Made by a program: the position numbers and the translations under genes
Shown here: in pieces, positions 1 to 64,000 of the stretch
Numbering within the stretch: the first letter of the stretch is position 1
How the letters are laid out: every line of letters begins with the position of its first letter
DNA from: Flavobacteriales bacterium
Lineage (GTDB): Bacteria > Bacteroidota > Bacteroidia > DT-38
Direction: 5' to 3'
DNA length: 64,000 bases
Assembly (NCBI GenBank): GCA_013214205.1
Contig: JABSPQ010000224.1
Coordinates: 53,756-117,755, forward strand
Notes under the pieces: model-generated
The model's input: only the letters and a program-made list of their open reading frames with translations
Told to the model about the DNA's origin: nothing
Databases searched by the model: none

Positions 1-1115
1 TTTATTTCCCCCTGTATTCGGAATTAAAACATTAATTGTATCACCATTTATCGCTGTTACTATTCGGGCGCCATCGGTTAAATTGTAAACGTATGCAGTT
101 CCTGAACCGATAAAGTTTGAAGCCTTTAAATACGATTTACTTTGAGTGGAATTGTCGGGTACAATTAATTCGAACGTTGAACTACCATCTAAAATTGGTT
201 GCATTGGATAAATTATTTCAATGCTTTCAAGGCCATTCCAATCTCTAATTACACCAGTAGCACCAATGGTGGTTAGCGTAAACTCTGTTGTTGGTTCTGT
301 TAAGCCCGACGCAGAAAAAGTAAAGCTGGCATCTACAGACCTGAAACCTCTGTATGTATAACTAGAATCTACATCGGCAAATCGTACCCTTATGTGATGA
401 TCATCAATAGAATCGCCAAATGGATAATAAGTTGAGTTACCCACAAAGGTTATGTTAACCATAGCATTCCCGGCCGTAGTATCCAAATTGCTAATATTAA
501 CAGTCCTTTTCCAGTCGGTTCCAATTCCATAAAACTGATCGAACCAGCCTTCGGCACCATCATAATTGGCGTCGGTTGATTCATAATCCGACCGTTCTCC
601 TTCGTAATACATTCCGTTGTAATTAACTTTATCGCTTCTAAAAACACTGTCGATTGGGGTATAAGAAGCAAAGTCGAGATCGGTTTCCGACGACAATCTT
701 AAATTGTTTGTTGATGTGTTTTGCGTAAGAAAGTAAACCGCTGTATCGTTATATAAACTAAAGTCTTGATCTGCTTGTTGACCAACCTCTTGGTACAAAC
801 AAGTATCTAACCAAGCATCGTTTTTTACACCGTAAAATTCTATGTAATCGTTTACACCAAAAGTGCCATCATTTTCACCTTCAACATGAATTTTAATCTC
901 TTTTCCTTTATTAAAAACCTGAAAATTACGGGGGTCGGTAATTATTAAATTGAATCCTGCATTAAGTAATGTAGTGTAATATATTCGGTATATGCCGTTT
1001 GTAGGAACCTTTACTTTATGATACGTTGAGGCGTAATCTATCCATTCGTTCCCAAAGTTTTGCGCAACAACTTGAACCGATAAAAATGCGAAAATACAAG
1101 TAAGTTTAATCCATT
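1..1115 (-). CDS. N-terminal fragment of a large secreted beta-rich protein; the rest lies beyond the window start. Possibly T9SS-associated (PorU-like peptidase or cargo).
   Basis: Minus-strand frame open to the window edge; ATG at 1115 sits 3 nt after the stop of the upstream FadL/PorV-like gene; signal peptide MKWIKLTCIFAFLSVQVVA|QNFGNEW with Gln at +1, typical of Bacteroidota. Confidence 0.45.
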
Positions 1116-1118
1116 TCA

Positions 1119-2210
1119 CTAAGAGCGCTTATTGATATCGAGTTTTAACGAAAACAAATTAGAATAAGGCGCTACAGAAACACCACCTACATTGGTAAGC
1201 GCGTAATCGATGGTAAGGTTTTTAATTTTTATCCCTACGCCTATGTTTGGTTGCACCTTAGTTTTTACAGCATCTAGTTCTGTGTATTGTTGAATGTGCC
1301 CTACTCCACCTCTTAAAAAGACTAGATTGTGGTAGCCAAATTCTATGCCCATATGTGGCGCCATACTCACTACATTCGATTTAAGTACAGCGTTTCTCAT
1401 TCCATCGAATGTGAAATCCATATCTATTTCTGTAATGATTGTAAAATGTTCTTTGATCTGAAGTTTACGCGAAACGCCCAAAATCATTTTAGGAAGTGTT
1501 ATCTCTAATGAGTTTTCTGGAACTTCGTTGTTTTCTGATACCAAAACTGCTTGCTCTGCATCGGTAAAAGAAAAACTCCACGCATTAAAAGTAGAAGTTA
1601 CATCGCGTGCCATAACAGCAAAATCCCATTTCTTTAATCTGTATTGCGCTCCTGCATCAAGGCCAAAACCCCATGCATTGGCAAAGCTGCCAACTTTACG
1701 GTAAATAACTTTTACGTTGGCACCGTATCGCAATCCTTTGATTTTCGATTTTCTTGCGTAACTAAAAAGAAATGCATTATCCACAGCCGAAAACTCTTTA
1801 ATGTTGTCGTAATTAATATTTCCATCGGCGTCCATTAATTCGAGGGTATTCATAATTCCATCAACGCCTGCCCTTATATACGAGAACCCTATCGCACTGT
1901 TACTATCTAACTTAGAAGCAATACCAGCATAGTCGTATTTAACCATTCCTTGAAAATATTCTGAATGCATTGCTGCTATTTGCACATTGGATTGTACACC
2001 TAGTAAGCCTGCAGGATTCCAATATCCAGCGGTTACATCGTTTACTCTAGCTACATAAGAATTAGACATTCCTAAACTTGAAGCCCCTACTCCTATAGAT
2101 AGGAATTCGTTGCTCATCGTTCTTACCTGTGCAGAACTAGTTGCCGAAGCAGCAAAAATAATAGCTGCTATTAACAGCGTATTTTTAATTTTTAATTTAA
2201 TGTCAGTCAC
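1119..2210 (-). CDS. FadL/PorV-family outer membrane beta-barrel channel
   Basis: Signal peptide with Q at +1; N-terminal hatch-like motif SLGMSNSYVARVNDVTAGYWNPAGL resembles the FadL/PorV NPA motif; alternating beta-strand pattern; C-terminus ends in an aromatic-rich barrel strand. Confidence 0.55.
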   Translation of the reverse strand: MTDIKLKIKNTLLIAAIIFAASATSSAQVRTMSNEFLSIGVGASSLGMSNSYVARVNDVTAGYWNPAGLLGVQSNVQIAAMHSEYFQGMVKYDYAGIASKLDSNSAIGFSYIRAGVDGIMNTLELMDADGNINYDNIKEFSAVDNAFLFSYARKSKIKGLRYGANVKVIYRKVGSFANAWGFGLDAGAQYRLKKWDFAVMARDVTSTFNAWSFSFTDAEQAVLVSENNEVPENSLEITLPKMILGVSRKLQIKEHFTIITEIDMDFTFDGMRNAVLKSNVVSMAPHMGIEFGYHNLVFLRGGVGHIQQYTELDAVKTKVQPNIGVGIKIKNLTIDYALTNVGGVSVAPYSNLFSLKLDINKRS

Positions 2211-3159
2211 CTGATAACCTTGTTTTTAAATCGGATTTAAAGTCGTTCGAAAATTGAATGCTAAACGCTCTACTGCCAATATAGTTTAAATGATTTGCAT
2301 CACAAAAAAACTTCTCGTTATAACACACGTCGTCATCTAAATACGACCTAAAGGTATAACCATTTTTCTTTGCCATTGCATTAATTTTGTCAAAGTGTAT
2401 TCTACGATCCAGAACACTATTCGTTTTCTTAAAATATGTGGGTGAAACGACAAATGTTGCTATAATATTATACTGTTTACAGATTTCTATAATTCCTGCA
2501 AATTGATTGTAAACGTTATCGTTGGGCGCAGTTTTGTAATCTTCATAAATTCTGTCCTTAACTTTTTCTCCTTTTGTAAGCGGAAGTGGTGTAAAACCCC
2601 TAACAAACGACTCATCAAAAGCGGTTACAAAGCCCGTGTAGCCCCGATATGCAGCATACAGATAATTGTCGTTGGTGTGTGCCATACCATAAATGGGATT
2701 GTAGCGATACCAAAAAAATTGAGAATCGAGATCAACAAGTGTGTTGTAAAAAGCTTTGTTTCCTTCTAAATAAGGAAAGTATCGAGGGTATCTGATAATG
2801 GTATCGTTGCGAAAATTATGAAAATCGATATTGATAACCACGTATTTGGGTGCTTCACTGTGCTCCAAGTACGCCAATAATTCGCCTTTAATCATTCTGC
2901 TCGAAGCAGCTTCTAAGCCAATGTTATATGAGCTTAACCCAGTAATTGAATCGAAGATGCCGGGATTGTAATGAGATTCCGTTCGGGAAGAACCGATGAA
3001 CAATAAATCGAAATTATTTTCCTTTAGGAAGATGGTGTTGAGCTTGTCGTATTCGCCAATTTTATTATTCCGTATTCCGATATAAACTACCTCGCGCGCC
3101 AAAACAACCAGCAGAATAGCTACAATAACTTGAATTAGATATGTAATCGGTTTTTTCAA
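2203..3159 (-). CDS. SGNH/DltD/AlgJ-like periplasmic acyl-transfer protein with an N-terminal membrane anchor
   Basis: Single N-terminal TM helix; GSSRT near the N-terminus and DANHL near the C-terminus match the Ser / Asp-x-x-His arrangement of SGNH folds; lies directly downstream of an MBOAT gene, the typical AlgI/AlgJ or DltB/DltD pairing; overlaps the next gene by 8 nt. Confidence 0.5.
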   Translation of the reverse strand: MKKPITYLIQVIVAILLVVLAREVVYIGIRNNKIGEYDKLNTIFLKENNFDLLFIGSSRTESHYNPGIFDSITGLSSYNIGLEAASSRMIKGELLAYLEHSEAPKYVVINIDFHNFRNDTIIRYPRYFPYLEGNKAFYNTLVDLDSQFFWYRYNPIYGMAHTNDNYLYAAYRGYTGFVTAFDESFVRGFTPLPLTKGEKVKDRIYEDYKTAPNDNVYNQFAGIIEICKQYNIIATFVVSPTYFKKTNSVLDRRIHFDKINAMAKKNGYTFRSYLDDDVCYNEKFFCDANHLNYIGSRAFSIQFSNDFKSDLKTRLSGD

Positions 3160-3172
3160 TTTAGTTCATTAA

Positions 3173-4585
3173 TTAAAATTGGAAATAGAAGAATTCGTTT
3201 TCACTAAACTCACCAAAAACAAAAATGCCGACAAATAATGCGATGTATAAAGTAGGACGATAAACAGATGATGTTTTCACATTTAATGAACCAATACCAT
3301 GCTCCTCAATTAATTCTTTCGTAAACAGAAATGCAATCAACAACACATTTACTAGCAACACCAATCCAAACGAATTAATGGTTAATAAATCTGTTTTAAA
3401 CTGAGCTATGTCAATATTAAAAGAGCATATAGATTCATACATCAGCATTAAATCCGACACACTATTTGCTCGAAACGCCATGAGCGAGATGGTATGAAAT
3501 CCGAATAAATAAAACCAACCTAGCCATGGAATCTTAACGTTTTTAAACAAGGTGATCTCCATTATATAAACAACCCCATGCATCAATCCCCAAACCATAA
3601 ATGTCCAGTTGCTACCGTGCCAAACCGAACTAATAATAAATACCAAAAAGATATTGAGGAGCCACCTATTTTTAGAACATCTACTTCCGCCAAGCGAGAT
3701 GTATAAGTATTCTCTAAACCACGTTGTAAGCGATATATGATTGCGTTGCCAAAACTCTACCAGCGATTTAGAAAGTAAGGGCCTACGCCAATTCAACATT
3801 AAATCGAAGCCGAAAAGCTTAGCGGTTCCAATAGCTATATCCGAATATCCAGAGAAATCGCAATAAACCTGAACAACGAAAAACACACCTGCTAAGGCAT
3901 GAGAAATTGCGCCAAACTCTGAAACATCAGCAAAAATAGGATCGACAAATAAAGCCAACCGATCGGCAATTACTACCTTCTTAAAAAAGCCCCATAGTAT
4001 TAATCGGAATGCCGGAATCCATGTTTCTATGTCAATCGATTTGTCGCGGTGAATTTGAGGCATTAAGTTTTTAAACCTTTCTACCGGCCCCGCAACCAAT
4101 TGCGGAAAGAAGGAAACAAACAAGGCAAATTTACCCAGATGACGTTCCATTTCTACTTCTTTCCGATATACATCTATCGTATAACTCATTGATTGAAAAG
4201 TATAGAAAGAGATGCCTATCGGAAGGATCATTGCTTCTATTATATCAAATTGTTGATCGGAAACAGCACTTACTGCATCTAATGCCGCATTGCCGAAAAA
4301 AGCCAAATATTTATATGTAAAAAACACTCCAAGATTGGTGATGCTGCTTAACGTTACCCACCTTTTCCGAATGTTATCTTTTTTAGAACTGGCCAATTGT
4401 AAGCCACACCAATAATCTACCAAGGTAGAACCCATCAGCAACAAACCATAAATTGGTTCCCAGCTCATGTAGAAATAGTAGCTGGCTGCCAAGAGCAAAA
4501 TCCATCTCAACTGATCTTTAAGCAACCAATAGGCCAGCAGCACAATCGGAAGAAAATAGAGGAAATGAATTGAGTTAAAAAGCAT
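3173..4585 (-). CDS. MBOAT family membrane-bound O-acyltransferase (AlgI/DltB-like)
   Basis: Polytopic membrane protein of 470 aa with the conserved MBOAT histidine motif (SSVWHGSNW...GLMHG). Confidence 0.85.
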   Translation of the reverse strand: MLFNSIHFLYFLPIVLLAYWLLKDQLRWILLLAASYYFYMSWEPIYGLLLMGSTLVDYWCGLQLASSKKDNIRKRWVTLSSITNLGVFFTYKYLAFFGNAALDAVSAVSDQQFDIIEAMILPIGISFYTFQSMSYTIDVYRKEVEMERHLGKFALFVSFFPQLVAGPVERFKNLMPQIHRDKSIDIETWIPAFRLILWGFFKKVVIADRLALFVDPIFADVSEFGAISHALAGVFFVVQVYCDFSGYSDIAIGTAKLFGFDLMLNWRRPLLSKSLVEFWQRNHISLTTWFREYLYISLGGSRCSKNRWLLNIFLVFIISSVWHGSNWTFMVWGLMHGVVYIMEITLFKNVKIPWLGWFYLFGFHTISLMAFRANSVSDLMLMYESICSFNIDIAQFKTDLLTINSFGLVLLVNVLLIAFLFTKELIEEHGIGSLNVKTSSVYRPTLYIALFVGIFVFGEFSENEFFYFQF

Positions 4586-4656
4586 AGATCCTATTTGGCA
4601 AAGCTTGAATGATAAAAAGTGTTCTTTGGTATCGCATGAACAAAACTAAAATTACT

Positions 4657-4664
4657 TAAGTTTG
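4657..4664 (+). promoter_or_regulatory. Bacteroidota-type -7 promoter box TAAGTTTG upstream of pssA
   Basis: Perfect match to TAnnTTTG about 23 nt upstream of the start codon. Confidence 0.4.
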
Positions 4665-4686
4665 TTAAGGGAACAACATCGACGAA

Positions 4687-5409
4687 TTGAAAAATCAAAT
4701 ACCAAATCTTATAACACTCGGCAACCTCTTCTGTGGCTGCATCGGAATTGTTTTTGCATTCCAAAGTCATTTAGAATATTGCGCTGCTATGATTGGCTTG
4801 GCAGCTGTTTTCGACTTTTTTGATGGAGCTTCGGCCAGGTTATTAAAGGTGAGTTCGGAAATGGGCAAGGAGTTGGATTCTCTTTCCGACGTGGTAAGTT
4901 TTGGCGTGTTACCTGCAATGATTTTGTACAAAATGTTTCAACTAGCCATTGCCGAACAGGATTTATTCCCTCAAGAAACTGCTTATTTCGTATTTATTAT
5001 TGCGTGCGCATCGTCTTACCGATTAGCAAAATTCAACTTGGATGATCGGCAAACTACTTCGTTTATAGGACTTCCCACGCCAGCCAATGCTATTTTGATT
5101 GGTTCGTTCCCATTAATTTTAAACGCCGATATTGGAAATATTAACCAAATACTATTAAGTCCATATTTCTTGATATCTATCACGATAATGTTGTCTTTTT
5201 TATTAATATGCGAGTTACCTTTGTTTTCTTTAAAGTTCAACAACTTTAAATGGAACGATAATAAAGTTAGGTACTTGTTTGTGCTTATATCGGTAGGAAT
5301 GTTTGGTGGGTTAAAATATGTTGCCGATCAATATTTAGCAGTTCCATTAATTATACTGTTGTACGTTTTAATGTCATTAATAAATAATTTTACGAAGAAT
5401 GAAGTTTAG
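4687..5409 (+). CDS. pssA: CDP-diacylglycerol--serine O-phosphatidyltransferase (CDP-alcohol phosphatidyltransferase family)
   Basis: Motif DFFDGASARL...GKELDSLSDVVSFGVLPA matches D-G-x2-A-R...G-x3-D-x3-D; apparent TTG start (no in-frame ATG upstream). Confidence 0.8.
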   Translation: MKNQIPNLITLGNLFCGCIGIVFAFQSHLEYCAAMIGLAAVFDFFDGASARLLKVSSEMGKELDSLSDVVSFGVLPAMILYKMFQLAIAEQDLFPQETAYFVFIIACASSYRLAKFNLDDRQTTSFIGLPTPANAILIGSFPLILNADIGNINQILLSPYFLISITIMLSFLLICELPLFSLKFNNFKWNDNKVRYLFVLISVGMFGGLKYVADQYLAVPLIILLYVLMSLINNFTKNEV

Positions 5410-5650
5410 TGCAGATATAGATATAATGCCATTAAAGGCATTGCTTGATCCACAGGGAAAAGCAGTTGAGTCGTCTTTAAAAAATATCGATTTAGCCAAT
5501 ATTAGCGAAGTAAGAATCGGCAAACACATTACTACAGAAGTGGAAGCAGAGTCGGAAGCTGCTGCGAAAGAATTAGTTGAATTGGCTTGTAAGAAATTAT
5601 TGGCGAATGAAATTATGGAAAGTTTTACTATCCAATTAACTGCTATATAG
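5399..5650 (+). CDS. purS: Phosphoribosylformylglycinamidine synthase subunit PurS
   Basis: 83 aa; LDPQGKAVE...SEVRIGKHI...ACKKLLANEIME matches the PurS family. Confidence 0.85.
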   Translation: MKFSADIDIMPLKALLDPQGKAVESSLKNIDLANISEVRIGKHITTEVEAESEAAAKELVELACKKLLANEIMESFTIQLTAI

Positions 5651-5651
5651 G

Positions 5652-6377
5652 CTAGTCTCTCAATTTAAAGTTCTCGCCCAAGTACACTTTACGTACTTGT
5701 TCGTCTTCCGATAATTCCTTTGCAGTTCCTGCTTTCAGGATTTTACCTTCAAACAACAAATAGGCACGATCAGTGATCTCTAATGTTTCGTGAACATTGT
5801 GATCGGTGATTAAAACGCCGATGTTGTTATTTTTTAGCCTGCTTACTATAGCTTGAATGTCTTCTATGGCAATTGGATCAACTCCTGCAAACGGTTCATC
5901 TAACAAAATAAACTTAGGATCGTTGGCCAAAGCTCTGGCAATTTCGCATCGTCTTCTTTCTCCACCAGAAAGCAAGTCTCCTCTGCTGGTTCTTACATGT
6001 TGAAGTCCGAATTCATCAATTAACTTTTCTAATCTTATTGCTTGCTCTTTCTTAGAAAGCTTAGTCATTTCCAGAATAATCTTGATGTTATCTTCAATGC
6101 TTAATTTCCTAAAAATCGACGGTTCTTGTGCCAAATAGCCAATTCCTCTTTGAGACCTTTGGTACATTGCTCTAGACGTAATGTCTTCGTTATCCAAGAA
6201 AATACCTCCCTTTTCGGGCTTTATTAAACCAACCATCATATAGAATGTGGTGGTTTTTCCAGCACCGTTTGGCCCAAGTAACCCAACGATTTCACCTTGA
6301 TTAACTTCTATGGAAACTTCATTAACCACAGCACGACCTTTGTATGATTTAACTAAGTTTCTTGTATATAATTTCAT
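5652..6377 (-). CDS. lptB: LPS export ABC transporter ATP-binding protein LptB
   Basis: Walker [12 protein letters not shown], signature LSGGERRR, 241 aa, and LptB-type C-terminal extension. Confidence 0.9.
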
Positions 6378-6385
6378 CGTTTATT

Positions 6386-8905
6386 CTAAAAATTGAATGC
6401 AAAGTTTCCACGGATGGCAAAGTTAGTAACTCCTACACCATCTTCAAATTCTAAATCACCAACATTGTGATCTCGGTAGGTTAATCGCCAAATTGCATCT
6501 ATTCTAATTATTTTAAATATGTTCTCGATGCCAACACCAGCTTCCATGTATGGCTTTTTAGCAAGATTTACGCCAGAATTTGGGAACAACAAAATATCCT
6601 GATGCTTGCTATCCAACTTGCCATAAACACCTTTTGCATTCACTACCGATCTCCATTTCAACTTTCTTAAAGCAGGAACTTTATTCAAAATAAACCCTTC
6701 GAAATGATGCGCCACTGCCAGTGAAACATACTCATCGCTGATAAACTCAAAATAATTCATCAAGTTATAAGACGATTTATCGTAAAAGTAGCTCTCGTTT
6801 CCAGGATGCATTTCCAAAAGCGGATAAGGAACTCTACCCAATACCTTTCCATATTCTGCATTGAATTTGGTATTACCCACTGCACCCAATCTTATTTTAT
6901 CGGAAACATTAAATCTGAATTTATGGTATTGATACTTGCTGTTCAACAAATCTTTTATACCCACCGTGTAATCAAATTGGATAATTGGCGATGTGGTCCC
7001 TAAACTGATCCGATTGAACTCGCCAGAAACAAACTTCTCTTTGTGGGCAAATCGAATGTACATAGACAATTCAGACGTCCTCAGCTCATCTACATCCGAA
7101 AGTATATCTTCGTCGTAGAAGTTATATACCAAATCCCCTAACGGATTAAAAATTCTTTGCGCCATCGTAAGCCGGGTAGAGAAACCTTCCAGCCATTCTA
7201 TTTCATAGGCAAACTTGTACTCCTCAATGTTTGTAAGCTTATAATTTCTTGAAGTTCTAAAAATAGAGGTGAACGCATTATCTGTTTGCATTCCGTTGTT
7301 GCTCATTCCTAGCTGTTCCACGTCATTTTTATAGTGGATATCAATGGAGTTTCGCGGTTTTTTAGAGAGAAAATAAAGCACCCCACCACCGTATTTAACC
7401 TTGGTATCCCTAAATCCATATGCGGTATATGCGTCTATCATTGTTCGAGTACTAAACTCATTACTTGTTCTTACGCCTATTTTAGTTCTAACTCCCTCCA
7501 CGTCATTATAACTCACCAAACTATGATATGGTCCTATTTCGAACTTACCAAACTCTTTATAGCCCGTCATTACAGTAAATATTAACCCCTCGTACACCTT
7601 AAATGCCTTTAATGTCTTAAGGGTATCAATCATGTCGTAAATTCCTTGTTGGCGTTCATTTAGCTCTTCATGACGAGCCTCATCCCAAAATTCATCACCT
7701 CGATCACTCGAACCTTCTTCGACAATAATTTCATCTCCAATTTTGTAGAATTCGTCGGATCTTTTTTTATTGACTTTGATATTCTCATACGTGGTTGTTT
7801 TCCTACCAATAAAGCCAGTAACCCTTTTGGCCTTTTTCGAGATGTTAAAATCCATCATTATGTTATCCCGGCCCAACATCCAACCTTGATTATCTACCAA
7901 TACATACTCCTGTTCTATCCTAACATCGTTTACAAAATTCACATTCGCATCTTCTGTAATTTGCAACGTTGCCTTCTTAATTGCCCACGACGAATCGGCG
8001 ATCCACATATCACCTTCAAAAGTTAATTCCTGCTTTCTTTTAGCAACAAAATGAATTTTATAACACCACAAGTCGCCCAAACTGGTACTGTCGGTTAGAT
8101 AATATTTGTAAAAAAGCTTTCCATTATCCGCCGCTGGACTTATAAAGTTTTTGCCAAAAAGTAAAATGTAATTCGAATAGATATTAAAATGTTGGTACAT
8201 ATCGCCCATAAACTGCGCAACACTTTCATTCTCTGTACCAGCAATTCGAGTTCCTTTAATTATTTCCCGCTTAAGTTCTGGATTTTTCTGATAATACATT
8301 TCCGAAAGAGATTCTATCAAAAAGAACGGCAGGTACGGTTTTCCATCGATTGTATCTAAGTTTTGAAGCATGAATTTAAAAGGCTTGAGCAACTTATTAT
8401 TCATCATTTTCTCGGGCAGGTTATACATATCGAACTCTACCTTGTTGTACACTTCGTACTCGTAATAGTCGAACTTGCTCTTATCGTTAGCCTCTTTATT
8501 CTCCACCATTCCCTCTATTATGGCTAACGCAGGGTTAACTCCTGCAATAATTTGAACAACATCTAACTTAATGCTAGATTCTTTAAGCGGTATATTAATA
8601 ACCTGAACAACATTAGATTTTACAGCAACACTTTTAGGCAAATAGCCGATATAGGAAATTCTTAAAGAATCTACAGACAAGGTTGATTTGAGACTATAGT
8701 ACCCGTTAATATCCGACATGGTACCAACGGTTGTACCCCTAAATTGAATATTGGCAAACGGAACTCCGTCTCCACTTATGGAATCTGTTATTTTTCCCGA
8801 TACTGCGGTTTCTTGCCCGAAAGCAAAAGAAGAAACCAATAGGAATACTATTAAGAGCAGTTTATTAAAAAAAATGGTTTTGGTTATATGATCGCTCAGC
8901 TGCAT
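6386..8905 (-). CDS. Outer membrane protein with N-terminal carboxypeptidase-regulatory-like domain and C-terminal beta-barrel (DUF5686-like)
   Basis: Signal peptide with Q at +1; CarboxypepD_reg-like N-terminus (VSGKITDSISGDGVPFANIQFRGTTVGTMSDINGYYSL); long beta-rich body ending ...GNFAFNF. Confidence 0.55.
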   Translation of the reverse strand: MQLSDHITKTIFFNKLLLIVFLLVSSFAFGQETAVSGKITDSISGDGVPFANIQFRGTTVGTMSDINGYYSLKSTLSVDSLRISYIGYLPKSVAVKSNVVQVINIPLKESSIKLDVVQIIAGVNPALAIIEGMVENKEANDKSKFDYYEYEVYNKVEFDMYNLPEKMMNNKLLKPFKFMLQNLDTIDGKPYLPFFLIESLSEMYYQKNPELKREIIKGTRIAGTENESVAQFMGDMYQHFNIYSNYILLFGKNFISPAADNGKLFYKYYLTDSTSLGDLWCYKIHFVAKRKQELTFEGDMWIADSSWAIKKATLQITEDANVNFVNDVRIEQEYVLVDNQGWMLGRDNIMMDFNISKKAKRVTGFIGRKTTTYENIKVNKKRSDEFYKIGDEIIVEEGSSDRGDEFWDEARHEELNERQQGIYDMIDTLKTLKAFKVYEGLIFTVMTGYKEFGKFEIGPYHSLVSYNDVEGVRTKIGVRTSNEFSTRTMIDAYTAYGFRDTKVKYGGGVLYFLSKKPRNSIDIHYKNDVEQLGMSNNGMQTDNAFTSIFRTSRNYKLTNIEEYKFAYEIEWLEGFSTRLTMAQRIFNPLGDLVYNFYDEDILSDVDELRTSELSMYIRFAHKEKFVSGEFNRISLGTTSPIIQFDYTVGIKDLLNSKYQYHKFRFNVSDKIRLGAVGNTKFNAEYGKVLGRVPYPLLEMHPGNESYFYDKSSYNLMNYFEFISDEYVSLAVAHHFEGFILNKVPALRKLKWRSVVNAKGVYGKLDSKHQDILLFPNSGVNLAKKPYMEAGVGIENIFKIIRIDAIWRLTYRDHNVGDLEFEDGVGVTNFAIRGNFAFNF

Positions 8906-8913
8906 TATTCCTA

Positions 8914-9735
8914 TTATTCTTTTGCGTCTCTATTCTTTATTACAATTTTAGAAATGTAAATACTGATCTCGTACAGAACCACTAATGGGAGCGCCACTAA
9001 AATTTGACTTACAATGTCTGGCGGAGTAATGATTGCCGACAGTACTAAAGTGACTACGATGGAGTGCTTTCTGTACTTCCGCATTACTGTTGGCGTAACA
9101 ATACCCACTTTAGAAAGGAAGTAAACAATGATGGGCAATTCGAAAATTAAACCCGATGCCAACGGAATGGTGGTTACAATACTAATGTACGACCCTATAG
9201 TAAATGTATTTGCTATCTGATCACTTACTTGGTAGTTGCCCAAGAAGTTAACTGAAAGCGGCACTATAATGAAATAGCCGAACATTACTCCAGTAAAAAA
9301 CAACAAGGTGCCAATAATGATAAAGCCCGAACTGTATTTCTTTTCGCTGTTGTGCAATGCAGGTTTTACAAAACCCCAAATTTCGAATAGGATATATGGG
9401 AATGCTATTACCAAACCAGCTTTAAAAGACACCATCATGTGGGTAATAAACTGGCCCGTCATAGCCGTACTAATTATCTCGAAAGGCAACTCTGTAATGC
9501 ACAATGCCTCTGTTAAATCATATTTATGAACCAATGCACACAGTAAGCGATAGGTTAAAAAGTCGCCATTTTTAGGGCCAAACAATATTGTATCGAACAT
9601 AAAGCCCGAAAACGCAAAGGCTACCATGCCTACGCCAATTATTGCTATTACAGATCTTAGAATTACCCACCTTAATGTTTCTAAGTGGTCCATGAAAGAC
9701 ATTTCGTCTTCGCCAGATTCATCGTTTTCGCTCAT
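8914..9735 (-). CDS. tatC: Twin-arginine translocase subunit TatC
   Basis: MSFMDHLETLRWVILRS N-terminal motif and six predicted TM segments. Confidence 0.85.
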   Translation of the reverse strand: MSENDESGEDEMSFMDHLETLRWVILRSVIAIIGVGMVAFAFSGFMFDTILFGPKNGDFLTYRLLCALVHKYDLTEALCITELPFEIISTAMTGQFITHMMVSFKAGLVIAFPYILFEIWGFVKPALHNSEKKYSSGFIIIGTLLFFTGVMFGYFIIVPLSVNFLGNYQVSDQIANTFTIGSYISIVTTIPLASGLIFELPIIVYFLSKVGIVTPTVMRKYRKHSIVVTLVLSAIITPPDIVSQILVALPLVVLYEISIYISKIVIKNRDAKE

Positions 9736-9758
9736 ACTTTCTCTTTTCGATATCTGAC

Positions 9759-10721
9759 TTAAATTATATTCTGTTTGAGTAAATCATGTATATGTATGAT
9801 TCCCAAATACTTTTCACCTTCAACAACAACCAGTTGCGAAATATTATTCTCCTCCATCATTTTCAACCCTTCTGTTGCCAATCGTTCTGCTTCTATTTTT
9901 TTTGGTTGTGCATGCATAATGTCTTGCGCAACTAATTTTTCATCGTAACCCGAATTTTGCAACATTCTTCTTAAATCTCCATCAGTAATAATTCCCATCA
10001 ACTCATTATTCTCCACAACTGCAGTTGCTCCAAGCCTTTTGCTCGAAATTTCCATAATTACCGACTTTAAATCTGCCGTTGAGCCAACTACTGGCACTTC
10101 ATTTTCTTTACATACCTCTTTAATAGTAAGGAATAATTTCCGTCCTAATGTACCTCCTGGGTGAAACTTCGCAAAGTCCTCGCTCGAAAACCCTCGATAA
10201 TCTAATAAACATACAGCCAATGCATCCGATAAGGCCAATTGTGCCGAAGTACTTGTTGTTGGCGCCAAATTATTCGGACAAGCTTCTTTTTCAACAAATG
10301 TATTTAAAACAAAGTCTGAATTTTGACCTAAATACGAATCAGGATTACCAACAATTGCAATCATGATGTTTTTCATCGATTTAATGTAGGGTACTAACAC
10401 CCTAATTTCGTCTGTATTTCCACTTTTGGAGATACATATTACAATATCATCCTTTTGAATTATACCAAGATCACCATGAATTGCCTCTGCGGCATGCATA
10501 AATATGGCTGGTGAACCGGTAGAATTTAAAGTGGAAACAAATTTATTGGCAATATTCGCACTTTTCCCAATTCCAGTGACTACTACCCTACCCTTAGATT
10601 CATGGATAGCTTTTACGCTGGAAACGAAATTGTTATCTAAAAAAGATTTTAGATTTGAAATAGCTTTCGCCTCTAAATCCAATGTTGATTTAGCAAGTTC
10701 AATTATTTTATCTTCTGACAT
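9759..10721 (-). CDS. kdsD: Arabinose-5-phosphate isomerase (KpsF/GutQ family; SIS plus tandem CBS domains)
   Basis: SIS motif VVVTGIGKSANIANKF...ISKSGNT followed by CBS pairs; 320 aa. Confidence 0.85.
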   Translation of the reverse strand: MSEDKIIELAKSTLDLEAKAISNLKSFLDNNFVSSVKAIHESKGRVVVTGIGKSANIANKFVSTLNSTGSPAIFMHAAEAIHGDLGIIQKDDIVICISKSGNTDEIRVLVPYIKSMKNIMIAIVGNPDSYLGQNSDFVLNTFVEKEACPNNLAPTTSTSAQLALSDALAVCLLDYRGFSSEDFAKFHPGGTLGRKLFLTIKEVCKENEVPVVGSTADLKSVIMEISSKRLGATAVVENNELMGIITDGDLRRMLQNSGYDEKLVAQDIMHAQPKKIEAERLATEGLKMMEENNISQLVVVEGEKYLGIIHIHDLLKQNII

Positions 10722-10829
10722 TAAAAATTATTTGAAAACAATCAATTTATTGTCGTTTTCATTGTATATTTATTATTTAGACAAAGTTAAGTGTACTAAA
10801 GTATCTATTTTAAATCAAATTCATTTAGA

Positions 10830-13025
10830 TTGCTCACAACAGAGACATCTTTATCCGACCATCTTCAGAAGTTTTTTGGGTTCAATAATTTCAAAGGTCA
10901 TCAGGAAGCCGTTATAAAAAACGTGCTTGCAGGCAACGATACGTTCGTTATTATGCCAACGGGCGGTGGCAAATCGCTTTGCTATCAGCTACCTGCAATG
11001 ATGCAAGAAGGTACTGCCATTATTATTTCGCCGTTAATTGCCTTGATGAAAAATCAAGTTGATGCGATGAGAGGCTATAGCGAAAATAAAAGTGTAGCCC
11101 ATTATTTAAATTCATCTTTAAATAAAACCGAAATCGCTTTAGTAAAAAGTGATGTAGCTAGCGGAAAAACCAAATTACTTTATGTTGCGCCAGAATCTTT
11201 AGGAAAAGAAGACAATATTAGATTTTTATCATCTATCAAAATTTCTTTGTTTGCGATAGATGAAGCCCATTGTATTTCTGAATGGGGTCATGATTTTAGA
11301 CCTGAGTACAGAAAGCTTAGGCCAATGATTCAACGAATTGGGAATGTGCCTTTACTGGCGCTTACAGCAACAGCAACACTTAAGGTACAAAAAGACATTC
11401 AGAAGAACTTAGGAATGGATGCTGCCAAAACGTATAAATCTTCTTTTAATAGAGAGAACTTATATTATGAGGTTCGACCAAAAACAGCTGTTGTTAAAGA
11501 AATCATCAAATACACTAAACTCCATAGTGGCAAATCGGGTATCATTTATTGTCTTTCTCGAAAGAAAGTAGAAGAAATTGCTCAAGTGCTTCAAATAAAT
11601 GGCGTTAAAGCATTGGCATATCACGCTGGTATGGATGCTGGCACCAGAGCAAGGCACCAGGATATGTTCTTAATGGAAGATATAGACGTGATTGTAGCCA
11701 CTATTGCTTTCGGAATGGGAATAGACAAGCCTGATGTTAGGTACGTGATTCACAACAACATCCCTAAGAGTTTAGAAGGTTATTATCAAGAAACTGGTCG
11801 TGCAGGTAGGGATGGCGGAGAGGGCAACTGTATTGCGTTCTACTCTTATAAAGACATCGAGAAGCTCGAAAAGTTTATGAAGGATAAACCTGTTGCGGAA
11901 CAGGAAATAGGCCGACAACTTTTAGCTGAAACGGTTTCTTACACCGAATCTGGCATTTGCAGAAGAAAACAATTGCTTCATTACTTTGGAGAGACTTACA
12001 CACAAGATAATTGCGGAAATTGTGATAATTGTAACAATCCAAAGTCCGAAATTGCGGCTGAGAAAGGGATTATTCAGTTTATAAGTACAATTATTGAAGC
12101 AAAAGAGAAATTCAAGCTAGACCACATCGTAAATGTTTTAATGGGCGAAAGCACCGACGTTATTAAAAATTACAAGCACGAAAACTTGACTAATTTTGGC
12201 ATCGGTTCTGATGAGGATGATTCGTATTGGAATGCAATTGCTCGACAATGCATCATTTCGGATCTCTTAAAGAAAGACATTGAGAGCTATGGCATACTTA
12301 AAGTTACCGATAAAGGAAGATCATTTATCGCAGCGCCTCATCCAGTAAAAATATACAGAGATCATAATTTCGAGGTAGTTGAAGAAAGTCAAGAATCGAT
12401 TTTAAATGAAAAAGCTAAAGTTGGAGGGGCATACGATCTTGAATTATTCGATATTCTGAAAGATTTAAGAAAAACGATCTCAAAACAGAAAAACCTACCT
12501 CCTTTTATCATTTTTCAAGATCCATCTTTAGAGGAGATGACTTGTCAGTACCCTACTACCATAGAAGAGCTAAAGCAAATTAATGGCGTAGGCACAGGTA
12601 AAGCCATTAAGTTTGGACAGCCTTTTATTGATGAAATCAACGATTACATCGAAAAAAACAACATTGTAAGGGCGCAAGATATGGTAATCCGTTCGGCGGT
12701 AAACAAGTCAGCCAACAAAGTGTTTATCATTCAAAATATTGATAAAAAATTACCGCTAGAAGACATTGCTCATTCAAAACAATTATCGGTTGAAAGATTG
12801 ATTGAAGAAATTGAAGCTATTGTTTCTTCGGGCACTAAAGTAAATATCAATTATTACATCAACGACGAGATTGACTCTGACAAACAAGAAGAAATCTATG
12901 AGTATTTTCAAGAAGCTGAAACGGATTCTGTTCAAGAAGCACTCGATGAATTGGGAGAAGACGATTACACCGAAGAAGAGATTAGATTAGTTAGAATCAA
13001 ATTTCTCTCAGAATTTGGCAACTAA
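10830..13025 (+). CDS. recQ: ATP-dependent DNA helicase RecQ
   Basis: FGFNNFKGHQEAVI...MPTGGGKSLCYQLPA, DEAH box (FAIDEAHCISEWGHDFR), zinc-binding Cys cluster, HRDC region; apparent TTG start. Confidence 0.95.
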   Translation: MLTTETSLSDHLQKFFGFNNFKGHQEAVIKNVLAGNDTFVIMPTGGGKSLCYQLPAMMQEGTAIIISPLIALMKNQVDAMRGYSENKSVAHYLNSSLNKTEIALVKSDVASGKTKLLYVAPESLGKEDNIRFLSSIKISLFAIDEAHCISEWGHDFRPEYRKLRPMIQRIGNVPLLALTATATLKVQKDIQKNLGMDAAKTYKSSFNRENLYYEVRPKTAVVKEIIKYTKLHSGKSGIIYCLSRKKVEEIAQVLQINGVKALAYHAGMDAGTRARHQDMFLMEDIDVIVATIAFGMGIDKPDVRYVIHNNIPKSLEGYYQETGRAGRDGGEGNCIAFYSYKDIEKLEKFMKDKPVAEQEIGRQLLAETVSYTESGICRRKQLLHYFGETYTQDNCGNCDNCNNPKSEIAAEKGIIQFISTIIEAKEKFKLDHIVNVLMGESTDVIKNYKHENLTNFGIGSDEDDSYWNAIARQCIISDLLKKDIESYGILKVTDKGRSFIAAPHPVKIYRDHNFEVVEESQESILNEKAKVGGAYDLELFDILKDLRKTISKQKNLPPFIIFQDPSLEEMTCQYPTTIEELKQINGVGTGKAIKFGQPFIDEINDYIEKNNIVRAQDMVIRSAVNKSANKVFIIQNIDKKLPLEDIAHSKQLSVERLIEEIEAIVSSGTKVNINYYINDEIDSDKQEEIYEYFQEAETDSVQEALDELGEDDYTEEEIRLVRIKFLSEFGN

Positions 13026-13192
13026 TTACTTAGGAACATTCTTGTTAAAACCAATTTCATAAATCTATCGGTAATTCGCACAAAACCATCCTATTGCACT
13101 AATAACCCGCTACTTAATAGGTGATTTATCTATTACAGACTGAAAAATAAGCATTTAAATTGTATCTTTCGAAATCAAATAAAACATAAAAC

Positions 13193-15172
13193 ATGCTCAA
13201 ACAGACTAAAAACACAATTTTAGCAACAATATTATTGTTGTTAAGCACAACGATGCTTCATGCGCAAACTGGCTTTAAATTTTCAGGCTGGCAAAATATA
13301 GCAGAAATCGGAGATGATCCTTCTATTCAAATTACCGGTAATGCTATTTCACTTGAAGCATGGATCTTCCCCACTTCTTTTAATCCAGACATAGATCTTT
13401 CCAATATTATAAATAAAGAACAAAATGTACCAGATAGAGGATTTATGTTCAGAATTGGTGGTGCAGGACATTTAAAACTTGTATTAGGCGACAACACATG
13501 GAATAACTATGAAACAGATAGCGTGCTTGAATTAAATGTATGGCAACATGTTGCTGCTACTTACGATGGCGAATATGTAAGAATGTTTGTTGATGGTGTT
13601 GTTGTTGACTCCACAGCAGCTTCGTTTGATATTGCGCCTTCGACTAACGTGCTTCGGATTGGTAATTCAGAAAATGGCTACAACAAGCATACTGGATACA
13701 TTGATGAGGTTAGAATCTGGAACGTGGCAAGAACTCAAGAAGAAATCATTGAGGACATGAACAGACATTATTGTACGCTTCCTCCTATAGGATTACAAGC
13801 TTACTATACTTTTGATGAAGGAACCGGGACAACGATTACAGATCTTTCAGGAAATGGAAATCATGGAGTCCTGCTAAGCGTGTTCGAAAGTAACTGGGTT
13901 GAAGGAGTTGCACTTGCAAAAGGAACTACAGGCAGCGTTACAGAAACTATTTGTGAAGAAAGTTACGAAGGCCCAAATGGCAAAACTTGGACTGACACTG
14001 ATATTTACATTGAAACTTTAACCAACCAATATGGTTGTGACAGTGTAGTTACTTACGACTTAACGTTTGAAACTAATCCGGTAATAGAATTAGGTGAAGA
14101 TCAAGATTTGTGTGATGGCGAAATGGCTATGCTTGACGCAGAAAACACAGGCGCAGATTACCTTTGGTCGGATGGTTCTACAGAACAAACGTTAGAAGTT
14201 TCTTCTGACAACATGTATTCTGTTACGGCTACAAACGCAGGTGCATGTACAGCTACGAGCGAAGTGATTATTTCTTATACAATGTATCCTATTGTTGATT
14301 TAGGACCACATCAAGAATTATGCGATGGTGAAATGACAATGCTTTACGCTGACAACTCAGGTGCCACTTATTTATGGTCGGATGGTTCTACTGAGCAAAC
14401 TTTAGAAGTTTATTTCGACGATATGTATTTAGTTACTGTTACTAATGGTGGGATATGTTCAAGTACAGGAGAGGTAATAGTATCTTATACTACTGCCCCA
14501 TACCTCGAATTAGGAAACGAAATACTTCTTTGTAATGGCGAAATGGTTACGTTAGATGCTGAGAATTCAGGTGCATCTTATTTGTGGTCGGATGGATCTA
14601 CAGATCGAACTTTAGAAGTTTATGATCAAGGCACTTATAATGTTATTGTTACTTACGGAGGAATGTGTTCAACAACTGATGGAATTTCAATTGATGCGCA
14701 TACAACAGATACAACAGTAAGTATAGTATCTGATATAACCTTCATGGCCGAATATGAGAGTCCTGCTACATTCGAATGGATTAATTGTAGCGATATGACA
14801 ACTGTTGGAACAGAACAAAGCTTTACAGCTATGGAAAATGGATCGTTTGCAGTTGTTATTACAGATGACTTTTACGGTTGTCCTAATACATCATCATGCT
14901 ACCAAGTTACCAACGTAGGAATTAATGAATCTGCTCAAACAAGATTGAGTGTTTATCCAAACCCTACGAGTAGTAGAATTAACGTTAACGTTGGCACTAA
15001 AGGCAACTTTAAGGTTAGGGTTACTAATGTGCGAGGACAAGTGGTACGAAGAGCAAGTGCTAAAAACACATCGCAGTATCAAATGGATGTTTCCGATTTA
15101 GGAAAAGGGATCTATTTCATTCATGTTGATGGCCGCGATAGATCGGATGTAATAAAGTTCGTTAAGAATTAA
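13193..15172 (+). CDS. T9SS-secreted adhesin-like protein: signal peptide, LamG/ConA-like lectin domain, three tandem 70-aa Cys-containing repeats, type-A T9SS C-terminal sorting domain
   Basis: Q at +1 after signal peptide; LamG_3-like W.HVAATYDG...RMFVDG; repeats ...LG...LC.GEM..L.A.N.GA.YLWSDGST..TLEV...; C-terminus LSVYPNPTSSRINVNV...GKGIYFIHVDG matches the Por secretion tail. Confidence 0.8.
   Translation: MLKQTKNTILATILLLLSTTMLHAQTGFKFSGWQNIAEIGDDPSIQITGNAISLEAWIFPTSFNPDIDLSNIINKEQNVPDRGFMFRIGGAGHLKLVLGDNTWNNYETDSVLELNVWQHVAATYDGEYVRMFVDGVVVDSTAASFDIAPSTNVLRIGNSENGYNKHTGYIDEVRIWNVARTQEEIIEDMNRHYCTLPPIGLQAYYTFDEGTGTTITDLSGNGNHGVLLSVFESNWVEGVALAKGTTGSVTETICEESYEGPNGKTWTDTDIYIETLTNQYGCDSVVTYDLTFETNPVIELGEDQDLCDGEMAMLDAENTGADYLWSDGSTEQTLEVSSDNMYSVTATNAGACTATSEVIISYTMYPIVDLGPHQELCDGEMTMLYADNSGATYLWSDGSTEQTLEVYFDDMYLVTVTNGGICSSTGEVIVSYTTAPYLELGNEILLCNGEMVTLDAENSGASYLWSDGSTDRTLEVYDQGTYNVIVTYGGMCSTTDGISIDAHTTDTTVSIVSDITFMAEYESPATFEWINCSDMTTVGTEQSFTAMENGSFAVVITDDFYGCPNTSSCYQVTNVGINESAQTRLSVYPNPTSSRINVNVGTKGNFKVRVTNVRGQVVRRASAKNTSQYQMDVSDLGKGIYFIHVDGRDRSDVIKFVKN
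14078..14707 (+). repeat. Three tandem 210-bp (70-aa) intragenic repeats inside the adhesin gene
   Basis: Repeat units start at 14078, 14288 and 14498 (ccg gta ata gaa / cct att gtt gat / cca tac ctc gaa); the conserved block ttatggtcggatggttctac is recognisable in all three copies, exactly in copies 1-2 and with 2 substitutions in copy 3; degenerate half-copies flank them. Confidence 0.8.
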
Positions 15173-15219
15173 TTCCTTCTTCGCAGTAGTTTTTTAACTG
15201 CCCAAGATTAAAATACAAA

Positions 15220-15247
15220 CAAAAGTGCGCACGTGTGCGCACTTTTG
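15220..15247 (+). terminator. Perfect 13-bp-arm palindrome (caaaagtgcgcac gt gtgcgcacttttg): GC-rich hairpin followed by a T-run, an intrinsic terminator for the adhesin gene
   Basis: Read directly: 13/13 complementary arms with a 2-nt centre, 48 nt after the adhesin stop codon, followed by ttttg. Confidence 0.6.
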
Positions 15248-15591
15248 CTGTATTCGGAAGGTTGGTGTAATAGGTCAATTACTCATTTCAAAACCAAAAT
15301 ACAATTGGAATGATAAAGATGTTCAAGTCTGGTCGACGGTTTTGATATTTGGATAAATGATTAACTTCGTTGAACAACAGCTGAATGTTAAAGATATCAG
15401 TAAATAGTAATGAACCCTTTCCTTGTAGAAACATGTATACCCACTTATATCATATAATTGGAGCCATCTGCTTTTCATTAACCAAGCATAATGAAACTTC
15501 GTAAGAAAAATAAAATTAAACTTGCCCTTCTAGGAGTTTTGTATTCCCCATATTTCTATTTTTAATTTTCATTTCTCACCGTTACTACGGA

Positions 15592-16683
15592 ATGTGGAAA
15601 GTTGAACTACAGGAAATCAATTTCCAGTTAAACGAAAAAAATTGGTCAACATTAGATTCACTTAATAATGATGTAATAAATCAAAGAATAATCACTTCTT
15701 CCCATAAAAGATATGTATCCGCTATCTTTTCTGAAAATGACCAAAAATCAAAAATAAAAATAAGACTCAAGGGAGATAAAATTGATCATTACAACACAAC
15801 TCCACCTTCCTATCGTGTAAAAACTAAAAAGGGCTTTACAATACTAGGAGCAAACAAACTTTCTTTCCAAGCCTTAAAGTGTAGAAACTTCCCGATGGAA
15901 TGGATGTACCATAAACTTCTTGCTTCCGAAAATGTTTTGTCCTTAAAAATGGATATTGTTAAGCTAAAGGTCAACAATGTAGAGGTAATTACAACTTACG
16001 AAGAACATTTCACACATTATTTAACAGACCGATTCAATAGGCCTAGAGGTACAATTATTTGTATTTCTGAAGAAATATTTTGGGACAAACATAAAGGGTG
16101 GGCAACCTTAAAAAATGAAGAAAAAATATATTTAAACTCCCCTATTAGGATACTGCATGATGGCAGACCAGATAAATCTTCAGAAACCAACAACGGTGCT
16201 TCACTTTTAGATGACTTTAGAAATCAAAAGAAAACGGTACAAGAGGTATTCGAAATTGAAAAGATCGCCATGTTCTTTGCAATGTCTGACCTTTGTAACA
16301 CCAACCATTCTATAAGATGGCACAATGCCAGATACTATTATAACCCTGTATCGGAAAGATTAGAGCCAGTTGCCTTTGATGCTTCAATTAGAAATTTGAA
16401 AGACCATTTTAATACCGATGACAAAGACATTAAAACGTTTTCAATTGGGAAATTCTTCTCAAATGACGTTTTCCTAGCTGAATATTTCAAATGTTTAGAA
16501 AAGGTCTCTTCAGAAAAATTCATCGATTCATTTCTAATAAATCACAAAAATGAAATTGATAATATGTATAGCAAAACGTACAAAATAGAATTTTTCTATA
16601 ATAGAAGCTCCAGTTTTCTGTATCAAAATGCCGAATGGATAAGAGCTAACATTAAGAGTTATAAAAAGAAATTATTAGATTAA
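15592..16683 (+). CDS. CotH-like atypical kinase family protein (divergent); N-terminus possibly disrupted
   Basis: HNARYYYNPVSERLEPVAFDAS resembles the CotH HN.Y.Y.d..g.w..iPWD.D motif; very AT/Lys/Asn-rich; no signal peptide in frame, but a 24-codon ORF with a hydrophobic N-terminus (15491..15565) lies just upstream in another frame. Confidence 0.45.
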   Translation: MWKVELQEINFQLNEKNWSTLDSLNNDVINQRIITSSHKRYVSAIFSENDQKSKIKIRLKGDKIDHYNTTPPSYRVKTKKGFTILGANKLSFQALKCRNFPMEWMYHKLLASENVLSLKMDIVKLKVNNVEVITTYEEHFTHYLTDRFNRPRGTIICISEEIFWDKHKGWATLKNEEKIYLNSPIRILHDGRPDKSSETNNGASLLDDFRNQKKTVQEVFEIEKIAMFFAMSDLCNTNHSIRWHNARYYYNPVSERLEPVAFDASIRNLKDHFNTDDKDIKTFSIGKFFSNDVFLAEYFKCLEKVSSEKFIDSFLINHKNEIDNMYSKTYKIEFFYNRSSSFLYQNAEWIRANIKSYKKKLLD

Positions 16684-16754
16684 TTATCTAACATTTAAGC
16701 TCTCCTTTCTTTGTTAAATATTGAATCAATTCAGGATATTGTAAATTCGTATTC

Positions 16755-18182
16755 GTGAAATCGCATTTAATTATTTCGGCAAGCATTCTAATTTCTATAA
16801 TAGCTGCGTATTGTTCTGTTGGGTATCACCACTTCGATGAACATTTTCAAATTTTAGAATTTGCAGGGACCAAACTAGGGCTTACCGATCCAAACAATTT
16901 GCCTTGGGAATTTAATGAGCAGATGCGTTCGGCCATTATGCCTGCCATCGCAGTAGTATTTTACAAGGTATCTGCATTCTTCGGTGGAGAAAACCCATTT
17001 AGAGTTGCACTTTACTTACGGATACTATCAGCTGTGTTGTCATTTGTTTCCATGTACACAATTTACGAAGCCTACAAAAAGGAATTTAGACATGTATACC
17101 TCGAAAAAGCATTTTTGTTCCTCTCCTTCTTTCTTTGGTTTACAATTTATAACCACGTTCGATTTTCTCCAGAAAACTGGTCAGGTGTTATTTTTGTTAT
17201 AGCATTTGTACTGTTAATTAAAAAAGGAGATAAGCCTCATACAACCTTTTTAAAAATCGGCCTCCTACTCGGTTTAGCTTTCATTATTCGCTACCAAGTA
17301 GGCTTAATGATTGGTGGACTTATTGGCTGGTTGATTTTAATTAAAAAAGAAAAACTTTTGTCTGTTTTTAACCTGATAATTGGAGGTGTGATTGTTTTTT
17401 TATTAGGCATTGCAATAGACTATTGGTATTATGGAGAATTAACAGTTACGGCTTGGAACTATCTCGATTTAAACATTATCCAAAATAAAGTATCTAATTT
17501 CGGAACCGCTCCTTGGTGGTTTTATATTACCGCTGCCATAGAACATGGCATCCCTCCCTTTAGCTTACTCTATTTAGCAAGCACCTTGCTCTTGATTATT
17601 TTCAAACCCAAAGACCTACTCACTTGGGTATTGGTTCCGTTTCTTCTGATCCATTTTGTAATTGGTCATAAGGAATTAAGGTTTTTGTTTCCAATGATTG
17701 GTTTTCTTCCAGGAATTATTGTGAAAAGCATTGAGCTAATTCAGAATAAGTGGAATATTGAATTAACTCGAAATAAAATTTTCAAACTATTTATGGTTGG
17801 GTTTTGGGTAACCAATTTTGCTTTATTGGCTGTTGTAACTTTAAGGCCTGCCGACAATCAGGTGCCATTGTATAAAACAATCTACAGCAATTACGAACAG
17901 CCAATAACTTTGTATTGCATTGAAGACAACCCATACTACCGAGTTTTATACATTTCTTTTTACAAGCGAGAAAACCTCACTATTAAAACAGTTCAATCTG
18001 TAAACGATATTCCTATCCAAGGAAGGTCTTATTTAATAGTGACAAAAAACTCAGATGAAGCTAAAGAAATCCCCAAAGAAGCAAATTTGATTTACTCTAG
18101 TTTTCCAGAATGGATAAAAATGTTCAATTTTAACGATTGGCAAGAACGAACAAACGAGTGGTTGCTTTACGAGGTAATTTAA
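16755..18182 (+). CDS. GT22-like (ALG9/PIG-B family) polyprenyl-phosphate-mannose-dependent mannosyltransferase, GT-C fold membrane protein
   Basis: N-terminal YHHFDEHFQILEFA ... LPWEF ... MRSAIMP resembles the HPDEhFQ / TWEf / LRS motifs of the Alg9-like family; about 11 TM segments. Confidence 0.55.
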   Translation: MKSHLIISASILISIIAAYCSVGYHHFDEHFQILEFAGTKLGLTDPNNLPWEFNEQMRSAIMPAIAVVFYKVSAFFGGENPFRVALYLRILSAVLSFVSMYTIYEAYKKEFRHVYLEKAFLFLSFFLWFTIYNHVRFSPENWSGVIFVIAFVLLIKKGDKPHTTFLKIGLLLGLAFIIRYQVGLMIGGLIGWLILIKKEKLLSVFNLIIGGVIVFLLGIAIDYWYYGELTVTAWNYLDLNIIQNKVSNFGTAPWWFYITAAIEHGIPPFSLLYLASTLLLIIFKPKDLLTWVLVPFLLIHFVIGHKELRFLFPMIGFLPGIIVKSIELIQNKWNIELTRNKIFKLFMVGFWVTNFALLAVVTLRPADNQVPLYKTIYSNYEQPITLYCIEDNPYYRVLYISFYKRENLTIKTVQSVNDIPIQGRSYLIVTKNSDEAKEIPKEANLIYSSFPEWIKMFNFNDWQERTNEWLLYEVI

Positions 18183-18187
18183 TTGAC

Positions 18188-19606
18188 ATGAATTTTAAGA
18201 ATATCCATAGTATTTTCTGGCTCATTACCTGTTCTGTTTTTTTAATACTAACAGTTCCTGTTTTGCTACAAGATGGCATGTTTTTGGACGGAGTTACATA
18301 CAGCGCAGTGTCAAAAAACCTAGCCATGGGAATTGGCGAATTTTGGAAACCACATTACACCCAAACCCTATACCCTGCTTTCTACGAACATCCTCCGCTA
18401 GGTTTGTGGATTCAATCTGTATTTTTTCAAGTACTTGGCAATAGCATGTACACCGAAAGAATCTACTCCTTAGTCACTGGCATGCTAATCGCGCTGGGCA
18501 TATTTATGAACTGGAGGCTCTTTACCTTCAAAACAGATTATAGAAAACTCGCTTGGTTCCCGGTTCTCTTATGGACATTAACTCCTTTGGCTTTTGATGC
18601 CGTTAGGCGAAACTTATTAGAAAACACTATGGCCGTTTTCTGCCTGTTTTCTATCTATTTTATTTGTAAGTCGTTGCGCACCAAAAACATTATTCCGGGC
18701 TTAATTGGTTCTGCCCTTATACTTGGAGCCTTTTTAACCAAAGGCTTAGTTGGTTTGTTTCCGATGGCCGTTGTATTTATATATTGGGTTGCGCTTAAAG
18801 AAATAAAACTTACACAAGCCATCGCTTACAGTATTATAGCTGTACTAACTCCTCCCGTGCTCTTCTACATTATTTCGTTTTTCAGCAAAGGAGCATTAGA
18901 TAATTTGATCGGTTATTTCAACAATCAAATTTTTCAAACCTTTGTAGAAAACAACGACCACACCACAACCAATCGTTTTGCCATTATAGGCTCCTTATTA
19001 GAACAGCTCATCATCTCTATGGTAATTGTTGCACTGATTGTTGCTTGGAAGAAAAAGAAAGATTTACCGATGGAGTTTCCATTGGGGAGGCTGTCCGTAT
19101 TTTTCATCTTGATAGGCCTGAGTGCCTCTTTGCCGATTACGCTTAGTTTAAAACAAAGATTGTATTACCTACTACCATCATTGTCGTTTTTCGCATTGGG
19201 ATTTAGCTGTTTGATAGTGCCCGTATTGAGTAATTTCCTAAACAAAGTAAAACCGTCTTTTCAATCTCGTTTAAAGATTGTAGCTATTGTTTTAGCGGTG
19301 GCAACAATCGTAGTTTCTTCTTTAAGTATAGGGAAGGTAGGAAGAGATAAAGACGATTTACATGATGTTGCCGTACTGTCCGATTTCTTTCCAGAGGGAA
19401 CTGTAATTTCTACGACCAGTGATTTGTGCTTTAATTGGGGATTAGTAGCCTACCTAGCTAGAGTTGGGTACATCAGCTTAGATTGCAACGTTGGTCACGA
19501 CTACTATCTAATTAGGAATTGGGAAAAGCTAAAAGAGCCTATGGAAAAGGAATATCAGTTAGTTGATCTCGATTTGACCTCCTACAAACTTTACAGAATG
19601 AATTAG
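18188..19606 (+). CDS. GT39/PMT_2 (ArnT-like) glycosyltransferase family membrane protein
   Basis: Polytopic GT-C protein with a periplasmic-loop DG..Y...S motif near the N-terminus (LQDGMFLDGVTYSAVS); start taken at ATG 18188, since the ORF-track start 18137 overlaps the previous gene. Confidence 0.5.
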   Translation: MNFKNIHSIFWLITCSVFLILTVPVLLQDGMFLDGVTYSAVSKNLAMGIGEFWKPHYTQTLYPAFYEHPPLGLWIQSVFFQVLGNSMYTERIYSLVTGMLIALGIFMNWRLFTFKTDYRKLAWFPVLLWTLTPLAFDAVRRNLLENTMAVFCLFSIYFICKSLRTKNIIPGLIGSALILGAFLTKGLVGLFPMAVVFIYWVALKEIKLTQAIAYSIIAVLTPPVLFYIISFFSKGALDNLIGYFNNQIFQTFVENNDHTTTNRFAIIGSLLEQLIISMVIVALIVAWKKKKDLPMEFPLGRLSVFFILIGLSASLPITLSLKQRLYYLLPSLSFFALGFSCLIVPVLSNFLNKVKPSFQSRLKIVAIVLAVATIVVSSLSIGKVGRDKDDLHDVAVLSDFFPEGTVISTTSDLCFNWGLVAYLARVGYISLDCNVGHDYYLIRNWEKLKEPMEKEYQLVDLDLTSYKLYRMN

Positions 19607-20793
19607 GTAAGCTCTTTCAAAACCGACCAAGCCATTAATCCCATTCCTGTTTCTATTGCCGACTCATCAATATTAAAAGTGTTGTTGTGCACCGATGATG
19701 TTATTCCTTTGGCCTCATTTTTAATTCCAAGTCTATAAAAGCAGGCAGGAACTTGATGCGAATAATAAGAAAAGTCTTCGGCTGTCATGCTAATTGGAAT
19801 CTCTTCAACATGTTCGTCGCCCATATACTCCTTCGCACCAATCATAAAAGCTTCTGTAGCAACATCATCATTTTTCAAAAAAGGATAACCGCCTATAATC
19901 TTAACTTCCACCTTGCCATTCATCTCACTGGCAATCTCATTTACTTTGTCTTTTAACAGCTCCTTAACTTCTGCACGCCATTCTTCGTCCATTGTTCGAA
20001 GGGTACCAGCCATTGTAACTTCGCCCGGAATAACATTAGTGGCTCCTGCACCAATTATTTTCCCAATTGCCAATACGGTTGGTGTTCCTTTTGTGTTTTT
20101 TTCCTTTACCATTTCTGGTAACTCCAATATTATTCTTGCAGCAATTTTTAACGGATCAATCACATGATCTTGCATAGCTGCATGGCCTCCTTTACCAATA
20201 ACATTAAAATAAAGTTCGTCGGTAGAGGCCATATAAATGCCTTTCCTATATCCAATTTGGCCCACATCTAGCAATGGCGCCACGTGCTGACCAATTATCT
20301 TATCTACTTTAGGGTTTTCTAAAACTCCTTTTTCAACTAGTAACGAAGCACCTCCTGGTAATTGTTCTTCCCCTGGCTGAAAAATAAATTTTACGGTCCC
20401 TTCAAATTCGTCTTTAAACTGGTTTAAGATTTTGGCTGCACCAATTAAAGATGCCGCATGCACATCATGACCGCATGCATGCATTATTCCTTCTTTCTTT
20501 GATTTGTAGGATACTTCGTTCTTCTCAATAATTGGCAACGCATCAATATCGGCCCTTAAAGCAATGCATTTACTCGATGGATTTTTACCTTCTAAAATAT
20601 AAACCGCACCTGTTTCTAAACCCTCCATTTTGGTAAATCCATCCATCGATTCGATGATACTGGTGATGAACTTTGTGGTTTCGAATTCCTTAAACGATAA
20701 TTCGGGATTGGCGTGAATATGCCTTCTAATACCAATTACCTCATCCAAATATTCTGCAGAAAGAGACTTTACCTTCTCTAAAACTTTACTCAT
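19603..20793 (-). CDS. M20 family amidohydrolase (N-acyl-L-amino acid amidohydrolase / hippurate hydrolase-like)
   Basis: MHACGHDVH metal-binding motif and dimerisation-domain pattern; 396 aa; overlaps the GT39-like gene tail-to-tail by 4 nt. Confidence 0.85.
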   Translation of the reverse strand: MSKVLEKVKSLSAEYLDEVIGIRRHIHANPELSFKEFETTKFITSIIESMDGFTKMEGLETGAVYILEGKNPSSKCIALRADIDALPIIEKNEVSYKSKKEGIMHACGHDVHAASLIGAAKILNQFKDEFEGTVKFIFQPGEEQLPGGASLLVEKGVLENPKVDKIIGQHVAPLLDVGQIGYRKGIYMASTDELYFNVIGKGGHAAMQDHVIDPLKIAARIILELPEMVKEKNTKGTPTVLAIGKIIGAGATNVIPGEVTMAGTLRTMDEEWRAEVKELLKDKVNEIASEMNGKVEVKIIGGYPFLKNDDVATEAFMIGAKEYMGDEHVEEIPISMTAEDFSYYSHQVPACFYRLGIKNEAKGITSSVHNNTFNIDESAIETGMGLMAWSVLKELT

Positions 20794-20832
20794 TAAATCT
20801 TATTTAAAATATCAATCGGAACCGGCCAACAA

Positions 20833-23800
20833 TTAAAAGTCCAAACCTACAGAAAAATAAAATATTTTATCCTGTAGCACCCCGTCTTCCACACCCCATC
20901 CCCAATCTGCACGAATAAAGTAATTAGATAAAACACTCCTGAATCCAAATCCGTAGCCATAAATGATGGGCTCAGAATAATTTTTCAGCGTAATTTTCAC
21001 ATTAAAGTCGTCTATACAATCACCTTCCCTATCGCAAATTGGTTTCGAATTAGATTGATTTACATCCGAATCAGGCCAAACACCTACCCAAGCACTTCCT
21101 ACATCAAAAAATCCAATTATCTGGAAATTGGCAATAAACTCAGACCGGATTGGGCTAGTTGCAATGTATTTAAAAAACGGCAGTCGAAGTTCATTGGTTA
21201 CAATGGCATACGTGTTGCCTTTTCTAACATCTCTTCTAAACCCTCTAACAGATGTGGCATACGACTGAAACCTGTAGTTCTGCGTATTTTCTAATGCCGT
21301 AAAGTTCTCGTTTGTATTCTGAAACTGACTCATCCAATTGTCTACAGCACCAAGTCTAAACAACTCTTTCATACTTCCGAAAGAACTTTTTGCATGAAAT
21401 CTTGTGGCCAAAATAAACTCGCGATGAATTTTTTGATAATGTCGGTAATCCAAAGAAACCTTTAGCATTGTCTCCTTCGGATCTTTCAACTCCTGAAAAA
21501 CCTGAAGTCCCCATTTGGCCCTAGTGCCATAAAAAATATTCACCCCTTTGATTAGCGTATTATCAAAAACAAAATCGATGTTGCCGCCCGTAAAGTATGA
21601 TCTTTTGTCGGGCGTTTCCAAACCTGCTCGATCCTTCACCATCTCAATTTCATTAATATAAATTGCGGTGACACCAAACCTCATGCTAAACACCTCGCTA
21701 AACGGCCATTTTAACGTGTATTGAATTTGATTGAACCGGGAGTTGGTATAACTATGCTCGGAAGGAATTTGCGACGGGTTAATGCTTTGTCTCAAAAAAC
21801 CCAAGGTTTTATCCATGCGTTTTTTAACATCCTTAAACACCAAAAATGATTCATTGTCGCTATTAGAAAGCAAACTAAGTTCGGTATTGAGCCCTCCAAC
21901 AATTCTATAATCTTCAAATAAGTCGCTCATCCCAACCTGAAGGATGGTATTTGTTAACGGCTGAGATACTGTGCTTTGATACGAAAAGCTCACAATACTG
22001 TTGTCGAGCGCCCTCATCGAGAAGAAATCATTGGTAAAAATTGTTTTATAAGCCCGCTTCGGTGGAAGAACAAATTTTCGAACAACAGTGTCTGCCATGG
22101 CACTATCCATATCAATATCAACCAAAGCATCTGGCTCTAAAGTTTCATTATCCTCAAAGTCAAAAATGTAATTATCAATATTAACCTCGTGTTCTGTTTC
22201 CTTTTCCTCTTCCTCATATCCCTCAATAACAGACTCTTTATCCTCCTTAAATATTTTCATCAACGAATCACTCGTAAATTCAATAGCCTTAGCCGGCGTA
22301 CCAATCATTATAGATTCTTCCTCTTCCAAAATGGCAGCATCTACATTTACAATCTCACCCTTAAAAATTCTATTCCTCCCATTTTCGTATACCACTTGAA
22401 CATATTTCCCATTTTGAGGTGAGTAATCATGTTCTTGAATGCTCCTATTAAAATCGGTAATTCGGTAAGACTTAGAAAAATGCTTGTAATGAACCAATGT
22501 GTCTACATGCGAAATAGAACTATCTAGTTTAATAATATAACGTTCGTATTGACCTCTTTTATCACTTAAAAAAGTCATGTACTCCTTGTTGTATAAATCA
22601 GGTTCCGTTTCATTCCAATCCTTAGAATAAGTTAATCTAGTAAGTACAGGGTCGCTATGCTCATTGTCGTAAACAAACAAGTCCAACTTATCGAACTGAG
22701 GATCCATTTTTTGTCTATCATCAAATTGAATTGTGTCACTCGTTCTGTTAGAACTAAATACAATTTTTGTTCTTCCCTCCATAAACTTTGGGGTCAAATC
22801 ATCATATACGTCGTTTGTTACACGTTTTATCTCAGTGGAAGCCAAGGTGTATACAAAAATATCCGACTGCCCTTTCATCACTGCTGAGAACACCAACTTT
22901 CTGCCGTCCTCAGAATAATCCATCGACAAAACCTTTTCGAATTTAAATACCTCTCGCTTACTAAATTTCTTCTCGTCTAACTTATAATGCGAAATCCAGA
23001 TACTCCCTTTTCGCTCCGTTATCATCGTAAATAAACTCCCTGTAGGATGCCATGCCAACAATGGATAAGACTCATCTGCAATTCTGTCTAATTTATGATC
23101 CACTCGTAATACTTTCTTAGGCCGCTTGCTGGTAGAAAGGTCTTTCATCCAAACTTTATACTGCCCCATAATGTTACTCGCATAAATTAGTTTTTCCCCA
23201 TCAGGACTAATTCTAGCTTGATAATATGAATAATCAGTCTTAGGTCTTTTAATTAATGGATCTCCAAATTCTCCGTTACCATTTTCCTCCATCCCTTCGT
23301 ATACCGCAGAATTGTAAGCCAAGTACTCGATGTATAAATTCCTGAGAGAAATCCCTAAAACATACTGAAAGCCACTTTCAATATTCCTACTTAAATGTGT
23401 CATGTAAAGAATATTGGCTATCACTTTATCGCCATAAACCTGAGAAATATATGCCCAAAACGAATGACCTAGCTCAATTTGCCTATCCCCCATCACCTTA
23501 TTAAACTTGTCGTAGCTGCCAAGCATAAAGCCATCTCGGATTTTATTATTTATTCCGATTTCATTTGGGTTCGTCATATAGGAAATCAAACCTTGCGAGT
23601 ACCACACCGGCAAGGTGATAAATACCTCACTTCGGATGCGTTCCTTAACATCACCGCCATACATAATGTTATTCAAAATAACTTCGGTAATAACCTGCCT
23701 AATCTGTTCGTGAAACTGATTGTAATCACCCTCGAAATACAAAAACACTTTCGATCCTTGAATTCGAGCTTTACCCGCCATACTAATTTGATTCTCGCTA

Positions 23801-24177
23801 GAAATCCCGATGTTGCTCTGCTGAAAATCTGAAAGTTTATTGTAAACAATCAGTTGAATTTTATCTTTTAAATCAAAATTTAAACGGTTTTCAACCTGTT
23901 CAATAGAAGCTTCAACATATTTAGCGGCCGATTGTGCCAGTTTTTCTCCCCCTTGATAAAAGAAAATGTCGAAATCTTCGAAATTATAAAAGAACCAATA
24001 TCGCTCTTCAAACTGAATTCTGTTTTTCCCAAACTCACTGCTATTAGGGTTCATTTGCCCCTGAGAAACAAGCGGGCACACGAATATGAGCAAAGTAAAA
24101 ACTAACGAAATTAGGTTTCGTAAATTCTTCTTCAACAATGTGATTTCCGAAAAGTTCAATTTATCAAATCTGAACAT
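20833..24177 (-). CDS. Large outer membrane protein: N-terminal domain, TolB/PD40-like beta-propeller repeats, C-terminal Omp85/BamA-type beta-barrel
   Basis: Signal peptide with Q at +1; repeated KLIYASN..GQYKVW / KLVFSAV.KGQSDIFVY TolB-like blades; C-terminal VRGF...G...NELRLPF...GFFDVGSAW...GYGFGFR...ADWGWG...F matches the Omp85 barrel. Confidence 0.5.
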   Translation of the reverse strand: MFRFDKLNFSEITLLKKNLRNLISLVFTLLIFVCPLVSQGQMNPNSSEFGKNRIQFEERYWFFYNFEDFDIFFYQGGEKLAQSAAKYVEASIEQVENRLNFDLKDKIQLIVYNKLSDFQQSNIGISSENQISMAGKARIQGSKVFLYFEGDYNQFHEQIRQVITEVILNNIMYGGDVKERIRSEVFITLPVWYSQGLISYMTNPNEIGINNKIRDGFMLGSYDKFNKVMGDRQIELGHSFWAYISQVYGDKVIANILYMTHLSRNIESGFQYVLGISLRNLYIEYLAYNSAVYEGMEENGNGEFGDPLIKRPKTDYSYYQARISPDGEKLIYASNIMGQYKVWMKDLSTSKRPKKVLRVDHKLDRIADESYPLLAWHPTGSLFTMITERKGSIWISHYKLDEKKFSKREVFKFEKVLSMDYSEDGRKLVFSAVMKGQSDIFVYTLASTEIKRVTNDVYDDLTPKFMEGRTKIVFSSNRTSDTIQFDDRQKMDPQFDKLDLFVYDNEHSDPVLTRLTYSKDWNETEPDLYNKEYMTFLSDKRGQYERYIIKLDSSISHVDTLVHYKHFSKSYRITDFNRSIQEHDYSPQNGKYVQVVYENGRNRIFKGEIVNVDAAILEEEESIMIGTPAKAIEFTSDSLMKIFKEDKESVIEGYEEEEKETEHEVNIDNYIFDFEDNETLEPDALVDIDMDSAMADTVVRKFVLPPKRAYKTIFTNDFFSMRALDNSIVSFSYQSTVSQPLTNTILQVGMSDLFEDYRIVGGLNTELSLLSNSDNESFLVFKDVKKRMDKTLGFLRQSINPSQIPSEHSYTNSRFNQIQYTLKWPFSEVFSMRFGVTAIYINEIEMVKDRAGLETPDKRSYFTGGNIDFVFDNTLIKGVNIFYGTRAKWGLQVFQELKDPKETMLKVSLDYRHYQKIHREFILATRFHAKSSFGSMKELFRLGAVDNWMSQFQNTNENFTALENTQNYRFQSYATSVRGFRRDVRKGNTYAIVTNELRLPFFKYIATSPIRSEFIANFQIIGFFDVGSAWVGVWPDSDVNQSNSKPICDREGDCIDDFNVKITLKNYSEPIIYGYGFGFRSVLSNYFIRADWGWGVEDGVLQDKIFYFSVGLDF

Positions 24178-24240
24178 AGAGCATCGACTAAACCCTTATT
24201 GAGCGCAGTAATAAATTTAACTAAATTTCTACAATTATAT

Positions 24241-24248
24241 TACATTTG
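24241..24248 (+). promoter_or_regulatory. -7 promoter box TACATTTG for the MBL-fold hydrolase/hemL operon
   Basis: Perfect TAnnTTTG match 25 nt upstream of ATG 24273. Confidence 0.4.
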
Positions 24249-24272
24249 AAATCTCATCTCTATAAATCTTTT

Positions 24273-24911
24273 ATGATCGAAATAAAATCTTTTGTTTTTA
24301 ACCCTTTTCAGGAGAACACTTATATTTTATCTGACGAATCGAAGGAGTGCATAATTTTCGACCCAGGCTGCAACGAGCCACATGAAGAACAACAGCTTTC
24401 TAACTACATTAAGGAAGCTGATTTAACACCTGTTAGGCTCATCAATACACATTGCCATATTGATCATGTTTTGGGAAACAAATTTGTTGCCGACACCTAC
24501 AATTTGAAGTTAGAAATTCACGAATATGAACTGGTTATGTTGGAAGCTGTACCTATGGTTGGCGAAAAATACCAGATTCCTGTTAAAGAATCACCCAAAC
24601 CGACTAAATACATTAACGAAGAAGATGTGATTCGATTCGGAAATTCGGCGCTTAAAATCTTATTTACGCCAGGGCATTCGCCAGGAAGTATTACGTTTTA
24701 TAACGAAGAAGAAAATATTGCCATTGTTGGCGATGTGCTGTTTCAAAGCAGTATTGGCAGAACCGATTTGCCAGGAGGCGACTACGACACGTTAATTGAA
24801 AGTATTAAAACCCAATTAATGCCACTTAGCGACGATATGATTGTATATCCCGGTCATGGTGCATCAACAACAATTGGAGCAGAAAGAAATTTAAATCCAT
24901 TTTTAAAATAG
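24273..24911 (+). CDS. MBL-fold metallo-hydrolase (hydroxyacylglutathione hydrolase-like)
   Basis: HCHIDH metal-binding motif and PGHSPGS; start set at ATG 24273, since the track start 24246 is a TTG lying inside the promoter box. Confidence 0.8.
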   Translation: MIEIKSFVFNPFQENTYILSDESKECIIFDPGCNEPHEEQQLSNYIKEADLTPVRLINTHCHIDHVLGNKFVADTYNLKLEIHEYELVMLEAVPMVGEKYQIPVKESPKPTKYINEEDVIRFGNSALKILFTPGHSPGSITFYNEEENIAIVGDVLFQSSIGRTDLPGGDYDTLIESIKTQLMPLSDDMIVYPGHGASTTIGAERNLNPFLK

Positions 24912-24915
24912 CAGA

Positions 24916-26208
24916 ATGAAAAGAACGAAATCGAATAAATTATTTAAAGAGTCAGAAAATTATTTCCCAGGAGGAGTAAACTCACCAGTACGAGCTTTTA
25001 AAGCGGTTGAAGGTTCTCCGCTCTTTATGGTAAAGGGAAATGGATCTAGAATTTGGGATGTTGATGGGAACGAATTCATCGATTATTGCTGCTCGTGGGG
25101 ACCACTTATTTTAGGTCATAATAACGGCGCTGTTAGAAAAGCGGTTACTGAAACAATGAAATCAGGTATGGGATTCGGAACTCCGACAGTTCAAGAAAAT
25201 GAATTGGCCAAACTGATTTTAAATAACAATAAATACATTCAGAAACTGCGTTTTGTAAGTTCGGGTACAGAAGCTGTTATGTCGGCCATTCGATTAGCCA
25301 GAGGTTATACAAAAAGAGATAAGATCATCAAATTTGAAGGTTGCTACCATGGTCATGCCGATTCATTATTGGCAAAAGCAGGCTCGGGCCTAGCTACTTT
25401 GGGTACGTCTTCTTCTGCAGGTGTTCCAAAGCCTTTTACAAAAGAAACTATTGTTCTTCCACTAAACGACGAAAAAGCTGTTGAGGCAGCGTTTAAAAAG
25501 TACAAGAAGGATATTGCTTGTATTATTATAGAACCAGTTCCTGCTAATAATGGCTTATTGATTCAGGATAAAAAATACCTGAAATTTTTAAGAAAAATTT
25601 GCACGGAAAATAATTCATTGTTGATTTTTGATGAAGTAATTTCTGGTTTCAGAATTGGTTTTGAAGGAGCTGCTGGTTATTACAAAATCAAACCAGACAT
25701 TGCTACTTACGGAAAAATAATTGGAGGAGGACTACCTGTTGGGGCTTACGGAGCGTCAAACAAAATAATGAGCAGTATTTCTCCTTTGGGAGATGTATAC
25801 CAAGCTGGTACACTTTCAGGAAATCCAGTTGCGATGTCGGCCGGAATAGCACAATTAACAGAATGCCTTAAAAAGAATTTCTACGAAGATTTAAATTCAA
25901 AAACTGATGAGTTTGTAAGGGACATAGATGCCTACATGAAAGAGAATAAATACAAGGCAACAATTACTTCAATTGGTTCAATCTGGTGGATTTCGTTCAG
26001 TAATAAATTCCCCATCAGATCTGCAAGTGATATTAAGGCTTCTACAATGGAGAAATTCAAGGTGTTTTTCACGTCTATGCTCAACAAAGGCATTTACACT
26101 GGCCCATCTGGATACGAAGTTGGTTTTATGTCGAGTGCGCATACCAAAGCCGATTTAAATAAAACAAAAACTGCCATCTGCGAAAGCCTCGATTTAGTTT
26201 TTAAATAA
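24916..26208 (+). CDS. hemL: Glutamate-1-semialdehyde 2,1-aminomutase
   Basis: Class III aminotransferase; N-terminal FPGGVNSPVRAFK...GPLILGH and 430 aa, as in HemL. Confidence 0.9.
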   Translation: MKRTKSNKLFKESENYFPGGVNSPVRAFKAVEGSPLFMVKGNGSRIWDVDGNEFIDYCCSWGPLILGHNNGAVRKAVTETMKSGMGFGTPTVQENELAKLILNNNKYIQKLRFVSSGTEAVMSAIRLARGYTKRDKIIKFEGCYHGHADSLLAKAGSGLATLGTSSSAGVPKPFTKETIVLPLNDEKAVEAAFKKYKKDIACIIIEPVPANNGLLIQDKKYLKFLRKICTENNSLLIFDEVISGFRIGFEGAAGYYKIKPDIATYGKIIGGGLPVGAYGASNKIMSSISPLGDVYQAGTLSGNPVAMSAGIAQLTECLKKNFYEDLNSKTDEFVRDIDAYMKENKYKATITSIGSIWWISFSNKFPIRSASDIKASTMEKFKVFFTSMLNKGIYTGPSGYEVGFMSSAHTKADLNKTKTAICESLDLVFK

Positions 26209-26211
26209 TGG

Positions 26212-26871
26212 ATGAGCAATATATCTAAAATTGCGAGTGGATTCGATTTGTTGTCGAACATATACGATCCACTCCTCAATCTTTTTTTAGGTCGTGCTAT
26301 TCATCGTGCTCAAACTTGTTTTTTAGACGACATTAAGTCAGCTAAAACCATCTTAATAGTTGGTGGTGGTACAGGTAAACTTCTGGTAGAAGTATTGAGG
26401 ATGTATCCCGATGCGCAAATAAGCTACGTTGATCTCTCACAAAAAATGATGGATCGATCTTATGAATTGGTTTCCGAAAAATTGCGGAATGATTTAATTC
26501 GAACAGACTTTTTAAATCATTCTATTTTAGATTTCAAATCTGATGTAAAACACGATGTAATCATCACCCCTTTCATTTTAGATTGTTTTAACAACATTGA
26601 TTTAGATTTAAATGTAAAACATTTAAAATCCCGCTTAGCTCCAAACGGCAAATGGCTCCACGCAGATTTCAACATTTCAAATCAATCTGCCTTGATGAAG
26701 TTTTCGAGCATTACTCTTACTAAATCGTTGTACATATTCTTCAACTTGATTTGCAAACTCGAAGTAAATCAATTGCCTGATTTTAAAAATTGTTTTGAGA
26801 AGAATGGGTTATCTATTAAGAAAGAAAAGGAATTTGTAGGTGGGATGATAAAAAGCTTGATAATCTCTTAA
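26212..26871 (+). CDS. Class I SAM-dependent methyltransferase
   Basis: Glycine-rich SAM motif ILIVGGGTGKL followed by acidic YVDLS. Confidence 0.65.
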   Translation: MSNISKIASGFDLLSNIYDPLLNLFLGRAIHRAQTCFLDDIKSAKTILIVGGGTGKLLVEVLRMYPDAQISYVDLSQKMMDRSYELVSEKLRNDLIRTDFLNHSILDFKSDVKHDVIITPFILDCFNNIDLDLNVKHLKSRLAPNGKWLHADFNISNQSALMKFSSITLTKSLYIFFNLICKLEVNQLPDFKNCFEKNGLSIKKEKEFVGGMIKSLIIS

Positions 26872-26872
26872 C

Positions 26873-27736
26873 TCACACCACGGCCCAAACCAATCCAAAC
26901 TGCACGATCATCATCCCTTCAATAACAAGTGAATAATAATATTCACTGGATTGAGGCCGAAGTTTAGCAATGGCAAAAATTGAGATTAAGGCAGATCCTA
27001 CAATAGCAAGAAAGCCATAATAAGTAAGTCCGATATGCAACCAGTAGTGTAAGCCAGCAACAATCGACATTAAAGCTAGCATGGCAAACGATATATTTTT
27101 CGCCCCTTGTATTCCGTATTTCCGTGGAATAGTAATCAACTCATCCTCTTTGTCGTAGTCCATATCTCGAATATCGAACGGAATGGTGATGGCAAAAATG
27201 AATAGGCATCTAGTTAAGAAATGAAACTGGGTATTGAGGTCTAATAATACCGAAGGATCGTTAGCCACAGGCAGAAAGATGGTAACAAAACTTACCACAA
27301 TGGTAATCAGAAATATTTTTGCCATTGGAGCACTCCGAATTCCAACAAACCGATTGCCTTTTTTGTAAACTGGCAGAGTGTAAAAAAGAGAAACCAAGCC
27401 ACACGGAATAAGTAAGGCTATCTGGAAGTAATTAAGCTTTAAATGAAACGCAAACGAGCCAATTAAAGCCACTGTCCAAACCGAAATAGAGAAAAACTTG
27501 TGCTCCTTTACCCAAACATGTCGTTCTAATTCCGAATTATCTTTTTGCATAAACAACAAAGGATAAAGCCTATGGGTACAATAAACAAATAGTGTTGAGA
27601 AATACAAGAACCAAACAAAGCTATAGTTGCTTGTATTGAGCAATAGAATAGTTTGTAACGCGATTAACGATACAGGAATGGCAACAAAAATATTGCTAAA
27701 AATAAAATAGTTAACTAATTGCTTGAGTAGTTTCAA
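26873..27736 (-). CDS. UbiA-like prenyltransferase family membrane protein (divergent)
   Basis: About 8 TM segments; FDIRDMDYDKEDELITIPRKYG resembles the second Asp-rich motif of the UbiA family; first NDxxDxxxD motif not recognisable. Confidence 0.35.
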   Translation of the reverse strand: MKLLKQLVNYFIFSNIFVAIPVSLIALQTILLLNTSNYSFVWFLYFSTLFVYCTHRLYPLLFMQKDNSELERHVWVKEHKFFSISVWTVALIGSFAFHLKLNYFQIALLIPCGLVSLFYTLPVYKKGNRFVGIRSAPMAKIFLITIVVSFVTIFLPVANDPSVLLDLNTQFHFLTRCLFIFAITIPFDIRDMDYDKEDELITIPRKYGIQGAKNISFAMLALMSIVAGLHYWLHIGLTYYGFLAIVGSALISIFAIAKLRPQSSEYYYSLVIEGMMIVQFGLVWAVV

Positions 27737-27749
27737 GAAGATACTTGAA

Positions 27750-28457
27750 TTAGATCTTCCCGAGTCTGGCTTCGAAGGTGAAAAAGATATCGTTGTTCGT
27801 TAGAATCGCATGTGCAATTAAACCTCCAATTATTCCCACACCAGCACCAAAAATAGACTTCCCTAATCTTTTACCTCTAGCTACTTTTTGGAATCCATCG
27901 CGGTAGTCGGCATTTATTATTACGCATCTATCTAAACCTAAACTTTCTGCACTTACGTCAGCTTCACTAATTCTAACATCTCTACTAACAGGAATTGCAA
28001 CACCTGTAAGCCCTACCATAGGTGTTAAAAGAGCTTGACTCATTAATCCACCCGTAAAACCAAATAAAACCCCACTAACAAATGCACTACCGGCTTTGTA
28101 ATTATTTTGTGCATCTCTTGCTCCATAAACAAATAGCCTCGCTCTTTCGAGTGCAAAAACATTACCTATCGCAGAGTCCTGCTTGTAATACAATTTTTCG
28201 GAACCATCTTTTAACGTCAACGAAAACAAACGTGACATATCAATCTCATCTTCGATTATTTTAGGCTCTGCTTTAAACAATCTATCTTTGGTAAACGTAT
28301 ACCTTATGCTTTTGGTAGTTAAATCTTCCTCAAACGATCTGAGGTTGATTTCGTAACCATTCATAAACAATAACTTATTCTGTCCCATCGAATTAATGGA
28401 AGTGAATAGCGCAACTGCTATTAATATAAACTTTGAATATTTGATAACCTTAAACAT
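27750..28457 (-). CDS. Hypothetical exported protein with a glycine-zipper membrane segment
   Basis: Signal peptide with Q at +1; G-rich hydrophobic stretches (GVLFGFTGGL, GAGVGIIGGL). Confidence 0.4.
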   Translation of the reverse strand: MFKVIKYSKFILIAVALFTSINSMGQNKLLFMNGYEINLRSFEEDLTTKSIRYTFTKDRLFKAEPKIIEDEIDMSRLFSLTLKDGSEKLYYKQDSAIGNVFALERARLFVYGARDAQNNYKAGSAFVSGVLFGFTGGLMSQALLTPMVGLTGVAIPVSRDVRISEADVSAESLGLDRCVIINADYRDGFQKVARGKRLGKSIFGAGVGIIGGLIAHAILTNNDIFFTFEARLGKI

Positions 28458-28550
28458 TTAACTCAAAGATAACAACAATTAGTAATTTAATGGAATTAAA
28501 ATCTACCTCGAGTGGTAGATTCTACTACGAAAATCAAATAAAATTCTAGA

Positions 28551-31424
28551 ATGTCTCGAAATAATTTTACATCACGCCACATTGGACCTAGCTTAGAAGA
28601 AGTTAGCCAAATATTAACAGTAGTTGGGGTTGACTCAATCGACCAATTAATAGATGAAACTGTTCCCAAAGAAATTAGATTAAAGAACGAATTACAGCTG
28701 CCTGTTGCGGTATCTGAATTCGAATACCTGCAAGAAGTACGAACTATTGCTGCTAAAAATAAAATCTTTAATTCCTTTATTGGTCTGGGATATTACGAAT
28801 GCATTGTACCAAGTGTTATTCTGCGAAATGTAATGGAAAACCCGGGTTGGTATACAGCTTACACGCCATATCAATCGGAAATTGCCCAAGGCAGACTGGA
28901 AGCGCTTCTTAACTTCCAAACCATGATTTGCGATTTAACAGGGATGGAAATTGCCAATGCATCTTTACTCGATGAGGGCACAGCAGCAGCAGAAGCCATG
29001 CTTATGATGTATCGAATTCAGCAAAGAAATAAATCTAAAAAGGAAGCAACCACTTTCTTTGTTTCAAACGAATGCTTCCCTCAAACAATCGATTTATTAA
29101 AAACAAGAGCGGAACCTTTAGATATTCAACTGATTATAGGCGACTACAAAGATTTTAAGTTCACCAATAATATTTATGGCGCATTTATTCAATGTCCCAC
29201 AGCAGATGGCGAATTACACGACTATTCCGACTTTGTAGCCAGCGCACACACCAACGACACATTGGTTGGAGTAGCAGCAGATATTTTGAGTTTAACGCTT
29301 CTCAAACCTCCAGGCGAATGGGGTGCTGATGTAGTTATTGGTTCTACTCAAAGATTTGGTGTGCCTTTAGGGTTTGGAGGTCCCCATGCTGCATATTTTG
29401 CTACAAAAAAAGACTTTCAAAGATATATTCCCGGAAGAATTATTGGATTATCGATAGATTCGAACGGCAACCCTGCTTTAAGAATGGCTCTTCAAACCAG
29501 AGAACAGCACATTAAAAGAGAAAAAGCCACTTCAAACATATGCACTTCGCAGGTACTCTTGGCGGTTATGGCAAGTATGTACGCGGTTTATCATGGGCCT
29601 AAAGGACTTAAATCGATTGCGCAAAACATTAATAATTCGGTTCATTTTTTAGTCAATCAATTAAAACGAATGGGCTACGATTCTGCTTTTGATAACTATT
29701 TTGATACTGTTAAGATTCTACTGCCAGTTCACATCACAAAGTCTCATATTAAAGAGATTGCGCTTAAGAAAAACATGAATTTCAGGTATTATTTCGATAA
29801 TCATATTGGAATAAGCCTAGATGAAACTTCAACGCTTGAAGTTTTACATATTATTATAGAAGTGTTTGCCAAAGCAAATAATCGTTCGCACAAAAACTGC
29901 GAAATCATGGGTTCGAATGAATCTGATTCAATTCAGGCAAAACTGCAAAGGAAAAGCGACTATATGACGCATCCTGTTTTCAATTCATATCATTCGGAGA
30001 CGGATTTAATGCGCTACATGAAAAAATTGGAGCATAGAGATGTTAGCTTAACGCATTCTATGATTCCTTTAGGCTCTTGCACCATGAAATTAAATTCAGC
30101 ATCGGAACTAATTCCTGTTAGCTGGCCAGAGTTTGCGTCGCTTCACCCTTTTAAACCTGAGGATCAAGCGGTAGGATACATGGAAATAATTCAGAGTTTA
30201 AGAAATTTGCTATGCGAAATCACCGGATTTGCAGGTGTCTCTTTTCAACCTAATTCTGGTGCCCAAGGTGAATATGCGGGTTTAATGGTGATTAGAGAAT
30301 ATCATAAAAGTAGAGGCGAAGGACAACGAAATGTAATGCTTATCCCCTCGTCGGCACACGGAACAAACCCTGCTAGTGCTGTATTAGCAGGTATGAAAGT
30401 GGTAATTATTAAATGTGATGACTTCGGCAACATTGATGTTAAAGATTTGAGAGAAAAAGCAAACGAACATGCCGAAATACTTTCTGGACTGATGGTAACC
30501 TACCCTTCTACTCACGGGGTTTTTGAGGCCAGTATTATTGAAATTACCTCTATTATTCATGATAATGGCGGACAGGTTTATATGGATGGTGCGAACATGA
30601 ATGCTCAAATTGGGCTTACAAGTCCCGGGGCTATTGGTGCCGATGTATGTCATTTGAATCTTCATAAAACATTTGCTATTCCGCATGGCGGCGGTGGCCC
30701 TGGAGTTGGACCAATTTGTGTTGCTGCCCATCTCGAACCATTTTTACCATCGCACAGCATTATTAATACTGGTGGCAGACAAGGCGTTTCGCCCATTTCG
30801 TCCGCTCAAAGAGGAAGTGCGCTTATACTCCTTATTTCTTACGGATATTTAAGAATGTTGGGCAAAGAAGGTATTTTAGACGTTACACGATACGCTATTC
30901 TCAATGCGAATTACATGAAAAAGCGTTTAGAAAAGTATTTCCCTGTTTTATATACAGGTGAAAATGACAGAGTAGCACACGAATTAATTATTGATTGTAG
31001 GGCTTTTAAATCTAGTGCAGGCATCGAAGTTGAAGACATTGCCAAACGGCTTATCGATTATGGGTATCATGCGCCAACTGTTTCTTTCCCTGTAGTTGGT
31101 ACTTTAATGATAGAACCAACCGAAAGTGAATCGAAAATAGAAATTGATCGTTTTTGCGATGTTATGATTTGTATTAGAGAAGAAATTAAAGAGATTGAAG
31201 ATGGTAAAGCTGACATGGTGGACAACGTTCTGAAAAATTCGCCACATACAGCAGAAAGCATTGCTGTGGAAAACTGGGAACACGTTTACACTAGAGAGAA
31301 AGCTGTTTATCCCACAAAATTGGTACGAGATAATAAGTTTTGGCCTTTTGTGGGACGGGTAGACAACGCAACTGGCGATAGAAACCTGATTTGCTCTTGC
31401 CCTGCTATAGAAGATTATAATTAA
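28551..31424 (+). CDS. gcvP: Glycine dehydrogenase (decarboxylating), single-chain P protein of the glycine cleavage system
   Basis: 957 aa; N-terminus FTSRHIGPS...; PLP-lysine region [19 protein letters not shown]. Confidence 0.95.
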
Positions 31425-31783
31425 AACCCGTTGGCGTAAAGCATCGATCCACCAATGGTTATACATATACCAGCAAAAGCTAATGGCATGCCTATATACG
31501 AATTAACTTTACCGTCGGAATCGTAAAGTTGAAATAAAGTAACTCCAGCACCTGCTATTACAACTCCACCGATTTTCATCCATTTGCCTAATTGTCGTGT
31601 ACCAATGGATCGTTTAAACAGAATTGGTTGAGTTGAAAGTGTATTGAAATTTAGTTCGATCGGTTTAAACACTAATGCTCTAGGCTCAGGCGAAGTTGTT
31701 TTTAGTAATAAAGGATTACCAGCTTGAGTATTTGCGATACCAAACAAGCAAATTAATGCAATGGAAATTATAAACCTTTTCAT
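31421..31783 (-). CDS. Small exported/membrane protein, hypothetical
   Basis: Signal peptide; G-rich hydrophobic segments; stop codon overlaps the gcvP stop (shared ttaa). Confidence 0.4.
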
Positions 31784-31923
31784 TTATATGGATTCAATTC
31801 GGTACTAAAGATAGTATCTAGTTACAATTCAACAAAACAAATAACTTATTCTGTACTTAAATAAAGAAATGCTTTTGGTACTTCTAATACTTTTCAGATT
31901 AAGAATAGTTGTACAATCAGCCA

Positions 31924-32670
31924 TTAATCCCTCTTTTGCTGTAAAAATTTAGAAGCATAAACAAAGCTTTCTACTTCCTTATCATCTGTTTTCAAAATAT
32001 CTTCCTGTCCCCCACTCCAGTGGTTTTCGCCTTTAAAAATAAAATTAATGTTGTCGCCAATCTCAATAACAGAATTCATATCATGACTAATAACAATAGT
32101 TGTGATATCAAATTCTTGCGTAATTTCTTTTATAAGGTTATCAATTACAATAGATGTTTTAGGGTCTAATCCAGAATTTGGCTCATCGCAAAACAAATAA
32201 CGAGGATTAAGCGCAATTGCTCTGGCAATCCCCACTCGCTTCATCATCCCACCACTTATTTCGGAAGGAAATAAATCATTTCGATTTATAAGGTTTACTC
32301 TTTTTAAACAAAAGTTGGCTCTTTCCTCTTTTTCCTCCTCGCTCATTTCCGTTAGCATATTCAACGGAAACTTTACATTATCAATAACACTTAGAGAATC
32401 AAACAACGCTGATCCCTGAAATAACATTCCAATTTTTTTTCGGATTTCTTTACGATTATCTGTATCCATGACAGAGAACAAATCTTTGTCGTAAAAAATT
32501 TCACCTTTATCAATTTCGTGTAAACCAACAATGCTTTTCATCAAAACAGTTTTCCCATGACCACTTTCGCCAATAATCATGTTTACCTTGCCCTGCTCAA
32601 ACTTTATAGAGATGTCCTTTATCACGTCCAACTCGCCAAATGATTTATATATGTTCTTTATCTCAATCAC
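31924..32670 (-). CDS. mlaF: ABC transporter ATP-binding protein, MlaF family
   Basis: Walker A GESGHGKT, signature ISGGMMKRVG, Walker B LFCDEP; start placed at GTG 32670 (VIEIKNIYKSFG), which overlaps the mlaE stop in an ATGTGA junction; the track ATG at 32727 would overlap mlaE by 60 nt. Confidence 0.8.
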   Translation of the reverse strand: MIEIKNIYKSFGELDVIKDISIKFEQGKVNMIIGESGHGKTVLMKSIVGLHEIDKGEIFYDKDLFSVMDTDNRKEIRKKIGMLFQGSALFDSLSVIDNVKFPLNMLTEMSEEEKEERANFCLKRVNLINRNDLFPSEISGGMMKRVGIARAIALNPRYLFCDEPNSGLDPKTSIVIDNLIKEITQEFDITTIVISHDMNSVIEIGDNINFIFKGENHWSGGQEDILKTDDKEVESFVYASKFLQQKRD

Positions 32671-33407
32671 ATCAAAATCAGTTGAGTTAATATATAATTC
32701 AAAGCCAAAATAGCAATACTGGTCCAAACAACCGACCTAGTTCCCGCCTGGCCAACTTCAATAGCGCCACCTTTAACATAGTAACCGAAGTAAGCAGGGA
32801 TAGATGAAAAGGCAATAGCAAAAAAGATAGCTTTTAAAAACGCGTAGCCCATATGGAGTGTTGGATTAAAATCGAGCTTTACACCTGCAATAAAATCTTC
32901 CGATCCACACAGCCCTGTTACGTCTCCAATTACCCAGCCAGATAAAATTCCAATTGCCATACTTATTACCACTAAAAAAGGAATGATCATTACCGATGCA
33001 ATTAACTTCGGCATAATTAAATAATTTGCCGAGTTAATGCCCATCATCTCTAGGGCATCTATTTGCTCTGTAACTCGCATAGTACCTATTTCCGAAGCAA
33101 TGCTCGAACCAACTTTACCGGTAAGTATTAGGCAAATAATAGTAGTTGAAAACTCTTTAATCATCGATTCTCTAGAAGTAAAACCAATAAGCATGTCGGG
33201 TACAAACGGGCTATCGATGGCTGTAGCCGTTTGAATTGTAATAACCATACCTATAAACAGAGAAATGATGGCTACAATTGGAAGCGAATTAATTCCTATG
33301 GAATATAACTCGTTAACCAAGGCCGTTCTAAACACTTTAAAACTCTCGGGGCGGCCAATTGACCTCCCAATTAGCATAAAGTACCTGCCTACGTGATAAA
33401 AAAACAT
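32667..33407 (-). CDS. mlaE: ABC transporter permease, MlaE family
   Basis: 246 aa, five TM segments, MlaE-like sequence. Confidence 0.8.
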   Translation of the reverse strand: MFFYHVGRYFMLIGRSIGRPESFKVFRTALVNELYSIGINSLPIVAIISLFIGMVITIQTATAIDSPFVPDMLIGFTSRESMIKEFSTTIICLILTGKVGSSIASEIGTMRVTEQIDALEMMGINSANYLIMPKLIASVMIIPFLVVISMAIGILSGWVIGDVTGLCGSEDFIAGVKLDFNPTLHMGYAFLKAIFFAIAFSSIPAYFGYYVKGGAIEVGQAGTRSVVWTSIAILALNYILTQLILM

Positions 33408-33517
33408 ACTTATTAAATGATCTTAGCCTATAAAAGTAGTGATATTTTAACGTGCTAAGTTTTACTCATGTTAACGATTTATAAACATTGTTCCGTACTT
33501 AAGTCGTCACTTATATT

Positions 33518-33525
33518 TAATTTTG
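33518..33525 (+). promoter_or_regulatory. -7 promoter box TAATTTTG upstream of a small lipoprotein ORF
   Basis: Perfect TAnnTTTG 25 nt upstream of ATG 33550. Confidence 0.35.
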
Positions 33526-33549
33526 TGGCATCACCAAACATTAACCAAT

Positions 33550-33690
33550 ATGAATAAACGTATATTAATCACTTCTTTAGTTGTTCTAGCGTGCATTACG
33601 ATTATGCTTTCTGGCTGTGGAATTTTCGGTAAAAAGAACAAATGTGATGAATGCCCTCATTTTAAAACAAGCACGATTTTAACAAAATAA
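33550..33690 (+). CDS. Small lipoprotein (46 aa), absent from the ORF track
   Basis: MNKRILITSLVVLACITIMLSGCGIFGKKNKCDECPHFKTSTILTK: signal peptide plus lipobox LSGC, a CxxC pair, and its own promoter box. Confidence 0.45.
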   Translation: MNKRILITSLVVLACITIMLSGCGIFGKKNKCDECPHFKTSTILTK

Positions 33691-33698
33691 CAGTATTA

Positions 33699-34313
33699 AT
33701 GAGTAAGCAAATTGTTTCTGCAGAAGACATATCTCCTTATATACCTGCCTCTGTAGTACCATTTGTAACTCAATTAATAAACCATACTGGTGTTGATCTT
33801 CGCCTAAAAAATAAACGAAAAACCAAATTAGGAGATTATCGCGCTCCATATAACGGAACAGGACATCGCATTACGGTAAACAACGATTTAAATCAATATC
33901 AATTTCTCATCACCTTACTTCACGAGTTTGCACATCTTTTAAATTGGAATAAACATGAGAGCAAAGTTAAATCGCATGGAGAAGAATGGAAACAAGAGTT
34001 TAAAACAATATTGAATAATGATGTTGTTAAAGATTGTTTCCCCGATGATATTAAAGAGGCGCTCGACAAGCATTTACTCAAATTAAGATCGAGTTGCAGC
34101 TTAGACATTGAACTTCAAAGGGTGTTTTTCAACTATGATGAATCTTCGTCTAAAGTATTTATTGCCGACTTAAGTAATGGTATGACTTTCGCGATTGATA
34201 ATGGAAGGGAGTTTTTAGTAATAAAAAAACTCAGAAAAAGGTTAAAATGCAGGGAGATATCTTCCAATAGGATTTACTTATTTAACCCCGCCCATGCGGT
34301 TAATCTTGTATAA
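33699..34313 (+). CDS. SprT-like zinc-metalloprotease domain protein
   Basis: HEFAHL HExxH motif in a SprT-like context (LITLLHEFAHLLNW). Confidence 0.5.
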   Translation: MSKQIVSAEDISPYIPASVVPFVTQLINHTGVDLRLKNKRKTKLGDYRAPYNGTGHRITVNNDLNQYQFLITLLHEFAHLLNWNKHESKVKSHGEEWKQEFKTILNNDVVKDCFPDDIKEALDKHLLKLRSSCSLDIELQRVFFNYDESSSKVFIADLSNGMTFAIDNGREFLVIKKLRKRLKCREISSNRIYLFNPAHAVNLV

Positions 34314-34395
34314 AGTAAGTTCTAATTCTTGGCTCGAATAAACTATCTTTTTTATTATCTTTGCCACCCTAAAATACACATCTAATTTTTTATAC

Positions 34396-35682
34396 ATGAC
34401 AACAGCAGAAATGACGAAGAAAGAATTGAAGCTATCAAAAATGGCTGATAACTTGGAGAGTTCACCAATATTAGTACTATCAAAAGCAGTTAACGAAAAA
34501 ATTGCAGCTGGCGAAAATGTATTTAATTTAACTGTCGGTGATTTTAATCCTAAAATCTTTCCAATACCAACTGCTTTAACCGAAGAGATTATTAGCGCAT
34601 ACAATGCAGGCCTTACCAATTACCCACCAACAGGAGGTTTACCTGAATTAAAACAAGCTATTTCTCGTTATGTAAAGAGAAAAGGCAACATGGAGTACAG
34701 TACTTCTGAAGTTACCGTTACTGGTGGAGCAAGACCATTAATTTACGGAGTTTACCAAACTTTATTAGATCCGGGCGACACTGTTTTATTCCCAGTACCT
34801 TCTTGGAATAACCACTATTATTCGCATTTAGCTCATTGCAAACAGCAAATGATAGAGACTACAGCAGAAAATAACTTTATGATTACTGCTGATGATTTAA
34901 GACCTCACATTCAATCGGCCAATTTATTAGCATTGTGTTCTCCTCAAAATCCTAGCGGAACATGCTTTACAAAAGAACAACTTGAAGATATATGTGATTT
35001 GGTTTTAGAAGAAAACAACAGAAGGGGACCAAATGAAAAGCCAGTTTACGTATTATACGATCAAATTTATTGGATTCTTACTCATGGCGATGTAGAGCAC
35101 GTTAACCCAGTGCTGCTTAGACCAGAAATAAAAGATTACACGATTAACATTGATGGGATTTCTAAAGCATTTGCTGCAACTGGTGTAAGAATTGGTTGGG
35201 CTACAGGACCAGAAAAAATCATTAGCAAATTAGGTGTGGTAATTACTCACATGGGAGCCTGGGCACCTAAGCCAGAGCAAAGTGCTTGTGCTAAATATTT
35301 AGATAGAGAAGACGAAGTTGATGAGTATCTAACTGAAATGAAGAAGAAAATTTCTGATAGATTAAATGCTTTCTACAACGGATTTAAAGCTTTAAGACAA
35401 GAAGGATTTAAAGTTGATGCAATTTCTCCACAAGCAGCAATGTACCTTACAATACAGTTAGACTTAGTTGGCTTAACACCACAAGGAAGCAGCAAGCTTA
35501 CTAATCCTAAAGAAGTAAACGAATTCATTCTTAGCAAGGCAGGTATGGCTTTAGTGCCATTTTATGGCTTTGGAGCATCCGATGATTCTTCTTGGTTTAG
35601 ATTATCTGTAGGGACTACTTCAATGAAAATGATCGATCAATGTTTGGCAAAATTAAAAGTTGCTTTAGACGAATTATCTTAA
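34396..35682 (+). CDS. Class I/II PLP-dependent aminotransferase
   Basis: Aminotransferase fold signatures (NYPPTGGLPELKQAI, SKAFAATGVRIGW with the PLP lysine); 428 aa. Confidence 0.8.
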   Translation: MTTAEMTKKELKLSKMADNLESSPILVLSKAVNEKIAAGENVFNLTVGDFNPKIFPIPTALTEEIISAYNAGLTNYPPTGGLPELKQAISRYVKRKGNMEYSTSEVTVTGGARPLIYGVYQTLLDPGDTVLFPVPSWNNHYYSHLAHCKQQMIETTAENNFMITADDLRPHIQSANLLALCSPQNPSGTCFTKEQLEDICDLVLEENNRRGPNEKPVYVLYDQIYWILTHGDVEHVNPVLLRPEIKDYTINIDGISKAFAATGVRIGWATGPEKIISKLGVVITHMGAWAPKPEQSACAKYLDREDEVDEYLTEMKKKISDRLNAFYNGFKALRQEGFKVDAISPQAAMYLTIQLDLVGLTPQGSSKLTNPKEVNEFILSKAGMALVPFYGFGASDDSSWFRLSVGTTSMKMIDQCLAKLKVALDELS

Positions 35683-35708
35683 GCGCTTAAAACAATCAAA
35701 CCAGAGAC

Positions 35709-36794
35709 ATGGAAAATAATTATTGTGTAATAATGGCGGGTGGTATTGGTAGTCGATTTTGGCCCATGAGCCGAGAAGACATGCCGAAACAATTCCTCGA
35801 TATTTTAGGGATAGGCAAAACGCTCATTCAACAAACCTATGAAAGGTTTGAAAGAGTGTGCCCTTCAGAAAACATCTACATTATTACCAATAAAAGTTAC
35901 CGTGAAAAGATAATTGAACAAATTCCTGGCATTAATCCAGATTGCATTATATGTGAGCCGCATAGAAGAAATACGGCTCCATGTATTGCCTATGCTTCGC
36001 ACAAGATTTATCAATTAAATCCTGATGCAAACATAGTAGTTGCACCTTCCGATCATCTTATTTTAAAAGAGGATGTATTTGTAGATTGCGTAAACACTGC
36101 TCTAGATCAAGCAAGTAAAACAGAATGTTTGATTACAATGGGAATTAAACCCCATAGACCTGATACAGGGTATGGTTACATTCAGTTTGATGCTTCTGAA
36201 ACATTAGAAAACGAGGATCTTAAAAAGGTTAAAGTTTTTACAGAGAAACCTGAATCGGAAGTGGCCAAAGAGTTTTTAGCAAGCGGTGATTACTATTGGA
36301 ATTCGGGCATTTTTATCTGGAATGTAAAAAGTGTAATTAACGGATTAGTAGAGCACCTTTCGGATGTCAATGATCTTTTAAAGGCAGGTGCAGACGCATA
36401 CAATACCGATGCAGAAGAAGCTTTTATCGCCGAAGCATACGAGAAATGTCCAAATATTTCTATCGATTACGGTTTAATGGAGAATGCCAAGAATGTATAC
36501 ATTCTTTGTGCAGATTTCGGATGGTCGGATTTAGGTACTTGGGGATCTCTTTATTCTCATTTGGATAAAGATGAGAATGGCAATGCAAAGGTTGGCGAAA
36601 AAGTTTTCCTTTACGACTCTAGCGACTGCATGGTTCACGTTCCTAACGACAAGCTTGTACTTGTTCAGGGATTGAATGATTACATCGTTTCTGAATCAAA
36701 CAATGTATTGTTGATTTGCAAGAAGGAAGACGAACAAAAAATCAAGGAGGACTTAAAAGATATCAAGTCTAAGCTTGATAATAATTTCTTGTAG
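35709..36794 (+). CDS. Mannose-1-phosphate guanylyltransferase (nucleotidyltransferase plus C-terminal domain)
   Basis: MAGGIGSRFWPMS...PKQF N-terminal NTP-transferase motif; 361 aa. Confidence 0.8.
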   Translation: MENNYCVIMAGGIGSRFWPMSREDMPKQFLDILGIGKTLIQQTYERFERVCPSENIYIITNKSYREKIIEQIPGINPDCIICEPHRRNTAPCIAYASHKIYQLNPDANIVVAPSDHLILKEDVFVDCVNTALDQASKTECLITMGIKPHRPDTGYGYIQFDASETLENEDLKKVKVFTEKPESEVAKEFLASGDYYWNSGIFIWNVKSVINGLVEHLSDVNDLLKAGADAYNTDAEEAFIAEAYEKCPNISIDYGLMENAKNVYILCADFGWSDLGTWGSLYSHLDKDENGNAKVGEKVFLYDSSDCMVHVPNDKLVLVQGLNDYIVSESNNVLLICKKEDEQKIKEDLKDIKSKLDNNFL

Positions 36795-36907
36795 TCAAAG
36801 CTACAGATTCACTACAATCATGTCACTTCGAGTGATTCCGTACTTACTGAATTGCCTGCCCGACCATTAGGGCGGGTATCGAGAATCATTTTTGAAAAGA
36901 AAGTTGC

Positions 36908-38512
36908 TTATAGGTTCTCAAAAAAGTCGTTCCCTTTATCGTCTGAAATAATAAAAGCAGGAAAATCCTCTACTTCAATTTTACGAACTGCTTCCATTCC
37001 TAATTCGGGAAAGTCAATCACCTCTACAGCCTTAATGTTATTTTGAGCTAAAATTGCAGCTGGTCCACCAATAGAACCCAAATAGAACCCACCGTTTTCT
37101 TTACAGCTTTCCTTAACTTGTGCCGATCGGTTTCCTTTTGCCAACATAATCATTGAGCCTCTGGCTTTTTGAAAAGGAGCAACATAAGGATCCATTCTAC
37201 CTGCTGTTGTAGGGCCGAAACTTCCGGAAGCCATACCTTGAGGCGTTTTTGCAGGACCAGCATAATAAACAGGATGATTTTTAAAATAATCCGGCATTTC
37301 TTCACCATTATCCAGCATCTCCTGAATTTTTGCATGAGCAATATCTCTTGCCACAATCAGAGTGCCCGTTAAACTTAATCGTGTTTTGATTGGGTATTTA
37401 CTTAATTCAGCTAAAACCTCTTCCATCGGCCTATTCAGGTCAATACTCACAGCATCCTCCATTTGAGGAGGAACTGCTGGTAAATACTTTTCGGGATTCA
37501 CTTCTAATTGTTCTAAGAAGATTCCTTCAGCGGTAATTTTTGCCTTTATATTTCTATCCGCACTGCAACTAACACCAATTCCGACAGGATTAGACGCCCC
37601 ATGCCTTGGGAGTCTCACTACTTTAACGTCGTGTGCGAAATACTTACCACCAAACTGAGCACCAATGTCGCTTTGTCTACAAATTTCTAATACTTTTTCT
37701 TCCCACTCTAAATCCCTAAACGCTCTTCCTCCCTCACTACCAGTAGTAGGTAAATTGTCGAAATAACCAGCCGACGCCTTTTTAACCGTTGCGAGATTCG
37801 CTTCGGCCGAAGTACCACCAATTACTATGGATAAATGATATGGAGGACAAGCAGCAGTACCTAAATCTCTTATTGCACCTTTCAAAAACGCGATTAAACT
37901 GTTCTCGTTTAGTAGGGATTTTGTTTTTTGATACAAAAATGTTTTGTTAGCCGATCCACCACCTTTGGCCATAAATAGGAATTCATAAGAACTACCCTTT
38001 TTAGCATATATATCTATTTGTGCAGGTAAGTTAGAGCCCGTATTTTTTTCTTCAAACATACTCAACGGTGCAAGTTGAGAATATCTTAAGTTTTTTTCCT
38101 GATAGGTATCAAAGATCCCCTTAGACAGATGCTCCGCATCATTAACACCGGTGTAAATGTCCTCTCCTTTTTTTGCAAGTACTATTGCGGTTCCCGTATC
38201 CTGACAACTTGGAAGTTCACCTTTTGCCGCAACAGTAGCATTTACCAGTAACGTGTGGGCAACATACTTATCGTTGTCCGTAGCTTCATCGTCTTCAATA
38301 ATTTTTGAAAGTAATTCTAAATGAGCAGATCTTAAATAAAACGATACATCCGACATGGCTTTCTTGGCAAGTATTTGAAGTCCTTTGGCACTAACAGTAA
38401 CAATCTTACGATCTCCAACTTCGGTTACATTAATGTGCTCAGAACCCAAGTTTCTGTATTCGGTGTCGTCCTTAGTAATTTGAAAAGGTTCTTCGTATTT
38501 AAATTCTGTCAT
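36908..38512 (-). CDS. Class I (Fe-S) fumarate hydratase
   Basis: 534 aa; N-terminal [14 protein letters not shown]... and the [10 protein letters not shown] cluster-binding motif of FumA/FumB. Confidence 0.9.
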
Positions 38513-38960
38513 TATCGTTTTTTAATATTCTTTGTTAAAAATCATTAGATTTTCTCTATAAACGTACTTTACGTAAGTAACAACGATCTTGTTTTAAAGC
38601 CAAATCCAACAACAACCGTCCATTAAACACTATAAATAAAGGGCTTACACATCCAACAACAACAACTTTTAACTTTCCTATTGAATCTTTTTTAATTCTT
38701 AGTTCGTTACTGTGTTTACTCGGATATATTTAGCTTGTCAATTACTAAATAATGATTATTTTTACGCCGTTATAAATTTAACATTTTGATATGGAAGTTT
38801 TAGGTTTTGTCGCGTTTCTATTTGTATTATGCCTTGCATTTTGGGTATTGATATTCCTTATGCTTTTTGCTCCATATATGGCGCTACTAATGATTCTTGA
38901 TCGTCACAAGCCTGAGCTAGCAGCCAAAATCGCTGGCGTAGAGTACATACCTCACTAATT

Positions 38961-39299
38961 CTATAAGAATTTCTTAACGTTTTCGGGCGGTCTTCCAATC
39001 ACCGCTGTGTTTCCCTTTACCACTATTGGTCTTTCTATTAATACAGGATTTTCAACTAGTATTTTCAACCATTCTTCGTCGGTAAAAGACAATCCTTTTA
39101 GTTTTTCTTTAAACACCTTCTCTCCTTTTCTCACAATTTGTTCAGGTTTCATGTCTAATTTCATCAAGATCATCTCTAAATCCTTTTCTGTTAAAGGCGT
39201 TTTAAGATATTCTATAATTTCCACTTCTACATTTGCATCATTTATAAGTTGAAGTGTCTCTCTACTCTTTCTACATCTGTTGTTGTGATATATTTCCAT
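38961..39299 (-). CDS. ArsC/Spx/YffB family protein
   Basis: 112 aa; IYHNNRCRKSRETL N-terminal CxxS/R motif and IERPIVV. Confidence 0.8.
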   Translation of the reverse strand: MEIYHNNRCRKSRETLQLINDANVEVEIIEYLKTPLTEKDLEMILMKLDMKPEQIVRKGEKVFKEKLKGLSFTDEEWLKILVENPVLIERPIVVKGNTAVIGRPPENVKKFL

Positions 39300-39314
39300 G
39301 TTATAGTATTTATG

Positions 39315-40404
39315 TTATCTAGAACCAAACTCCATTAGATACGCCTTAATAAACCCATCTATTTCACCATCAAGAATTGCGTTTACATTAGAAGTCTCAT
39401 GAGCAGTTCTAACGTCTTTCACCATTTTATATGGGTGCAAAACATAGTTTCGAATCTGAGATCCCCATTCTATTTTCTTCTTATCACTCTCAATTTCTTC
39501 CCTTTCGTCTGCTTTTTTCCTCATTTCTAATTCATAAAGCTGAGATTTTAAGAGTTTAATCGCTTTCTCCTTGTTCTTCAATTGCGATCTCGTTTCAGAG
39601 TTTTCAATAACAATTCCCGTGGGTTTGTGCTTCAACCTAACTGCTGTTTCCACCTTGTTTACATTTTGACCACCTGCTCCGCCTGATCTAAATGTATCAA
39701 AGGAAACATCGCCCATATTAATTTCGATCTCAATATTGTCGTCTACAAGGGGGTAAACATACACGGAAGCAAAAGAAGTATGGCGTTTTTTAGCAGCATC
39801 AAACGGCGAAATTCTCACCAATCGGTGTACGCCATTCTCACCCTTCAGTTTTCCAAAGGCAAAATCGCCATCAAATTCTAATGTAACAGATTTAATTCCG
39901 GCAGTTTCGCCATCATTGTAGTCAAGTTCTTTGAGTTTATAGCCTTGCTTTTCGCCCCACATTATATACATCCGCATCAACATCGAAGCCCAATCCTGGC
40001 TTTCCGTTCCACCTGCACCCGGGTTTATCTGCACAATAGCACTAAGAACGTCCTCCTTACCACTTAACATGTTCTTGAACTCTAACTCTTCAATAAGATT
40101 AAAACCAAAGTCGTACTGCTTGTCTACGTCTTCATTTGATGCTTCACCTTCCGCATGAAATTCTAACAAGACGCCCAAGTCCTCTACCGCAGCATCGACT
40201 TTATCGAACGCGCTGGTCCACTCCTTTTTTCTATTGATTTGTTTTAACTTGATTTCTGCTTTCGCAGGATCGTCCCAAAAGGCTGGATCTAGGGTAACGA
40301 TCTCTTCTTCTTCTATCTCGGCCAGTTTCTGGTCGATGTCAAAGATACCTCCTTAACGCGTCCCTGCGTCTCGCTAACTCCTTGAAGTTATCTTGTGTAA
40401 TCAT
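39315..40404 (-). CDS. prfB: Peptide chain release factor 2, with a programmed +1 ribosomal frameshift
   Basis: Downstream frame has the GGQ motif ([11 protein letters not shown]) and SPF-type RF2 body; a 21-codon upstream frame ([21 protein letters not shown]) ends at AGGAGG-TAT-CTT-TGA-C, and the +1 frame continues [12 protein letters not shown]... into the body. Confidence 0.9.
40338..40353 (-). other. prfB +1 frameshift site: SD-like AGGAGG, then TAT CTT TGA C
   Basis: Matches the conserved RF2 autoregulatory frameshift cassette (internal SD, slippery CUU U, weak UGA-C stop). Confidence 0.85.
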
Positions 40405-40438
40405 ATTGTAAAGTTAATCGATTCTTCTAAAATTTATA

Positions 40439-40906
40439 CTATTTAGAATACCTTTTCATTTCTTTGTAGATAAGGTCTGACTCATATCCTTTCGATTGCA
40501 AATACCTTAACATTGACGCCTTATCTTTCACATCTATGTTTTTAAGATTTTTCCATCGTGCCTCAACCAATCTTGTTAAAGTATCCGCATAGTCATTCTC
40601 ATTAATTTCTTTCATGCCTTCTCTAACACAACGTTCTGAGATTTTTTTCTCGAATAACTTCTGCTTAATCTTTATCCTGCCCCACCTTTTCATTCTGAAC
40701 TTTCCTCCAGCATAAAGTTGAGCAAACCTCAATTCATTTAGGTAGTCGTCTACAATTAAACTTGATATGATGCCCTCTATATAATCTCGATGTACGCCTT
40801 TTTCGTATAGCATATTTCGGACTTCGCTCTGACAGCGTTCCTTATATGCACAATACTTTCGGGCCTTATTTAGAGCAGCCAATTCCAAATTATCTTGGGG
40901 GACCAT
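40439..40906 (-). CDS. recX: Regulatory protein RecX
   Basis: 155 aa helical-repeat protein with the ALRYLQSKGYESDL pattern of RecX. Confidence 0.7.
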   Translation of the reverse strand: MVPQDNLELAALNKARKYCAYKERCQSEVRNMLYEKGVHRDYIEGIISSLIVDDYLNELRFAQLYAGGKFRMKRWGRIKIKQKLFEKKISERCVREGMKEINENDYADTLTRLVEARWKNLKNIDVKDKASMLRYLQSKGYESDLIYKEMKRYSK

Positions 40907-40944
40907 CCTAACGACTATTAAAAATTAATTTGAGATTCTAAAAT

Positions 40945-42513
40945 TTAAAGTTTAATCTCGTTTCCATCACTAGCGAAAAAACGATATTCCACCATTTCAT
41001 AGAACTTAATGCCTTTAACTTTAATTCTCTTTCTGAAAGCCCACGACCATTTTTTCTCTTTAGAAATCATTCCTTTAGTAAGGTAGGCTTCTAAAAATGG
41101 ATGAACATGCATCGTTAAAGAAGAATGTTTTAATTCGTCGAAAATATATTTAATTTTCGTCTCAATGTCATCCATCATTAACAAATTAGACTGTACTTCT
41201 CCTGTTCCTTGGCAAGAAGGGCATTTATCCGATACTTTTATATCCATTTCTGGACGTACTCTTTGACGAGTTATCTGAATTAATCCAAATTTGCTCTGAG
41301 GCAATATTTTGTGCTTAGCACGATCATTAGCCATAGACTCTCTCATCTTGTCGTAAAGAGCTTTTCTATTCTGAGATTGCATCAAATCAATAAAATCGAC
41401 TACGATAATACCACCCATGTCGCGCAAATCTAATTGCCTTCCTATCTCTTCAGCTGCTTCAAGGTTAACCCTCAACGCATTTGTTTCCTGATCTGATCCC
41501 GCATCACTCCTGTACCCACTATTTACGTCGATAACATGTAATGCTTCTGTATGCTCAATTACCAAATAAGCACCCGATTTCATTGTTACTTCTTTTCCAA
41601 ACAACTGTTTTATCTGCTTATTAATTCCAAACTGCTCAAAAATCGGTTTATCACCTTTGTACAGTTTTACTATATTTTCCTTTTCAGGTGCAATTGATCT
41701 AATATACCCCTTAACATTCTCATAAAGTTCTTTTTTATCTATCTGAATAGACTGAAAAGAATCATTTAATGTATCTCTAAAAACCGCAGATGTCGTACTA
41801 ACTTCACCGAGAATTTTTTCAGGGATGGTTTTGGTAGTCAGATTATCGAAAGTAAGCTGCCATCTATCAACCAAATTTTTGATATCAGTGTCTAGTTCGG
41901 CTACCATTTTATCCTCGGCAACCGTTCTAATAATTACACCAAAATTCTTCGGTTTAATACTCTTAATCAATCTGATTAATCGCTCTCTTTCCTTACTGCT
42001 TTTAATTTGCTGAGAAATAGATACTCGCTCTGAGAACGGTACTAAAACAACAAACCTACCTGCATAAGTAATTTCAGAACTTACTCGGGGACCTTTAGTT
42101 GAAATAGGCTCTTTAACTACCTGTATAAGGATGGTATCGCCATTTTTCATTACTTCATCGATCTTACCTTTCTTATCGATGTCCTTATCGTTTTTAAAAT
42201 AGCCTAGCCCCGAAGAGTTTTGCTTTCCAGTACGAATTCGGTCAATAAATTTTTGAAGAGAACTGAATTGTGGTCCAAGGTCTTGATAATGAAGAAATGC
42301 ATCTTTCTCCGATCCTACTTGTATAAAGGCTGCGTTTAATCCAGGAACCACCTTTTTCACTTTCCCTAGGTATATATCACCCACAGAAAATTGGCTTCCC
42401 TTTCGATCCTTTAGCAGCTTCACTAGCCTATTCTCTTGGAGAATGGCTATCTCAGTCTCATCTGCGTTGGAATTAATAATTAATTCCTTCTTTGTATTAT
42501 TCAAAGTAATCAT
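40945..42513 (-). CDS. rng: Ribonuclease G (RNase E/G family)
   Basis: S1 domain N-terminus (GDIYLGKVKKVVPGLNAAFI) and RNase E/G catalytic core (VIDVNSG...GGIIVVDFIDL); 522 aa. Confidence 0.9.
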   Translation of the reverse strand: MITLNNTKKELIINSNADETEIAILQENRLVKLLKDRKGSQFSVGDIYLGKVKKVVPGLNAAFIQVGSEKDAFLHYQDLGPQFSSLQKFIDRIRTGKQNSSGLGYFKNDKDIDKKGKIDEVMKNGDTILIQVVKEPISTKGPRVSSEITYAGRFVVLVPFSERVSISQQIKSSKERERLIRLIKSIKPKNFGVIIRTVAEDKMVAELDTDIKNLVDRWQLTFDNLTTKTIPEKILGEVSTTSAVFRDTLNDSFQSIQIDKKELYENVKGYIRSIAPEKENIVKLYKGDKPIFEQFGINKQIKQLFGKEVTMKSGAYLVIEHTEALHVIDVNSGYRSDAGSDQETNALRVNLEAAEEIGRQLDLRDMGGIIVVDFIDLMQSQNRKALYDKMRESMANDRAKHKILPQSKFGLIQITRQRVRPEMDIKVSDKCPSCQGTGEVQSNLLMMDDIETKIKYIFDELKHSSLTMHVHPFLEAYLTKGMISKEKKWSWAFRKRIKVKGIKFYEMVEYRFFASDGNEIKL

Positions 42514-42640
42514 TTACAGCCCAGTAACTTTACATATAGTAAAACAGCTGTATTATTCAAAGAAGACGATATTGGCTCAATTTTGTATTGAACCAATATA
42601 CTTTTTTATAACGAAGTTTATCTATGATCTCAAGATTCAA

Positions 42641-42730
42641 CTATTTCTTCTTATGTCTGTTCTTTCTAAGGCGTTTTTTTCTTTTGTGAGTCGCCATCTT
42701 ATGTCTTTTTCTTTTCTTACCACTGGGCAT
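42641..42730 (-). CDS. Tiny, highly basic 29-aa ORF immediately upstream of rng (MPSGKKRKRHKMATHKRKKRLRKNRHKKK); possibly a ribosome- or RNA-associated peptide
   Basis: Clean ATG-to-stop frame on the same strand as rng; 20 of 29 residues are K/R/H; absent from the ORF track; function unknown. Confidence 0.35.
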   Translation of the reverse strand: MPSGKKRKRHKMATHKRKKRLRKNRHKKK

Positions 42731-43216
42731 GGTTAATATTTTTTTTTGTTTCTTAATTTCTTATAATTCACTAACGGTTATTCCGCTTTCCTGGGAAAAC
42801 CGTTTCGATAATTCCTGTCAAATTATCTATTCTTTAATTCTACTTCTGTGAGGGATGTACATCGAGTACTTCTTTCACCTCCTTTTGTTCGAACCAAAGC
42901 TTAAAATCTTCTCAATCGACTTAAAACACTTGTGAAAAGTTTTTCGTCAATTGTAGAAAGAGGCGCAAATTTAGTAAAACCCTGCATCTTTCGGGCTTTT
43001 CTTTTGCGCCTTTTCTAATTTTGTTATTCTATCTCGAATATTCCAAACTGGCCACCTACTCTAAACATCAGTACCATGGCTTGATTGAGTCTTTTTTGAG
43101 ACATCAATTAGCCTTCCACTTTTATTCATATTAGCACTAAAAAAAACTAAGCACACCAATATCGTGACGCTTACAAGTGCTAAAACAAGCCCTTTTGAAA
43201 ATGTATTTTTCAAGAT

Positions 43217-43507
43217 TTATGAAACTTTAACATTTTCTTTAATCTTCTCAGAAAATGTTTTTGCTGGTTTAAAATATGGGATAAAATGTGCTGGAATAAT
43301 TATTGTTGTATTCTTAGAAATATTTCTTCCTGTTTTCTCCGCTCTCTTCTTTACTGTAAAACTTCCAAATCCTCTTAAGTAAACATTGTTTCCTGACTCT
43401 AATGTAGTTTTTATAGATGTCATAAACGCCTCAATAGTAGTCTGTACAGCCGCTTTCTCAACTCCTGTTTTACCTGCTATTTGTGCAACAATTTCTGCTT
43501 TTGTCAT
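43217..43507 (-). CDS. HU family DNA-binding protein (paralog 1)
   Basis: 96 aa; GFGSFTVKKRAEKTGRNISKNTTIIIP arm motif. Confidence 0.9.
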   Translation of the reverse strand: MTKAEIVAQIAGKTGVEKAAVQTTIEAFMTSIKTTLESGNNVYLRGFGSFTVKKRAEKTGRNISKNTTIIIPAHFIPYFKPAKTFSEKIKENVKVS

Positions 43508-43694
43508 AATAATTCTCTCTTATATTATAGCTTAATAGTAATCTAACTCGCTTATTTATTGTATTTACAGGAAATAATAAATGCCTGTATTCTGATTGGC
43601 GGCAAAGATATATTATAATCTCTAAAAGCAAAAAATTATGTATTAATTTTAATCAATAAGGAAAGATTAACACTTATCAATACGATTCTTAACC

Positions 43695-44765
43695 ATGGAT
43701 TTTTCAAAAAAACTAATAAAATGGTACGGAGAAAATCAACGAGATCTACCTTGGCGAAAAACAACAAATCCGTACTTTATTTGGCTCTCAGAAATCATCT
43801 TGCAACAAACTAGAGTTGCGCAAGGATTGGATTATTACTTAAAGTTTGTGGAACTGTTTCCTACCGTACAAGATTTAGCAAATGCCAAAGAGGAAACCGT
43901 GATAAAAACCTGGCAGGGACTAGGTTATTACTCAAGAGCCAGAAATTTACACGCCACTGCTAAAATAATTTGCGATGATTATAATGGGGAATTTCCTGCA
44001 GAATATAACGAACTTATCAAACTAAAAGGCGTGGGAGATTACACCGCTTCCGCAATTTCTTCGTTCGCATTTAAAAAACCTTATGCGGTGCTAGATGGGA
44101 ACGTTTACAGGGTTTTATCGAGAATATTTGACATCGACCTACCCATTGATAGTAATTCAGGAAAAAAATACTTTAGAGAACTAGCTCAGGAGCTTATTAA
44201 TGTTAAAAAACCCGATTTTCACAATCAAGCGATCATGGAATTCGGAGCTTTATGCTGTTTACCAAAAAAACCACACTGTGAAGATTGCGTTTTGCACGAC
44301 AGCTGCTTGGCTTTAAAAAACGATACGGTTTCGATCCTTCCTATTAAGGAAAAGAAAATCAAAAAACGCACCAGGTATTTCAACTATTTGGTTGTTTCTA
44401 ATCACACAGATTTAATCATTCATAAAAGAACCGAAAAGGACATATGGGAAAACCTCTTCGACTTTCCTTTAATTGAAACGGAAGATTTAAATGATGAACA
44501 AACCATTATTGGCAGTGAACAATGGAAACACTTTTTTAATGATCATCAAGTGACCATCAAAAACATTTCGAACGAATTCAAACATGTACTAACGCATCAA
44601 ACGTTAAAAGTTAAGTTCTGGGAAATCGAATTGAGCTCTCTCGCTCTTTTCCAAATCTCAAATCAGTATAAAATTATCAAGAAGATTGATTTCCAAGAAC
44701 TTCCAGTTCCAAAGCTTATTGAAAACTATCTTACTTTGAGCACATTATCTTTTGCGAAACCCTAG
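43695..44765 (+). CDS. mutY: A/G-specific adenine DNA glycosylase
   Basis: N-terminal WYGENQRDLPWRKTTNPYFIWLSEIILQQT, HhH-GPD, 4Fe-4S Cys cluster (CLPKKPHCEDCVLHDSC) and a C-terminal NUDIX-like domain. Confidence 0.9.
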   Translation: MDFSKKLIKWYGENQRDLPWRKTTNPYFIWLSEIILQQTRVAQGLDYYLKFVELFPTVQDLANAKEETVIKTWQGLGYYSRARNLHATAKIICDDYNGEFPAEYNELIKLKGVGDYTASAISSFAFKKPYAVLDGNVYRVLSRIFDIDLPIDSNSGKKYFRELAQELINVKKPDFHNQAIMEFGALCCLPKKPHCEDCVLHDSCLALKNDTVSILPIKEKKIKKRTRYFNYLVVSNHTDLIIHKRTEKDIWENLFDFPLIETEDLNDEQTIIGSEQWKHFFNDHQVTIKNISNEFKHVLTHQTLKVKFWEIELSSLALFQISNQYKIIKKIDFQELPVPKLIENYLTLSTLSFAKP

Positions 44766-44774
44766 GTAAATTCA

Positions 44775-44782
44775 TAACTTTG
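44775..44782 (+). promoter_or_regulatory. Bacteroidota promoter for ssb: -7 box TAACTTTG, with -33 TTG at 44753..44755
   Basis: Perfect TAnnTTTG with a TTG 19 nt upstream; ATG 26 nt downstream. Confidence 0.45.
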
Positions 44783-44807
44783 AACTAAATAATAGAATTA
44801 ACAAAAC

Positions 44808-45272
44808 ATGGCAGGGGTAAATAAAGTAATATTAGTTGGCAATTTGGGTAAAGACCCAGAAACGAGATATTTGGAAAGCGGAGTAGCTGTTACTAATTTC
44901 TCGATCGCAACAACTGAATCTTATAAAGACAAATCGGGTAATAGAGTTGACCAAACAGAATGGCACAATATAGTACTTTGGAGAGGTTTGGCAGAGGTGG
45001 CAGAAAAGTTCCTCAAAAAAGGCTCTCAAGTTTATGTTGAAGGCAAACTCAGAACAAGATCTTGGGACGACAAAGATGGAAACAAGAGATATACTACAGA
45101 AATTGTAGGGGATAACATGACGATGCTAGGTGGCAAAAGAGATGGGGAAAACCCTGTAGCTCAATCCGCTCAGCCTTCAGTTGCCACAACACCTGCACCA
45201 GTAACTACGCCCGCACCAGCTACTGAGCCACCAGCTGCCGTATTGGATGAAAGCGACGATTTGCCGTTTTAA
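44808..45272 (+). CDS. ssb: Single-stranded DNA-binding protein
   Basis: OB-fold N-terminus ([14 protein letters not shown]...TEWHNIVLW), Pro/Ala-rich linker and acidic DDLPF tail. Confidence 0.9.
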
Positions 45273-45327
45273 ACTATACTTTTGAATAAACACTTATTTC
45301 TAAAAACTTTTGCGATCCAATATAGCT

Positions 45328-46617
45328 ATGCTTATTAGCCTCTTATTGATCATTATTTTGTTAGCATGCTCAGCCTTGGTTTCAAGTGCTGAAGTGGCCT
45401 ACTTCTCATTGTCGACTACAGATATGCAAGAGTTGGAAAACAATAAAGGCAGAACATCTAAACTAGCACTACAACTGCTCGAATTGCCCAAAAAGTTATT
45501 GGCGACAATATTAATTGCCAACAACTTTGTGAATGTAAGTATCATTATTCTGTCAACTTTTTTAACGAAAAATCTTATTGATGCAGAAGCATATCCTTTT
45601 TTGTTTGGGTTTGTTGAATTAGTTGTAGTTACCTTTTTGCTATTATTAATTGGCGAGGTAATCCCGAAGGTATATGCCACCAAGTATGCGCTAAAAACAA
45701 CAACTTTAATGGCGTATCCTCTTAAAACTCTTCGGGGAGTATTTTCACCTCTCAGCTCTTTATTGATTTCATCAACTAGTTTTATTGATAAACGAATCAA
45801 AAAGAAAAACACTGGCATTTCTGCCGACGACCTTTCGAATGCACTCGAACTTACTGCTGCAGATGCAACTTTAAACGACGAGCAAAAGCTTCTTAAAGGT
45901 GTTGTAAAATTTGGTCGCACGAGTGTAAGGCAAGTAATGACACCTCGAACGAATGTCAAAGCATTTGCAGACAATTTAGGATTTAAAGAAATTCTGGAGA
46001 AAGCAACTAGCTTAGGCTTTTCTAGGATACCTATATATAAGGAATCGCTGGACCACGTGCATGGTGTTCTATATCTAAAGGACTTACTCCCTTATCTAGA
46101 TCAGCAAAACGATTTTAAATGGTTAACGCTTCTTCGCAAACCATTTTTTGTTCCAGAAAACAAAATGATCAACTCTCTACTTCAAGAATTTCAGGAGAAA
46201 AAAATCCACCTTGCCGTGGTGGTCGACGAATATGGAGGAACATCGGGAGTAGTTTCATTAGAAGATGTTATTGAAGAAATTGTTGGAGAAATAATTGATG
46301 AAAACGACGACGACGAAATCATTTATTCTAAACTCGATGATCAGAATTTTATATTTGAAGGCAAAACTGCTTTAAACGATATTTATAGAATTCTTGATAT
46401 TGACGACGAAGAGTTCGAGAAGTCCAAAGGTGAATCGGATAGCATAGCAGGTTTCATTATCGAATTGCACGGAAAAATTCCAAAGAAAAACGAACGAATC
46501 AACTTTAACGATTACACTTTTACAATTGAATCGGCCGACAAAAAACGAATCAATAGAATTAAAGTGACTATTAAGAAGACTAGTAATAACAATCCTGAGT
46601 TATCTAAATCCAAATGA
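45328..46617 (+). CDS. gldE: Gliding motility-associated membrane protein GldE (CNNM/CorC/HlyC family: DUF21, CBS pair, CorC_HlyC)
   Basis: DUF21 TM region, then CBS domains and a C-terminal transporter-associated domain; conserved synteny mutY-ssb-gldE-gldD as in Flavobacterium johnsoniae; start taken at ATG 45328. Confidence 0.75.
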   Translation: MLISLLLIIILLACSALVSSAEVAYFSLSTTDMQELENNKGRTSKLALQLLELPKKLLATILIANNFVNVSIIILSTFLTKNLIDAEAYPFLFGFVELVVVTFLLLLIGEVIPKVYATKYALKTTTLMAYPLKTLRGVFSPLSSLLISSTSFIDKRIKKKNTGISADDLSNALELTAADATLNDEQKLLKGVVKFGRTSVRQVMTPRTNVKAFADNLGFKEILEKATSLGFSRIPIYKESLDHVHGVLYLKDLLPYLDQQNDFKWLTLLRKPFFVPENKMINSLLQEFQEKKIHLAVVVDEYGGTSGVVSLEDVIEEIVGEIIDENDDDEIIYSKLDDQNFIFEGKTALNDIYRILDIDDEEFEKSKGESDSIAGFIIELHGKIPKKNERINFNDYTFTIESADKKRINRIKVTIKKTSNNNPELSKSK

Positions 46618-47183
46618 TTCGAAAAATTTTAATTCCCATATTAATATTAGCAAGCCTTTGGGGGTGTTCGGAAGATTACAATCCAAAACCTAGAGGATAT
46701 TACAGAATTGATTTGCCTGAAAAAGCATATAAACCATTCGAACAAGATTGCCCTTATACTTTTGAGTACCCTGTTTATGCTAGCATAGAGAAATACAAAA
46801 GAAATGATTCGGTAGAATGCTGGAACAATGTTGTGTATCATCGCTTTGGTGCTCAACTATACATGAGTTATTTTAAGCTTGACGGGAATTTGAATAGGCA
46901 CATTGAAGATTCGAGATCGCTTACTTACACCCATACAGTTAAAGCAGATGGAATTAATGAAGTTGTATACAACAACTCCGACAAAAAAGCATATGGTCTT
47001 TATTACAAGTTAAAAGGAGATGCCGCTTCACAGATTCAATTCTATTTAACAGATAGCGTCAATCATTTCTTAAGAGGCGGCTTGTATTTTAATACTGCTC
47101 CAAACAGCGATTCTTTAGCACCTGTTTTAGATTTTATTGCAGAGGACATCACACATATGATAGAAACTCTTGAGTGGAGGTAG
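46614..47183 (+). CDS. gldD: Gliding motility lipoprotein GldD
   Basis: 189-aa lipoprotein (lipobox LWGC) immediately downstream of gldE, overlapping it by 4 nt (ATGA); size and position match GldD. Confidence 0.65.
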   Translation: MIRKILIPILILASLWGCSEDYNPKPRGYYRIDLPEKAYKPFEQDCPYTFEYPVYASIEKYKRNDSVECWNNVVYHRFGAQLYMSYFKLDGNLNRHIEDSRSLTYTHTVKADGINEVVYNNSDKKAYGLYYKLKGDAASQIQFYLTDSVNHFLRGGLYFNTAPNSDSLAPVLDFIAEDITHMIETLEWR

Positions 47184-47185
47184 GC

Positions 47186-48202
47186 TTATTTTGCGGTTCG
47201 GTGAACCAATAATATTACAGAAGAAAAAAGCAATACGGCCCCAACTTGGTGAATTACACCCAAATTTCGTTCGGCACCACTTAACAAGGTAATCACCCCT
47301 AAAGTAAATTGAGCAATCAAAATAAATGAGACCCCATTAAAAATTTTATTCTGAAACGGATTCATATTAAAGGACTTTCTTTTGATCCATATATAACCCA
47401 CAAAAAACACAATTGCCCAAGCCAAATATCTATGTATAAATTGCACACCTGCAATTCCAGAAATAAAATTCAATAAAAAAGGCTCCATTGCAGTTACCCC
47501 TTCTGCAATCCATTCGTTATCCATTTTAGGAAAAGTAGTGTAGAATTTTCCTGCATTCAACCCAGCTACAAAAGCCCCATAAACAGCCTGGCATATTATC
47601 AAGAGTAAAAGCGCAATTGAGATCTTTCGGAAACTGGTATTAGATTCAACTTCCAAATCTTCAAACTGCCGATCGAATGCCAACCAAAGGCTGTAGCCAA
47701 CTATGCCAAATGCCATTATTAAATGAGATGCCAACCTAAAATGGCTCACATCTGGCTCTCCTGTCAATCCACTCGACACCATGTACCACCCTAAAAAAGC
47801 CTGGCACCCACCTAAGCAAAATAAAACGAGTAGCTTTTTTATCTCATCTCTTTTTAGCCACTTCTTATATAAGAAGAAAAGAAAAGGGAAAAGGAAAATC
47901 ATACTAAGCAGCCGGCCTAGCATTCGGTGTAAGTACTCCCAAAAGAAAATTGATTTAAAATCGGACAATACAAAATGAGAATGAACCCCTTTAAACTCAG
48001 GAAACTGCTTGTATATTTCAAACTTTTCGATCCAAGCAGATTCTGTTAACGGAGGAATGGAACCAATAATCAATTTCCAATCAACCATAGACAAACCAGA
48101 ATGTGTTACTCTAGTAATTCCGCCAACAATCAGAATCAACACAGTAAATGCTGCTCCGAAGTAAAGCCAATTCCTAATTATTTTATTTGGGTTGATGTTC
48201 AT
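47186..48202 (-). CDS. COX15/CtaA family heme A synthase
   Basis: Eight TM segments with conserved His residues (TRVTHSGLSMVDW, FFWEYLHRMLG). Confidence 0.8.
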   Translation of the reverse strand: MNINPNKIIRNWLYFGAAFTVLILIVGGITRVTHSGLSMVDWKLIIGSIPPLTESAWIEKFEIYKQFPEFKGVHSHFVLSDFKSIFFWEYLHRMLGRLLSMIFLFPFLFFLYKKWLKRDEIKKLLVLFCLGGCQAFLGWYMVSSGLTGEPDVSHFRLASHLIMAFGIVGYSLWLAFDRQFEDLEVESNTSFRKISIALLLLIICQAVYGAFVAGLNAGKFYTTFPKMDNEWIAEGVTAMEPFLLNFISGIAGVQFIHRYLAWAIVFFVGYIWIKRKSFNMNPFQNKIFNGVSFILIAQFTLGVITLLSGAERNLGVIHQVGAVLLFSSVILLVHRTAK

Positions 48203-48383
48203 GAAAATTTAGTTGCACAAAATTAACAAATACCAACCGACCGAACTCGAACCGATTAAAGAATCAGTTCGTATATGTCTCAAATGGCTTACTAAGAAGG
48301 TATATAAAAAATAAAAGAAACCTCAATTGCCCTCAAAAGTGGAGTATTAAGCAGTAAAATGAGTAATTTAATAGCGTAATACG

Positions 48384-49403
48384 GTGGTAGAAGAAAAGAA
48401 CATAGAAGTGATTCAATTAGCATTTGATCATTGCCCTATTGGTGCATGCATCTATGATGCTGATTCTGATTTGATCTACGTAAACGAGGCATTTTTAAAA
48501 CTTACGAAAACAGAATTACGCAACGTCGAAAAAGATAAATATAAAACTCTCGTTCACCCTAACGACAGAGAAAATGTTGATAGACGGTGGAAAGCGGCTA
48601 AAGAAACCAGCCCTTTTCATTTCGATATGACCTACAGATTATCATTATCAGACGAAAGTGCACTTTGGGTTAATGTAAAATCGAACATATTATACCAAAA
48701 TGGCGTAATAATCGGATATCTAGATATGTTTCAAGATCAGACCGAAGAAAAAAACTACGAGGAAAGAATTATTACTGAGATCATGGAATCAGAAGATTTG
48801 GAAAGGAGAAGATTTGCCAACGAACTCCACGACGGACTTGGCCAAAACCTTACCGCCGCTTTTCTAAATCTTGAAACGATTAGAGAAACCATGAATGGGT
48901 TAGATAAGGATACCAGGGACAAATTTAATAAGGGTGTCTCTTTTATTAATGAAGCAATTACTGAAACGAGAAGTATTGCTCATAACATTATGCCTAAGGC
49001 CATAGACGACTTCGGTTTTGTAATTACCGTAGAAGGAATGATTGAAGGCTTACGAGAAGTGACTGATATAGAATTCACATTTTATCATAATTTAGAAGAC
49101 AATAGAATCAATTCTACTGTTGAGTTTAATCTATACCGCATTACTCAAGAAGCATTAAATAATGTATTAAAGCACTCCAAGGCAAAACTAGCCACGATTC
49201 AATTGCTGAATTACAAGGACCACGTAATTCTAACAATCGAAGATGATGGCAGAGGATTTAACCTAAACGAACTTGGTCAGAATTTAACTGACTTCGGAAT
49301 TAGCAGTATGCGAAATAGAGCAAATTCAATTTCGGCAAGCATGAACATCGACAGTCATATAAATAAAGGAACTACAATTACAATTGAAGCGCCATTGGAA
49401 TGA
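48384..49403 (+). CDS. Sensor histidine kinase (PAS plus HisKA_3 plus HATPase), cytoplasmic
   Basis: PAS-like N-terminus; H-box ELHDGLGQNLTAA typical of the NarX/DegS-type HisKA_3; HATPase N-box and G-boxes near the C-terminus. Confidence 0.8.
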   Translation: MVEEKNIEVIQLAFDHCPIGACIYDADSDLIYVNEAFLKLTKTELRNVEKDKYKTLVHPNDRENVDRRWKAAKETSPFHFDMTYRLSLSDESALWVNVKSNILYQNGVIIGYLDMFQDQTEEKNYEERIITEIMESEDLERRRFANELHDGLGQNLTAAFLNLETIRETMNGLDKDTRDKFNKGVSFINEAITETRSIAHNIMPKAIDDFGFVITVEGMIEGLREVTDIEFTFYHNLEDNRINSTVEFNLYRITQEALNNVLKHSKAKLATIQLLNYKDHVILTIEDDGRGFNLNELGQNLTDFGISSMRNRANSISASMNIDSHINKGTTITIEAPLE

Positions 49404-50068
49404 GCACGGACAAAAAAATAAAAATTATTTTAGTCGACGATCACAAAGTTATTCGTGATGCACTAACATCGTACTTAAACAACGATGAAGAATTTGAGAT
49501 AATAGCAGAGGCTAGTAATGGTAACGATGCTATTGAATTGGCAAGAACTACAGTTGCCGATATTTTTATAATGGACATCAACATGGGTGAGCCAGATGGA
49601 ATTCAATGCACAAAAGAAATTAAAAAGATCAATCCGAATATTAAGATTCTCGCATTAACCATGTTTAATGAAAGTCAGCACATTAAACAGATGATGAATG
49701 CCGGTGCTTCGGGCTACTTATTAAAGAACGTAGGTGTTGAAGAAGTAAAAACCGCTATCAAGAACGTATATCAAGGCAACATATACTATAGTAGTGAGGT
49801 TACCGAAACAGTAATGAACAGCCTGCAAGAAAAAAAAGTATCTACCAGTTCGAAGTTCATTACCGATATTCCACTCACAGAGAGAGAGAAAGAAGTATTA
49901 CAGCTAATTATTGAAGAGTTTTCCAATAAGGAAATTGCCAACAAGCTTTTTATCAGTAGCCGTACCGTTGATGCCCATAAAAGAAACCTTTTAGAGAAAA
50001 CAAACTCGAAAAATATCGCTGGCCTTGTGGTCTATGCAATTAATAATAAGGTATTTGACTGGCTCTAA
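49400..50068 (+). CDS. Response regulator, NarL/FixJ family (REC plus LuxR-type HTH)
   Basis: ILVDDH...FIMDINM receiver and C-terminal LTEREKEVLQLI...SRTVDAHKRNLLEK helix-turn-helix; overlaps the kinase gene by 4 nt. Confidence 0.85.
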   Translation: MSTDKKIKIILVDDHKVIRDALTSYLNNDEEFEIIAEASNGNDAIELARTTVADIFIMDINMGEPDGIQCTKEIKKINPNIKILALTMFNESQHIKQMMNAGASGYLLKNVGVEEVKTAIKNVYQGNIYYSSEVTETVMNSLQEKKVSTSSKFITDIPLTEREKEVLQLIIEEFSNKEIANKLFISSRTVDAHKRNLLEKTNSKNIAGLVVYAINNKVFDWL

Positions 50069-50189
50069 TAAATAATCACCTACACCAATATAAGTTTAAT
50101 ACCTACCAGCTACAATTAGGCTTTTCACTGTTTCCTACCCCCCTGTCTTAAAGTATCTTTAATAAAGATTCACACATAAAATTAGGACG

Positions 50190-50603
50190 ATGAGGAAAGC
50201 GATAAACTTAACGGTAATTGGAGCATCAGAAGACATTAATAGTGCCATCTGTGATTTACTACCTAAGAGATGTAATTCTGTATTTTCTATGCAGAAGAAA
50301 GACCTAAGAAATAAAAATTCAGAATACTTTAATATAATAGAACAATCGGAAGCTATTATAATAGACTTGTCTACTTCAGATAAAAAGAGTTCCTATTTCA
50401 TAAAATACCTAAACGAAAACGACATTAAGATCCCTGTAATAGCGCTAGATACGTTTACAGAAAAAGTTTACGCCGACTCTATATTAGACAAAGGCGCATC
50501 AGCATACCTAACATTTAGTTCATTTGCCGACGAGCTAGAAGACGCATTGGCTAGCGTGCTCAAAAAGCAAAACTACATTAGCAAAAGCATTTGCGCACAG
50601 TAA
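50190..50603 (+). CDS. Stand-alone receiver (CheY-like) domain protein
   Basis: 137 aa with a REC-like beta-alpha pattern (VIGASED, IIIDLS, PVIALDT, DKGASAYL). Confidence 0.45.
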   Translation: MRKAINLTVIGASEDINSAICDLLPKRCNSVFSMQKKDLRNKNSEYFNIIEQSEAIIIDLSTSDKKSSYFIKYLNENDIKIPVIALDTFTEKVYADSILDKGASAYLTFSSFADELEDALASVLKKQNYISKSICAQ

Positions 50604-50744
50604 GATAGGCAATTTACCTATTTGTAAAAATTAGGTTTTACACTAATTGATTTAACAATTTGGAAACTTAATTTTACACTTAACTTATTGCAGCTATAAC
50701 TTATAAGAAAGAAGAACAATTCATTAATTAAACTATTAGATAAA

Positions 50745-51032
50745 ATGACAAAAGCAGATATAGTAGCCGAAATTTCAGGTAAAACAGGAATAGAGAAAGC
50801 AGCAGTTTTAAGTACTGTTGAGGAGTTCATGAAGTCAGTGAGCACTTCATTAGAGGAAGGTAATAATGTATACCTAAGAGGGTTTGGAAGTTTTACTGTA
50901 AAAAGAAGAGCTCAAAAAACTGGTCGTAACATTTCTAAAAACACGACTATCGTTATACCTGCTCAAAATGTACCGCATTTTAAGCCTGCTAAATCATTCA
51001 TTAAGAATGTAAAAGCGAAAGTAAAAGCTTAA
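50745..51032 (+). CDS. HU family DNA-binding protein (paralog 2)
   Basis: 95 aa; about 72% identical to the HU at 43217..43507; same arm motif GFGSFTVKRRAQKTGRNISKNTTIVIP. Confidence 0.9.
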   Translation: MTKADIVAEISGKTGIEKAAVLSTVEEFMKSVSTSLEEGNNVYLRGFGSFTVKRRAQKTGRNISKNTTIVIPAQNVPHFKPAKSFIKNVKAKVKA

Positions 51033-51052
51033 TACTACGCTTTCAAAATATC

Positions 51053-51090
51053 AGAAGCCTGTTATCGATTGATAGCAGGCTTCTTTTTTT
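51053..51090 (+). terminator. Rho-independent terminator after HU paralog 2
   Basis: agaagcctg / caggcttct 9-bp stem with a 12-nt loop, followed by ttttttt. Confidence 0.7.
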
Positions 51091-51166
51091 ATAGAAGCAC
51101 ATTAAATATAGTTTGTGAGTTCAGTATCTTTTATTATCTTCGCATCCCTAAATTTTATACGAAAAT

Positions 51167-51616
51167 ATGTACGCCATAGTTGATATTGCTGGACAGCAAT
51201 TTAAAGTTGAAGAAAAAACGAAAGTAATTGTACACCGTCTTGAAGGAAAAGAAGGTGATGTAGTAGATGCTAACGACGTTCTTTTAATAGACAATGATGG
51301 AAAAGTTGCCATCGGTGCTCCTATCTTAGAGGGTGCGAGAGTAACTATCAAAATCCTTCAACACTTTAAAGGAGATAAAGAAATTGTTTTCAAGAAAAAA
51401 AGAAGAAAAGGCTACCAAGTTAAAAACGGACACCGTCAGTTTTTAAGCGAAGTAGAAGTTCAAAAAATTGAAGAGAAAGCAAAAGGTAAAGCGGCTAAGC
51501 CTGCTAAAGAAGCTGCTCCTAAAGCAGAGACTAAAGCTCCTGCTGCAAAAAAAGAAACTGAAGACAAAAAGCCTGCAGCAACAAAAGATGCTGCTGACAC
51601 AAAATCAGAAGAATAA
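51167..51616 (+). CDS. rplU: 50S ribosomal protein L21 with a Lys/Ala-rich C-terminal extension
   Basis: MYAIVDIAGQQFKVEE... L21 core of about 100 aa, plus a 45-aa KAAKPAKEAAPKAETKAPAAKKE tail. Confidence 0.9.
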   Translation: MYAIVDIAGQQFKVEEKTKVIVHRLEGKEGDVVDANDVLLIDNDGKVAIGAPILEGARVTIKILQHFKGDKEIVFKKKRRKGYQVKNGHRQFLSEVEVQKIEEKAKGKAAKPAKEAAPKAETKAPAAKKETEDKKPAATKDAADTKSEE

Positions 51617-51627
51617 AATTTTAAGTT

Positions 51628-51885
51628 ATGGCACATAAGAAAGGAGCTGGGAGCTCGAAAAACGGAAGAGAATCGCATAGTAAACGATTAGGTGTTAAGA
51701 TCTATGGTGGACAAGCAGCAATCGCTGGTAATATCATTGTACGTCAAAGAGGCACTAAACACCATGTAGGCGAAAATGTAGGTATTGGTAAAGACCATAC
51801 TTTATTTGCCTTAGTTGACGGTACTGTTGTTTTCAAAAAGAAAAGAGATAACAAGTCGTATGTTTCTATTGCTCCTGTAGCTTAA
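51628..51885 (+). CDS. rpmA: 50S ribosomal protein L27
   Basis: [24 protein letters not shown]... canonical L27. Confidence 0.95.
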
Positions 51886-51912
51886 TAGTAAACAACAACA
51901 CAATATTTTAAA

Positions 51913-51942
51913 AACCCGGTTCCATTGGAATCGGGTTTTTTT
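51913..51942 (+). terminator. Rho-independent terminator after rplU-rpmA
   Basis: aacccggttcc att ggaatcgggtt hairpin (one G-U-type mismatch) followed by a T7 run. Confidence 0.7.
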
Positions 51943-51985
51943 GTTTATTTAAACATTACTTTTATTACAACAAATAATATTTATC

Positions 51986-53257
51986 ATGTTACTCGTAAAT
52001 TACATCAGAAATCACAAAGAGGAGATTGCGGAAAGATTAAAACTTAGAAATTTAGATGCACTCGATACCTTGGAGAAAATCATTTCTACTGATGACGAAA
52101 GAAAATCGAAACAAACCACTTTAGAAGCAAACAATGCGGAGTCTAATTCGATTGCAAAAACTATTGCCGAGCTATTCAGAGCTGGCAAAGGAGCGGAAGC
52201 AAACGAACTTAAAAACAGAAGCACCGAACTTAAAACTAGCACAAAAGATCTTACTGAGTCTATTGTTACGTTAGAAAGCGACCTAAAAGAGTTACTTTAT
52301 ACCATTCCAAACGTTCCTAACAAAATTGTACCTGCAGGTAATTCAGATGAAGAAAACGAGATAATATTCGAATCGGAGAACAACGTAAAATTACACAACG
52401 GTGCTCAACCCCACTGGGAACTAACAGATAAATACGACATAATAGATTTTGAACTAGGAGTTAAAATTACTGGCGCAGGATTCCCTGTTTACAAAGGGAA
52501 AGGAGCCAAGTTGCAACGAGCATTAATCAATTTCTTTTTGGAAGAAGCTGAAAAGGCTGGATATATGGAAATACAACCACCTATCTTGATCAACGAAGCG
52601 TCTGGTTACGGAACTGGTCAGTTACCAGATAAAGAAGGGCAAATGTATCATGATGCAGGAGACAACCTATTTATGATTCCTACCGCCGAAGTACCTGTTA
52701 CCAACATGTACAGAAACGTAATTCTAAAGAAAGACGAATTGCCAATTAAAAACACAGCATATACTCCTTGTTTCAGACGAGAGGCTGGTTCTTATGGTAG
52801 TGATGTTCGCGGATTAAACAGATTGCATCAATTCGACAAAGTTGAGATTGTTAGAATCGAAGATTCTGCCAACTCTTATAAAGCGTTAGACGAGATGGTA
52901 GCTTATGTAAAATCGTTATTAGATAAATTGGAATTGCCTTACCGTGTCGCTAAATTGTGTGGCGGAGACTTAGGTTTTACTTCTGCTTTAACTTACGATA
53001 TGGAAGTTTATTCGGCCGGACAAGACAAATGGTTGGAGGTAAGCTCAATTTCAAATTTCGAGTCGTTTCAAGCAAACCGACTTAAATTAAGAATTAAAGA
53101 TGGCGATGCTAAGCCACAACTAGCACATACTTTAAATGGAAGCGCTTTGGCATTACCAAGAATAGTAGCTGCCTTATTAGAAAATAATCAAACAGAAAAT
53201 GGTATTAAAATACCAAAAGCATTAGTGCCCTATACCCGTTTTGAGATGATCGACTAA
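51986..53257 (+). CDS. serS: Serine--tRNA ligase
   Basis: N-terminal coiled-coil arm, then class II aaRS motifs (FRREAGS.G.D.RGL.R.HQF.KVE); 423 aa. Confidence 0.9.
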   Translation: MLLVNYIRNHKEEIAERLKLRNLDALDTLEKIISTDDERKSKQTTLEANNAESNSIAKTIAELFRAGKGAEANELKNRSTELKTSTKDLTESIVTLESDLKELLYTIPNVPNKIVPAGNSDEENEIIFESENNVKLHNGAQPHWELTDKYDIIDFELGVKITGAGFPVYKGKGAKLQRALINFFLEEAEKAGYMEIQPPILINEASGYGTGQLPDKEGQMYHDAGDNLFMIPTAEVPVTNMYRNVILKKDELPIKNTAYTPCFRREAGSYGSDVRGLNRLHQFDKVEIVRIEDSANSYKALDEMVAYVKSLLDKLELPYRVAKLCGGDLGFTSALTYDMEVYSAGQDKWLEVSSISNFESFQANRLKLRIKDGDAKPQLAHTLNGSALALPRIVAALLENNQTENGIKIPKALVPYTRFEMID

Positions 53258-53287
53258 TCACCTCCGAACGGGTTAAAAATTGAATCG

Positions 53288-55219
53288 ATGAATTTGATTG
53301 AAAAAAAAATTGATCTTTTTAGTCCGAAAACACTTTTACTGGTAGCCATTATTGTTGCCATTAGCGCCATTGCACTTTGGCCATCTTTAGACAACGATTT
53401 CGTTAACTGGGACGATGGTAAATATGTACTCGAAAACGACCTAGTACACGACTTAACTTCCGAAAATGTATACAAGATGTTCTTTGAAAAAGACCTCAAA
53501 GGAAGATCTTATGTACCGTTAACCCTCGTTTTCTGGGCAATTGAATGGGACATTTGGGGTGAAGACCCTGCGCCTTTTCATCGGCACAACTTAATCTTTC
53601 ACCTACTCAACTGTGTACTTATATTCTATTTTATTCTACTACTAACCACCCGGATAGAAATAGCTTTTATTACCGCAATGCTCTTTGGCATTCACCCCAT
53701 GCACATAGAATCTATAGCTTGGGTAAGTGAGCGGAAAGACGTTTTCTTTACCTTCTTTTACTTCTCGTCGCTTATCTGTTATATACAATACATTAAAAAA
53801 GGAGCGAAAAGCATTCCATTATTCGCATCCTCATTGGTTCTTTTCTTTATTGGAATCACCGCTAAAACCGCCACAGTGCCTTTATCAGGCGTAGTAGTTT
53901 TGATAGACTTTTTACTTGTACGAAAATTAGACAAGAAACTTATTTGGGAAAAAGTACCGTTTATTATAATCTCATTTATTGGGGGAATAGCTGCGGTAGT
54001 TGCTGCTCATTCCACCGATACCATTGCAGCCACCTCCGCCTTTACCGTTGCCGAACGGTTTATGTTTGCCTTCTACGGAATGATTACATACATCTACAAA
54101 GTATTTATCCCGCTAGATTTAACCACTTATTACCCCTACCCTTTCTTAATAGACGGCAGATTACCATACATCTTCTACATTGCTCCAGTAATTTCGGCTG
54201 GTATATTTTATCTGGTTTACAGGTCGTTTAAAACTACTAGGGTTGTTGTTTTCGGATTCCTATTCTTCTTTTTCAACGTTGTTTTGGTACTCCAATTTAT
54301 GCCAGTTGGTCCGAACATTATGTGCGAAAGGTACACCTATGTCTCGTATGTAGGTTTGTTCTTCCTGCTTGGTCATGGCTACGTTTACTTAAAAGACAGC
54401 GCCATAAAAAATCACAAATCACTAGGGCTAGCACTCGCTGTTATATCGCCAATAATGTTACTTACACTCTGTTATTTAAGCTACGAACGTTGTAAGGAAT
54501 GGAAAAACTCAGAAACATTATGGACTTCTATGATTGCAATTTATCCCAATGTAGATCACGGGTATACTAAGCGTGGAAGTTATTATGGCAAACGCGGCGA
54601 ATTCGACAAAGCATTTAAAGATTACAGCATTTCGATTCAACTTAAACCCGAAGACCACAAGGTGTTTAACAACATGGGAAATATATATGGTTCCCGACAG
54701 CAATGGGTCTTAGCAATTGAGCATTTCGAAAAAGCCATTGCATTAGATCCTGACTATGAGGATGCCTACCTAAATATTGCGATCACATACTCCATGATGC
54801 AAGATTATCCTAAATCCTTACTGTACTACGATCAAGCTATTGCAAAAGGACTTACCAAACTTAAATTGTACACCAATCGTGCGCAAACGCTTTACACGAT
54901 GAAAAAATATCATGAAGCCATTGCCGATTTAAGTTTAATCTTGCAAACACGTCGATTCGATACCAACTCACTTATGTATAGAGGGCTCTGCTATTACTTC
55001 ACAAATAATTTAGATGCAGGAATCGCAGATTTCAATTTACTAATCCAAATAGAACCACAAAATCAATATGCCTACAACAACAGATCGTTGTGCTACAAAA
55101 GTAAAGGGCAATTTAAATTGGCCTTAAACGACGCCATTAATGCTAAAAAGCTAGGAGTAGCAGTTAGCGATGCATACATTTCGAGCCTCCAAGAAAACGC
55201 AGCTGCCAATGATAATTAA
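53288..55219 (+). CDS. TMTC-like membrane protein: N-terminal GT-C-type polytopic domain (DUF1736 / PMT_2-related) fused to C-terminal TPR repeats
   Basis: Conserved FVNWDD..Y..N and HPMHIESIAWVSERKD motifs in a region of about 11 TM segments; at least 6 TPR units (AYNNMGNIY..., AYLNIAITY...). Confidence 0.55.
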   Translation: MNLIEKKIDLFSPKTLLLVAIIVAISAIALWPSLDNDFVNWDDGKYVLENDLVHDLTSENVYKMFFEKDLKGRSYVPLTLVFWAIEWDIWGEDPAPFHRHNLIFHLLNCVLIFYFILLLTTRIEIAFITAMLFGIHPMHIESIAWVSERKDVFFTFFYFSSLICYIQYIKKGAKSIPLFASSLVLFFIGITAKTATVPLSGVVVLIDFLLVRKLDKKLIWEKVPFIIISFIGGIAAVVAAHSTDTIAATSAFTVAERFMFAFYGMITYIYKVFIPLDLTTYYPYPFLIDGRLPYIFYIAPVISAGIFYLVYRSFKTTRVVVFGFLFFFFNVVLVLQFMPVGPNIMCERYTYVSYVGLFFLLGHGYVYLKDSAIKNHKSLGLALAVISPIMLLTLCYLSYERCKEWKNSETLWTSMIAIYPNVDHGYTKRGSYYGKRGEFDKAFKDYSISIQLKPEDHKVFNNMGNIYGSRQQWVLAIEHFEKAIALDPDYEDAYLNIAITYSMMQDYPKSLLYYDQAIAKGLTKLKLYTNRAQTLYTMKKYHEAIADLSLILQTRRFDTNSLMYRGLCYYFTNNLDAGIADFNLLIQIEPQNQYAYNNRSLCYKSKGQFKLALNDAINAKKLGVAVSDAYISSLQENAAANDN

Positions 55220-55220
55220 G

Positions 55221-55775
55221 ATGAAAAAATATAGTTATTTCATATTTATAAGTTGTTTTTTGCTCCAAAGCTTGGGTTGCGGTTCAATTACCAAACAAAA
55301 AGAACTGGCCCAAATAGACGCATTAATTTCTAAAGTTGAGATGCTCGACAAGTCCTTAGTTGCATTGAACGCCTCTAATTTAGAATCATTAAAAAGCGAT
55401 CTGGAGGAAAAGCTTAAATACATTCAAACTTATACGCAAGACACCTTGACTAAAGAAGAAGCTATTGCTATATCTAAGTTTTCGAAAGCGCACCAGTTAA
55501 GCACAAAAACACTAAACGATTATCAAAATATCTTAAGCAACTTAGAGTATTCTTACCAACAATTAAAGAAATTAAAAGATGATTCGGAAAAAGAGCTCAT
55601 TCCATCAGATTCAATTGGTATCTTTATTGCAGAGGAAAAAGCAGCAATTATCGCTTTAGAAAATGGGGTTAAAATAATCCAAGATCAAAGCGAACATTGT
55701 GTTAAAGACTATGAGGAGTATTCCTCCGTTATACTTCGGATGACAGATGAATTGACCTTGCAATTAAATAAATGA
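55221..55775 (+). CDS. Hypothetical coiled-coil lipoprotein
   Basis: MKKYSYFIFISCFLLQSLGCGS lipobox; helical remainder; start at ATG 55221 immediately after the stop of the preceding gene, not the overlapping track start 55170. Confidence 0.4.
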   Translation: MKKYSYFIFISCFLLQSLGCGSITKQKELAQIDALISKVEMLDKSLVALNASNLESLKSDLEEKLKYIQTYTQDTLTKEEAIAISKFSKAHQLSTKTLNDYQNILSNLEYSYQQLKKLKDDSEKELIPSDSIGIFIAEEKAAIIALENGVKIIQDQSEHCVKDYEEYSSVILRMTDELTLQLNK

Positions 55776-57613
55776 ATTTCATAAAATCCATATTTATATT
55801 TACGCTTTTAATAGCCATTTGCTTCCTTGGTAGCAACAGCGTTGTTGCTCAAACCACAACAGATGTCCAACTGGCTTCCTTCTATTATCAAAATGAAGAA
55901 TACGACAAAGCGCTGTTGTATTATAAAAAATTATTTTCCGATTACCCAAACGAAAAAACCTATTACGATTTCTATTTAATGACGCTTATTAAAACCGAGC
56001 AGTACGATTTGGCAATAAAGGTTGCTAAAAAACAAGTAAAACGGTTTCCGAACCAACTAAATCTAATGGTAGATTTAGGAATGGTTTATCTCGTCAACAA
56101 AAACGACAACAAAGCCAATCAGGAATTTGAGAAAGCAATAAGCAAACTAAAACCAAATTCGAGATCAACCATCGATTTAGCCACTGCTTTTGTAAACATC
56201 GGAAAACTCGATTATGCCGAACTCACCTATTTAACAGGTCGTAAAACCATGAGAGGTGAATATGGATTCGAATTTGAATTGGCCGAAATCTATGCTCAAA
56301 AGGGAAAATTTGAATTGGTTTTTCAAGAATATTTTAGAGTTGTAGAATTAAATGAAAGGTTAATTAGTGCAGTAAAGTCTAAATTACTCCGCGTTTTTGC
56401 ATCTGATTCCAACAACAGTACTAAAGAATTACTGAGGGTTGAACTTTTAAAAAGAGTGCAAAAGAAGCCTCAAAGTAGAGCATTTAACGACATATTAATT
56501 TGGTATTTCATCCAAGAGAAAAAGTTCGGCTCTGCTCTTGTACATTCTAAAGCATACGACAAAAGAGCCAATGAAGACGGACGAAATATTTATAATTTAG
56601 CTCAATTATGTGTTGTAAATAAAGACTTCACAACGGCTATTAAATGCTACGAATACCTTATTGATAGGGGTTCAAAGTCCAGATACGTTAACCAAGCTAA
56701 AACAGGCATAGTTAAGGTTATGGACATTCAGTTAACTACTTCGCACAACTTTTCTCGCGAAGATTTAATTATTGTTGAACAAGAATACCTTAAGGTTTTA
56801 GAAGATTTAAAAGGTACACCTAGCGTGTTTGAACTACTTCGAGGCCTTGCTCATTTACAGGCGTTTTATCTTGACAAAAAAGATGAAGCCATGGTAATTC
56901 TTAAAGATTTGATGTCGAGACCGAACTTAAATGCAATGGTTAAAGACAGATGTAAACTTGAATTGGGCGACATTCTTGTTTTACAAGGAAAAGTTTGGGA
57001 TGCATCGCTTAACTTTATGCAAGTTGAAAAGAAGTACAAACACGATATATTGGGTCATGAAGCAAGATTTAGAATCGCTAAAATTGCATTTTACACTGGC
57101 GACTTTGAATGGGCCCAAAGTCAGCTGGATGTTTTAAAGGCATCAACTTCAAAATTAATTGCCAATGATGCATTAAACCTTTCCATGTTCATTAAAGACA
57201 ACATCGGTTTCGATTCGCTCCACGCCCCACTCCAAATGTATTCCAGATCAGAATTACTTATTCTTCAACACAAATTCGATGAAGCACTCGCCTGTATGGA
57301 TTCCATTGAAGACGTTTATCAAAACCATCTTATTTTGGATAATGTGTTTTATCAGAAACATCTTATTTACTTAAAAAGAGGATTATACAACAAGGCTATT
57401 GATCAATTGGAAACACTTATTTACTACTTCCCATGGAGCTTATTGGTAGACGATGCCCTTTTTGCACAAGCCAGTATTTTCGAACATCAGCTAAAAGAAA
57501 ACGATAAGGCGCAAGCCATCTACAAAAAAATAATTGCAGAGCACAGAGGTAGCTTGCATGCTATTGAAGCCAGAAGACGTTTCCGTAAACTTCGTGGCGA
57601 CGAGATCAATTAA
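55772..57613 (+). CDS. Tetratricopeptide repeat protein, exported
   Basis: Signal peptide with Q at +1; multiple TPR-like helix pairs across 613 aa. Confidence 0.5.
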   Translation: MNFIKSIFIFTLLIAICFLGSNSVVAQTTTDVQLASFYYQNEEYDKALLYYKKLFSDYPNEKTYYDFYLMTLIKTEQYDLAIKVAKKQVKRFPNQLNLMVDLGMVYLVNKNDNKANQEFEKAISKLKPNSRSTIDLATAFVNIGKLDYAELTYLTGRKTMRGEYGFEFELAEIYAQKGKFELVFQEYFRVVELNERLISAVKSKLLRVFASDSNNSTKELLRVELLKRVQKKPQSRAFNDILIWYFIQEKKFGSALVHSKAYDKRANEDGRNIYNLAQLCVVNKDFTTAIKCYEYLIDRGSKSRYVNQAKTGIVKVMDIQLTTSHNFSREDLIIVEQEYLKVLEDLKGTPSVFELLRGLAHLQAFYLDKKDEAMVILKDLMSRPNLNAMVKDRCKLELGDILVLQGKVWDASLNFMQVEKKYKHDILGHEARFRIAKIAFYTGDFEWAQSQLDVLKASTSKLIANDALNLSMFIKDNIGFDSLHAPLQMYSRSELLILQHKFDEALACMDSIEDVYQNHLILDNVFYQKHLIYLKRGLYNKAIDQLETLIYYFPWSLLVDDALFAQASIFEHQLKENDKAQAIYKKIIAEHRGSLHAIEARRRFRKLRGDEIN

Positions 57614-57620
57614 AGTATTA

Positions 57621-58391
57621 ATGAAAATAGTTAAAGCAAAAAAACACCTCGGACAGCATTTTCTAAAAGATAGAACTATTGCTACACGAACAGCCGAGAG
57701 CATTAAAAAGTATGATCCGTTTAATGTGCTAGAAATTGGCCCAGGCATGGGAATGCTTACCCAAGAGCTTTTACTTTTAGAAGATATTAACCTTAAAGTA
57801 GTAGAAATTGACCAAGAATCAGTTAACTATTTAAAGAAGAACGAACTTGTTAAAGAGGAAGATATTATCGAAGAAGATTTCTTAAAGCTCAATATTACCA
57901 ACTTGTTCAAAGAGTCATTTACCATCATTGGCAACTTTCCATACAATATTTCAACTCAAATTATTTTTAAAACGTTACAAAACAGAGACCTTGTTACGGA
58001 GTTGGTTGGCATGTTTCAAAAAGAAGTTGGAATGCGAATTGCAAGCAAGCCTGGCAATAAGGTTTATGGTATTACAAGTGTTTTAACACAAGCCTTTTAC
58101 GATACAGAATTACTCTTTGAGATTGGACCAGAAGCCTTTCTACCTCCGCCCAAAGTTACATCGGTTGTTATTAAATTAACCAAGCACGACAGACCTTTGA
58201 ATTGCAATGAAAAATTCTTCTTTCAAGTAGTTAAACAAGGGTTTAATCAGCGTAGAAAGATGTTAAGTAATGCACTGGCAAGCCTAATATCTGATCCTGA
58301 ACAAAAAAAACATCGCTTTTTCAGCCAAAGAGCCGAAGAACTTAGTGTTGAAGAATTCGCCGAATTAACTCAATTATTAGATCGATCCTAA
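57621..58391 (+). CDS. rsmA: 16S rRNA (adenine1518-N6/adenine1519-N6)-dimethyltransferase
   Basis: KKHLGQHFLKD...VLEIGPGMGMLT and the NFPYNIST motif; start at ATG 57621 (the track start 57534 overlaps the upstream gene). Confidence 0.9.
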   Translation: MKIVKAKKHLGQHFLKDRTIATRTAESIKKYDPFNVLEIGPGMGMLTQELLLLEDINLKVVEIDQESVNYLKKNELVKEEDIIEEDFLKLNITNLFKESFTIIGNFPYNISTQIIFKTLQNRDLVTELVGMFQKEVGMRIASKPGNKVYGITSVLTQAFYDTELLFEIGPEAFLPPPKVTSVVIKLTKHDRPLNCNEKFFFQVVKQGFNQRRKMLSNALASLISDPEQKKHRFFSQRAEELSVEEFAELTQLLDRS

Positions 58392-58429
58392 AGAATTGTT
58401 AACTTTGGGGTCTCTTAGAAAGCCCAGCA

Positions 58430-59782
58430 ATGCAATTCGAATTAACTAAAGAATTTCTCACCAATTTAAGAAAGCAAATTTCTAGTGAGGATCGAACTGC
58501 CCTATCCGCTCAGTTAGATGAACTGCATTCAGCAGACATCGCTGAAATAATGGATGAACTGAATAACAAAGAAATTCAATTTTTGTTTACGCTCTTTGAT
58601 GGTGAAACCAGCGGTGAAATATTTGTTGAACTAGAAGAAGAAACTTTAGAAGGTTTTGTAAAAGAAATTGAACCTGCCGAGCTCGTTTCTAAATTTATCA
58701 AACACATTGAATCGGATGATGCCGCCAGTATCATCGGTGACCTGAGCGAACAAAAGAGAAAAGAAGTAATAGCAAATTTAGACGATGTTGAGCAAGCAAG
58801 CGACATTGTAGACCTTTTGCATTACGCCGACAACACTGCTGGTAGCCTTATGGCAAAAGAGGTAGTTACCGCCAACATCAATTGGACGGTTTCCAGGTGT
58901 GTTCGTGAAATGCGACGTCAGGCTGAGAACATTAAAAACATATACATCCTATATGTTATAGACGATAACGATAGACTTCTTGGAATTATGTCGCTTCGAG
59001 TATTGGTTATGACTTCTCCCAAAGCACAAATTTCTGATCTGATTAACAGAGATGTTATTTCTATCAAGACGAATTCTCCGTTGGAAGATGTACAGAATTC
59101 GATGGAAAAATATGACTTGGTTGCCTTACCTGTTGTAGATGAGTTAGGCCGATTAGTTGGACGAATTACCATTGATGACGTTGTAGACTTAATTAAAGAA
59201 GAAGCTGAAAAAACTTTCCAAATTGCTTCTGGTATTTCCGAAAACATTGAATCTACCGACAGTATTTGGGTGTTAACACGAGCAAGGTTACCTTGGTTAC
59301 TTATCGGTTTACTCGGAGGAATTGCAGGTGCTAGAATCATTGGACTGTTCGAAGATCAAATCCAAATCCATCCAGAAATGGCATTCTTTATCCCGTTAAT
59401 TGCGGCAATGGGTGGAAACGTTGGAGTACAATCGTCCGCAATTATTGTACAAGCACTGGCCAATAATAGCCTCGGAATAATGGGCGTTGTCCCCAGGTTA
59501 TTTAAAGAATTTTCGTTGGGGATCATCAATGGCGTCATCTGTTCCATCCTAGTATTTGCCTACAGCTATTTCACTGAAGAATTAAACTTAGCAATTACAG
59601 TAAGTACAGCCCTGTTTTGTGTGGTGATTTTCGCAGCTGTTATTGGCACTTGGATTCCTCTTCTTTTAGATAAATACAAAATTGACCCAGCCCTTGCCAC
59701 AGGTCCATTTATTACCACTGCCAACGATGTTTTAAGTATCTTTCTATACTTCTACATTGGCAAACTCATGTACTTTTCATAG
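58430..59782 (+). CDS. mgtE: Magnesium transporter MgtE
   Basis: MgtE N-domain, CBS pair (IYILYVIDDNDRLLGIMSLR...), and a C-terminal 5-TM MgtE domain. Confidence 0.9.
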   Translation: MQFELTKEFLTNLRKQISSEDRTALSAQLDELHSADIAEIMDELNNKEIQFLFTLFDGETSGEIFVELEEETLEGFVKEIEPAELVSKFIKHIESDDAASIIGDLSEQKRKEVIANLDDVEQASDIVDLLHYADNTAGSLMAKEVVTANINWTVSRCVREMRRQAENIKNIYILYVIDDNDRLLGIMSLRVLVMTSPKAQISDLINRDVISIKTNSPLEDVQNSMEKYDLVALPVVDELGRLVGRITIDDVVDLIKEEAEKTFQIASGISENIESTDSIWVLTRARLPWLLIGLLGGIAGARIIGLFEDQIQIHPEMAFFIPLIAAMGGNVGVQSSAIIVQALANNSLGIMGVVPRLFKEFSLGIINGVICSILVFAYSYFTEELNLAITVSTALFCVVIFAAVIGTWIPLLLDKYKIDPALATGPFITTANDVLSIFLYFYIGKLMYFS

Positions 59783-59793
59783 ATAACATTCAA

Positions 59794-60738
59794 TTGAAAA
59801 TTTTAATCATTGATAGCATCCACCCCGCTTTCCAAGAAATATTGGAAAAGGAAGGATTTACTTTTGATGATCGATCGGACTTAAGCGAAACGGAATTCGA
59901 AGCACTTATTTCTGAATATGAAGGAATTGTGATTCGGAGTAAAATCAAACTAGGATGGGAAATTCTTTCAAAAGCCCAAAACCTAAAATTTATCTGTCGA
60001 GCCGGTTCGGGCATGGAAAATATTGATGTTGAATTTGCAGAATCACTAGGCATAAAATGCTTAAGTGCCCCCGAAGGAAACCGTGATGCCGTTGGAGAAC
60101 ATTGCATTGGAATGCTCTTAACGCTTTTCAACAACATAATTCGAGCAGATGCAGAAGTGCGAAAAGGCATTTGGAGAAGAGCAGAGAACAGAGGAATTGA
60201 AATTGCGGGAAAAACAATTGGCATTATCGGATATGGAAATGCTGGTGGTGCTTTAGCCAAAAAACTTTCGGGTTTTGATTGTACAATTTTGGCTCACGAC
60301 AAGTACAAATATGATTTTTCGGATGAGTATGTAAAAGAAGCCTCCCTCGAAGAAATTCAGCAATCCGCCGATGTAGTAAGCATGCACTTGCCGCTTACAG
60401 AGGAAACCACGAACTATTGCAGCGAAGAATTCTTCGAGAACTTTCGACAATCTTTCTATCTAATAAATGCGGCCAGAGGAAAACATCTTAAAACAGCTAC
60501 CCTAGTTGCCAATTTAAAATCTAAAAAGTTGCTGGGTGCTTGCATCGATGTACTAGAGATAGAAAGCGCTTCGTTCGAATTGGTTTTAGACGAAAATTAT
60601 AAAGAGGATTTCGATTTTTTATCTCAAGCGGAAAATGTTATCCTCTCCCCTCACGTTGCGGGCTGGACACATGAATCTAATAGAAAGCTTTCGGAAGTTT
60701 TAGCTAACAAAGTTTTGGATCTATTTTCCAACAATTAG
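59794..60738 (+). CDS. D-isomer-specific 2-hydroxyacid dehydrogenase (phosphoglycerate dehydrogenase-like)
   Basis: NAD-binding GIIGYGNAGGALAKKL and catalytic R/E/H positions (NAARG...SPHVAGWT). Confidence 0.8.
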   Translation: MKILIIDSIHPAFQEILEKEGFTFDDRSDLSETEFEALISEYEGIVIRSKIKLGWEILSKAQNLKFICRAGSGMENIDVEFAESLGIKCLSAPEGNRDAVGEHCIGMLLTLFNNIIRADAEVRKGIWRRAENRGIEIAGKTIGIIGYGNAGGALAKKLSGFDCTILAHDKYKYDFSDEYVKEASLEEIQQSADVVSMHLPLTEETTNYCSEEFFENFRQSFYLINAARGKHLKTATLVANLKSKKLLGACIDVLEIESASFELVLDENYKEDFDFLSQAENVILSPHVAGWTHESNRKLSEVLANKVLDLFSNN

Positions 60739-60884
60739 CATTCCAACAACACAAAACCCTATACTGCAAAATATTAAGAGCGTCGTCGACCTTTAAAAGA
60801 CCAAGCCTTTTGATTGGGCATCACAGAATTTAATTCTATCTTGCCAATACAAATATTCTGCTAACCAAGTTAAACTATATAGTC

Positions 60885-63668
60885 ATGTTTAAATCACTAT
60901 TGTCTCTCCTAATGCTACTTGCATTTACCTTTGGAGCACCCGTTGCGATTGCCGCAAAAAAAACAGAAAAGAAAGTATTAAGTCCTGATGATTTCAAAAG
61001 GTGGAGTAATCTTACTTCGCAAAAAATTAGCGATGATGGCAACTGGGTCACTTTGGGTTACGATTACAAAATGGCATTTCATAAAGATGACGATGAAAGG
61101 AAACTAATCATTAAGCAACTCAACGGCGACAAAAAATATATAATTCCGTTTGGTTCAGAACCCACCTTTTCCGACGATTCTAAGTGGGTTGCATACTTTA
61201 TTCAACTTACAAAAGCAGAAGTAAAAGAATATGAGGACGAAGATTTAACTGTTACATACAAAGCGCAGCTACTCAACTTGGCCACTGGAGAAAAAACAAC
61301 ATGGAAAAACGCTTACAATATAAATTTTAACAAAGGCTCTTCGGCTTTAATCATAAAGAAAAAAGAATCGGAGGATGAAAGAAAATACAATGGAAATGAC
61401 ATAATCATTAGAGACCTCGTTAAAGACTATGATCACTTTGTTGGAAGTGTATCTCAGCACAAGCTCAACAAGCCTGGCACACACATGGCGTATATCAGAG
61501 ATGCCGAAGACAGAACAGGAAACGGAATTTATGTAATGGACCTTAAAACGGGTGCTAGACTTCCTGTTGAACAAGACACGTTGAATTACAGCGGAATTAA
61601 TTGGTCAGAAAACGGGAATTCACTTGTTGCTTATAAATCCATAAAAAACAAAAAAGGCAAAGTAGAATCATCTAAACTAGTTATTGTTTCTAAAGCGAAC
61701 ACCAACCAACCTACTGTAAAAATCGTAGCGAATTCAGACTTATCTACACTTGCTGAAGGATTCCAAATCAGCAATTTTTCCACGTTAAAATGGAACAAAC
61801 AAGGGGACAAATTGTTTTTTGGAATCAAGGAGAAAAAGAAAGAAGCAGAAAAGAAAGAAGACTCCAAAGAAGGTAAAAAAGGAAAAAAAGACCCGATTGC
61901 CGACTTAGACATTTGGCACTGGGACGATGATAGAATTCAAAGCCTGCAACGAAGACAAGGAAAAGCAGACAAGAAGAGAACATTCAAATGTCTGTACGAT
62001 GTAGCTACATCAAAGTATGTTCAGCTCACCAACGAAAGTATGGAAGAAATAGAAATCAGCGAAAATGGTGTTTGGGGAATAGGAAGAAACGAACACAAAT
62101 ATGTATCTGATTGGGATGTAGAAAAAGCGGATATCTACCGTGTTCATATTTCAACTGGAGAATGTTTTTTAATTGAGGAGGCATTAAAACGATGGTTTGA
62201 ATTATCGCCAGATGGCAAACACTTTTTATATTGGAAAGAAGCTCACATTTGGGATTACAATTTGGAAACAGGAACAAAGACAAACCTTACTAAAAGCGCA
62301 CCTGTTAGTTTTGTAAATCAAGAATGGGACTACTTTGGAGAAAGGCCATCTTACGGATTTAGCGGTTGGACAAAAGACGGTAAGGCGGTTATTCTCAATA
62401 CCAGATATGATTTATATTATCAGCCTTTAGATGCCAGTGCGGCTAAAAATTTAACTGCTGGAATTGGAACATCAGGAGAAATTAGATTAAGAATTAAAGA
62501 CTTAGACTCAGAAGAAGATTATATCGATCTGGCTAAACCTGTCCTATTATCTGCATACGGACAATGGACAAAAAAGTCGGGTTATTACAAACTTACTCTT
62601 GGAGAAATTGGGACAACAGAACCTGAGGAATTAATTTTTGTAGATCAGCACATCGGTAATTTTTATAAGGCAAAAAAAGCCGATAAGTATTATTATAGCA
62701 TGCAAACTTTTAGCAACTCGCCGAACATGCACGTCTCCAATGGTACTTTTAAATCACCTAAAAAAGTGAGTAACTCCAACCCTCAGCATAGCGAATACCT
62801 CTGGGGAAAAAGAATTCTTTTTGATTACACCAATTCTAAGGGTGTAAAATTACAAGGCACATTAGCCATTCCTGACACTTATAAAGAAGGCGAAAAACTG
62901 CCTATGATGGTTAACTTCTACGAGAAGAAATCTCAAAACCTGCACAAGTATGTTAACCCCGTATATGCTAGATATTCAGGACAGTTTCACCCTCAAATGC
63001 TTAGTGAAGGCTATCTTATTATGGAGCCCGACATTCATTATAATGTAGGGTCAACGGGAGATGACTTTTTAGAATGCTTAGAGGCAGCAACCAAAAAGGT
63101 AATAGAAATGGGATACGCAGATCCAAAGAAAGTTGGACTTGGCGGTTTTAGCTTTAGTGGTTATGGTTCTAATTATGTAGCTGTGAGATCTAAGATGTTT
63201 GCAGCCGTTTTTGCAGGTGCTGGTGTATCCGATTTGTTGAGTGATTTTAATCACCTATGGGGATATTCGCCAGATAGACGCTTGGGAGCTGGAGTAAATG
63301 CGCATCGCTACAACATTCATGGGCAACAACGAATGGGAAGTAATCCACATGACGATTTTGAACTTTTCAAAAGTCAGTCTCCATCCACTTATGTAAAAGA
63401 CATGGAATGCGCTTTGCTTTTGCTCCAAGGAGAATCAGACGAATTGGTTGCCTGGATTGAAGCGGTTGAATTTTATAATGCACTTCGATTTAATGGTAAA
63501 AACGTAATCTTACTTTCGTACGCCAAAGAGCCTCATGGAATCTATCAGCAGAAAAATCGATATGATTTGCACCAACGCACGTTCGACTTCTTTAATCATT
63601 ATTTAAAAGGAGAACCTGCAGCGGATTGGATTAAAAATGGAGTTCCATTTATTGATAAGAAAAAATAA
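60885..63668 (+). CDS. S9 family serine peptidase (prolyl oligopeptidase / acylaminoacyl-peptidase-like) with N-terminal beta-propeller region
   Basis: Signal peptide; propeller-like repeats; C-terminal alpha/beta hydrolase with the nucleophile elbow GGFSFSGYG and conserved D/H; Lys/Glu-rich low-complexity insert at about 61830..61900. Confidence 0.75.
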   Translation: MFKSLLSLLMLLAFTFGAPVAIAAKKTEKKVLSPDDFKRWSNLTSQKISDDGNWVTLGYDYKMAFHKDDDERKLIIKQLNGDKKYIIPFGSEPTFSDDSKWVAYFIQLTKAEVKEYEDEDLTVTYKAQLLNLATGEKTTWKNAYNINFNKGSSALIIKKKESEDERKYNGNDIIIRDLVKDYDHFVGSVSQHKLNKPGTHMAYIRDAEDRTGNGIYVMDLKTGARLPVEQDTLNYSGINWSENGNSLVAYKSIKNKKGKVESSKLVIVSKANTNQPTVKIVANSDLSTLAEGFQISNFSTLKWNKQGDKLFFGIKEKKKEAEKKEDSKEGKKGKKDPIADLDIWHWDDDRIQSLQRRQGKADKKRTFKCLYDVATSKYVQLTNESMEEIEISENGVWGIGRNEHKYVSDWDVEKADIYRVHISTGECFLIEEALKRWFELSPDGKHFLYWKEAHIWDYNLETGTKTNLTKSAPVSFVNQEWDYFGERPSYGFSGWTKDGKAVILNTRYDLYYQPLDASAAKNLTAGIGTSGEIRLRIKDLDSEEDYIDLAKPVLLSAYGQWTKKSGYYKLTLGEIGTTEPEELIFVDQHIGNFYKAKKADKYYYSMQTFSNSPNMHVSNGTFKSPKKVSNSNPQHSEYLWGKRILFDYTNSKGVKLQGTLAIPDTYKEGEKLPMMVNFYEKKSQNLHKYVNPVYARYSGQFHPQMLSEGYLIMEPDIHYNVGSTGDDFLECLEAATKKVIEMGYADPKKVGLGGFSFSGYGSNYVAVRSKMFAAVFAGAGVSDLLSDFNHLWGYSPDRRLGAGVNAHRYNIHGQQRMGSNPHDDFELFKSQSPSTYVKDMECALLLLQGESDELVAWIEAVEFYNALRFNGKNVILLSYAKEPHGIYQQKNRYDLHQRTFDFFNHYLKGEPAADWIKNGVPFIDKKK

Positions 63669-64000
63669 GGGTCTCAGGCTTTTTAGATCGTCACCATTGT
63701 GTTCTCGATACGATTCCGTAAGAACGGAATCACTCGAACAGACAATGGCAAAACCGTTCAACCTATATAGAGCATACCAAGTTTACAAGCTGTTAGATTG
63801 AGAAATATTTTTTAAAAAATTTCTGCTGACAAACGATGAATTAAAAAGGTGTCAGTTCGAGTGGTTTTCGAAAAAAACTGTATCGAGAACAAGCCTTTTA
63901 AAAGCCTATCTACGCTCCCACAGCCTTAGGCGATGTACTTAAAATTGCAACACCCGAAAGCACTACAAGCATACTAATAACCTGAGTCATATTGATTGGT

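Follow-up and report, generated by a model that had tools for sequence, protein, structure and literature searches.

We find that four minus-strand genes at the start of a 64,000-nt stretch of DNA from an uncultured Flavobacteriales bacterium (the whole of which we call the window) are packed so tightly that we predict them to form one operon, in which an acyl-transfer pair (an MBOAT protein and a DltD-like SGNH protein) is joined to what appears to be a second, uncharacterised copy of the T9SS ‘shuttle plus sortase’ pair, PorV2 and PorU2. The operon suggests acylation of a surface anchor or cargo of the PorV2/PorU2 sorting pathway. An earlier note on this DNA did not recognise the arrangement as a described system, and our literature search found no paper on this gene arrangement and no experimental paper on the PorV2/PorU2 pair. 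The pair itself is already named in NCBIfam, only as ‘putative’, so the arrangement had been partly recognised before.

The four genes of the predicted operon

The first gene, encoding an MBOAT-family inner-membrane acyltransferase (3173..4585, minus strand, 470 aa), is followed after 13 nt by a gene for an SGNH-fold, DltD-like acyl transferase/esterase with an N-terminal membrane anchor (2203..3159, minus strand, 318 aa), which overlaps by 8 nt the gene for PorV2, an outer-membrane beta-barrel of the PorV/PorQ family (1119..2210, minus strand, 363 aa including the signal peptide). All three are complete in the ORF listing, which matches the coordinates, the 13-nt gap and the 8-nt overlap given in the earlier note. 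The fourth gene (1..1119, minus strand) runs off the window at base 1 and so gives only the N-terminal part of PorU2, a PorU-like paralog among the C25 cysteine peptidases/sortases. It had been placed at 1..1115, 3 nt after the barrel gene, but the frame read from 1115 is riddled with stops; the open frame instead starts at a GTG (1119..1117) that shares 1 nt with the TAG stop of the barrel gene, and runs for 373 codons, with the signal peptide VKWIKLTCIFAFLSVQVVAQ. In the closest ortholog locus (L098), PorU2 likewise starts at a GTG overlapping the PorV2 stop.

Between the genes we find no terminator-like sites above chance (6 sites against 4.3 expected, all within coding sequence), and the GC content is even over the whole region. 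A divergent intergenic region of 101 nt (4586..4686) separates the MBOAT gene from pssA (CDP-diacylglycerol-serine O-phosphatidyltransferase; 4687..5409, plus strand), which we treat as context and do not assign to the system. This region holds a candidate -7 promoter box (TAGTTTTG, 4641..4648, minus strand), 63 nt upstream of the MBOAT ATG, which is a match to the consensus TAnnTTTG only; we take this consensus to be the Bacteroidota -7 box. It is the single intergenic match on the minus strand of 1..4800, the three others being intragenic. In 17 related loci the MBOAT and SGNH genes are about -14 to +20 nt apart (with outliers of 50 and 302), the SGNH and PorV2 genes mostly 13-47 nt (124-170 in three loci) and the PorV2 and PorU2 genes -10 to +68 nt.

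Membership of the first protein in the MBOAT family is borne out by Pfam (PF03062, 6.6e-23, 82 bits against a gathering threshold of 27). On sequence, its nearest relative appears to be DltB: the closest solved structures are of DltB (6BUG and 8JEM, E about 2e-27), and both DltB histidine motifs align with the MBOAT protein (RWHMSL with RNHISL, FWHG with VWHG). At 121.8 bits against a cutoff of 375, it falls outside the NCBIfam DltB family itself (TIGR04091).

For the 318-aa protein we predict an SGNH enzyme that is anchored in the membrane, folds like DltD and has Ser58, Asp287 and His290 as its conserved triad. Its AF2 model (pLDDT 95.3) has a helix at residues 2-30 followed by an alpha/beta domain, and Foldseek puts DltD (6o93, 6pfx, 3bma) on top with GDSL/SGNH hydrolases after it, upholding the SGNH/DltD-like call. 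The conserved sites GSSR (S58), N79/G81/G84, D287 and H290 place it in the SGNH superfamily. An alignment of 29 homologs shows no variation at G56, S58, R59, N79 and H290 and at least 90% conservation of D287; a missing triad, which the earlier note would have counted against its own reading, is thus not what the alignment gives. The protein scores 16.4 bits against Pfam DltD (PF04914), under the cutoff of 22.7. Among the 29 homologs, DUF1574 (PF07611) matches 13 and DltD matches 8, the latter only at E<=1, and Pfam scans of the window protein and its homologs give no match to the PatB (DUF459) or AlgX families.

Profile comparison of PorV, FadL and PorP assigns the barrel to the PorV type. 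It scores 482.7 bits against NCBIfam PorV2 (NF052325, cutoff 325) and 92.4 against PorV_fam (NF033709, cutoff 90), with 32.8 against canonical PorV (NF033710, cutoff 250) and 55 against PorQ (NF033711, cutoff 220), both below their cutoffs; Pfam FadL and PorP give no match at E<=0.01. F. johnsoniae PorV is the sole PDB match of the family profile, and with an AF2 model whose pLDDT is only 69, Foldseek ranks PorV first (8gl6_F and 6h3i_F, E 8e-13, TM 0.63).

The large secreted protein of the earlier note is, judging from its profile match, the N-terminus of PorU2, a predicted PorU-like C25 sortase. The fragment scores 238.6 bits on positions 7-361 of the 879 of NF052324 (cutoff 450, for a gene cut by the window), and orthologs directly downstream of PorV2, of about 1,660-1,700 aa, score 667-790 bits. 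In the window's own PorU2, the C25 dyad region falls beyond base 1 and the C-terminus is likewise cut away, and both are described here from orthologs. These have Peptidase_C25 at about residues 410-770 (Pfam 1e-49 to 1e-58), with a His (FFGHAS) and a Cys (ANSCYSG) that are at least 90% conserved among 12 orthologs and align to the dyad region of PorU (6ZA2). A marginal T9SS CTD (TIGR04183) lies at the extreme C-terminus of five of the seven full-length orthologs (17.1-24.7 bits, cutoff 23), with none in orthologs L032 and L001 at the thresholds used. Elsewhere in the window lie genes for GldE and for a protein with a T9SS type A CTD (13193..15172, 48.4 bits).

A variable slot upstream of PorV2

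The PorV2-PorU2 core is kept in hundreds of Bacteroidota species, and a PorU-like sortase follows PorV2 in 68 of 80 loci, most of them without an MBOAT gene. In most relatives pssA stands directly upstream of PorV2, where it is the commonest immediate neighbour, and the MBOAT+SGNH pair fills a variable slot between the two. Of the PorV2 loci sampled, about 6-9% have it there (4 of the 67 whose upstream flank exceeds 2.5 kb, and 2 more that are cut). A pair missing from most PorV2/PorU2 loci cannot be required for core function; it is accessory and no integral part of the system. From the SGNH side, close homologs of the window protein stand directly before PorV2 in 17 of 19 informative cases and in at least three genomic contexts (SGNH followed by PorV2-PorU2 in L008, L032, L033, L051, L057, L065, L081, L082, L085-L089, L090, L091, L093, L094 and the closest relative, L098; not in L084 and P0146). 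The co-occurrence of MBOAT/SGNH and PorV-type genes that the earlier note proposed to look for is therefore clear when counted from the SGNH gene and confined to a subclade when counted from PorV2; its component calls and the PorV-type branch of its interpretation stand, with the linkage narrowed in this way.

Could the acyl-transfer pair and PorV2 be coincidental neighbours, with the pair O-acetylating an unrelated polymer (peptidoglycan, capsule or exopolysaccharide) after one insertion into a permissive slot and vertical inheritance? We regard this as unlikely on balance, while giving it more weight than any other alternative. More than 90% of the PorV2 loci sampled have no such pair, and the slot takes varied inserts, among them TPR, transglutaminase-like and methyltransferase genes. 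Functionally unrelated housekeeping genes around it (tatC, DUF5686-like, lptB, purS, pssA, PorV2, PorU2, lnt) keep an equally well conserved, clade-wide synteny, which makes adjacency by descent a real alternative. In a crude NJ tree of PorV2 without bootstraps, most MBOAT+SGNH loci also group in a single region, which fits a single ancestral insertion, and homologous pairs of a sister subfamily have no PorV2 gene with them, as in a Deltaproteobacteria MAG and beside an ACP/FkbH cassette. On the other hand, the four genes seem to move as a unit, for they remain together under different flanks, pssA/purS in some loci and RF-1/Amidase_3/PorP in L085 and L091, and in a third context (L082) the SGNH gene keeps to PorV2-PorU2 even without an MBOAT gene. 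The spacing stays operon-like while SGNH identity among related loci drops to about 30%, and the lack of PatB and AlgX matches likewise speaks against the coincidental reading. So does an unrelated acyltransferase family, AT3, which in other lineages adjoins PorV2 exclusively: all five matches in 1.4 Mb of loci lie directly beside it, although four of the five are on the opposite strand, which weakens the argument. Eight further loci have GT-C-like polytopic membrane proteins or a GT2 enzyme in the slot, with a Pfam PMT_2 match in L012 only.

A possible role in surface anchoring

Taking the gene identities, catalytic residues, operon-like packing and conserved linkage as established, we give an even chance to the reading we prefer, which draws on analogy: that the module acylates, probably acetylates, the anchor glycolipid or the cargo on which PorV2/PorU2 act. 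By homology, PorV2-PorU2 most likely acts like PorV/PorU, where PorU links cargo to A-LPS through the amine on a modified sugar (PMC10202324). The PorV2 barrel would keep PorU2 on the cell surface by way of the CTD that PorU2 retains, and would present cargo that has a CTD; PorU2 would cleave this domain off and join the new C-terminus by transpeptidation to an amine of an outer-membrane glycolipid. In one subclade, the MBOAT and periplasmic DltD-like SGNH enzymes would have been recruited to the slot upstream of PorV2 and would work in the manner of PatA/PatB, AlgI/AlgJ or DltB/DltD. The MBOAT protein would carry an acyl group across the inner membrane, most likely acetyl because there is no carrier-protein or ligase gene, and the SGNH enzyme would transfer it to an envelope glycoconjugate, presumably the anchor glycolipid or a cargo glycan used by the PorV2/PorU2 pathway. 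We thus infer an acyl-modified T9SS cargo or anchor that may be handled at the outer membrane, and the acyl group, its substrate and any dependence of PorU2 sorting on the modification are all read in the same conditional sense.

A different use of the same enzymes would be Dlt-like aminoacylation, in which an amino acid is esterified to an anchor glycolipid or lipid in the periplasm and supplies the free amine nucleophile for PorU2, playing the part of the seryl/glycyl group on the linking sugar of P. gingivalis and T. forsythia. We think this improbable. There is a likeness to DltB-DltD (teichoic acid D-alanylation): in both, the gene after that of the MBOAT encodes an extracytoplasmic SGNH protein with its anchor at the N-terminus, the nearest solved structures of both proteins are DltB and DltD, and the conserved His residues and Ser/Asp/His triad are present here too. 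PorU, moreover, needs an amine acceptor (PMC10202324), and one sister-subfamily MBOAT-SGNH pair (L096) comes with a gene for a PP-binding carrier protein, an example in the family of an acyl donor that depends on a carrier. However, in the window and the 17 related loci inspected no gene for a DltA-like ligase, DltC-like carrier or DltX lies in or beside the operon, both proteins score far under the DltB and DltD cutoffs, and the host is Gram-negative, without teichoic acid. Most PorU2 loci also lack the module, so the nucleophile must normally have another source.

That the barrel is instead a FadL-type channel moving a hydrophobic acyl substrate in or out for the MBOAT and SGNH proteins, with no tie to the T9SS, is very improbable: PorV-family barrels do have the FadL fold, and FadL, TodX and TbuX form a second Foldseek tier (TM about 0.5), but the PorV2 equivalog score, the lack of a Pfam FadL-family match, the best structural and profile match to PorV and the sortase that comes next in most loci, mostly without MBOAT, exclude a generic FadL reading and leave the barrel outside the FadL/Toluene_X transporters.

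Likeness to known systems

The closest counterpart of the downstream genes is the PorU-PorV attachment complex (P. gingivalis PorU, 6ZA2; F. johnsoniae PorV, 6H3I/8GL6). The barrels belong to the same PorV/PorQ family, the genes of PorV2 and PorU2 adjoin, and PorU2, which has a signal peptide, is, as judged from orthologs, a C25 peptidase of several domains that shares the His/Cys dyad of PorU and, in most of the full-length orthologs, ends in a marginal match to a T9SS-type CTD. In contrast to the canonical pair, both fail the equivalog cutoffs (32.8 against 250 for PorV2, 181-262 against 420 for PorU2), PorU2 exceeds PorU in length by about 500 aa and has CARDB and ILEI-like domains in addition, the gene order is V2 then U2, and no PorQ or PorZ partner is seen near them.

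For the upstream genes, two-component MBOAT-to-SGNH logic is common to O-acetylation by PatA/PatB (peptidoglycan), PatA1/PatB1 (SCWP) and AlgI/AlgJ/AlgX (alginate), with the MBOAT bringing the acyl group through the membrane and the SGNH enzyme passing it to a polymer, whereas the SGNH partner here is DltD/DUF1574-like and not DUF459, DHHW or AlgX. The closest functional analogy to our proposal is B. cereus PatA1/PatB1, an MBOAT/SGNH pair that acetylates the polysaccharide (SCWP) anchoring S-layer proteins (PMC9487903).

The divergent pssA is probably a housekeeping gene: it scores 111.2 bits against TIGR00473 (cutoff 107), matches Pfam CDP-OH_P_transf and is only weakly matched by the ‘protein sorting system archaetidylserine synthase’ model (59.6 bits, cutoff 200). 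The archaeosortase ArtA works with PssA/PssD anchor-lipid synthesis (NCBIfam NF038086), and here too a sorting peptidase gene lies near a phosphatidylserine-synthase-type gene. By its scores, however, the window pssA is an ordinary bacterial PssA gene, and the two peptidases come from unrelated families; the adjacency of pssA and PorV2 may be pure synteny.

Gene layout and family assignments

The ORF listing places three complete minus-strand genes at the start of the window, with the positions and spacing of the earlier note: MBOAT (3173..4585, 470 aa), an SGNH/DltD-like gene 13 nt 3' of it (2203..3159, 318 aa) and a barrel gene overlapping the latter by 8 nt (1119..2210, 363 aa). A fourth gene had been proposed to start at 1115; stops occur throughout that frame, and the open frame is instead the one that begins with a GTG at 1119..1117, has one base in common with the TAG of the barrel gene and runs to the window edge (373 residues, with an N-terminal signal peptide). 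Its ortholog in the closest relative (L098) has the same kind of start. Sequence features suggest that all four are transcribed together as a single unit. GC is uniform across the operon region (0.32-0.39), terminator-like matches there occur at chance level only and all within coding sequence, and the 101-nt region 5' of MBOAT holds the sole intergenic TAnnTTTG match on the minus strand of 1..4800. A sigma-70 promoter scan (17 sites against 20.9 expected) was uninformative, this promoter type being wrong for Bacteroidota.

The earlier note had described the barrel as FadL/PorV-like, and an HMM comparison assigns it to the PorV type: it scores 482.7 bits on the NCBIfam model NF052325, 'putative type IX sorting system protein PorV2' (cutoff 325), lies above the cutoff of the PorV/PorQ family model and below the canonical PorV and PorQ cutoffs, and has no Pfam FadL or PorP/SprF match. 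Searched against the PDB, the profile of the barrel family matches F. johnsoniae PorV only, and the AF2 model (pLDDT 69) is matched best by PorV chains (TM 0.63, 0.58), with FadL/TodX second; FadL membership was rejected. The public annotation of P0001, a protein identical to the window PorV2 (1119..2210), is 332 aa from Met32 and lacks a signal peptide. The ORF from the GTG at 2210 keeps the signal peptide, and its length agrees with the orthologs (359-362 aa).

The truncated protein matches NF052324, 'putative T9SS sortase PorU2', at model positions 7-361 of 879. Its C-terminal ~1,300 residues lie beyond the window, and orthologs, including that of the 71%-identical relative L098, were used instead; a homolog search with the fragment itself returned 9 proteins, all partial. 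Orthologs at the same position are 1,660-1,700 aa long. Their scores on this model, 667-790 bits, exceed its cutoff of 450, and their domains include Peptidase_C25, CARDB and ILEI-like ones; 5 of the 7 scanned end in a marginal T9SS type A CTD of 17-25 bits, against a cutoff of 23. The sole match of their profile is P. gingivalis PorU (6ZA2), with the dyad His and Cys nearly invariant. The earlier note had proposed a test for a T9SS CTD or a C25 (PorU) domain, and these results answer it for the orthologs.

In its AF2 model (pLDDT 95.3), the 318-aa protein of the acyl-transfer pair starts with a helix that leads into an alpha/beta domain; the best structural match of the protein is DltD, followed by GDSL/SGNH hydrolases. 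Sequence models barely detect it (Pfam DltD, 16.4 bits; DUF1574 matches 13 of 29 homologs). GSSR (S58), N79/G81/G84, D287 and H290 are kept across the 29 homologs, so that the predicted catalytic Ser/Asp/His on which the SGNH assignment depended is conserved. The closest structures to MBOAT are those of DltB (6BUG/8JEM, E about 2e-27), whose two histidines it retains. We rejected membership in a DltABCD system, as the MBOAT score falls far under the DltB equivalog cutoff and the carrier and ligase genes are absent from the operon and the related loci. All parts belong to known superfamilies (PorV/PorQ, C25/PorU-like, MBOAT, SGNH), and no operon protein reaches the cutoff of any of the characterised equivalogs PorV, PorU, DltB and DltD. 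The arrangement is a T9SS attachment-type pair joined to an acyl-transfer accessory module.

Linkage seen from the PorV2 and SGNH sides

Database searches give at least 7,961 matches to the large PorV2 family and at least 597 confirmed stretches in species-representative genomes, the best 80 of which we used as loci. PorU2 comes next after PorV2 in 68 of these and is missing within the fetched flanks in 12; two of the loci lacking it (L007, L014) have an lnt-like gene, assigned by eye, directly 3' of PorV2. Directly 5' of PorV2, most loci have a divergent pssA and then purS, lptB, a DUF5686-like gene and tatC. We found no conserved gene 3' of PorU2, where lnt, gltX, PMT_2, DUF4421, a response regulator or gatC is present instead; lnt (apolipoprotein N-acyltransferase) is Pfam-confirmed in L032, L090 and L094. 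The upstream flank exceeds 2.5 kb in 67 loci, and only four of these (L008, L032, L051, L065) have MBOAT and SGNH genes between pssA and PorV2. Two others (L033, L057), which end at contig ends, also have the pair. In a crude NJ tree of PorV2 most carriers of the pair fall in one part, mixed with loci of other content, and the window PorV2 falls elsewhere; the deep nodes are unsupported.

Close SGNH homologs are few (28 by word index; about 25 representatives above ~280 bits in an exhaustive profile search), and they almost always precede PorV2-PorU2. This order is found in 6 genome loci, 7 of 8 informative metagenome loci, 4 further contigs and L098, whose SGNH homolog is present as a 3' end at the contig start. 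The metagenome scan used the narrower alignment A3 and gave 9 loci, the broader A2 being too diverse for locus scanning. The exceptions are P0146, a homologous protein, and L084 (37..7782), in which a lone SGNH homolog, without MBOAT or PorV2, sits in a T9SS-rich stretch with, in order, a weak-CTD protein (1,285 aa or more), a third-type PorV/PorQ-family barrel (139.6 bits, PorV_fam), greA-like and HIT-family ORFs (both assigned by eye), SGNH and a GldN paralog. The flanks of the four-gene module are pssA/purS in some loci and RF-1/Amidase_3/PorP_SprF in L085 and L091, while L082 has SGNH-PorV2-PorU2 without MBOAT in a third genomic context; operon-like spacing is retained across the related loci compared. 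The conserved co-occurrence of MBOAT/SGNH and PorV genes that the earlier note had proposed to look for holds from the SGNH side, with few exceptions, but not from the PorV2 side.

A sister SGNH subfamily is much larger (1,094 representatives at E<=1e-30) and occurs without PorV2; one of its members is found in a Deltaproteobacteria MAG. Pairs of this subfamily stand beside rplU/rpmA (L092) or with a PMT_2 gene and a T9SS cargo gene (L097). In L096 (428..5963), genes for FkbH_N, a PP-binding carrier protein, a MaoC dehydratase and a short-chain reductase (KR) stand ahead of the sister MBOAT-SGNH pair, pointing to a Dlt-like relay in which a carrier protein would supply an acyl group other than acetyl.

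The slot between pssA and PorV2 has other occupants. The AT3 (PF01757) acyltransferase family has 5 matches in 1.4 Mb of loci, all directly beside PorV2 (L011, L037, L058, L062, L080); one is codirectional with PorV2 and four are encoded on the other strand. Other slots hold polytopic proteins, some with a GT2 enzyme (L001-3, L010, L012, L023, L045, L063), that we call GT-C-like on the basis of their appearance by eye, mutual similarity and one real PMT_2 match (L012); the slot proteins of L010, L001, L023/L063 and L045 received no Pfam or NCBIfam name. Methyltransferases and further genes also occur. The slot of L001-L003 has a 478-aa polytopic protein, a 462-aa GT-C-like protein, a GT2 and a small methyltransferase-like gene (L001 5506..9832), and a PMT_2 glycosyltransferase lies convergent just 3' of PorU2 (L001 16012..17547); glycan-building genes are therefore present on both sides of PorV2/PorU2 there.

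Possible function of the pair

MBOAT/SGNH pairs carry acyl groups over the inner membrane onto extracytoplasmic polymers. To our knowledge, little is understood of T9SS cargo anchoring in bacteria other than Porphyromonas and Tannerella, and no acceptor molecule is known there. PorV acts as a shuttle for CTD cargo and as a tether for PorU, which cuts the CTD and transpeptidates the cargo to an amine of a modified A-LPS sugar (PMC10202324); in B. cereus, PatA1/PatB1 acetylates an S-layer-anchoring polysaccharide (PMC9487903). Drawing on these roles, we propose that PorV2/PorU2 would work, by homology, as PorV/PorU do, and that in this lineage the pair may acylate the glycolipid anchor, or the cargo glycan, of their pathway. 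The acyl group would most likely be acetyl, because carrier and ligase genes are absent. Co-transcription, substrate and acyl group are alike inferred in this coupled model, to which we give roughly even chances. In its favor, the genes are packed as in an operon, the linkage is reciprocal, the module moves as a unit, and elsewhere analogous genes for acyltransferases and glycosyltransferases occupy the slot.

The main rival is coincidence, in which MBOAT/SGNH would lie next to PorV2 with no functional link, through a single inherited insertion. Because most PorV2/PorU2 loci have no pair and the entire neighbourhood is syntenic, this stays a live alternative, somewhat unlikely in our estimate. 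Dlt-like aminoacylation by the pair, making the sortase nucleophile, is improbable, with the carrier and ligase genes absent. A FadL-type transport role of the barrel, despite the second-tier FadL/TodX matches, is very hard to sustain against the PorV2 model match, the lack of a Pfam FadL match and the better structural fit of PorV.

If the coupled model is true, the PatA1/PatB1 principle of acylating a surface-protein-anchoring polymer reaches Gram-negative sortase-like secretion. A wider and quite doubtful reading is that PorV2/PorU2 could be a second, independent Bacteroidota surface-protein sorting pathway whose acceptor is set by the pssA-adjoining slot (MBOAT+DltD-like, AT3, GT-C); here the DltB/DltD-like pair would add an ester-linked acyl or aminoacyl group to a glycolipid or amine phospholipid, creating or tuning the PorU2 nucleophile. 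We found no published work on PorV2 or PorU2 (apparent text matches were superscript reference numbers) and no published MBOAT-T9SS link (the terms do co-occur in one paper, with MBOAT as a single mention). The earlier note did not recognise the arrangement as a described system, and we found no paper that describes it; PorV2 and PorU2 do already have names in NCBIfam. What matters is that a widespread second PorV/PorU pair is so far only 'putative' there and that enzymes modifying envelope glycans or acyl groups occupy its slot again and again, which gives concrete candidate genes for finding the acceptor.

pssA and other neighbours in the window

The divergent neighbour of the operon is the phosphatidylserine synthase gene pssA (4687..5409, plus strand), the commonest immediate divergent neighbour of PorV2 across L001-L080; L090 has two pssA-like genes in tandem. 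The window copy gives a weak match (59.6 bits, cutoff 200) to an archaeosortase-pathway model in NCBIfam, 'protein sorting system archaetidylserine synthase'. The adjacency could be pure synteny or a hint of an amine-lipid acceptor. Beside the operon, an envelope-biogenesis synteny block (5652..10721) conserved in many PorV2 loci contains lptB (from its ABC ATPase sequence by eye and the conserved synteny), a gene for a DUF5686-like protein of 839 aa whose N-terminal domain resembles SusC, tatC (both named by eye) and kdsD, which matches the NCBIfam KpsF/GutQ family at 311 bits.

A plus-strand gene 12 kb from the operon (13193..15172) encodes a 659-aa T9SS cargo whose type A CTD clearly matches TIGR04183 (48.4 bits) and whose N-terminal region is weakly TafC-like. 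GldE (45310..46617, plus strand; TIGR03520, 552.6 bits) shows that the organism has gliding/T9SS-associated genes.

Follow-up and report, generated by a model that had tools for sequence, protein, structure and literature searches.

Two adjacent GT-C glycosyltransferase genes of the GT22 and PMT_2 families, probably unrelated to the CotH-fold gene upstream, in a Flavobacteriales bacterium

The segment described here most plausibly holds a two-gene pair of GT-C glycosyltransferases, one of family GT22 and one of the PMT_2 superfamily, preceded by an unrelated gene of the CotH fold, with a lipid-anchored molecule as the likeliest acceptor; we put this reading somewhat above even. The GT-C pair would then be an unexceptional, if still uncharacterised, part of the glycosylation of the cell envelope. 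An earlier note had pointed out three same-strand genes between a T9SS adhesin gene and a convergent M20 gene, and these are indeed present at 15491-19606 of the window (the whole 64-kb stretch of DNA that was analysed), with open reading frames at 15592-16683, 16755-18182 and 18137/18188-19606.

Features of the segment and of its two boundaries, in window coordinates
Feature	Position	Strand	Basis or role
T9SS type-A CTD cargo protein, Laminin_G_3 + DUF642	13193..15172	+	upstream context only
Intrinsic terminator, perfect GC-rich palindromic hairpin, T-runs both sides	15218..15249	.	terminator scan
CotH-fold gene, frameshifted	15491..16683	+	AF2/Foldseek, hhalign, homologue alignment
GT22-family (ALG9/ALG12/PIG-B-like) GT-C glycosyltransferase, 475 aa	16755..18182	+	Pfam Glyco_transf_22
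PMT_2-superfamily ArnT-like GT-C glycosyltransferase, 472 aa	18188..19606	+	Pfam PMT_2, AF2 model
M20 peptidase, convergent	19603..20793	-	downstream boundary, context only

The placement of the middle gene in GT22 is borne out: the Pfam model Glyco_transf_22 matches at 137.5 bits (E 9.2e-40; cut-off 23.8), and the motifs HHFDEHFQ, WEF and RS are found in the translation. A profile of the family retrieves ALG9 (9s6s, E 6e-10) and ALG12 (9s6t, E 6e-5) from the PDB with approximately 310 residues aligned, while the single sequence matches no PDB chain in phmmer. Across 121 homologues the residues D28, E29, H30, Q32 and E35, together with H305, K306, E307 and R309, are 100% conserved, and the window protein keeps all of the family-invariant residues. 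GT22 had been thought uncommon in bacteria, but relatives are spread over at least 536 GTDB species; our literature search found no paper describing a bacterial member.

The third gene had been called a GT39 enzyme resembling both ArnT and the PMTs, and here the first resemblance stands while the second does not. Its product matches Pfam PMT_2 (42.2 bits, E 1.2e-10), and the AF2 model (pLDDT 93.8) has ArnT (5f15) as its best PDB match in Foldseek (E 1.4e-8, TMq 0.63), a TM of about 0.6 being near the generic level for this GT-C subclass. At the sequence level ArnT is not matched among PDB chains or NCBIfam models. The protein has an invariant Asp, D34, in the first periplasmic loop and keeps K185-G186, Y327 and R425. 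Assignment to GT39/PMT is not supported: there is no match to Pfam PMT (PF02366) and the PMT structures (Pmt4, Pmt1-2) reach only E 0.025-0.2 in the same fold search, far below ArnT, OST and ALG12.

These results also bear on a reading in which the PMT_2 protein is an O-mannosyltransferase acting on Ser/Thr of secreted proteins, GT22 adds alpha-1,2 or alpha-1,6 mannose and the CotH-like gene is irrelevant. Bacterial protein O-mannosyltransferases, as found in Actinobacteria, are GT39 enzymes, and the PMT_2 domain and overall GT-C fold are common to that family; NCBI even labels a MAG protein 100% identical to ours 'glycosyltransferase family 39 protein [Flavobacteriales bacterium]'. In addition, characterised GT22 enzymes (ALG9, ALG12 and PIG-B; ternary structures 9s6s and 9s6t) lengthen pre-existing mannosides, and in Bacteroidota many periplasmic and surface proteins are O-glycosylated. 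We nevertheless consider this reading improbable: besides the missing PF02366 match and the poor fold scores, the window protein has no MIR domain, the invariant loop-1 motif of its family is D-G where PMTs have D-E, and elsewhere GT22 is partnered by GT87 and Wzy_C, which are more typical of lipoglycan or LPS pathways.

How regularly GT22 and PMT_2 occur together can be judged from 83 GT22 loci, counting the window. In 11 of these (~13%) GT22 has a PMT_2-type gene no more than 3 kb away, and in approximately 22 it is accompanied by some second GT-C or O-antigen-ligase-like gene; the other partners within 3 kb are GT87 (8 loci), the O-antigen-ligase-like Wzy_C (2) and a tandem GT22 (1). The two closest homologues of the PMT_2 protein (45% identity; L085 and L086) directly adjoin a same-strand GT22 gene in reversed order, and locus L020 runs from a T9SS cargo gene through GT22 and PMT_2 to a more distant M20 gene, with CotH absent. 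The adjacency is seen in Flavobacteriales, Chitinophagales and other MAGs, involves three PMT_2 subfamilies and varies in gene order and orientation, which argues against inherited synteny. On one 2.39-Mb chromosome the two genes are far apart (L010 and L090), and P0070 and P0251, on contigs of the same length (4.48 Mb), may be a second such case. The pairing is thus loose, since the genes adjoin in about 13% of GT22 loci and are distant in at least one genome, and lineage-specific synteny could be a partial cause.

At the extreme, the three genes could be functionally independent, with the GT22/PMT_2 adjacency reflecting local synteny in a few lineages. This is what one would expect from the 72 of 83 GT22 loci that have no PMT_2 neighbour, from neighbour clustering, which yields no widely conserved neighbour of GT22, and from PMT_2 homologues that also stand alone among housekeeping genes. 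We regard it as unlikely, however, given that the adjacency recurs in several lineages with the variety just described, and that approximately one chance co-location within 3 kb is expected in 83 loci, assuming a few PMT_2 genes per genome, against the 11 observed. The PMT_2 start is only 6 nt past the GT22 stop, a spacing that suggests an operon, and co-transcription of the pair is therefore probable. Both enzymes are also probably active, because both keep the invariant acidic residue or residues of the first extracytoplasmic loop.

The CotH identification of the first gene holds for the fold but not for Pfam: its reading frame at 15592-16683 has no Pfam or NCBIfam match even at E 10, an outcome that, taken literally, the earlier note had named as refuting the call. 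The AF2 model (pLDDT 88) matches B. cereus CotH (5jda/5jd9; Foldseek E 2e-15, TM 0.68-0.72) and nothing else significantly; when the family is aligned with the 5jd9 sequence in hhalign, the probability is 96.6% (E 6.8e-10, 317 columns), and 24 of 34 close profile relatives do carry Pfam CotH. Judged by predicted structure and profile alignment, this is a CotH-fold protein despite zero Pfam matches. Its relatives form a large CotH clade where, in the hhalign alignment, an invariant His takes the place of the catalytic Asp of CotH (B. subtilis D228); the B. subtilis D228Q mutant is inactive (PMC7821199).

The gene is also interrupted. The ATG at 15491 starts a 24-codon frame that encodes a basic N-terminus and the beginning of a membrane helix and ends at the stop 15563-15565, and the CotH domain runs on in the -1 frame, which is open from 15520 and has its first ATG at 15592. 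With one C inserted in the C4 run at 15546-15549, the gene encodes a 397-aa protein whose alignment with the P0001 N-terminus is free of gaps; homologues have 398-406 aa and an N-terminal TM helix. The frameshifted sequence is identical in a second assembly. As read from these alignments, the N-terminal membrane anchor of the window protein is severed by a 1-nt frameshift, and its intact relatives would be single-pass membrane proteins with the CotH domain predicted to face the periplasm.

The earlier note had proposed that all three genes form one module for periplasmic mannosylation, perhaps of T9SS cargo such as the adjacent adhesin, with a kinase partner and a composition consistent with horizontal acquisition. 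Spelled out, a PMT-like enzyme would initiate and GT22 extend the glycan, while the CotH kinase would phosphorylate either that glycan or the carrier protein. The local arrangement is compatible with this: the CotH-like gene lies 72 nt upstream of GT22 on the same strand, no terminator was detected between them in the terminator scan, and co-transcription of the two may occur here. The CotH domain of the intact relatives is predicted on the same side of the membrane as GT-C active sites, many relatives in the clade carry beta-helix or CBM domains of a carbohydrate-related kind as fusions, and in L020, too, a T9SS cargo gene stands directly 5' of GT22 and PMT_2. Linkage elsewhere points the other way. 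An HMM of the CotH-like family found no member in any of the other 82 GT22 loci, and the six CotH-like loci outside the window, which represent five distinct contexts (L001 and L002 share one), are all free of GT22 and PMT_2 genes out to 8-10 kb. The CotH-fold gene has its own scattered distribution, without a conserved partner. The severed anchor, the His in place of the catalytic Asp and the ArnT-like rather than PMT-like third protein weigh further against a joint function.

Composition gives the same answer when the three genes are compared with the other 44 genes of the window. The module had been described as AT-rich and rich in Lys and Asn, which is true of the CotH-like gene (GC 0.315, z -2.67; K+N 19.5%) but not of GT22 (GC z -0.9) or the PMT_2 gene (z +0.84, above the mean), both of which have below-average K+N. 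Even for the CotH-like gene GC3 is unremarkable (z -0.85) and the synonymous-codon distance normal, and for none of the three genes does GC3 or codon usage depart from the other 44 by more than 1-2 sd. AT-richness is therefore limited to one gene and stems from its amino-acid composition; the three genes as a whole match their flanks and are native in composition, contrary to the proposed horizontal acquisition.

The neighbouring genes add little to a three-gene system. The cargo gene is well supported (Laminin_G_3 E 3e-27, Por_Secre_tail E 6e-15, DUF642 E 1e-9; TIGR04183 E 7e-13) and is strongly terminated, as had been noted: a hairpin with a 14-pair stem, 6 of the pairs GC, forms an intrinsic terminator that sets it apart from the downstream genes. 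Moreover, these genomes abound in T9SS cargo genes, with up to four per 21 kb (L003 and L004), so that one adjoining the segment is uninformative. At the other end the M20 gene (Peptidase_M20 E 1.4e-40, M20_dimer E 1.7e-15) and the PMT_2 gene overlap by 4 nt, the 3' end of the former running into the stop of the latter. The mannose-1-phosphate guanylyltransferase reported at 35709-36794 is confirmed as ManC-like (NTP_transferase and ManC_GMP_beta-helix matches). The product of 53288-55219, reported as a TMTC-like GT-C/TPR protein, has TPR matches and a DNDFVNWDD motif but no Pfam match in its N-terminal part, and the TMTC-like call is not confirmed. Both genes lie 16-34 kb from the GT-C genes, among housekeeping genes; the 64-kb window has no GT2 polyprenyl-phosphate-sugar synthase, and no flippase gene is close to the pair. 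The linkage and composition tests thus largely refute the three-gene module, including mannosylation of T9SS cargo with a kinase partner, and we give it very little credence.

What endures of the earlier proposal is the use of polyprenyl-phosphate sugars by two GT-C enzymes on the periplasmic face, which is still how the last two genes are best read. By analogy with all characterised GT-C enzymes, GT22 and PMT_2 would each take a sugar from a polyprenyl-phosphate carrier on the periplasmic side of the inner membrane, the GT22 donor most likely being undecaprenyl-phosphate-mannose. Each would add its own sugar to a membrane-anchored glycan, presumably acting in sequence on a common acceptor. 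That acceptor is most likely a lipid-anchored envelope glycan (LPS or lipid A-core, another lipoglycan or a lipid-linked precursor) and not a protein, because the PMT_2 model comes closest to ArnT, a lipid A transferase, and stands well apart from protein O-mannosyltransferases. A lipid is also favoured by a PagL lipid A deacylase gene 1.7 kb from one PMT_2 homologue and by Wzy_C or KdsA-like genes adjoining a few GT22 homologues, these being single or few cases.

Among known systems, the fold of Bacillus spore-coat kinase CotH (PF08757; 5jd9/5jda) is shared by the CotH-like protein, as are its H-N pair (H259-N260) and metal-binding Asp (D278, B. subtilis D251). Unlike CotH, the window protein is missed by the Pfam model and comes from a frameshifted gene in a non-sporulating Bacteroidota host, and proteins of its type are membrane-anchored and presumably periplasmic. 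With eukaryotic GT22 enzymes (ALG9, ALG12, PIG-B and PIG-Z/SMP3) the window protein shares a Glyco_transf_22 domain far above threshold, and the bacterial family conserves FDEHFQ, the acidic motif of the first loop, as well as HKE-x-RF. The similarity is only distant, however, and the 475-aa bacterial protein has at its C-terminus a conserved soluble region of its own, ~110 aa long; the acceptor must also differ, because dolichol-PP-GlcNAc2Man and GPI are absent from bacteria. ArnT, the undecaprenyl-phosphate-L-Ara4N:lipid A transferase of GT83, is the closest structure to the PMT_2 protein and has in common with it the PMT_2 domain, the first-periplasmic-loop Asp and a small C-terminal periplasmic domain, but it is longer (~550 aa against 472 aa), and the window has no arn-type neighbours (ArnC-like GT2, deformylase or flippase). 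We know of no PIM/LM-type lipoglycan in Flavobacteriales, and mycobacterial PimE (GT87) and MptA/B/C belong to another phylum and to families other than GT22 and PMT_2. They nonetheless provide our working analogy for the pair: GT-C enzymes that act serially on a lipid-anchored glycan with polyprenyl-phosphate-mannose as donor, with the further parallel that the eight GT87 genes near GT22 lie directly downstream of it.

The three genes that the earlier note read as a CotH + GT22 + GT39 mannosylation module are a gene-order coincidence in one genome, although their layout was correctly described: ORF calls, Pfam and the hairpin behind the cargo gene show that all three lie on one strand, with a terminated T9SS gene before them and an M20 gene converging on them. 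The note's observation is confirmed in part; its module reading does not hold. The GT22, PMT_2 and CotH-like genes are each an ordinary member of a known superfamily.

Features of the locus, in window coordinates
Feature	Position (nt)	Strand	Basis or remark
T9SS cargo (type-A CTD; LamG, DUF642)	13193-15172	+	ORF and domain scan
Hairpin terminator of the cargo gene	15218-15249		Perfect 14-bp stem flanked by T-runs; terminator scan and sequence
CotH-like ORF, 363 aa	15592-16683	+	ORF call
GT22 ORF, 475 aa	16755-18182	+	ORF call and Pfam
PMT_2 ORF	18137-19606	+	Sensible start ATG 18188, 6 nt past the GT22 stop
Peptidase_M20	19603-20793	-	Pfam

Linkage in other genomes speaks against a module. Six loci with CotH-like genes of 41-60% identity (L001 and L002, which share the same context, L003, L004, L088 and L089) represent five very different neighbourhoods, and in none of the six does a GT22 or PMT_2 gene lie within 8-10 kb of the CotH-like gene. 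From the other side, a family HMM (E ≤1e-3) found no CotH-like ORF outside the window in 83 GT22 loci, comprising the best 80 of at least 536 species, the loci of the two closest PMT_2 homologues (L085 and L086) and the window itself. The CotH-like and GT-C genes are unlinked in relatives, and the CotH-like gene is a chance neighbour, so that the proposed trio of a kinase and two mannosyltransferases dissolves.

The reproducible unit is instead a loose pairing of GT22 with a second GT-C enzyme, because this recurs in GT22 loci and the CotH-like gene does not. Eleven of the 83 loci have a PMT_2-type GT-C no more than 3 kb from GT22: on the same strand in the window, on the same strand in reversed order in L085 and L086, which carry the closest homologues of both glycosyltransferase genes, convergently in L015, L016, L025 and L038, and as other PMT_2 subfamilies in L019, L020, L030 and L076. 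This count comes from a multi-TM ORF screen combined with Pfam; tblastn undercounted the PMT_2 neighbours (4/80), missing divergent subfamilies such as those in L020 and L019. The L020 locus repeats the window layout of T9SS cargo, GT22, PMT_2 and, farther away, M20, without a CotH gene. In eight further loci (8/83: L014, L022, L026, L031, L033, L034, L044, L047) GT22 is directly followed by GT87, a PimE-like GT-C of about 400 aa that is usually on the same strand and falls at ∼11.4-12.7 kb in loci with full flanks, and in two (2/83) it adjoins an O-antigen-ligase-like Wzy_C gene, whose start it overlaps (L056, 11311-12594, and L060, 2790-4064; a Bdellovibrio-labelled MAG and a proteobacterial MAG). 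Order and orientation of GT22 and its GT-C or Wzy_C partner vary between loci. One locus (1/83) carries tandem same-strand GT22 paralogues (L024, 8462-11386). Neighbour clustering of the GT22 loci revealed no other widely conserved neighbour and no recurring GT2 donor synthase. An 'ABC ATPase' cluster spanning 11 loci proved to be a heterogeneous single-linkage group and was not used as evidence, and the multi-TM neighbours Amt, NuoM/N, MFS, SBF, CtaA, FeoB and M48 peptidase were set aside as irrelevant. The two genes can also occur apart: in a Polaribacter MAG, GT22 (L010) and a PMT_2 homologue (L090) lie ∼600 kb from each other on one chromosome, and the genes for the homologous proteins P0070 and P0251 are probably likewise far apart on one chromosome. 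At L090 (4182-8428) a gene for the lipid A 3-O-deacylase PagL lies upstream of the PMT_2 homologue (40% identity), at a distance of 1.7 kb.

The GT22 assignment is secure. The gene matches Pfam Glyco_transf_22 (PF03901) with 137.5 bits (E 9.2e-40; profile positions 7-363 of 414), far above the gathering score of 23.8, and its translation contains FDEHFQ, WEF and RS. Residues D28, E29, H30, Q32 and E35, together with H305, K306, E307 and R309, are 100% conserved among 121 bacterial homologues, and the regions of the acidic first-luminal-loop motif and of the HKE-x-RF motif align to ALG9. Among solved structures, ALG9 (9s6s, E 6e-10) and ALG12 (9s6t, E 6e-5) both align with a profile built from 24 bacterial homologues. 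When each GTDB species was represented by a single genome, at least 536 species proved to have a relative. Most are Bacteroidota; the others include Ignavibacteriota, Calditrichota and a few MAGs that carry Bdellovibrio or proteobacterial labels. Bacterial GT22 can therefore be called uncommon only if a share of species of 0.3% or more counts as such. To our knowledge, work on the family has until now been confined to the eukaryotic ER; in the literature searched we found no paper describing a bacterial GT22, and to that extent the description of the family as functionally uncharacterised in bacteria stands.

The third gene is better described as an ArnT-like GT-C of the PMT_2 superfamily than as GT39. 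It matches Pfam PMT_2 (PF13231, E 1.2e-10), and the Pfam scan gave no match to the PMT core, PF02366. An AF2 model built from 42 homologues (pLDDT 93.8, pTM 0.93) has the ArnT structures 5f15 (E 1.4e-8) and 5ezm as its top two Foldseek matches in the PDB (TMq 0.61-0.63), followed by AglB, PglB, OST, ALG12 and ALG9, whereas protein O-mannosyltransferases score far lower (Pmt4, E 0.025-0.05; Pmt1-2, E 0.2). PMTs carry a D-E motif in loop 1, whereas the loop-1 invariant residues here are D34-G35. Since ArnT is the best fold match, PF02366 is absent and loop 1 reads D-G, the GT39 label is withdrawn. The protein is already in a public MAG record: it is 100% identical to an NCBI 'MAG: Flavobacteriales bacterium' protein annotated 'glycosyltransferase family 39 protein', where the label, as in the earlier note, serves as a generic name rather than as the outcome of a membership test.

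For the CotH-like gene the earlier note had named failure of profile searches as grounds for dropping the family call, and Pfam CotH (PF08757) indeed gives no match to the called ORF or to the extended reading, even at E 10; NCBIfam gives none to the ORF either. The call is nevertheless right, since it is carried by fold and by profile-level homology. The AF2 model (pLDDT 88.2, pTM 0.89) matches Bacillus cereus CotH, 5jda and 5jd9, in a Foldseek search of the PDB (E 2e-15 to 4e-15, probability 1.0, TM 0.68-0.72), and only CotH is significant, the next match having E 7e-3. A word-indexed search with the protein returned 22 relatives, among which the most distant have a PF08757 domain, and an exhaustive profile search of clusters built at 50% identity returned 4,905, with E ≤1e-30 for 2,213. 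Most clusters of the clade are multidomain proteins of 600-1,000 aa; among 34 sampled top clusters, 24 contain Pfam CotH (best E 1.9e-18) and 11 a right-handed beta-helix domain. CBM_4_9 and Polysacc_synt domains each occur in one sampled relative. With hhalign, the broad family alignment A6 matches the B. cereus CotH sequence as given in the PDB (5jd9) at 96.6% probability and E 6.8e-10 over 317 columns; the narrow alignment A3 gives a weak match (53.8% probability), and a PDB sequence search for CotH with the first family profile, A1, and the protein P0020 gave nothing.

The hhalign alignment also bears on catalysis (residues numbered from window position 15547). In B. subtilis CotH, D228 is the catalytic-loop aspartate and D251 binds metal, and the D228Q mutant is inactive (PMC7821199). 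The H-N pair and D251 match H259-N260 and D278 of the window protein, and the counterpart of D228 is H254, a residue shared by 35 of 35 diverse clade members; the surrounding segment, CNTNHSIRWHN, contains no aspartate. Kinase activity is therefore not to be assumed, since H254 replaces D228 with no aspartate close by. Taken with the beta-helix, CBM_4_9 and Polysacc_synt domains of its members, the conserved substitution suggests that this large His-for-Asp clade may have a glycan-related extracytoplasmic role rather than that of a classical protein kinase.

The window copy differs from its relatives at the N-terminus. Relatives are 398-406 aa long and begin with a basic stretch and a hydrophobic helix, so that by the positive-inside rule their CotH domain would lie in the periplasm. 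In the window this region is split: the ATG at 15491 opens a 24-codon ORF, MKLRKKNKIKLALLGVLYSPYFYF, that ends in a stop, and the remainder (IFLFLIFISHRYYGMWKVEL...) lies in the -1 frame and aligns to homologues upstream of the called ATG at 15592. One extra C in the C4 run at 15546-15549 restores an ORF of 397 aa, and this can be aligned gap-free with the intact 398-aa relative P0001. Judged by the reading frames, a 1-nt frameshift cuts the predicted N-terminal membrane anchor from the rest of the protein. A metagenome contig in ENA (L087), possibly from related data, is 100% identical over 1,032 nt and carries the same C4 run, so a one-off assembly error is not the obvious explanation of the frameshift. 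The gene may be a recent pseudogene, encode an anchorless cytoplasmic version, or undergo slippage; phase variation or programmed frameshifting at the C4 run is conceivable.

Horizontal acquisition of the locus had been suggested from an AT-rich, Lys/Asn-rich composition. We computed GC, GC3 and synonymous-codon distance for each of 47 window genes (mean gene GC 0.369 ± 0.020). The compositional claim applies to the CotH-like gene alone, which has the lowest GC of the 47 (0.315, z -2.67) and 19.5% K+N (z +1.9), but not to the GT22 (GC 0.350, z -0.9) and PMT_2 (GC 0.385, z +0.84) genes, which are near the mean in GC and below average in K+N. In 1-kb bins, stretches elsewhere in the window reach the same AT content. 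Moreover, the GC3 of the CotH-like gene (0.306, z -0.85) and its synonymous-codon distance (0.165 vs. a mean of 0.143 ± 0.034) are ordinary, so what makes it AT-rich is its amino-acid content, acting through codon positions 1 and 2. Composition gives no sign of transfer, and we reject horizontal acquisition on GC3 and codon usage.

The wider surroundings are those of an ordinary chromosomal stretch of a Flavobacteriales MAG, AT-rich at ∼37% GC, with housekeeping genes around the locus (TatC, KdsD-like, RecQ, GcvP, RF2, RNase G, MutY, SSB, GldD, CtaA, L21, SerRS, KsgA and MgtE); tRNA and Rfam scans of the 64-kb window gave no matches. No exact TAnnTTTG -7 motif occurs upstream of either gene, and sigma-70 promoter scans are unsuitable for Bacteroidota. 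ManC (35709-36794) lies 16 kb away amid unrelated genes, and no donor-synthesis gene was found within the 64-kb window. The protein at 53288-55219 that had been drawn into the pathway as TMTC-like does have such an architecture (643 aa, a multi-TM N-terminal half with a DNDFVNWDD motif and a C-terminal TPR array), but the TPRs are all that Pfam recognizes in it; another protein with TPRs is encoded after it, at 55772-57613. Elsewhere, the RF2-type ORF at 39315-40178 (-) begins at PCRF profile position 80, with ∼80 N-terminal residues upstream in another frame, which matches expectation for prfB, well known for its programmed +1 frameshift. A divergent pair at 3173-5409 encodes an MBOAT-family O-acyltransferase (-) and a CDP-alcohol phosphatidyltransferase (+), adjoined by two ORFs without a Pfam match (1119-3159), and a 1,114-aa ORF at 20833-24177 (-) has a marginal PD40 repeat as its sole Pfam match and is otherwise unannotated.

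What, then, might the paired enzymes do? Both GT-C proteins retain the family-invariant acidic residues of the extracytoplasmic loop and other invariant positions. By analogy with the GT-C enzymes ALG9, ALG12, PIG-B, ArnT, PglB and PimE, both would work on the periplasmic face and use polyprenyl-phosphate-linked sugars. From its family, GT22 would be expected to transfer alpha-mannose from polyprenyl-phosphate-mannose; mannose is its most likely sugar, probably added to an existing mannoside or glycan. We propose that the GT22 and PMT_2 enzymes may act in series on one membrane-anchored acceptor. A protein seems the less likely acceptor, and we lean weakly towards an envelope glycan anchored in lipid, be it LPS/lipid A-core or some other lipoglycan, because the PMT_2 protein is ArnT-like and not PMT-like in structure, because GT22 has GT87 and Wzy_C partners in other lineages, because PagL lies close to the PMT_2 homologue in the Polaribacter MAG, and because KdsA-like genes are occasional GT22 neighbours.

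The value of the analysis is thus negative, in that a false three-gene module is removed, and two modest leads are left: the pairing of GT22 with a second GT-C, and the His-variant CotH clade, often fused to a beta-helix. A functional pairing would suggest that Flavobacteriales and their relatives modify an envelope glycan in a way not yet characterised, of relevance to the evolution of lipid-linked glycosylation and to the surface chemistry of Bacteroidota.

CotH genes have been observed near polysaccharide loci in the Pel clusters of Gram-positive bacteria (PMC7112168), but nothing comparable is conserved at the window locus. The PMT_2 protein resembles ArnT (GT83) in fold, but not in sequence-level membership (no PDB match by phmmer and no ArnT NCBIfam match at E ≤1) or in an arn-type neighbourhood (no GT2, formyltransferase or flippase beside the gene), and it differs from the GT39 PMTs in Pfam core, loop 1 and closest structures. 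An overall reading, which we consider possible but rather unlikely, is that the His-for-Asp CotH clade (>2,000 clusters) would comprise extracytoplasmic glycan-acting enzymes and not protein kinases, and that, separately, GT22 with a variable second GT-C partner (ArnT-like PMT_2, GT87 or O-antigen-ligase-like) would form an undescribed periplasmic, undecaprenyl-phosphate-mannose-dependent pathway decorating an envelope glycolipid such as LPS/lipid A; this pathway would correspond in bacteria to the ALG9, ALG12 and PIG-B steps in the ER lumen and might be related to their ancestor.

Follow-up and report, generated by a model that had tools for sequence, protein, structure and literature searches.

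The window analysed is a 64,000-nt stretch of a Flavobacteriales genome (contig JABSPQ010000224.1). One of its open reading frames lies on the minus strand, a detail left out of a preliminary description of this DNA, and encodes a protein of 1114 residues with the following features.

20833..24177, minus strand: whole ORF, 1114 aa plus stop codon (ATG start, translation)
24058..24177, minus strand: N-terminal signal peptide region, residues 1–40 (direct reading of the translation)
23278..24033, minus strand: gluzincin (MA-clan) metallopeptidase-like domain without zinc ligands (pseudo-peptidase), residues 49–300
23674..23688, minus strand: putative degenerate HExxH equivalent, TEVIL, residues 164–168, in a long active-site-type helix (inferred from position)
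22348..23265, minus strand: six-bladed TolB/PD40-type beta-propeller, residues 305–610
22078..22344, minus strand: disordered linker, residues 612–700 (pLDDT <50 over 626–698; low identity)
22162..22185, minus strand: linker motif (I/V)-D-I-(N/D)-N-Y-x-F, here VNIDNYIF (conserved short motif)
20836..22077, minus strand: 16-stranded Omp85-type beta-barrel, residues 701–1114, last residue Phe
21238..21246, minus strand: loop-6 RGF motif, residues 978–980, between strands 11 and 12 (alignment and predicted model)
21097..21111, minus strand: strand-13 FxDxG motif, F1023-F-D1025-V-G1027 (alignment)

Since the homologues start ~12–15 residues later, translation may alternatively begin at the TTG of codon 14. 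The signal peptide, read by eye from the translation, comprises an n-region KKNLRN, a hydrophobic core LISLVFTLLIFVCPLV and a c-region SQG, and the predicted model has a helix at residues 9–37 followed by a disordered stretch. The product has more than 2000 homologues, the best 120 of which are 1005–1160 aa long, and at least 585 Bacteroidota GTDB species genomes carry the family. Exact-sequence look-ups of the protein returned no match, and the names of cluster members are MAG annotations only, with neither a cultured organism nor a UniProt ID among them. Horizontal acquisition of the gene was considered and rejected, the GC content being uniform (36–39%) along the region. The genes conserved around it at 80 related loci encode an MBL-fold hydrolase, a TauE-like small membrane protein and an M20 amidohydrolase; in one clade, the neighbours also include a YhbP-like protein and a ~900-aa protein resembling a ribonucleotide reductase. 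T9SS, gld, TamB, BamD and Skp genes are all missing from the neighbours at these 80 loci, leaving the link to T9SS or gliding that had been proposed without a conserved neighbour to support it, and the neighbourhood analysis found no tolQRA or pal neighbours. The neighbourhood is housekeeping synteny and indicates no functional partner. The occurrence in at least 585 species genomes, the conserved synteny and the ordinary base composition together suggest that the gene is a vertically inherited housekeeping gene.

The C-terminal part of the protein is an Omp85-type barrel of 16 strands in the predicted model. The barrel motifs pointed out in the preliminary description (SVRGF, NELRLPF, FFDVGSAW, GYGFGFR, ADWGWG and a terminal F) are all present in the translation and are far beyond chance. 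Specifically, the loop-6 motif M/V-R-G-F sits at residues 977–980 within a long loop (943–988), and in an alignment of 59 homologues (~38% identity) R978 and G979 are invariant, while F980 occurs in 58. F1023, D1025 and G1027 of the strand-13 motif are invariant in all 59 homologues, and the C-terminal F1114 is conserved in 58 of them. The alignment and the predicted model thus show the Omp85 signature residues to be invariant, or nearly so, and to occupy the canonical topological positions. In addition, hhalign sets the strand-13 motif in register against FWDMG of E. coli BamA, in a comparison of the family profile with E. coli BamA that is itself not significant (E 0.11); compared with E. 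coli BamA, the stretch from GG to RGF in loop 6 has ~30 extra residues. PF01103 (Bac_surface_Ag) has no match in the protein at E ≤ 1 and is not listed for any of 43 members at E ≤ 10, and a family-profile search of PDB sequences at E ≤ 10 retrieved no BamA. Since these profiles miss the barrel and the hhalign comparison is not significant, homology to Omp85 rests on fold and motifs. By structure the barrel matches BamA proteins best, that of F. johnsoniae among them, and it is nearer to BamA than to TpsB translocators. The barrel is essentially restricted to proteins of ~1,050–1,150 aa (1,072 representatives, E ≤ 1e-3).

The large non-barrel part preceding the barrel measures ~700 residues and not the 800 first estimated. 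The lack of POTRA repeats is confirmed: no POTRA family matches the protein at E ≤ 1, none is listed among the homologues, and no beta-alpha-alpha-beta-beta unit is seen in residues 612–713 of the predicted model.

The TolB/PD40-like blades are likewise confirmed by the searches. PD40 and a partial TolB are the sole matches in Pfam and NCBIfam scans, TolB is the only protein matched among PDB chains in sequence and profile searches, and residues 305–610 have TolB as their best match in both sequence and fold. The homologues also match Tricorn_N and Tricorn_2nd. The TolB equivalog match reaches 54.6 bits against a cut-off of 343.15 and covers residues 375–480 only; a full-length match including the TolB N-terminal domain, together with a tol-pal context, was not found. 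The likeness to TolB and the database names of members ('TolB', 'Tol biopolymer transport system component') speak for an outer-membrane-anchored TolB analogue, whose barrel would serve chiefly for anchorage and whose propeller would engage a peptidoglycan-associated protein of the Pal/OmpA type, serving envelope tethering or constriction, not polypeptide handling. We regard this as unlikely, in view of a similarity confined to part of the propeller, the absent TolB N-terminal domain and the absence of tolQRA and pal from the neighbours; moreover, a simple anchor would not require the strict invariance of loop 6 and strand 13, though barrel stability could also explain it.

The linker between propeller and barrel is acidic (D+E = 29 against K+R = 6) and, across the family, varies in length from 71 to 140 residues. 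Its mean pairwise identity is 21%, compared with 57% for the peptidase-like domain and 56% for the barrel, and within it Y670 and F672 of the short motif are invariant and I667 is found in 57 of the 59 homologues. Surface display in Bacteroidota normally proceeds via lipoprotein export signals or T9SS. A disordered segment of this length in front of the barrel would suit a self-exporting protein of the type Vd or PlpD-like kind, which would send its peptidase-like and propeller module to the surface through its own barrel with the linker threading the pore, and the joining of a non-POTRA passenger to the N-terminal side of an Omp85-type barrel does resemble PlpD (discussed in PMC4104836). However, the passenger equals the barrel in conservation phylum-wide (57%), as surface-exposed domains usually do not, a POTRA domain is retained in PlpD but missing here, the barrel is structurally more like BamA than like the TpsB translocators, and the protein has no T9SS C-terminal domain. 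We therefore hold self-export to be distinctly improbable.

Structural matches assign residues 49–300 to the gluzincin fold, but the zinc-ligand set of gluzincins (HExxH plus a downstream Glu) is absent. The position equivalent to HExxH was inferred from its place in helix 152–173 and from a spacing of 27–28 residues to the helix with the invariant W192-Y-x-x-G196, as in M9 collagenase. At this putative site the 59 aligned homologues read T/A-E-x-x-I/L/V; both His ligands are replaced in every one of them, by A/T/S and I/L/V, the third-ligand position is variable (Q/K/N/E), and the catalytic-Glu position is kept in about half of the members. A scan of the translation found no HExxH anywhere in the domain. 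H152 is conserved in 53 of the 59 homologues and is a Tyr in the present protein. An HExxH string does occur in 17 of 206 relatives; it is the non-conserved 'GDH-E-x-x-H' start of the helix and was rejected as a conserved zinc site. The domain is thus presumably non-catalytic. A catalytically active metalloprotease in the periplasm, joined to an Omp85 barrel and acting in quality control of misfolded outer-membrane proteins, would account for the gluzincin fold, for a propeller-plus-peptidase layout that recalls tricorn and prolyl-oligopeptidase systems (with the Tricorn_N and Tricorn_2nd matches of the homologues) and for the Glu retained in roughly half the family, but the replaced His ligands, the variable third ligand and the lack of any HExxH in this protein make it very unlikely. 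Because the zinc ligands are absent in 59 of 59 homologues, yet the domain is conserved like the barrel and far above the linker, the data suggest that a binding role has been kept and that the domain sits, protected, in the periplasm.

Bacteroidota BamA carries POTRA domains. A divergent BamA or TamA orthologue, to which the BamA proteins as best structural matches of the barrel might point, is effectively refuted by the lack of POTRA in profiles and model, the missing PF01103 match, the absence of an adjacent TamB (DUF490) gene, as expected for TamA, from the 80 related loci and from the window, the known Bacteroidota BamA at the core of the BamAD complex (structurally characterised in PMC13067283; PMC12611786, PMC12578637) and the clustering of the WD40-like architecture apart from BamA and TamA in PMC4104836. 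The preliminary statement that the protein is neither BamA nor TamA, given its fusion of a propeller to the barrel and its lack of POTRA, is therefore upheld; the novelty it implied is not, since the architecture is that of the 'WD40-like Omp85' (WD40-Omp85) subfamily already catalogued by Heinz and Lithgow in 2014 (PMC4104836). That work describes a three-domain subfamily, with the BamA or TamA barrel, TolB, and peptidases F3, ERAP1, aminopeptidase-N-family or collagenase as templates. Both hallmarks of the subfamily are present here, namely a PD40/WD40 propeller before the barrel with TolB as closest structure and an N-terminal aminopeptidase-like (MA-clan) domain (PMC4104836 Table S3). We conclude, with the assignment made by module order and structural templates and not by accession, that the gene product is very probably, in identity and architecture, a Bacteroidota member of this POTRA-less subfamily. 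The literature searched yielded no functional study of or experiment on any member, and the 2025 Bacteroidota BAM structure papers (PMC12611786, PMC12578637) make no mention of the subfamily.

The distinct outer-membrane assembly or secretion role that had been suggested is plausible on this analysis. BAM would insert the barrel such that it begins and ends on the periplasmic side, which would leave the N-terminal module in the periplasm too, suspended by the linker of roughly 90 residues. Real gluzincins hold extended chains in the substrate cleft against an edge beta-strand. The N-terminal module may act as a non-catalytic polypeptide receptor, its cleft gated or scaffolded by the propeller; it would replace POTRA and deliver either client polypeptides or a partner protein to the Omp85 barrel, which would insert them into the membrane or translocate them. 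The barrel retains the loop-6 RGF and strand-13 FxDxG lock and the C-terminal aromatic residue. The protein would then be a housekeeping envelope-biogenesis factor that works beside BamA and does not substitute for it. Such a receptor-plus-insertase mechanism is tentative when taken separately; to the overall explanation, a WD40-like Omp85 member with a receptor mechanism, we give a probability of about 0.6. More speculatively still, the clade might represent, in addition to BamA and the TamA-like lipoproteins, a third Omp85 machine found throughout the Bacteroidota, in which a propeller-gated dead gluzincin cleft replaces POTRA as the receptor for unfolded clients, and the NYxF tether motif docks on the module, the barrel seam or a partner. 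If so, 'TolB' or 'hypothetical' annotations would have masked a way of recognising substrates that is so far uncharacterised among Omp85 proteins.

Bacteria, mitochondria and plastids all rely on Omp85 proteins to build their outer membranes, and, should the receptor idea be true, this widespread Bacteroidota protein would make an alternative module for periplasmic recognition accessible to study. Because PF01103 misses the barrel, ~1000 sequence clusters are labelled 'TolB', 'PD40 domain-containing' or 'hypothetical'; these should be re-annotated as Omp85-family outer-membrane proteins.

Compared with known systems, the protein differs from M1 aminopeptidases and M9 collagenase (gluzincins, clan MA) in lacking HExxH and a conserved third ligand. 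It shares the six-bladed PD40 propeller with TolB of Tol-Pal, but has no TolB N-terminal domain and no tol-pal neighbours, and its propeller is covalently joined to an outer-membrane barrel. Where BamA has POTRA domains, it has a pseudo-peptidase, a propeller and a disordered linker; also unlike BamA, it has ~30 residues inserted between the conserved GG and the loop-6 RGF, and a barrel to which PF01103 is blind. PlpD (type Vd) and 'Metallo-Omp85' resemble it in combining an Omp85-type barrel with an enzymatic or enzyme-like non-POTRA N-terminal domain, whereas their passengers are a patatin and a PF00149 phosphoesterase, respectively, and PlpD has a POTRA domain. The closest likeness is to the WD40-like Omp85 proteins, with the same three modules in the same order (MA-clan domain, TolB-like PD40 propeller, BamA/TamA-like barrel) and no POTRA. 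Among the templates, 3qnf and 4fgm are the very same entries, whereas F3, aminopeptidase A and collagenase are reached via other PDB entries, and TolB and BamA occur in both sets; the PD40-only Pfam profile of our protein is that of 38 of the 62 WD40-like members tabulated in PMC4104836, which lack PF01103. Our finding is thus a re-identification of the subfamily catalogued in 2014, to which it adds a peptidase domain that has lost its zinc site, a loss with no discussion in PMC4104836, and a conserved linker motif. It also adds a wide distribution: the text of PMC4104836 suggests that minor Omp85 subfamilies are patchy, conserved only at genus level and shaped by HGT, whereas the Bacteroidota clade described here is phylum-wide with conserved synteny.

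The target gene lies in a region with a GC content of 36-39% throughout, and this uniformity does not suggest foreign DNA. The plus-strand frame across 20833..24177 contains many stops, and each of the motifs quoted in the preliminary description (SVRGF, NELRLPF, GFFDVGSAW, GYGFGFR, RADWGWG and the terminal F) was found in the minus-strand translation. Homologue N-termini begin ~12-15 residues further in, so translation may in fact start at the TTG of codon 14; with either start, the N-terminal sequence can be read as a signal peptide, composed of KKNLRN, LISLVFTLLIFVCPLV and SQG. An AlphaFold2 model of the protein, calculated from an alignment of 59 homologues (pLDDT 77, pTM 0.75), contains the following parts.

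20833..24177, minus strand: target ORF, a single unbroken frame of 1114 codons with an ATG start
N-terminus: signal helix in the model
Residues 49-300: alpha/beta domain in the model
Residues 305-610: propeller in the model, six blades of four strands
Linker ahead of the barrel: low confidence in the model, pLDDT <50 across residues 626-698
22162..22185, minus strand: (I/V)DI(N/D)NYxF motif within the linker, Tyr and Phe invariant
Residues 714-1110: barrel in the model, 16 strands counted
Residues 943-988: long loop between strands 11 and 12 in the model, bearing RGF (978-980)
Residues 1023-1027: FxDxG on strand 13 in the model

The last barrel strand of the model is short and ends in Phe-1114, and we take the whole arrangement to be the canonical Omp85 layout, as in BamA structures. 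The signature is retained in the 59 homologues (~38% identity to the target), among which R978, G979, F1023, D1025 and G1027 are invariant, while F980 and F1114 are each kept in 58. Foldseek searches with the model returned E. coli BamA barrels (E ~3e-9, TM 0.56-0.58 per target) and TolB (E 5e-10), in agreement with the predicted combination of an Omp85 barrel and a TolB propeller. The sequence-level link between the family and BamA is weak, with hhalign aligning the family profile to E. coli BamA at E 0.11 and strand 13 in register. In this alignment, loop 6 of the family has ~30 extra residues between a conserved GG and RGF, which probably explains why PF01103 misses the barrel.

The propeller is the only part of the target detected by the profile libraries, as PD40 in Pfam (E 9e-5) and as TolB in NCBIfam (residues 375-480, E 8.5e-15; 54.6 bits, where the cut-off is 343). 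TolB was likewise the sole match when PDB sequences were searched with the target or the 59-member family profile. The Pfam and NCBIfam scans gave no match to Bac_surface_Ag or POTRA at E<=1, and the linker of the model holds no POTRA-like beta-alpha-alpha-beta-beta unit, bearing out the earlier claim that the barrel is not preceded by POTRA.

Because PF01103 is blind to this barrel, the family (P0001-P0322) is systematically under-annotated. The family search gave more than 2,000 relatives, of which the best 120 listed span 1005-1160 aa, and those named among them all come from Bacteroidota MAGs. Relatives are called "hypothetical", "PD40 domain-containing protein", "Protein TolB" or "Tol biopolymer transport system component", and their precomputed Pfam matches are the propeller families Tricorn_N, Tricorn_2nd and PD40. 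A search with the barrel alone retrieved 1,072 representatives (50% clustering), 491 of them at E<=1e-30. Almost all of these representatives fall between 1,050 and 1,150 aa, and shorter sequences appear to be fragments cut off at contig ends. When a single genome per GTDB species was scanned with a pattern, at least 585 loci encoding the family were located. The clade is widespread across Bacteroidota with conserved synteny, not patchy.

Gene order is conserved over the best 80 loci. Specifically, a divergent MBL-fold hydrolase gene lies upstream of the target homologue in 38 of the 71 loci with sufficient flank, on the downstream side a gene for a small, TauE-like membrane protein (~127 aa) occurs in 32 of 72, and an M20 amidohydrolase gene, placed after the TauE-like gene, was found in 49 of 81. 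One clade instead carries a YhbP-like protein together with one of ~900 aa that, from reading its sequence alone, we take to resemble a ribonucleotide reductase. The window keeps the MBL and M20 neighbours and lacks the TauE-like gene, leaving a target-M20 gap of 39 nt (20794..20832); it shares the block tatC, SIS/CBS, recQ, M20, target, MBL and hemL with a distant genome (L081).

The conserved neighbours are cytoplasmic or housekeeping proteins, and none of TamB, BamD, Skp, tol-pal, T9SS or gld is a conserved neighbour in the best 80 loci. In the window, recQ and the M20 gene are separated by a block (13193..19606) encoding a T9SS-sorted Laminin_G_3 protein (13193..15172), a 363-aa ORF without a Pfam match and two GT22/PMT_2-type glycosyltransferases. 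This block looks like a lineage-specific insertion into the conserved syntenic block, since recQ and M20 are adjacent in L081. With housekeeping neighbours and the T9SS-sorted gene confined to a non-conserved insertion, the suggested link to T9SS or gliding is unsupported.

Two other proteins of the window were noted. An 839-aa protein (6386..8905, minus strand) with CarboxypepD_reg followed by DUF5686 (E 1.5e-70), whose gene adjoins tatC and an ABC ATPase gene, is presumably an outer-membrane protein of a type typical of Bacteroidota. The other (60885..63668, plus strand), a 927-aa member of the S9 prolyl-oligopeptidase family whose propeller is N-terminal, is a genuine propeller-plus-peptidase enzyme, unrelated to the target.

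The N-terminal alpha/beta domain is gluzincin-like and lacks the zinc ligands. The expected HExxH position, in the long helix 152-173, reads TEVIL in the target and A/T-(E/R/Q)-x-x-(I/L/V) across the family, and the expected third-ligand position, immediately before invariant G196, is Q, K, N or E. Equating these positions by helix placement and by a distance of 27-28 residues to the W-Y-x-x-G helix, we infer a pseudo-peptidase. Of 206 relatives, 17 have an HExxH string, which was rejected as a conserved zinc site, as it lies at the non-conserved helix start. At the start of this active-site-type helix, a 'GDH' His (residue 152, ~23722..23724, minus strand) is present in 53 of the 59 homologues and is Tyr in the target and its closest relative. 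Despite the absent ligands, the domain is as conserved as the barrel, with mean pairwise identities of 57% and 56%; the propeller reaches 48% and the linker 21%. The linker is disordered around the (I/V)DI(N/D)NYxF motif, which resembles a short linear motif used for docking.

Both ends of a 16-stranded barrel face the periplasm, which probably places the N-terminal module there too, at the end of a flexible 71-140-residue tether. In gluzincins the cleft takes up extended chains along an edge strand, and the propellers of TolB, BamB and oligopeptidases are binding platforms or gates, making a receptor role plausible. By this analogy, the module would replace POTRA as a non-catalytic receptor for polypeptides or partners and feed a still functional Omp85 barrel, a tentative mechanism to which we assign a probability of about 0.3. 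That the protein, with its TolB-type propeller, is instead a membrane-anchored TolB analogue seems unlikely, and we give less credence still to export of its own N-terminal part in the manner of the self-exporter PlpD. An active quality-control protease is improbable, being contradicted by the missing zinc ligands. Finally, the absence of POTRA and of a TamB neighbour speaks against a divergent BamA or TamA so strongly that we discount it, as the preliminary description had.

The preliminary description is confirmed in what it observed and partly supported in how it read this. The novelty which it implied for the architecture does not hold. The Omp85/TpsB superfamily has been split into subfamilies, among them the WD40-like (WD40-Omp85) subfamily, which has the same layout, with PD40 repeats at the N-terminus and TolB as the closest structure, and which Heinz and Lithgow likened to a fusion of BamA with BamB (Heinz and Lithgow 2014, PMC4104836). 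We found no report of its function in the literature searched, and it is absent from the 2025 structure papers on Bacteroidota BAM. The target is assigned to this known subfamily as a further member through its architecture and templates and not through sequence clustering. To the subfamily described in 2014, our analysis makes modest additions, namely the zinc-less gluzincin fold, the Bacteroidota-wide syntenic spread, the invariant linker motif and the barrel missed by annotation.
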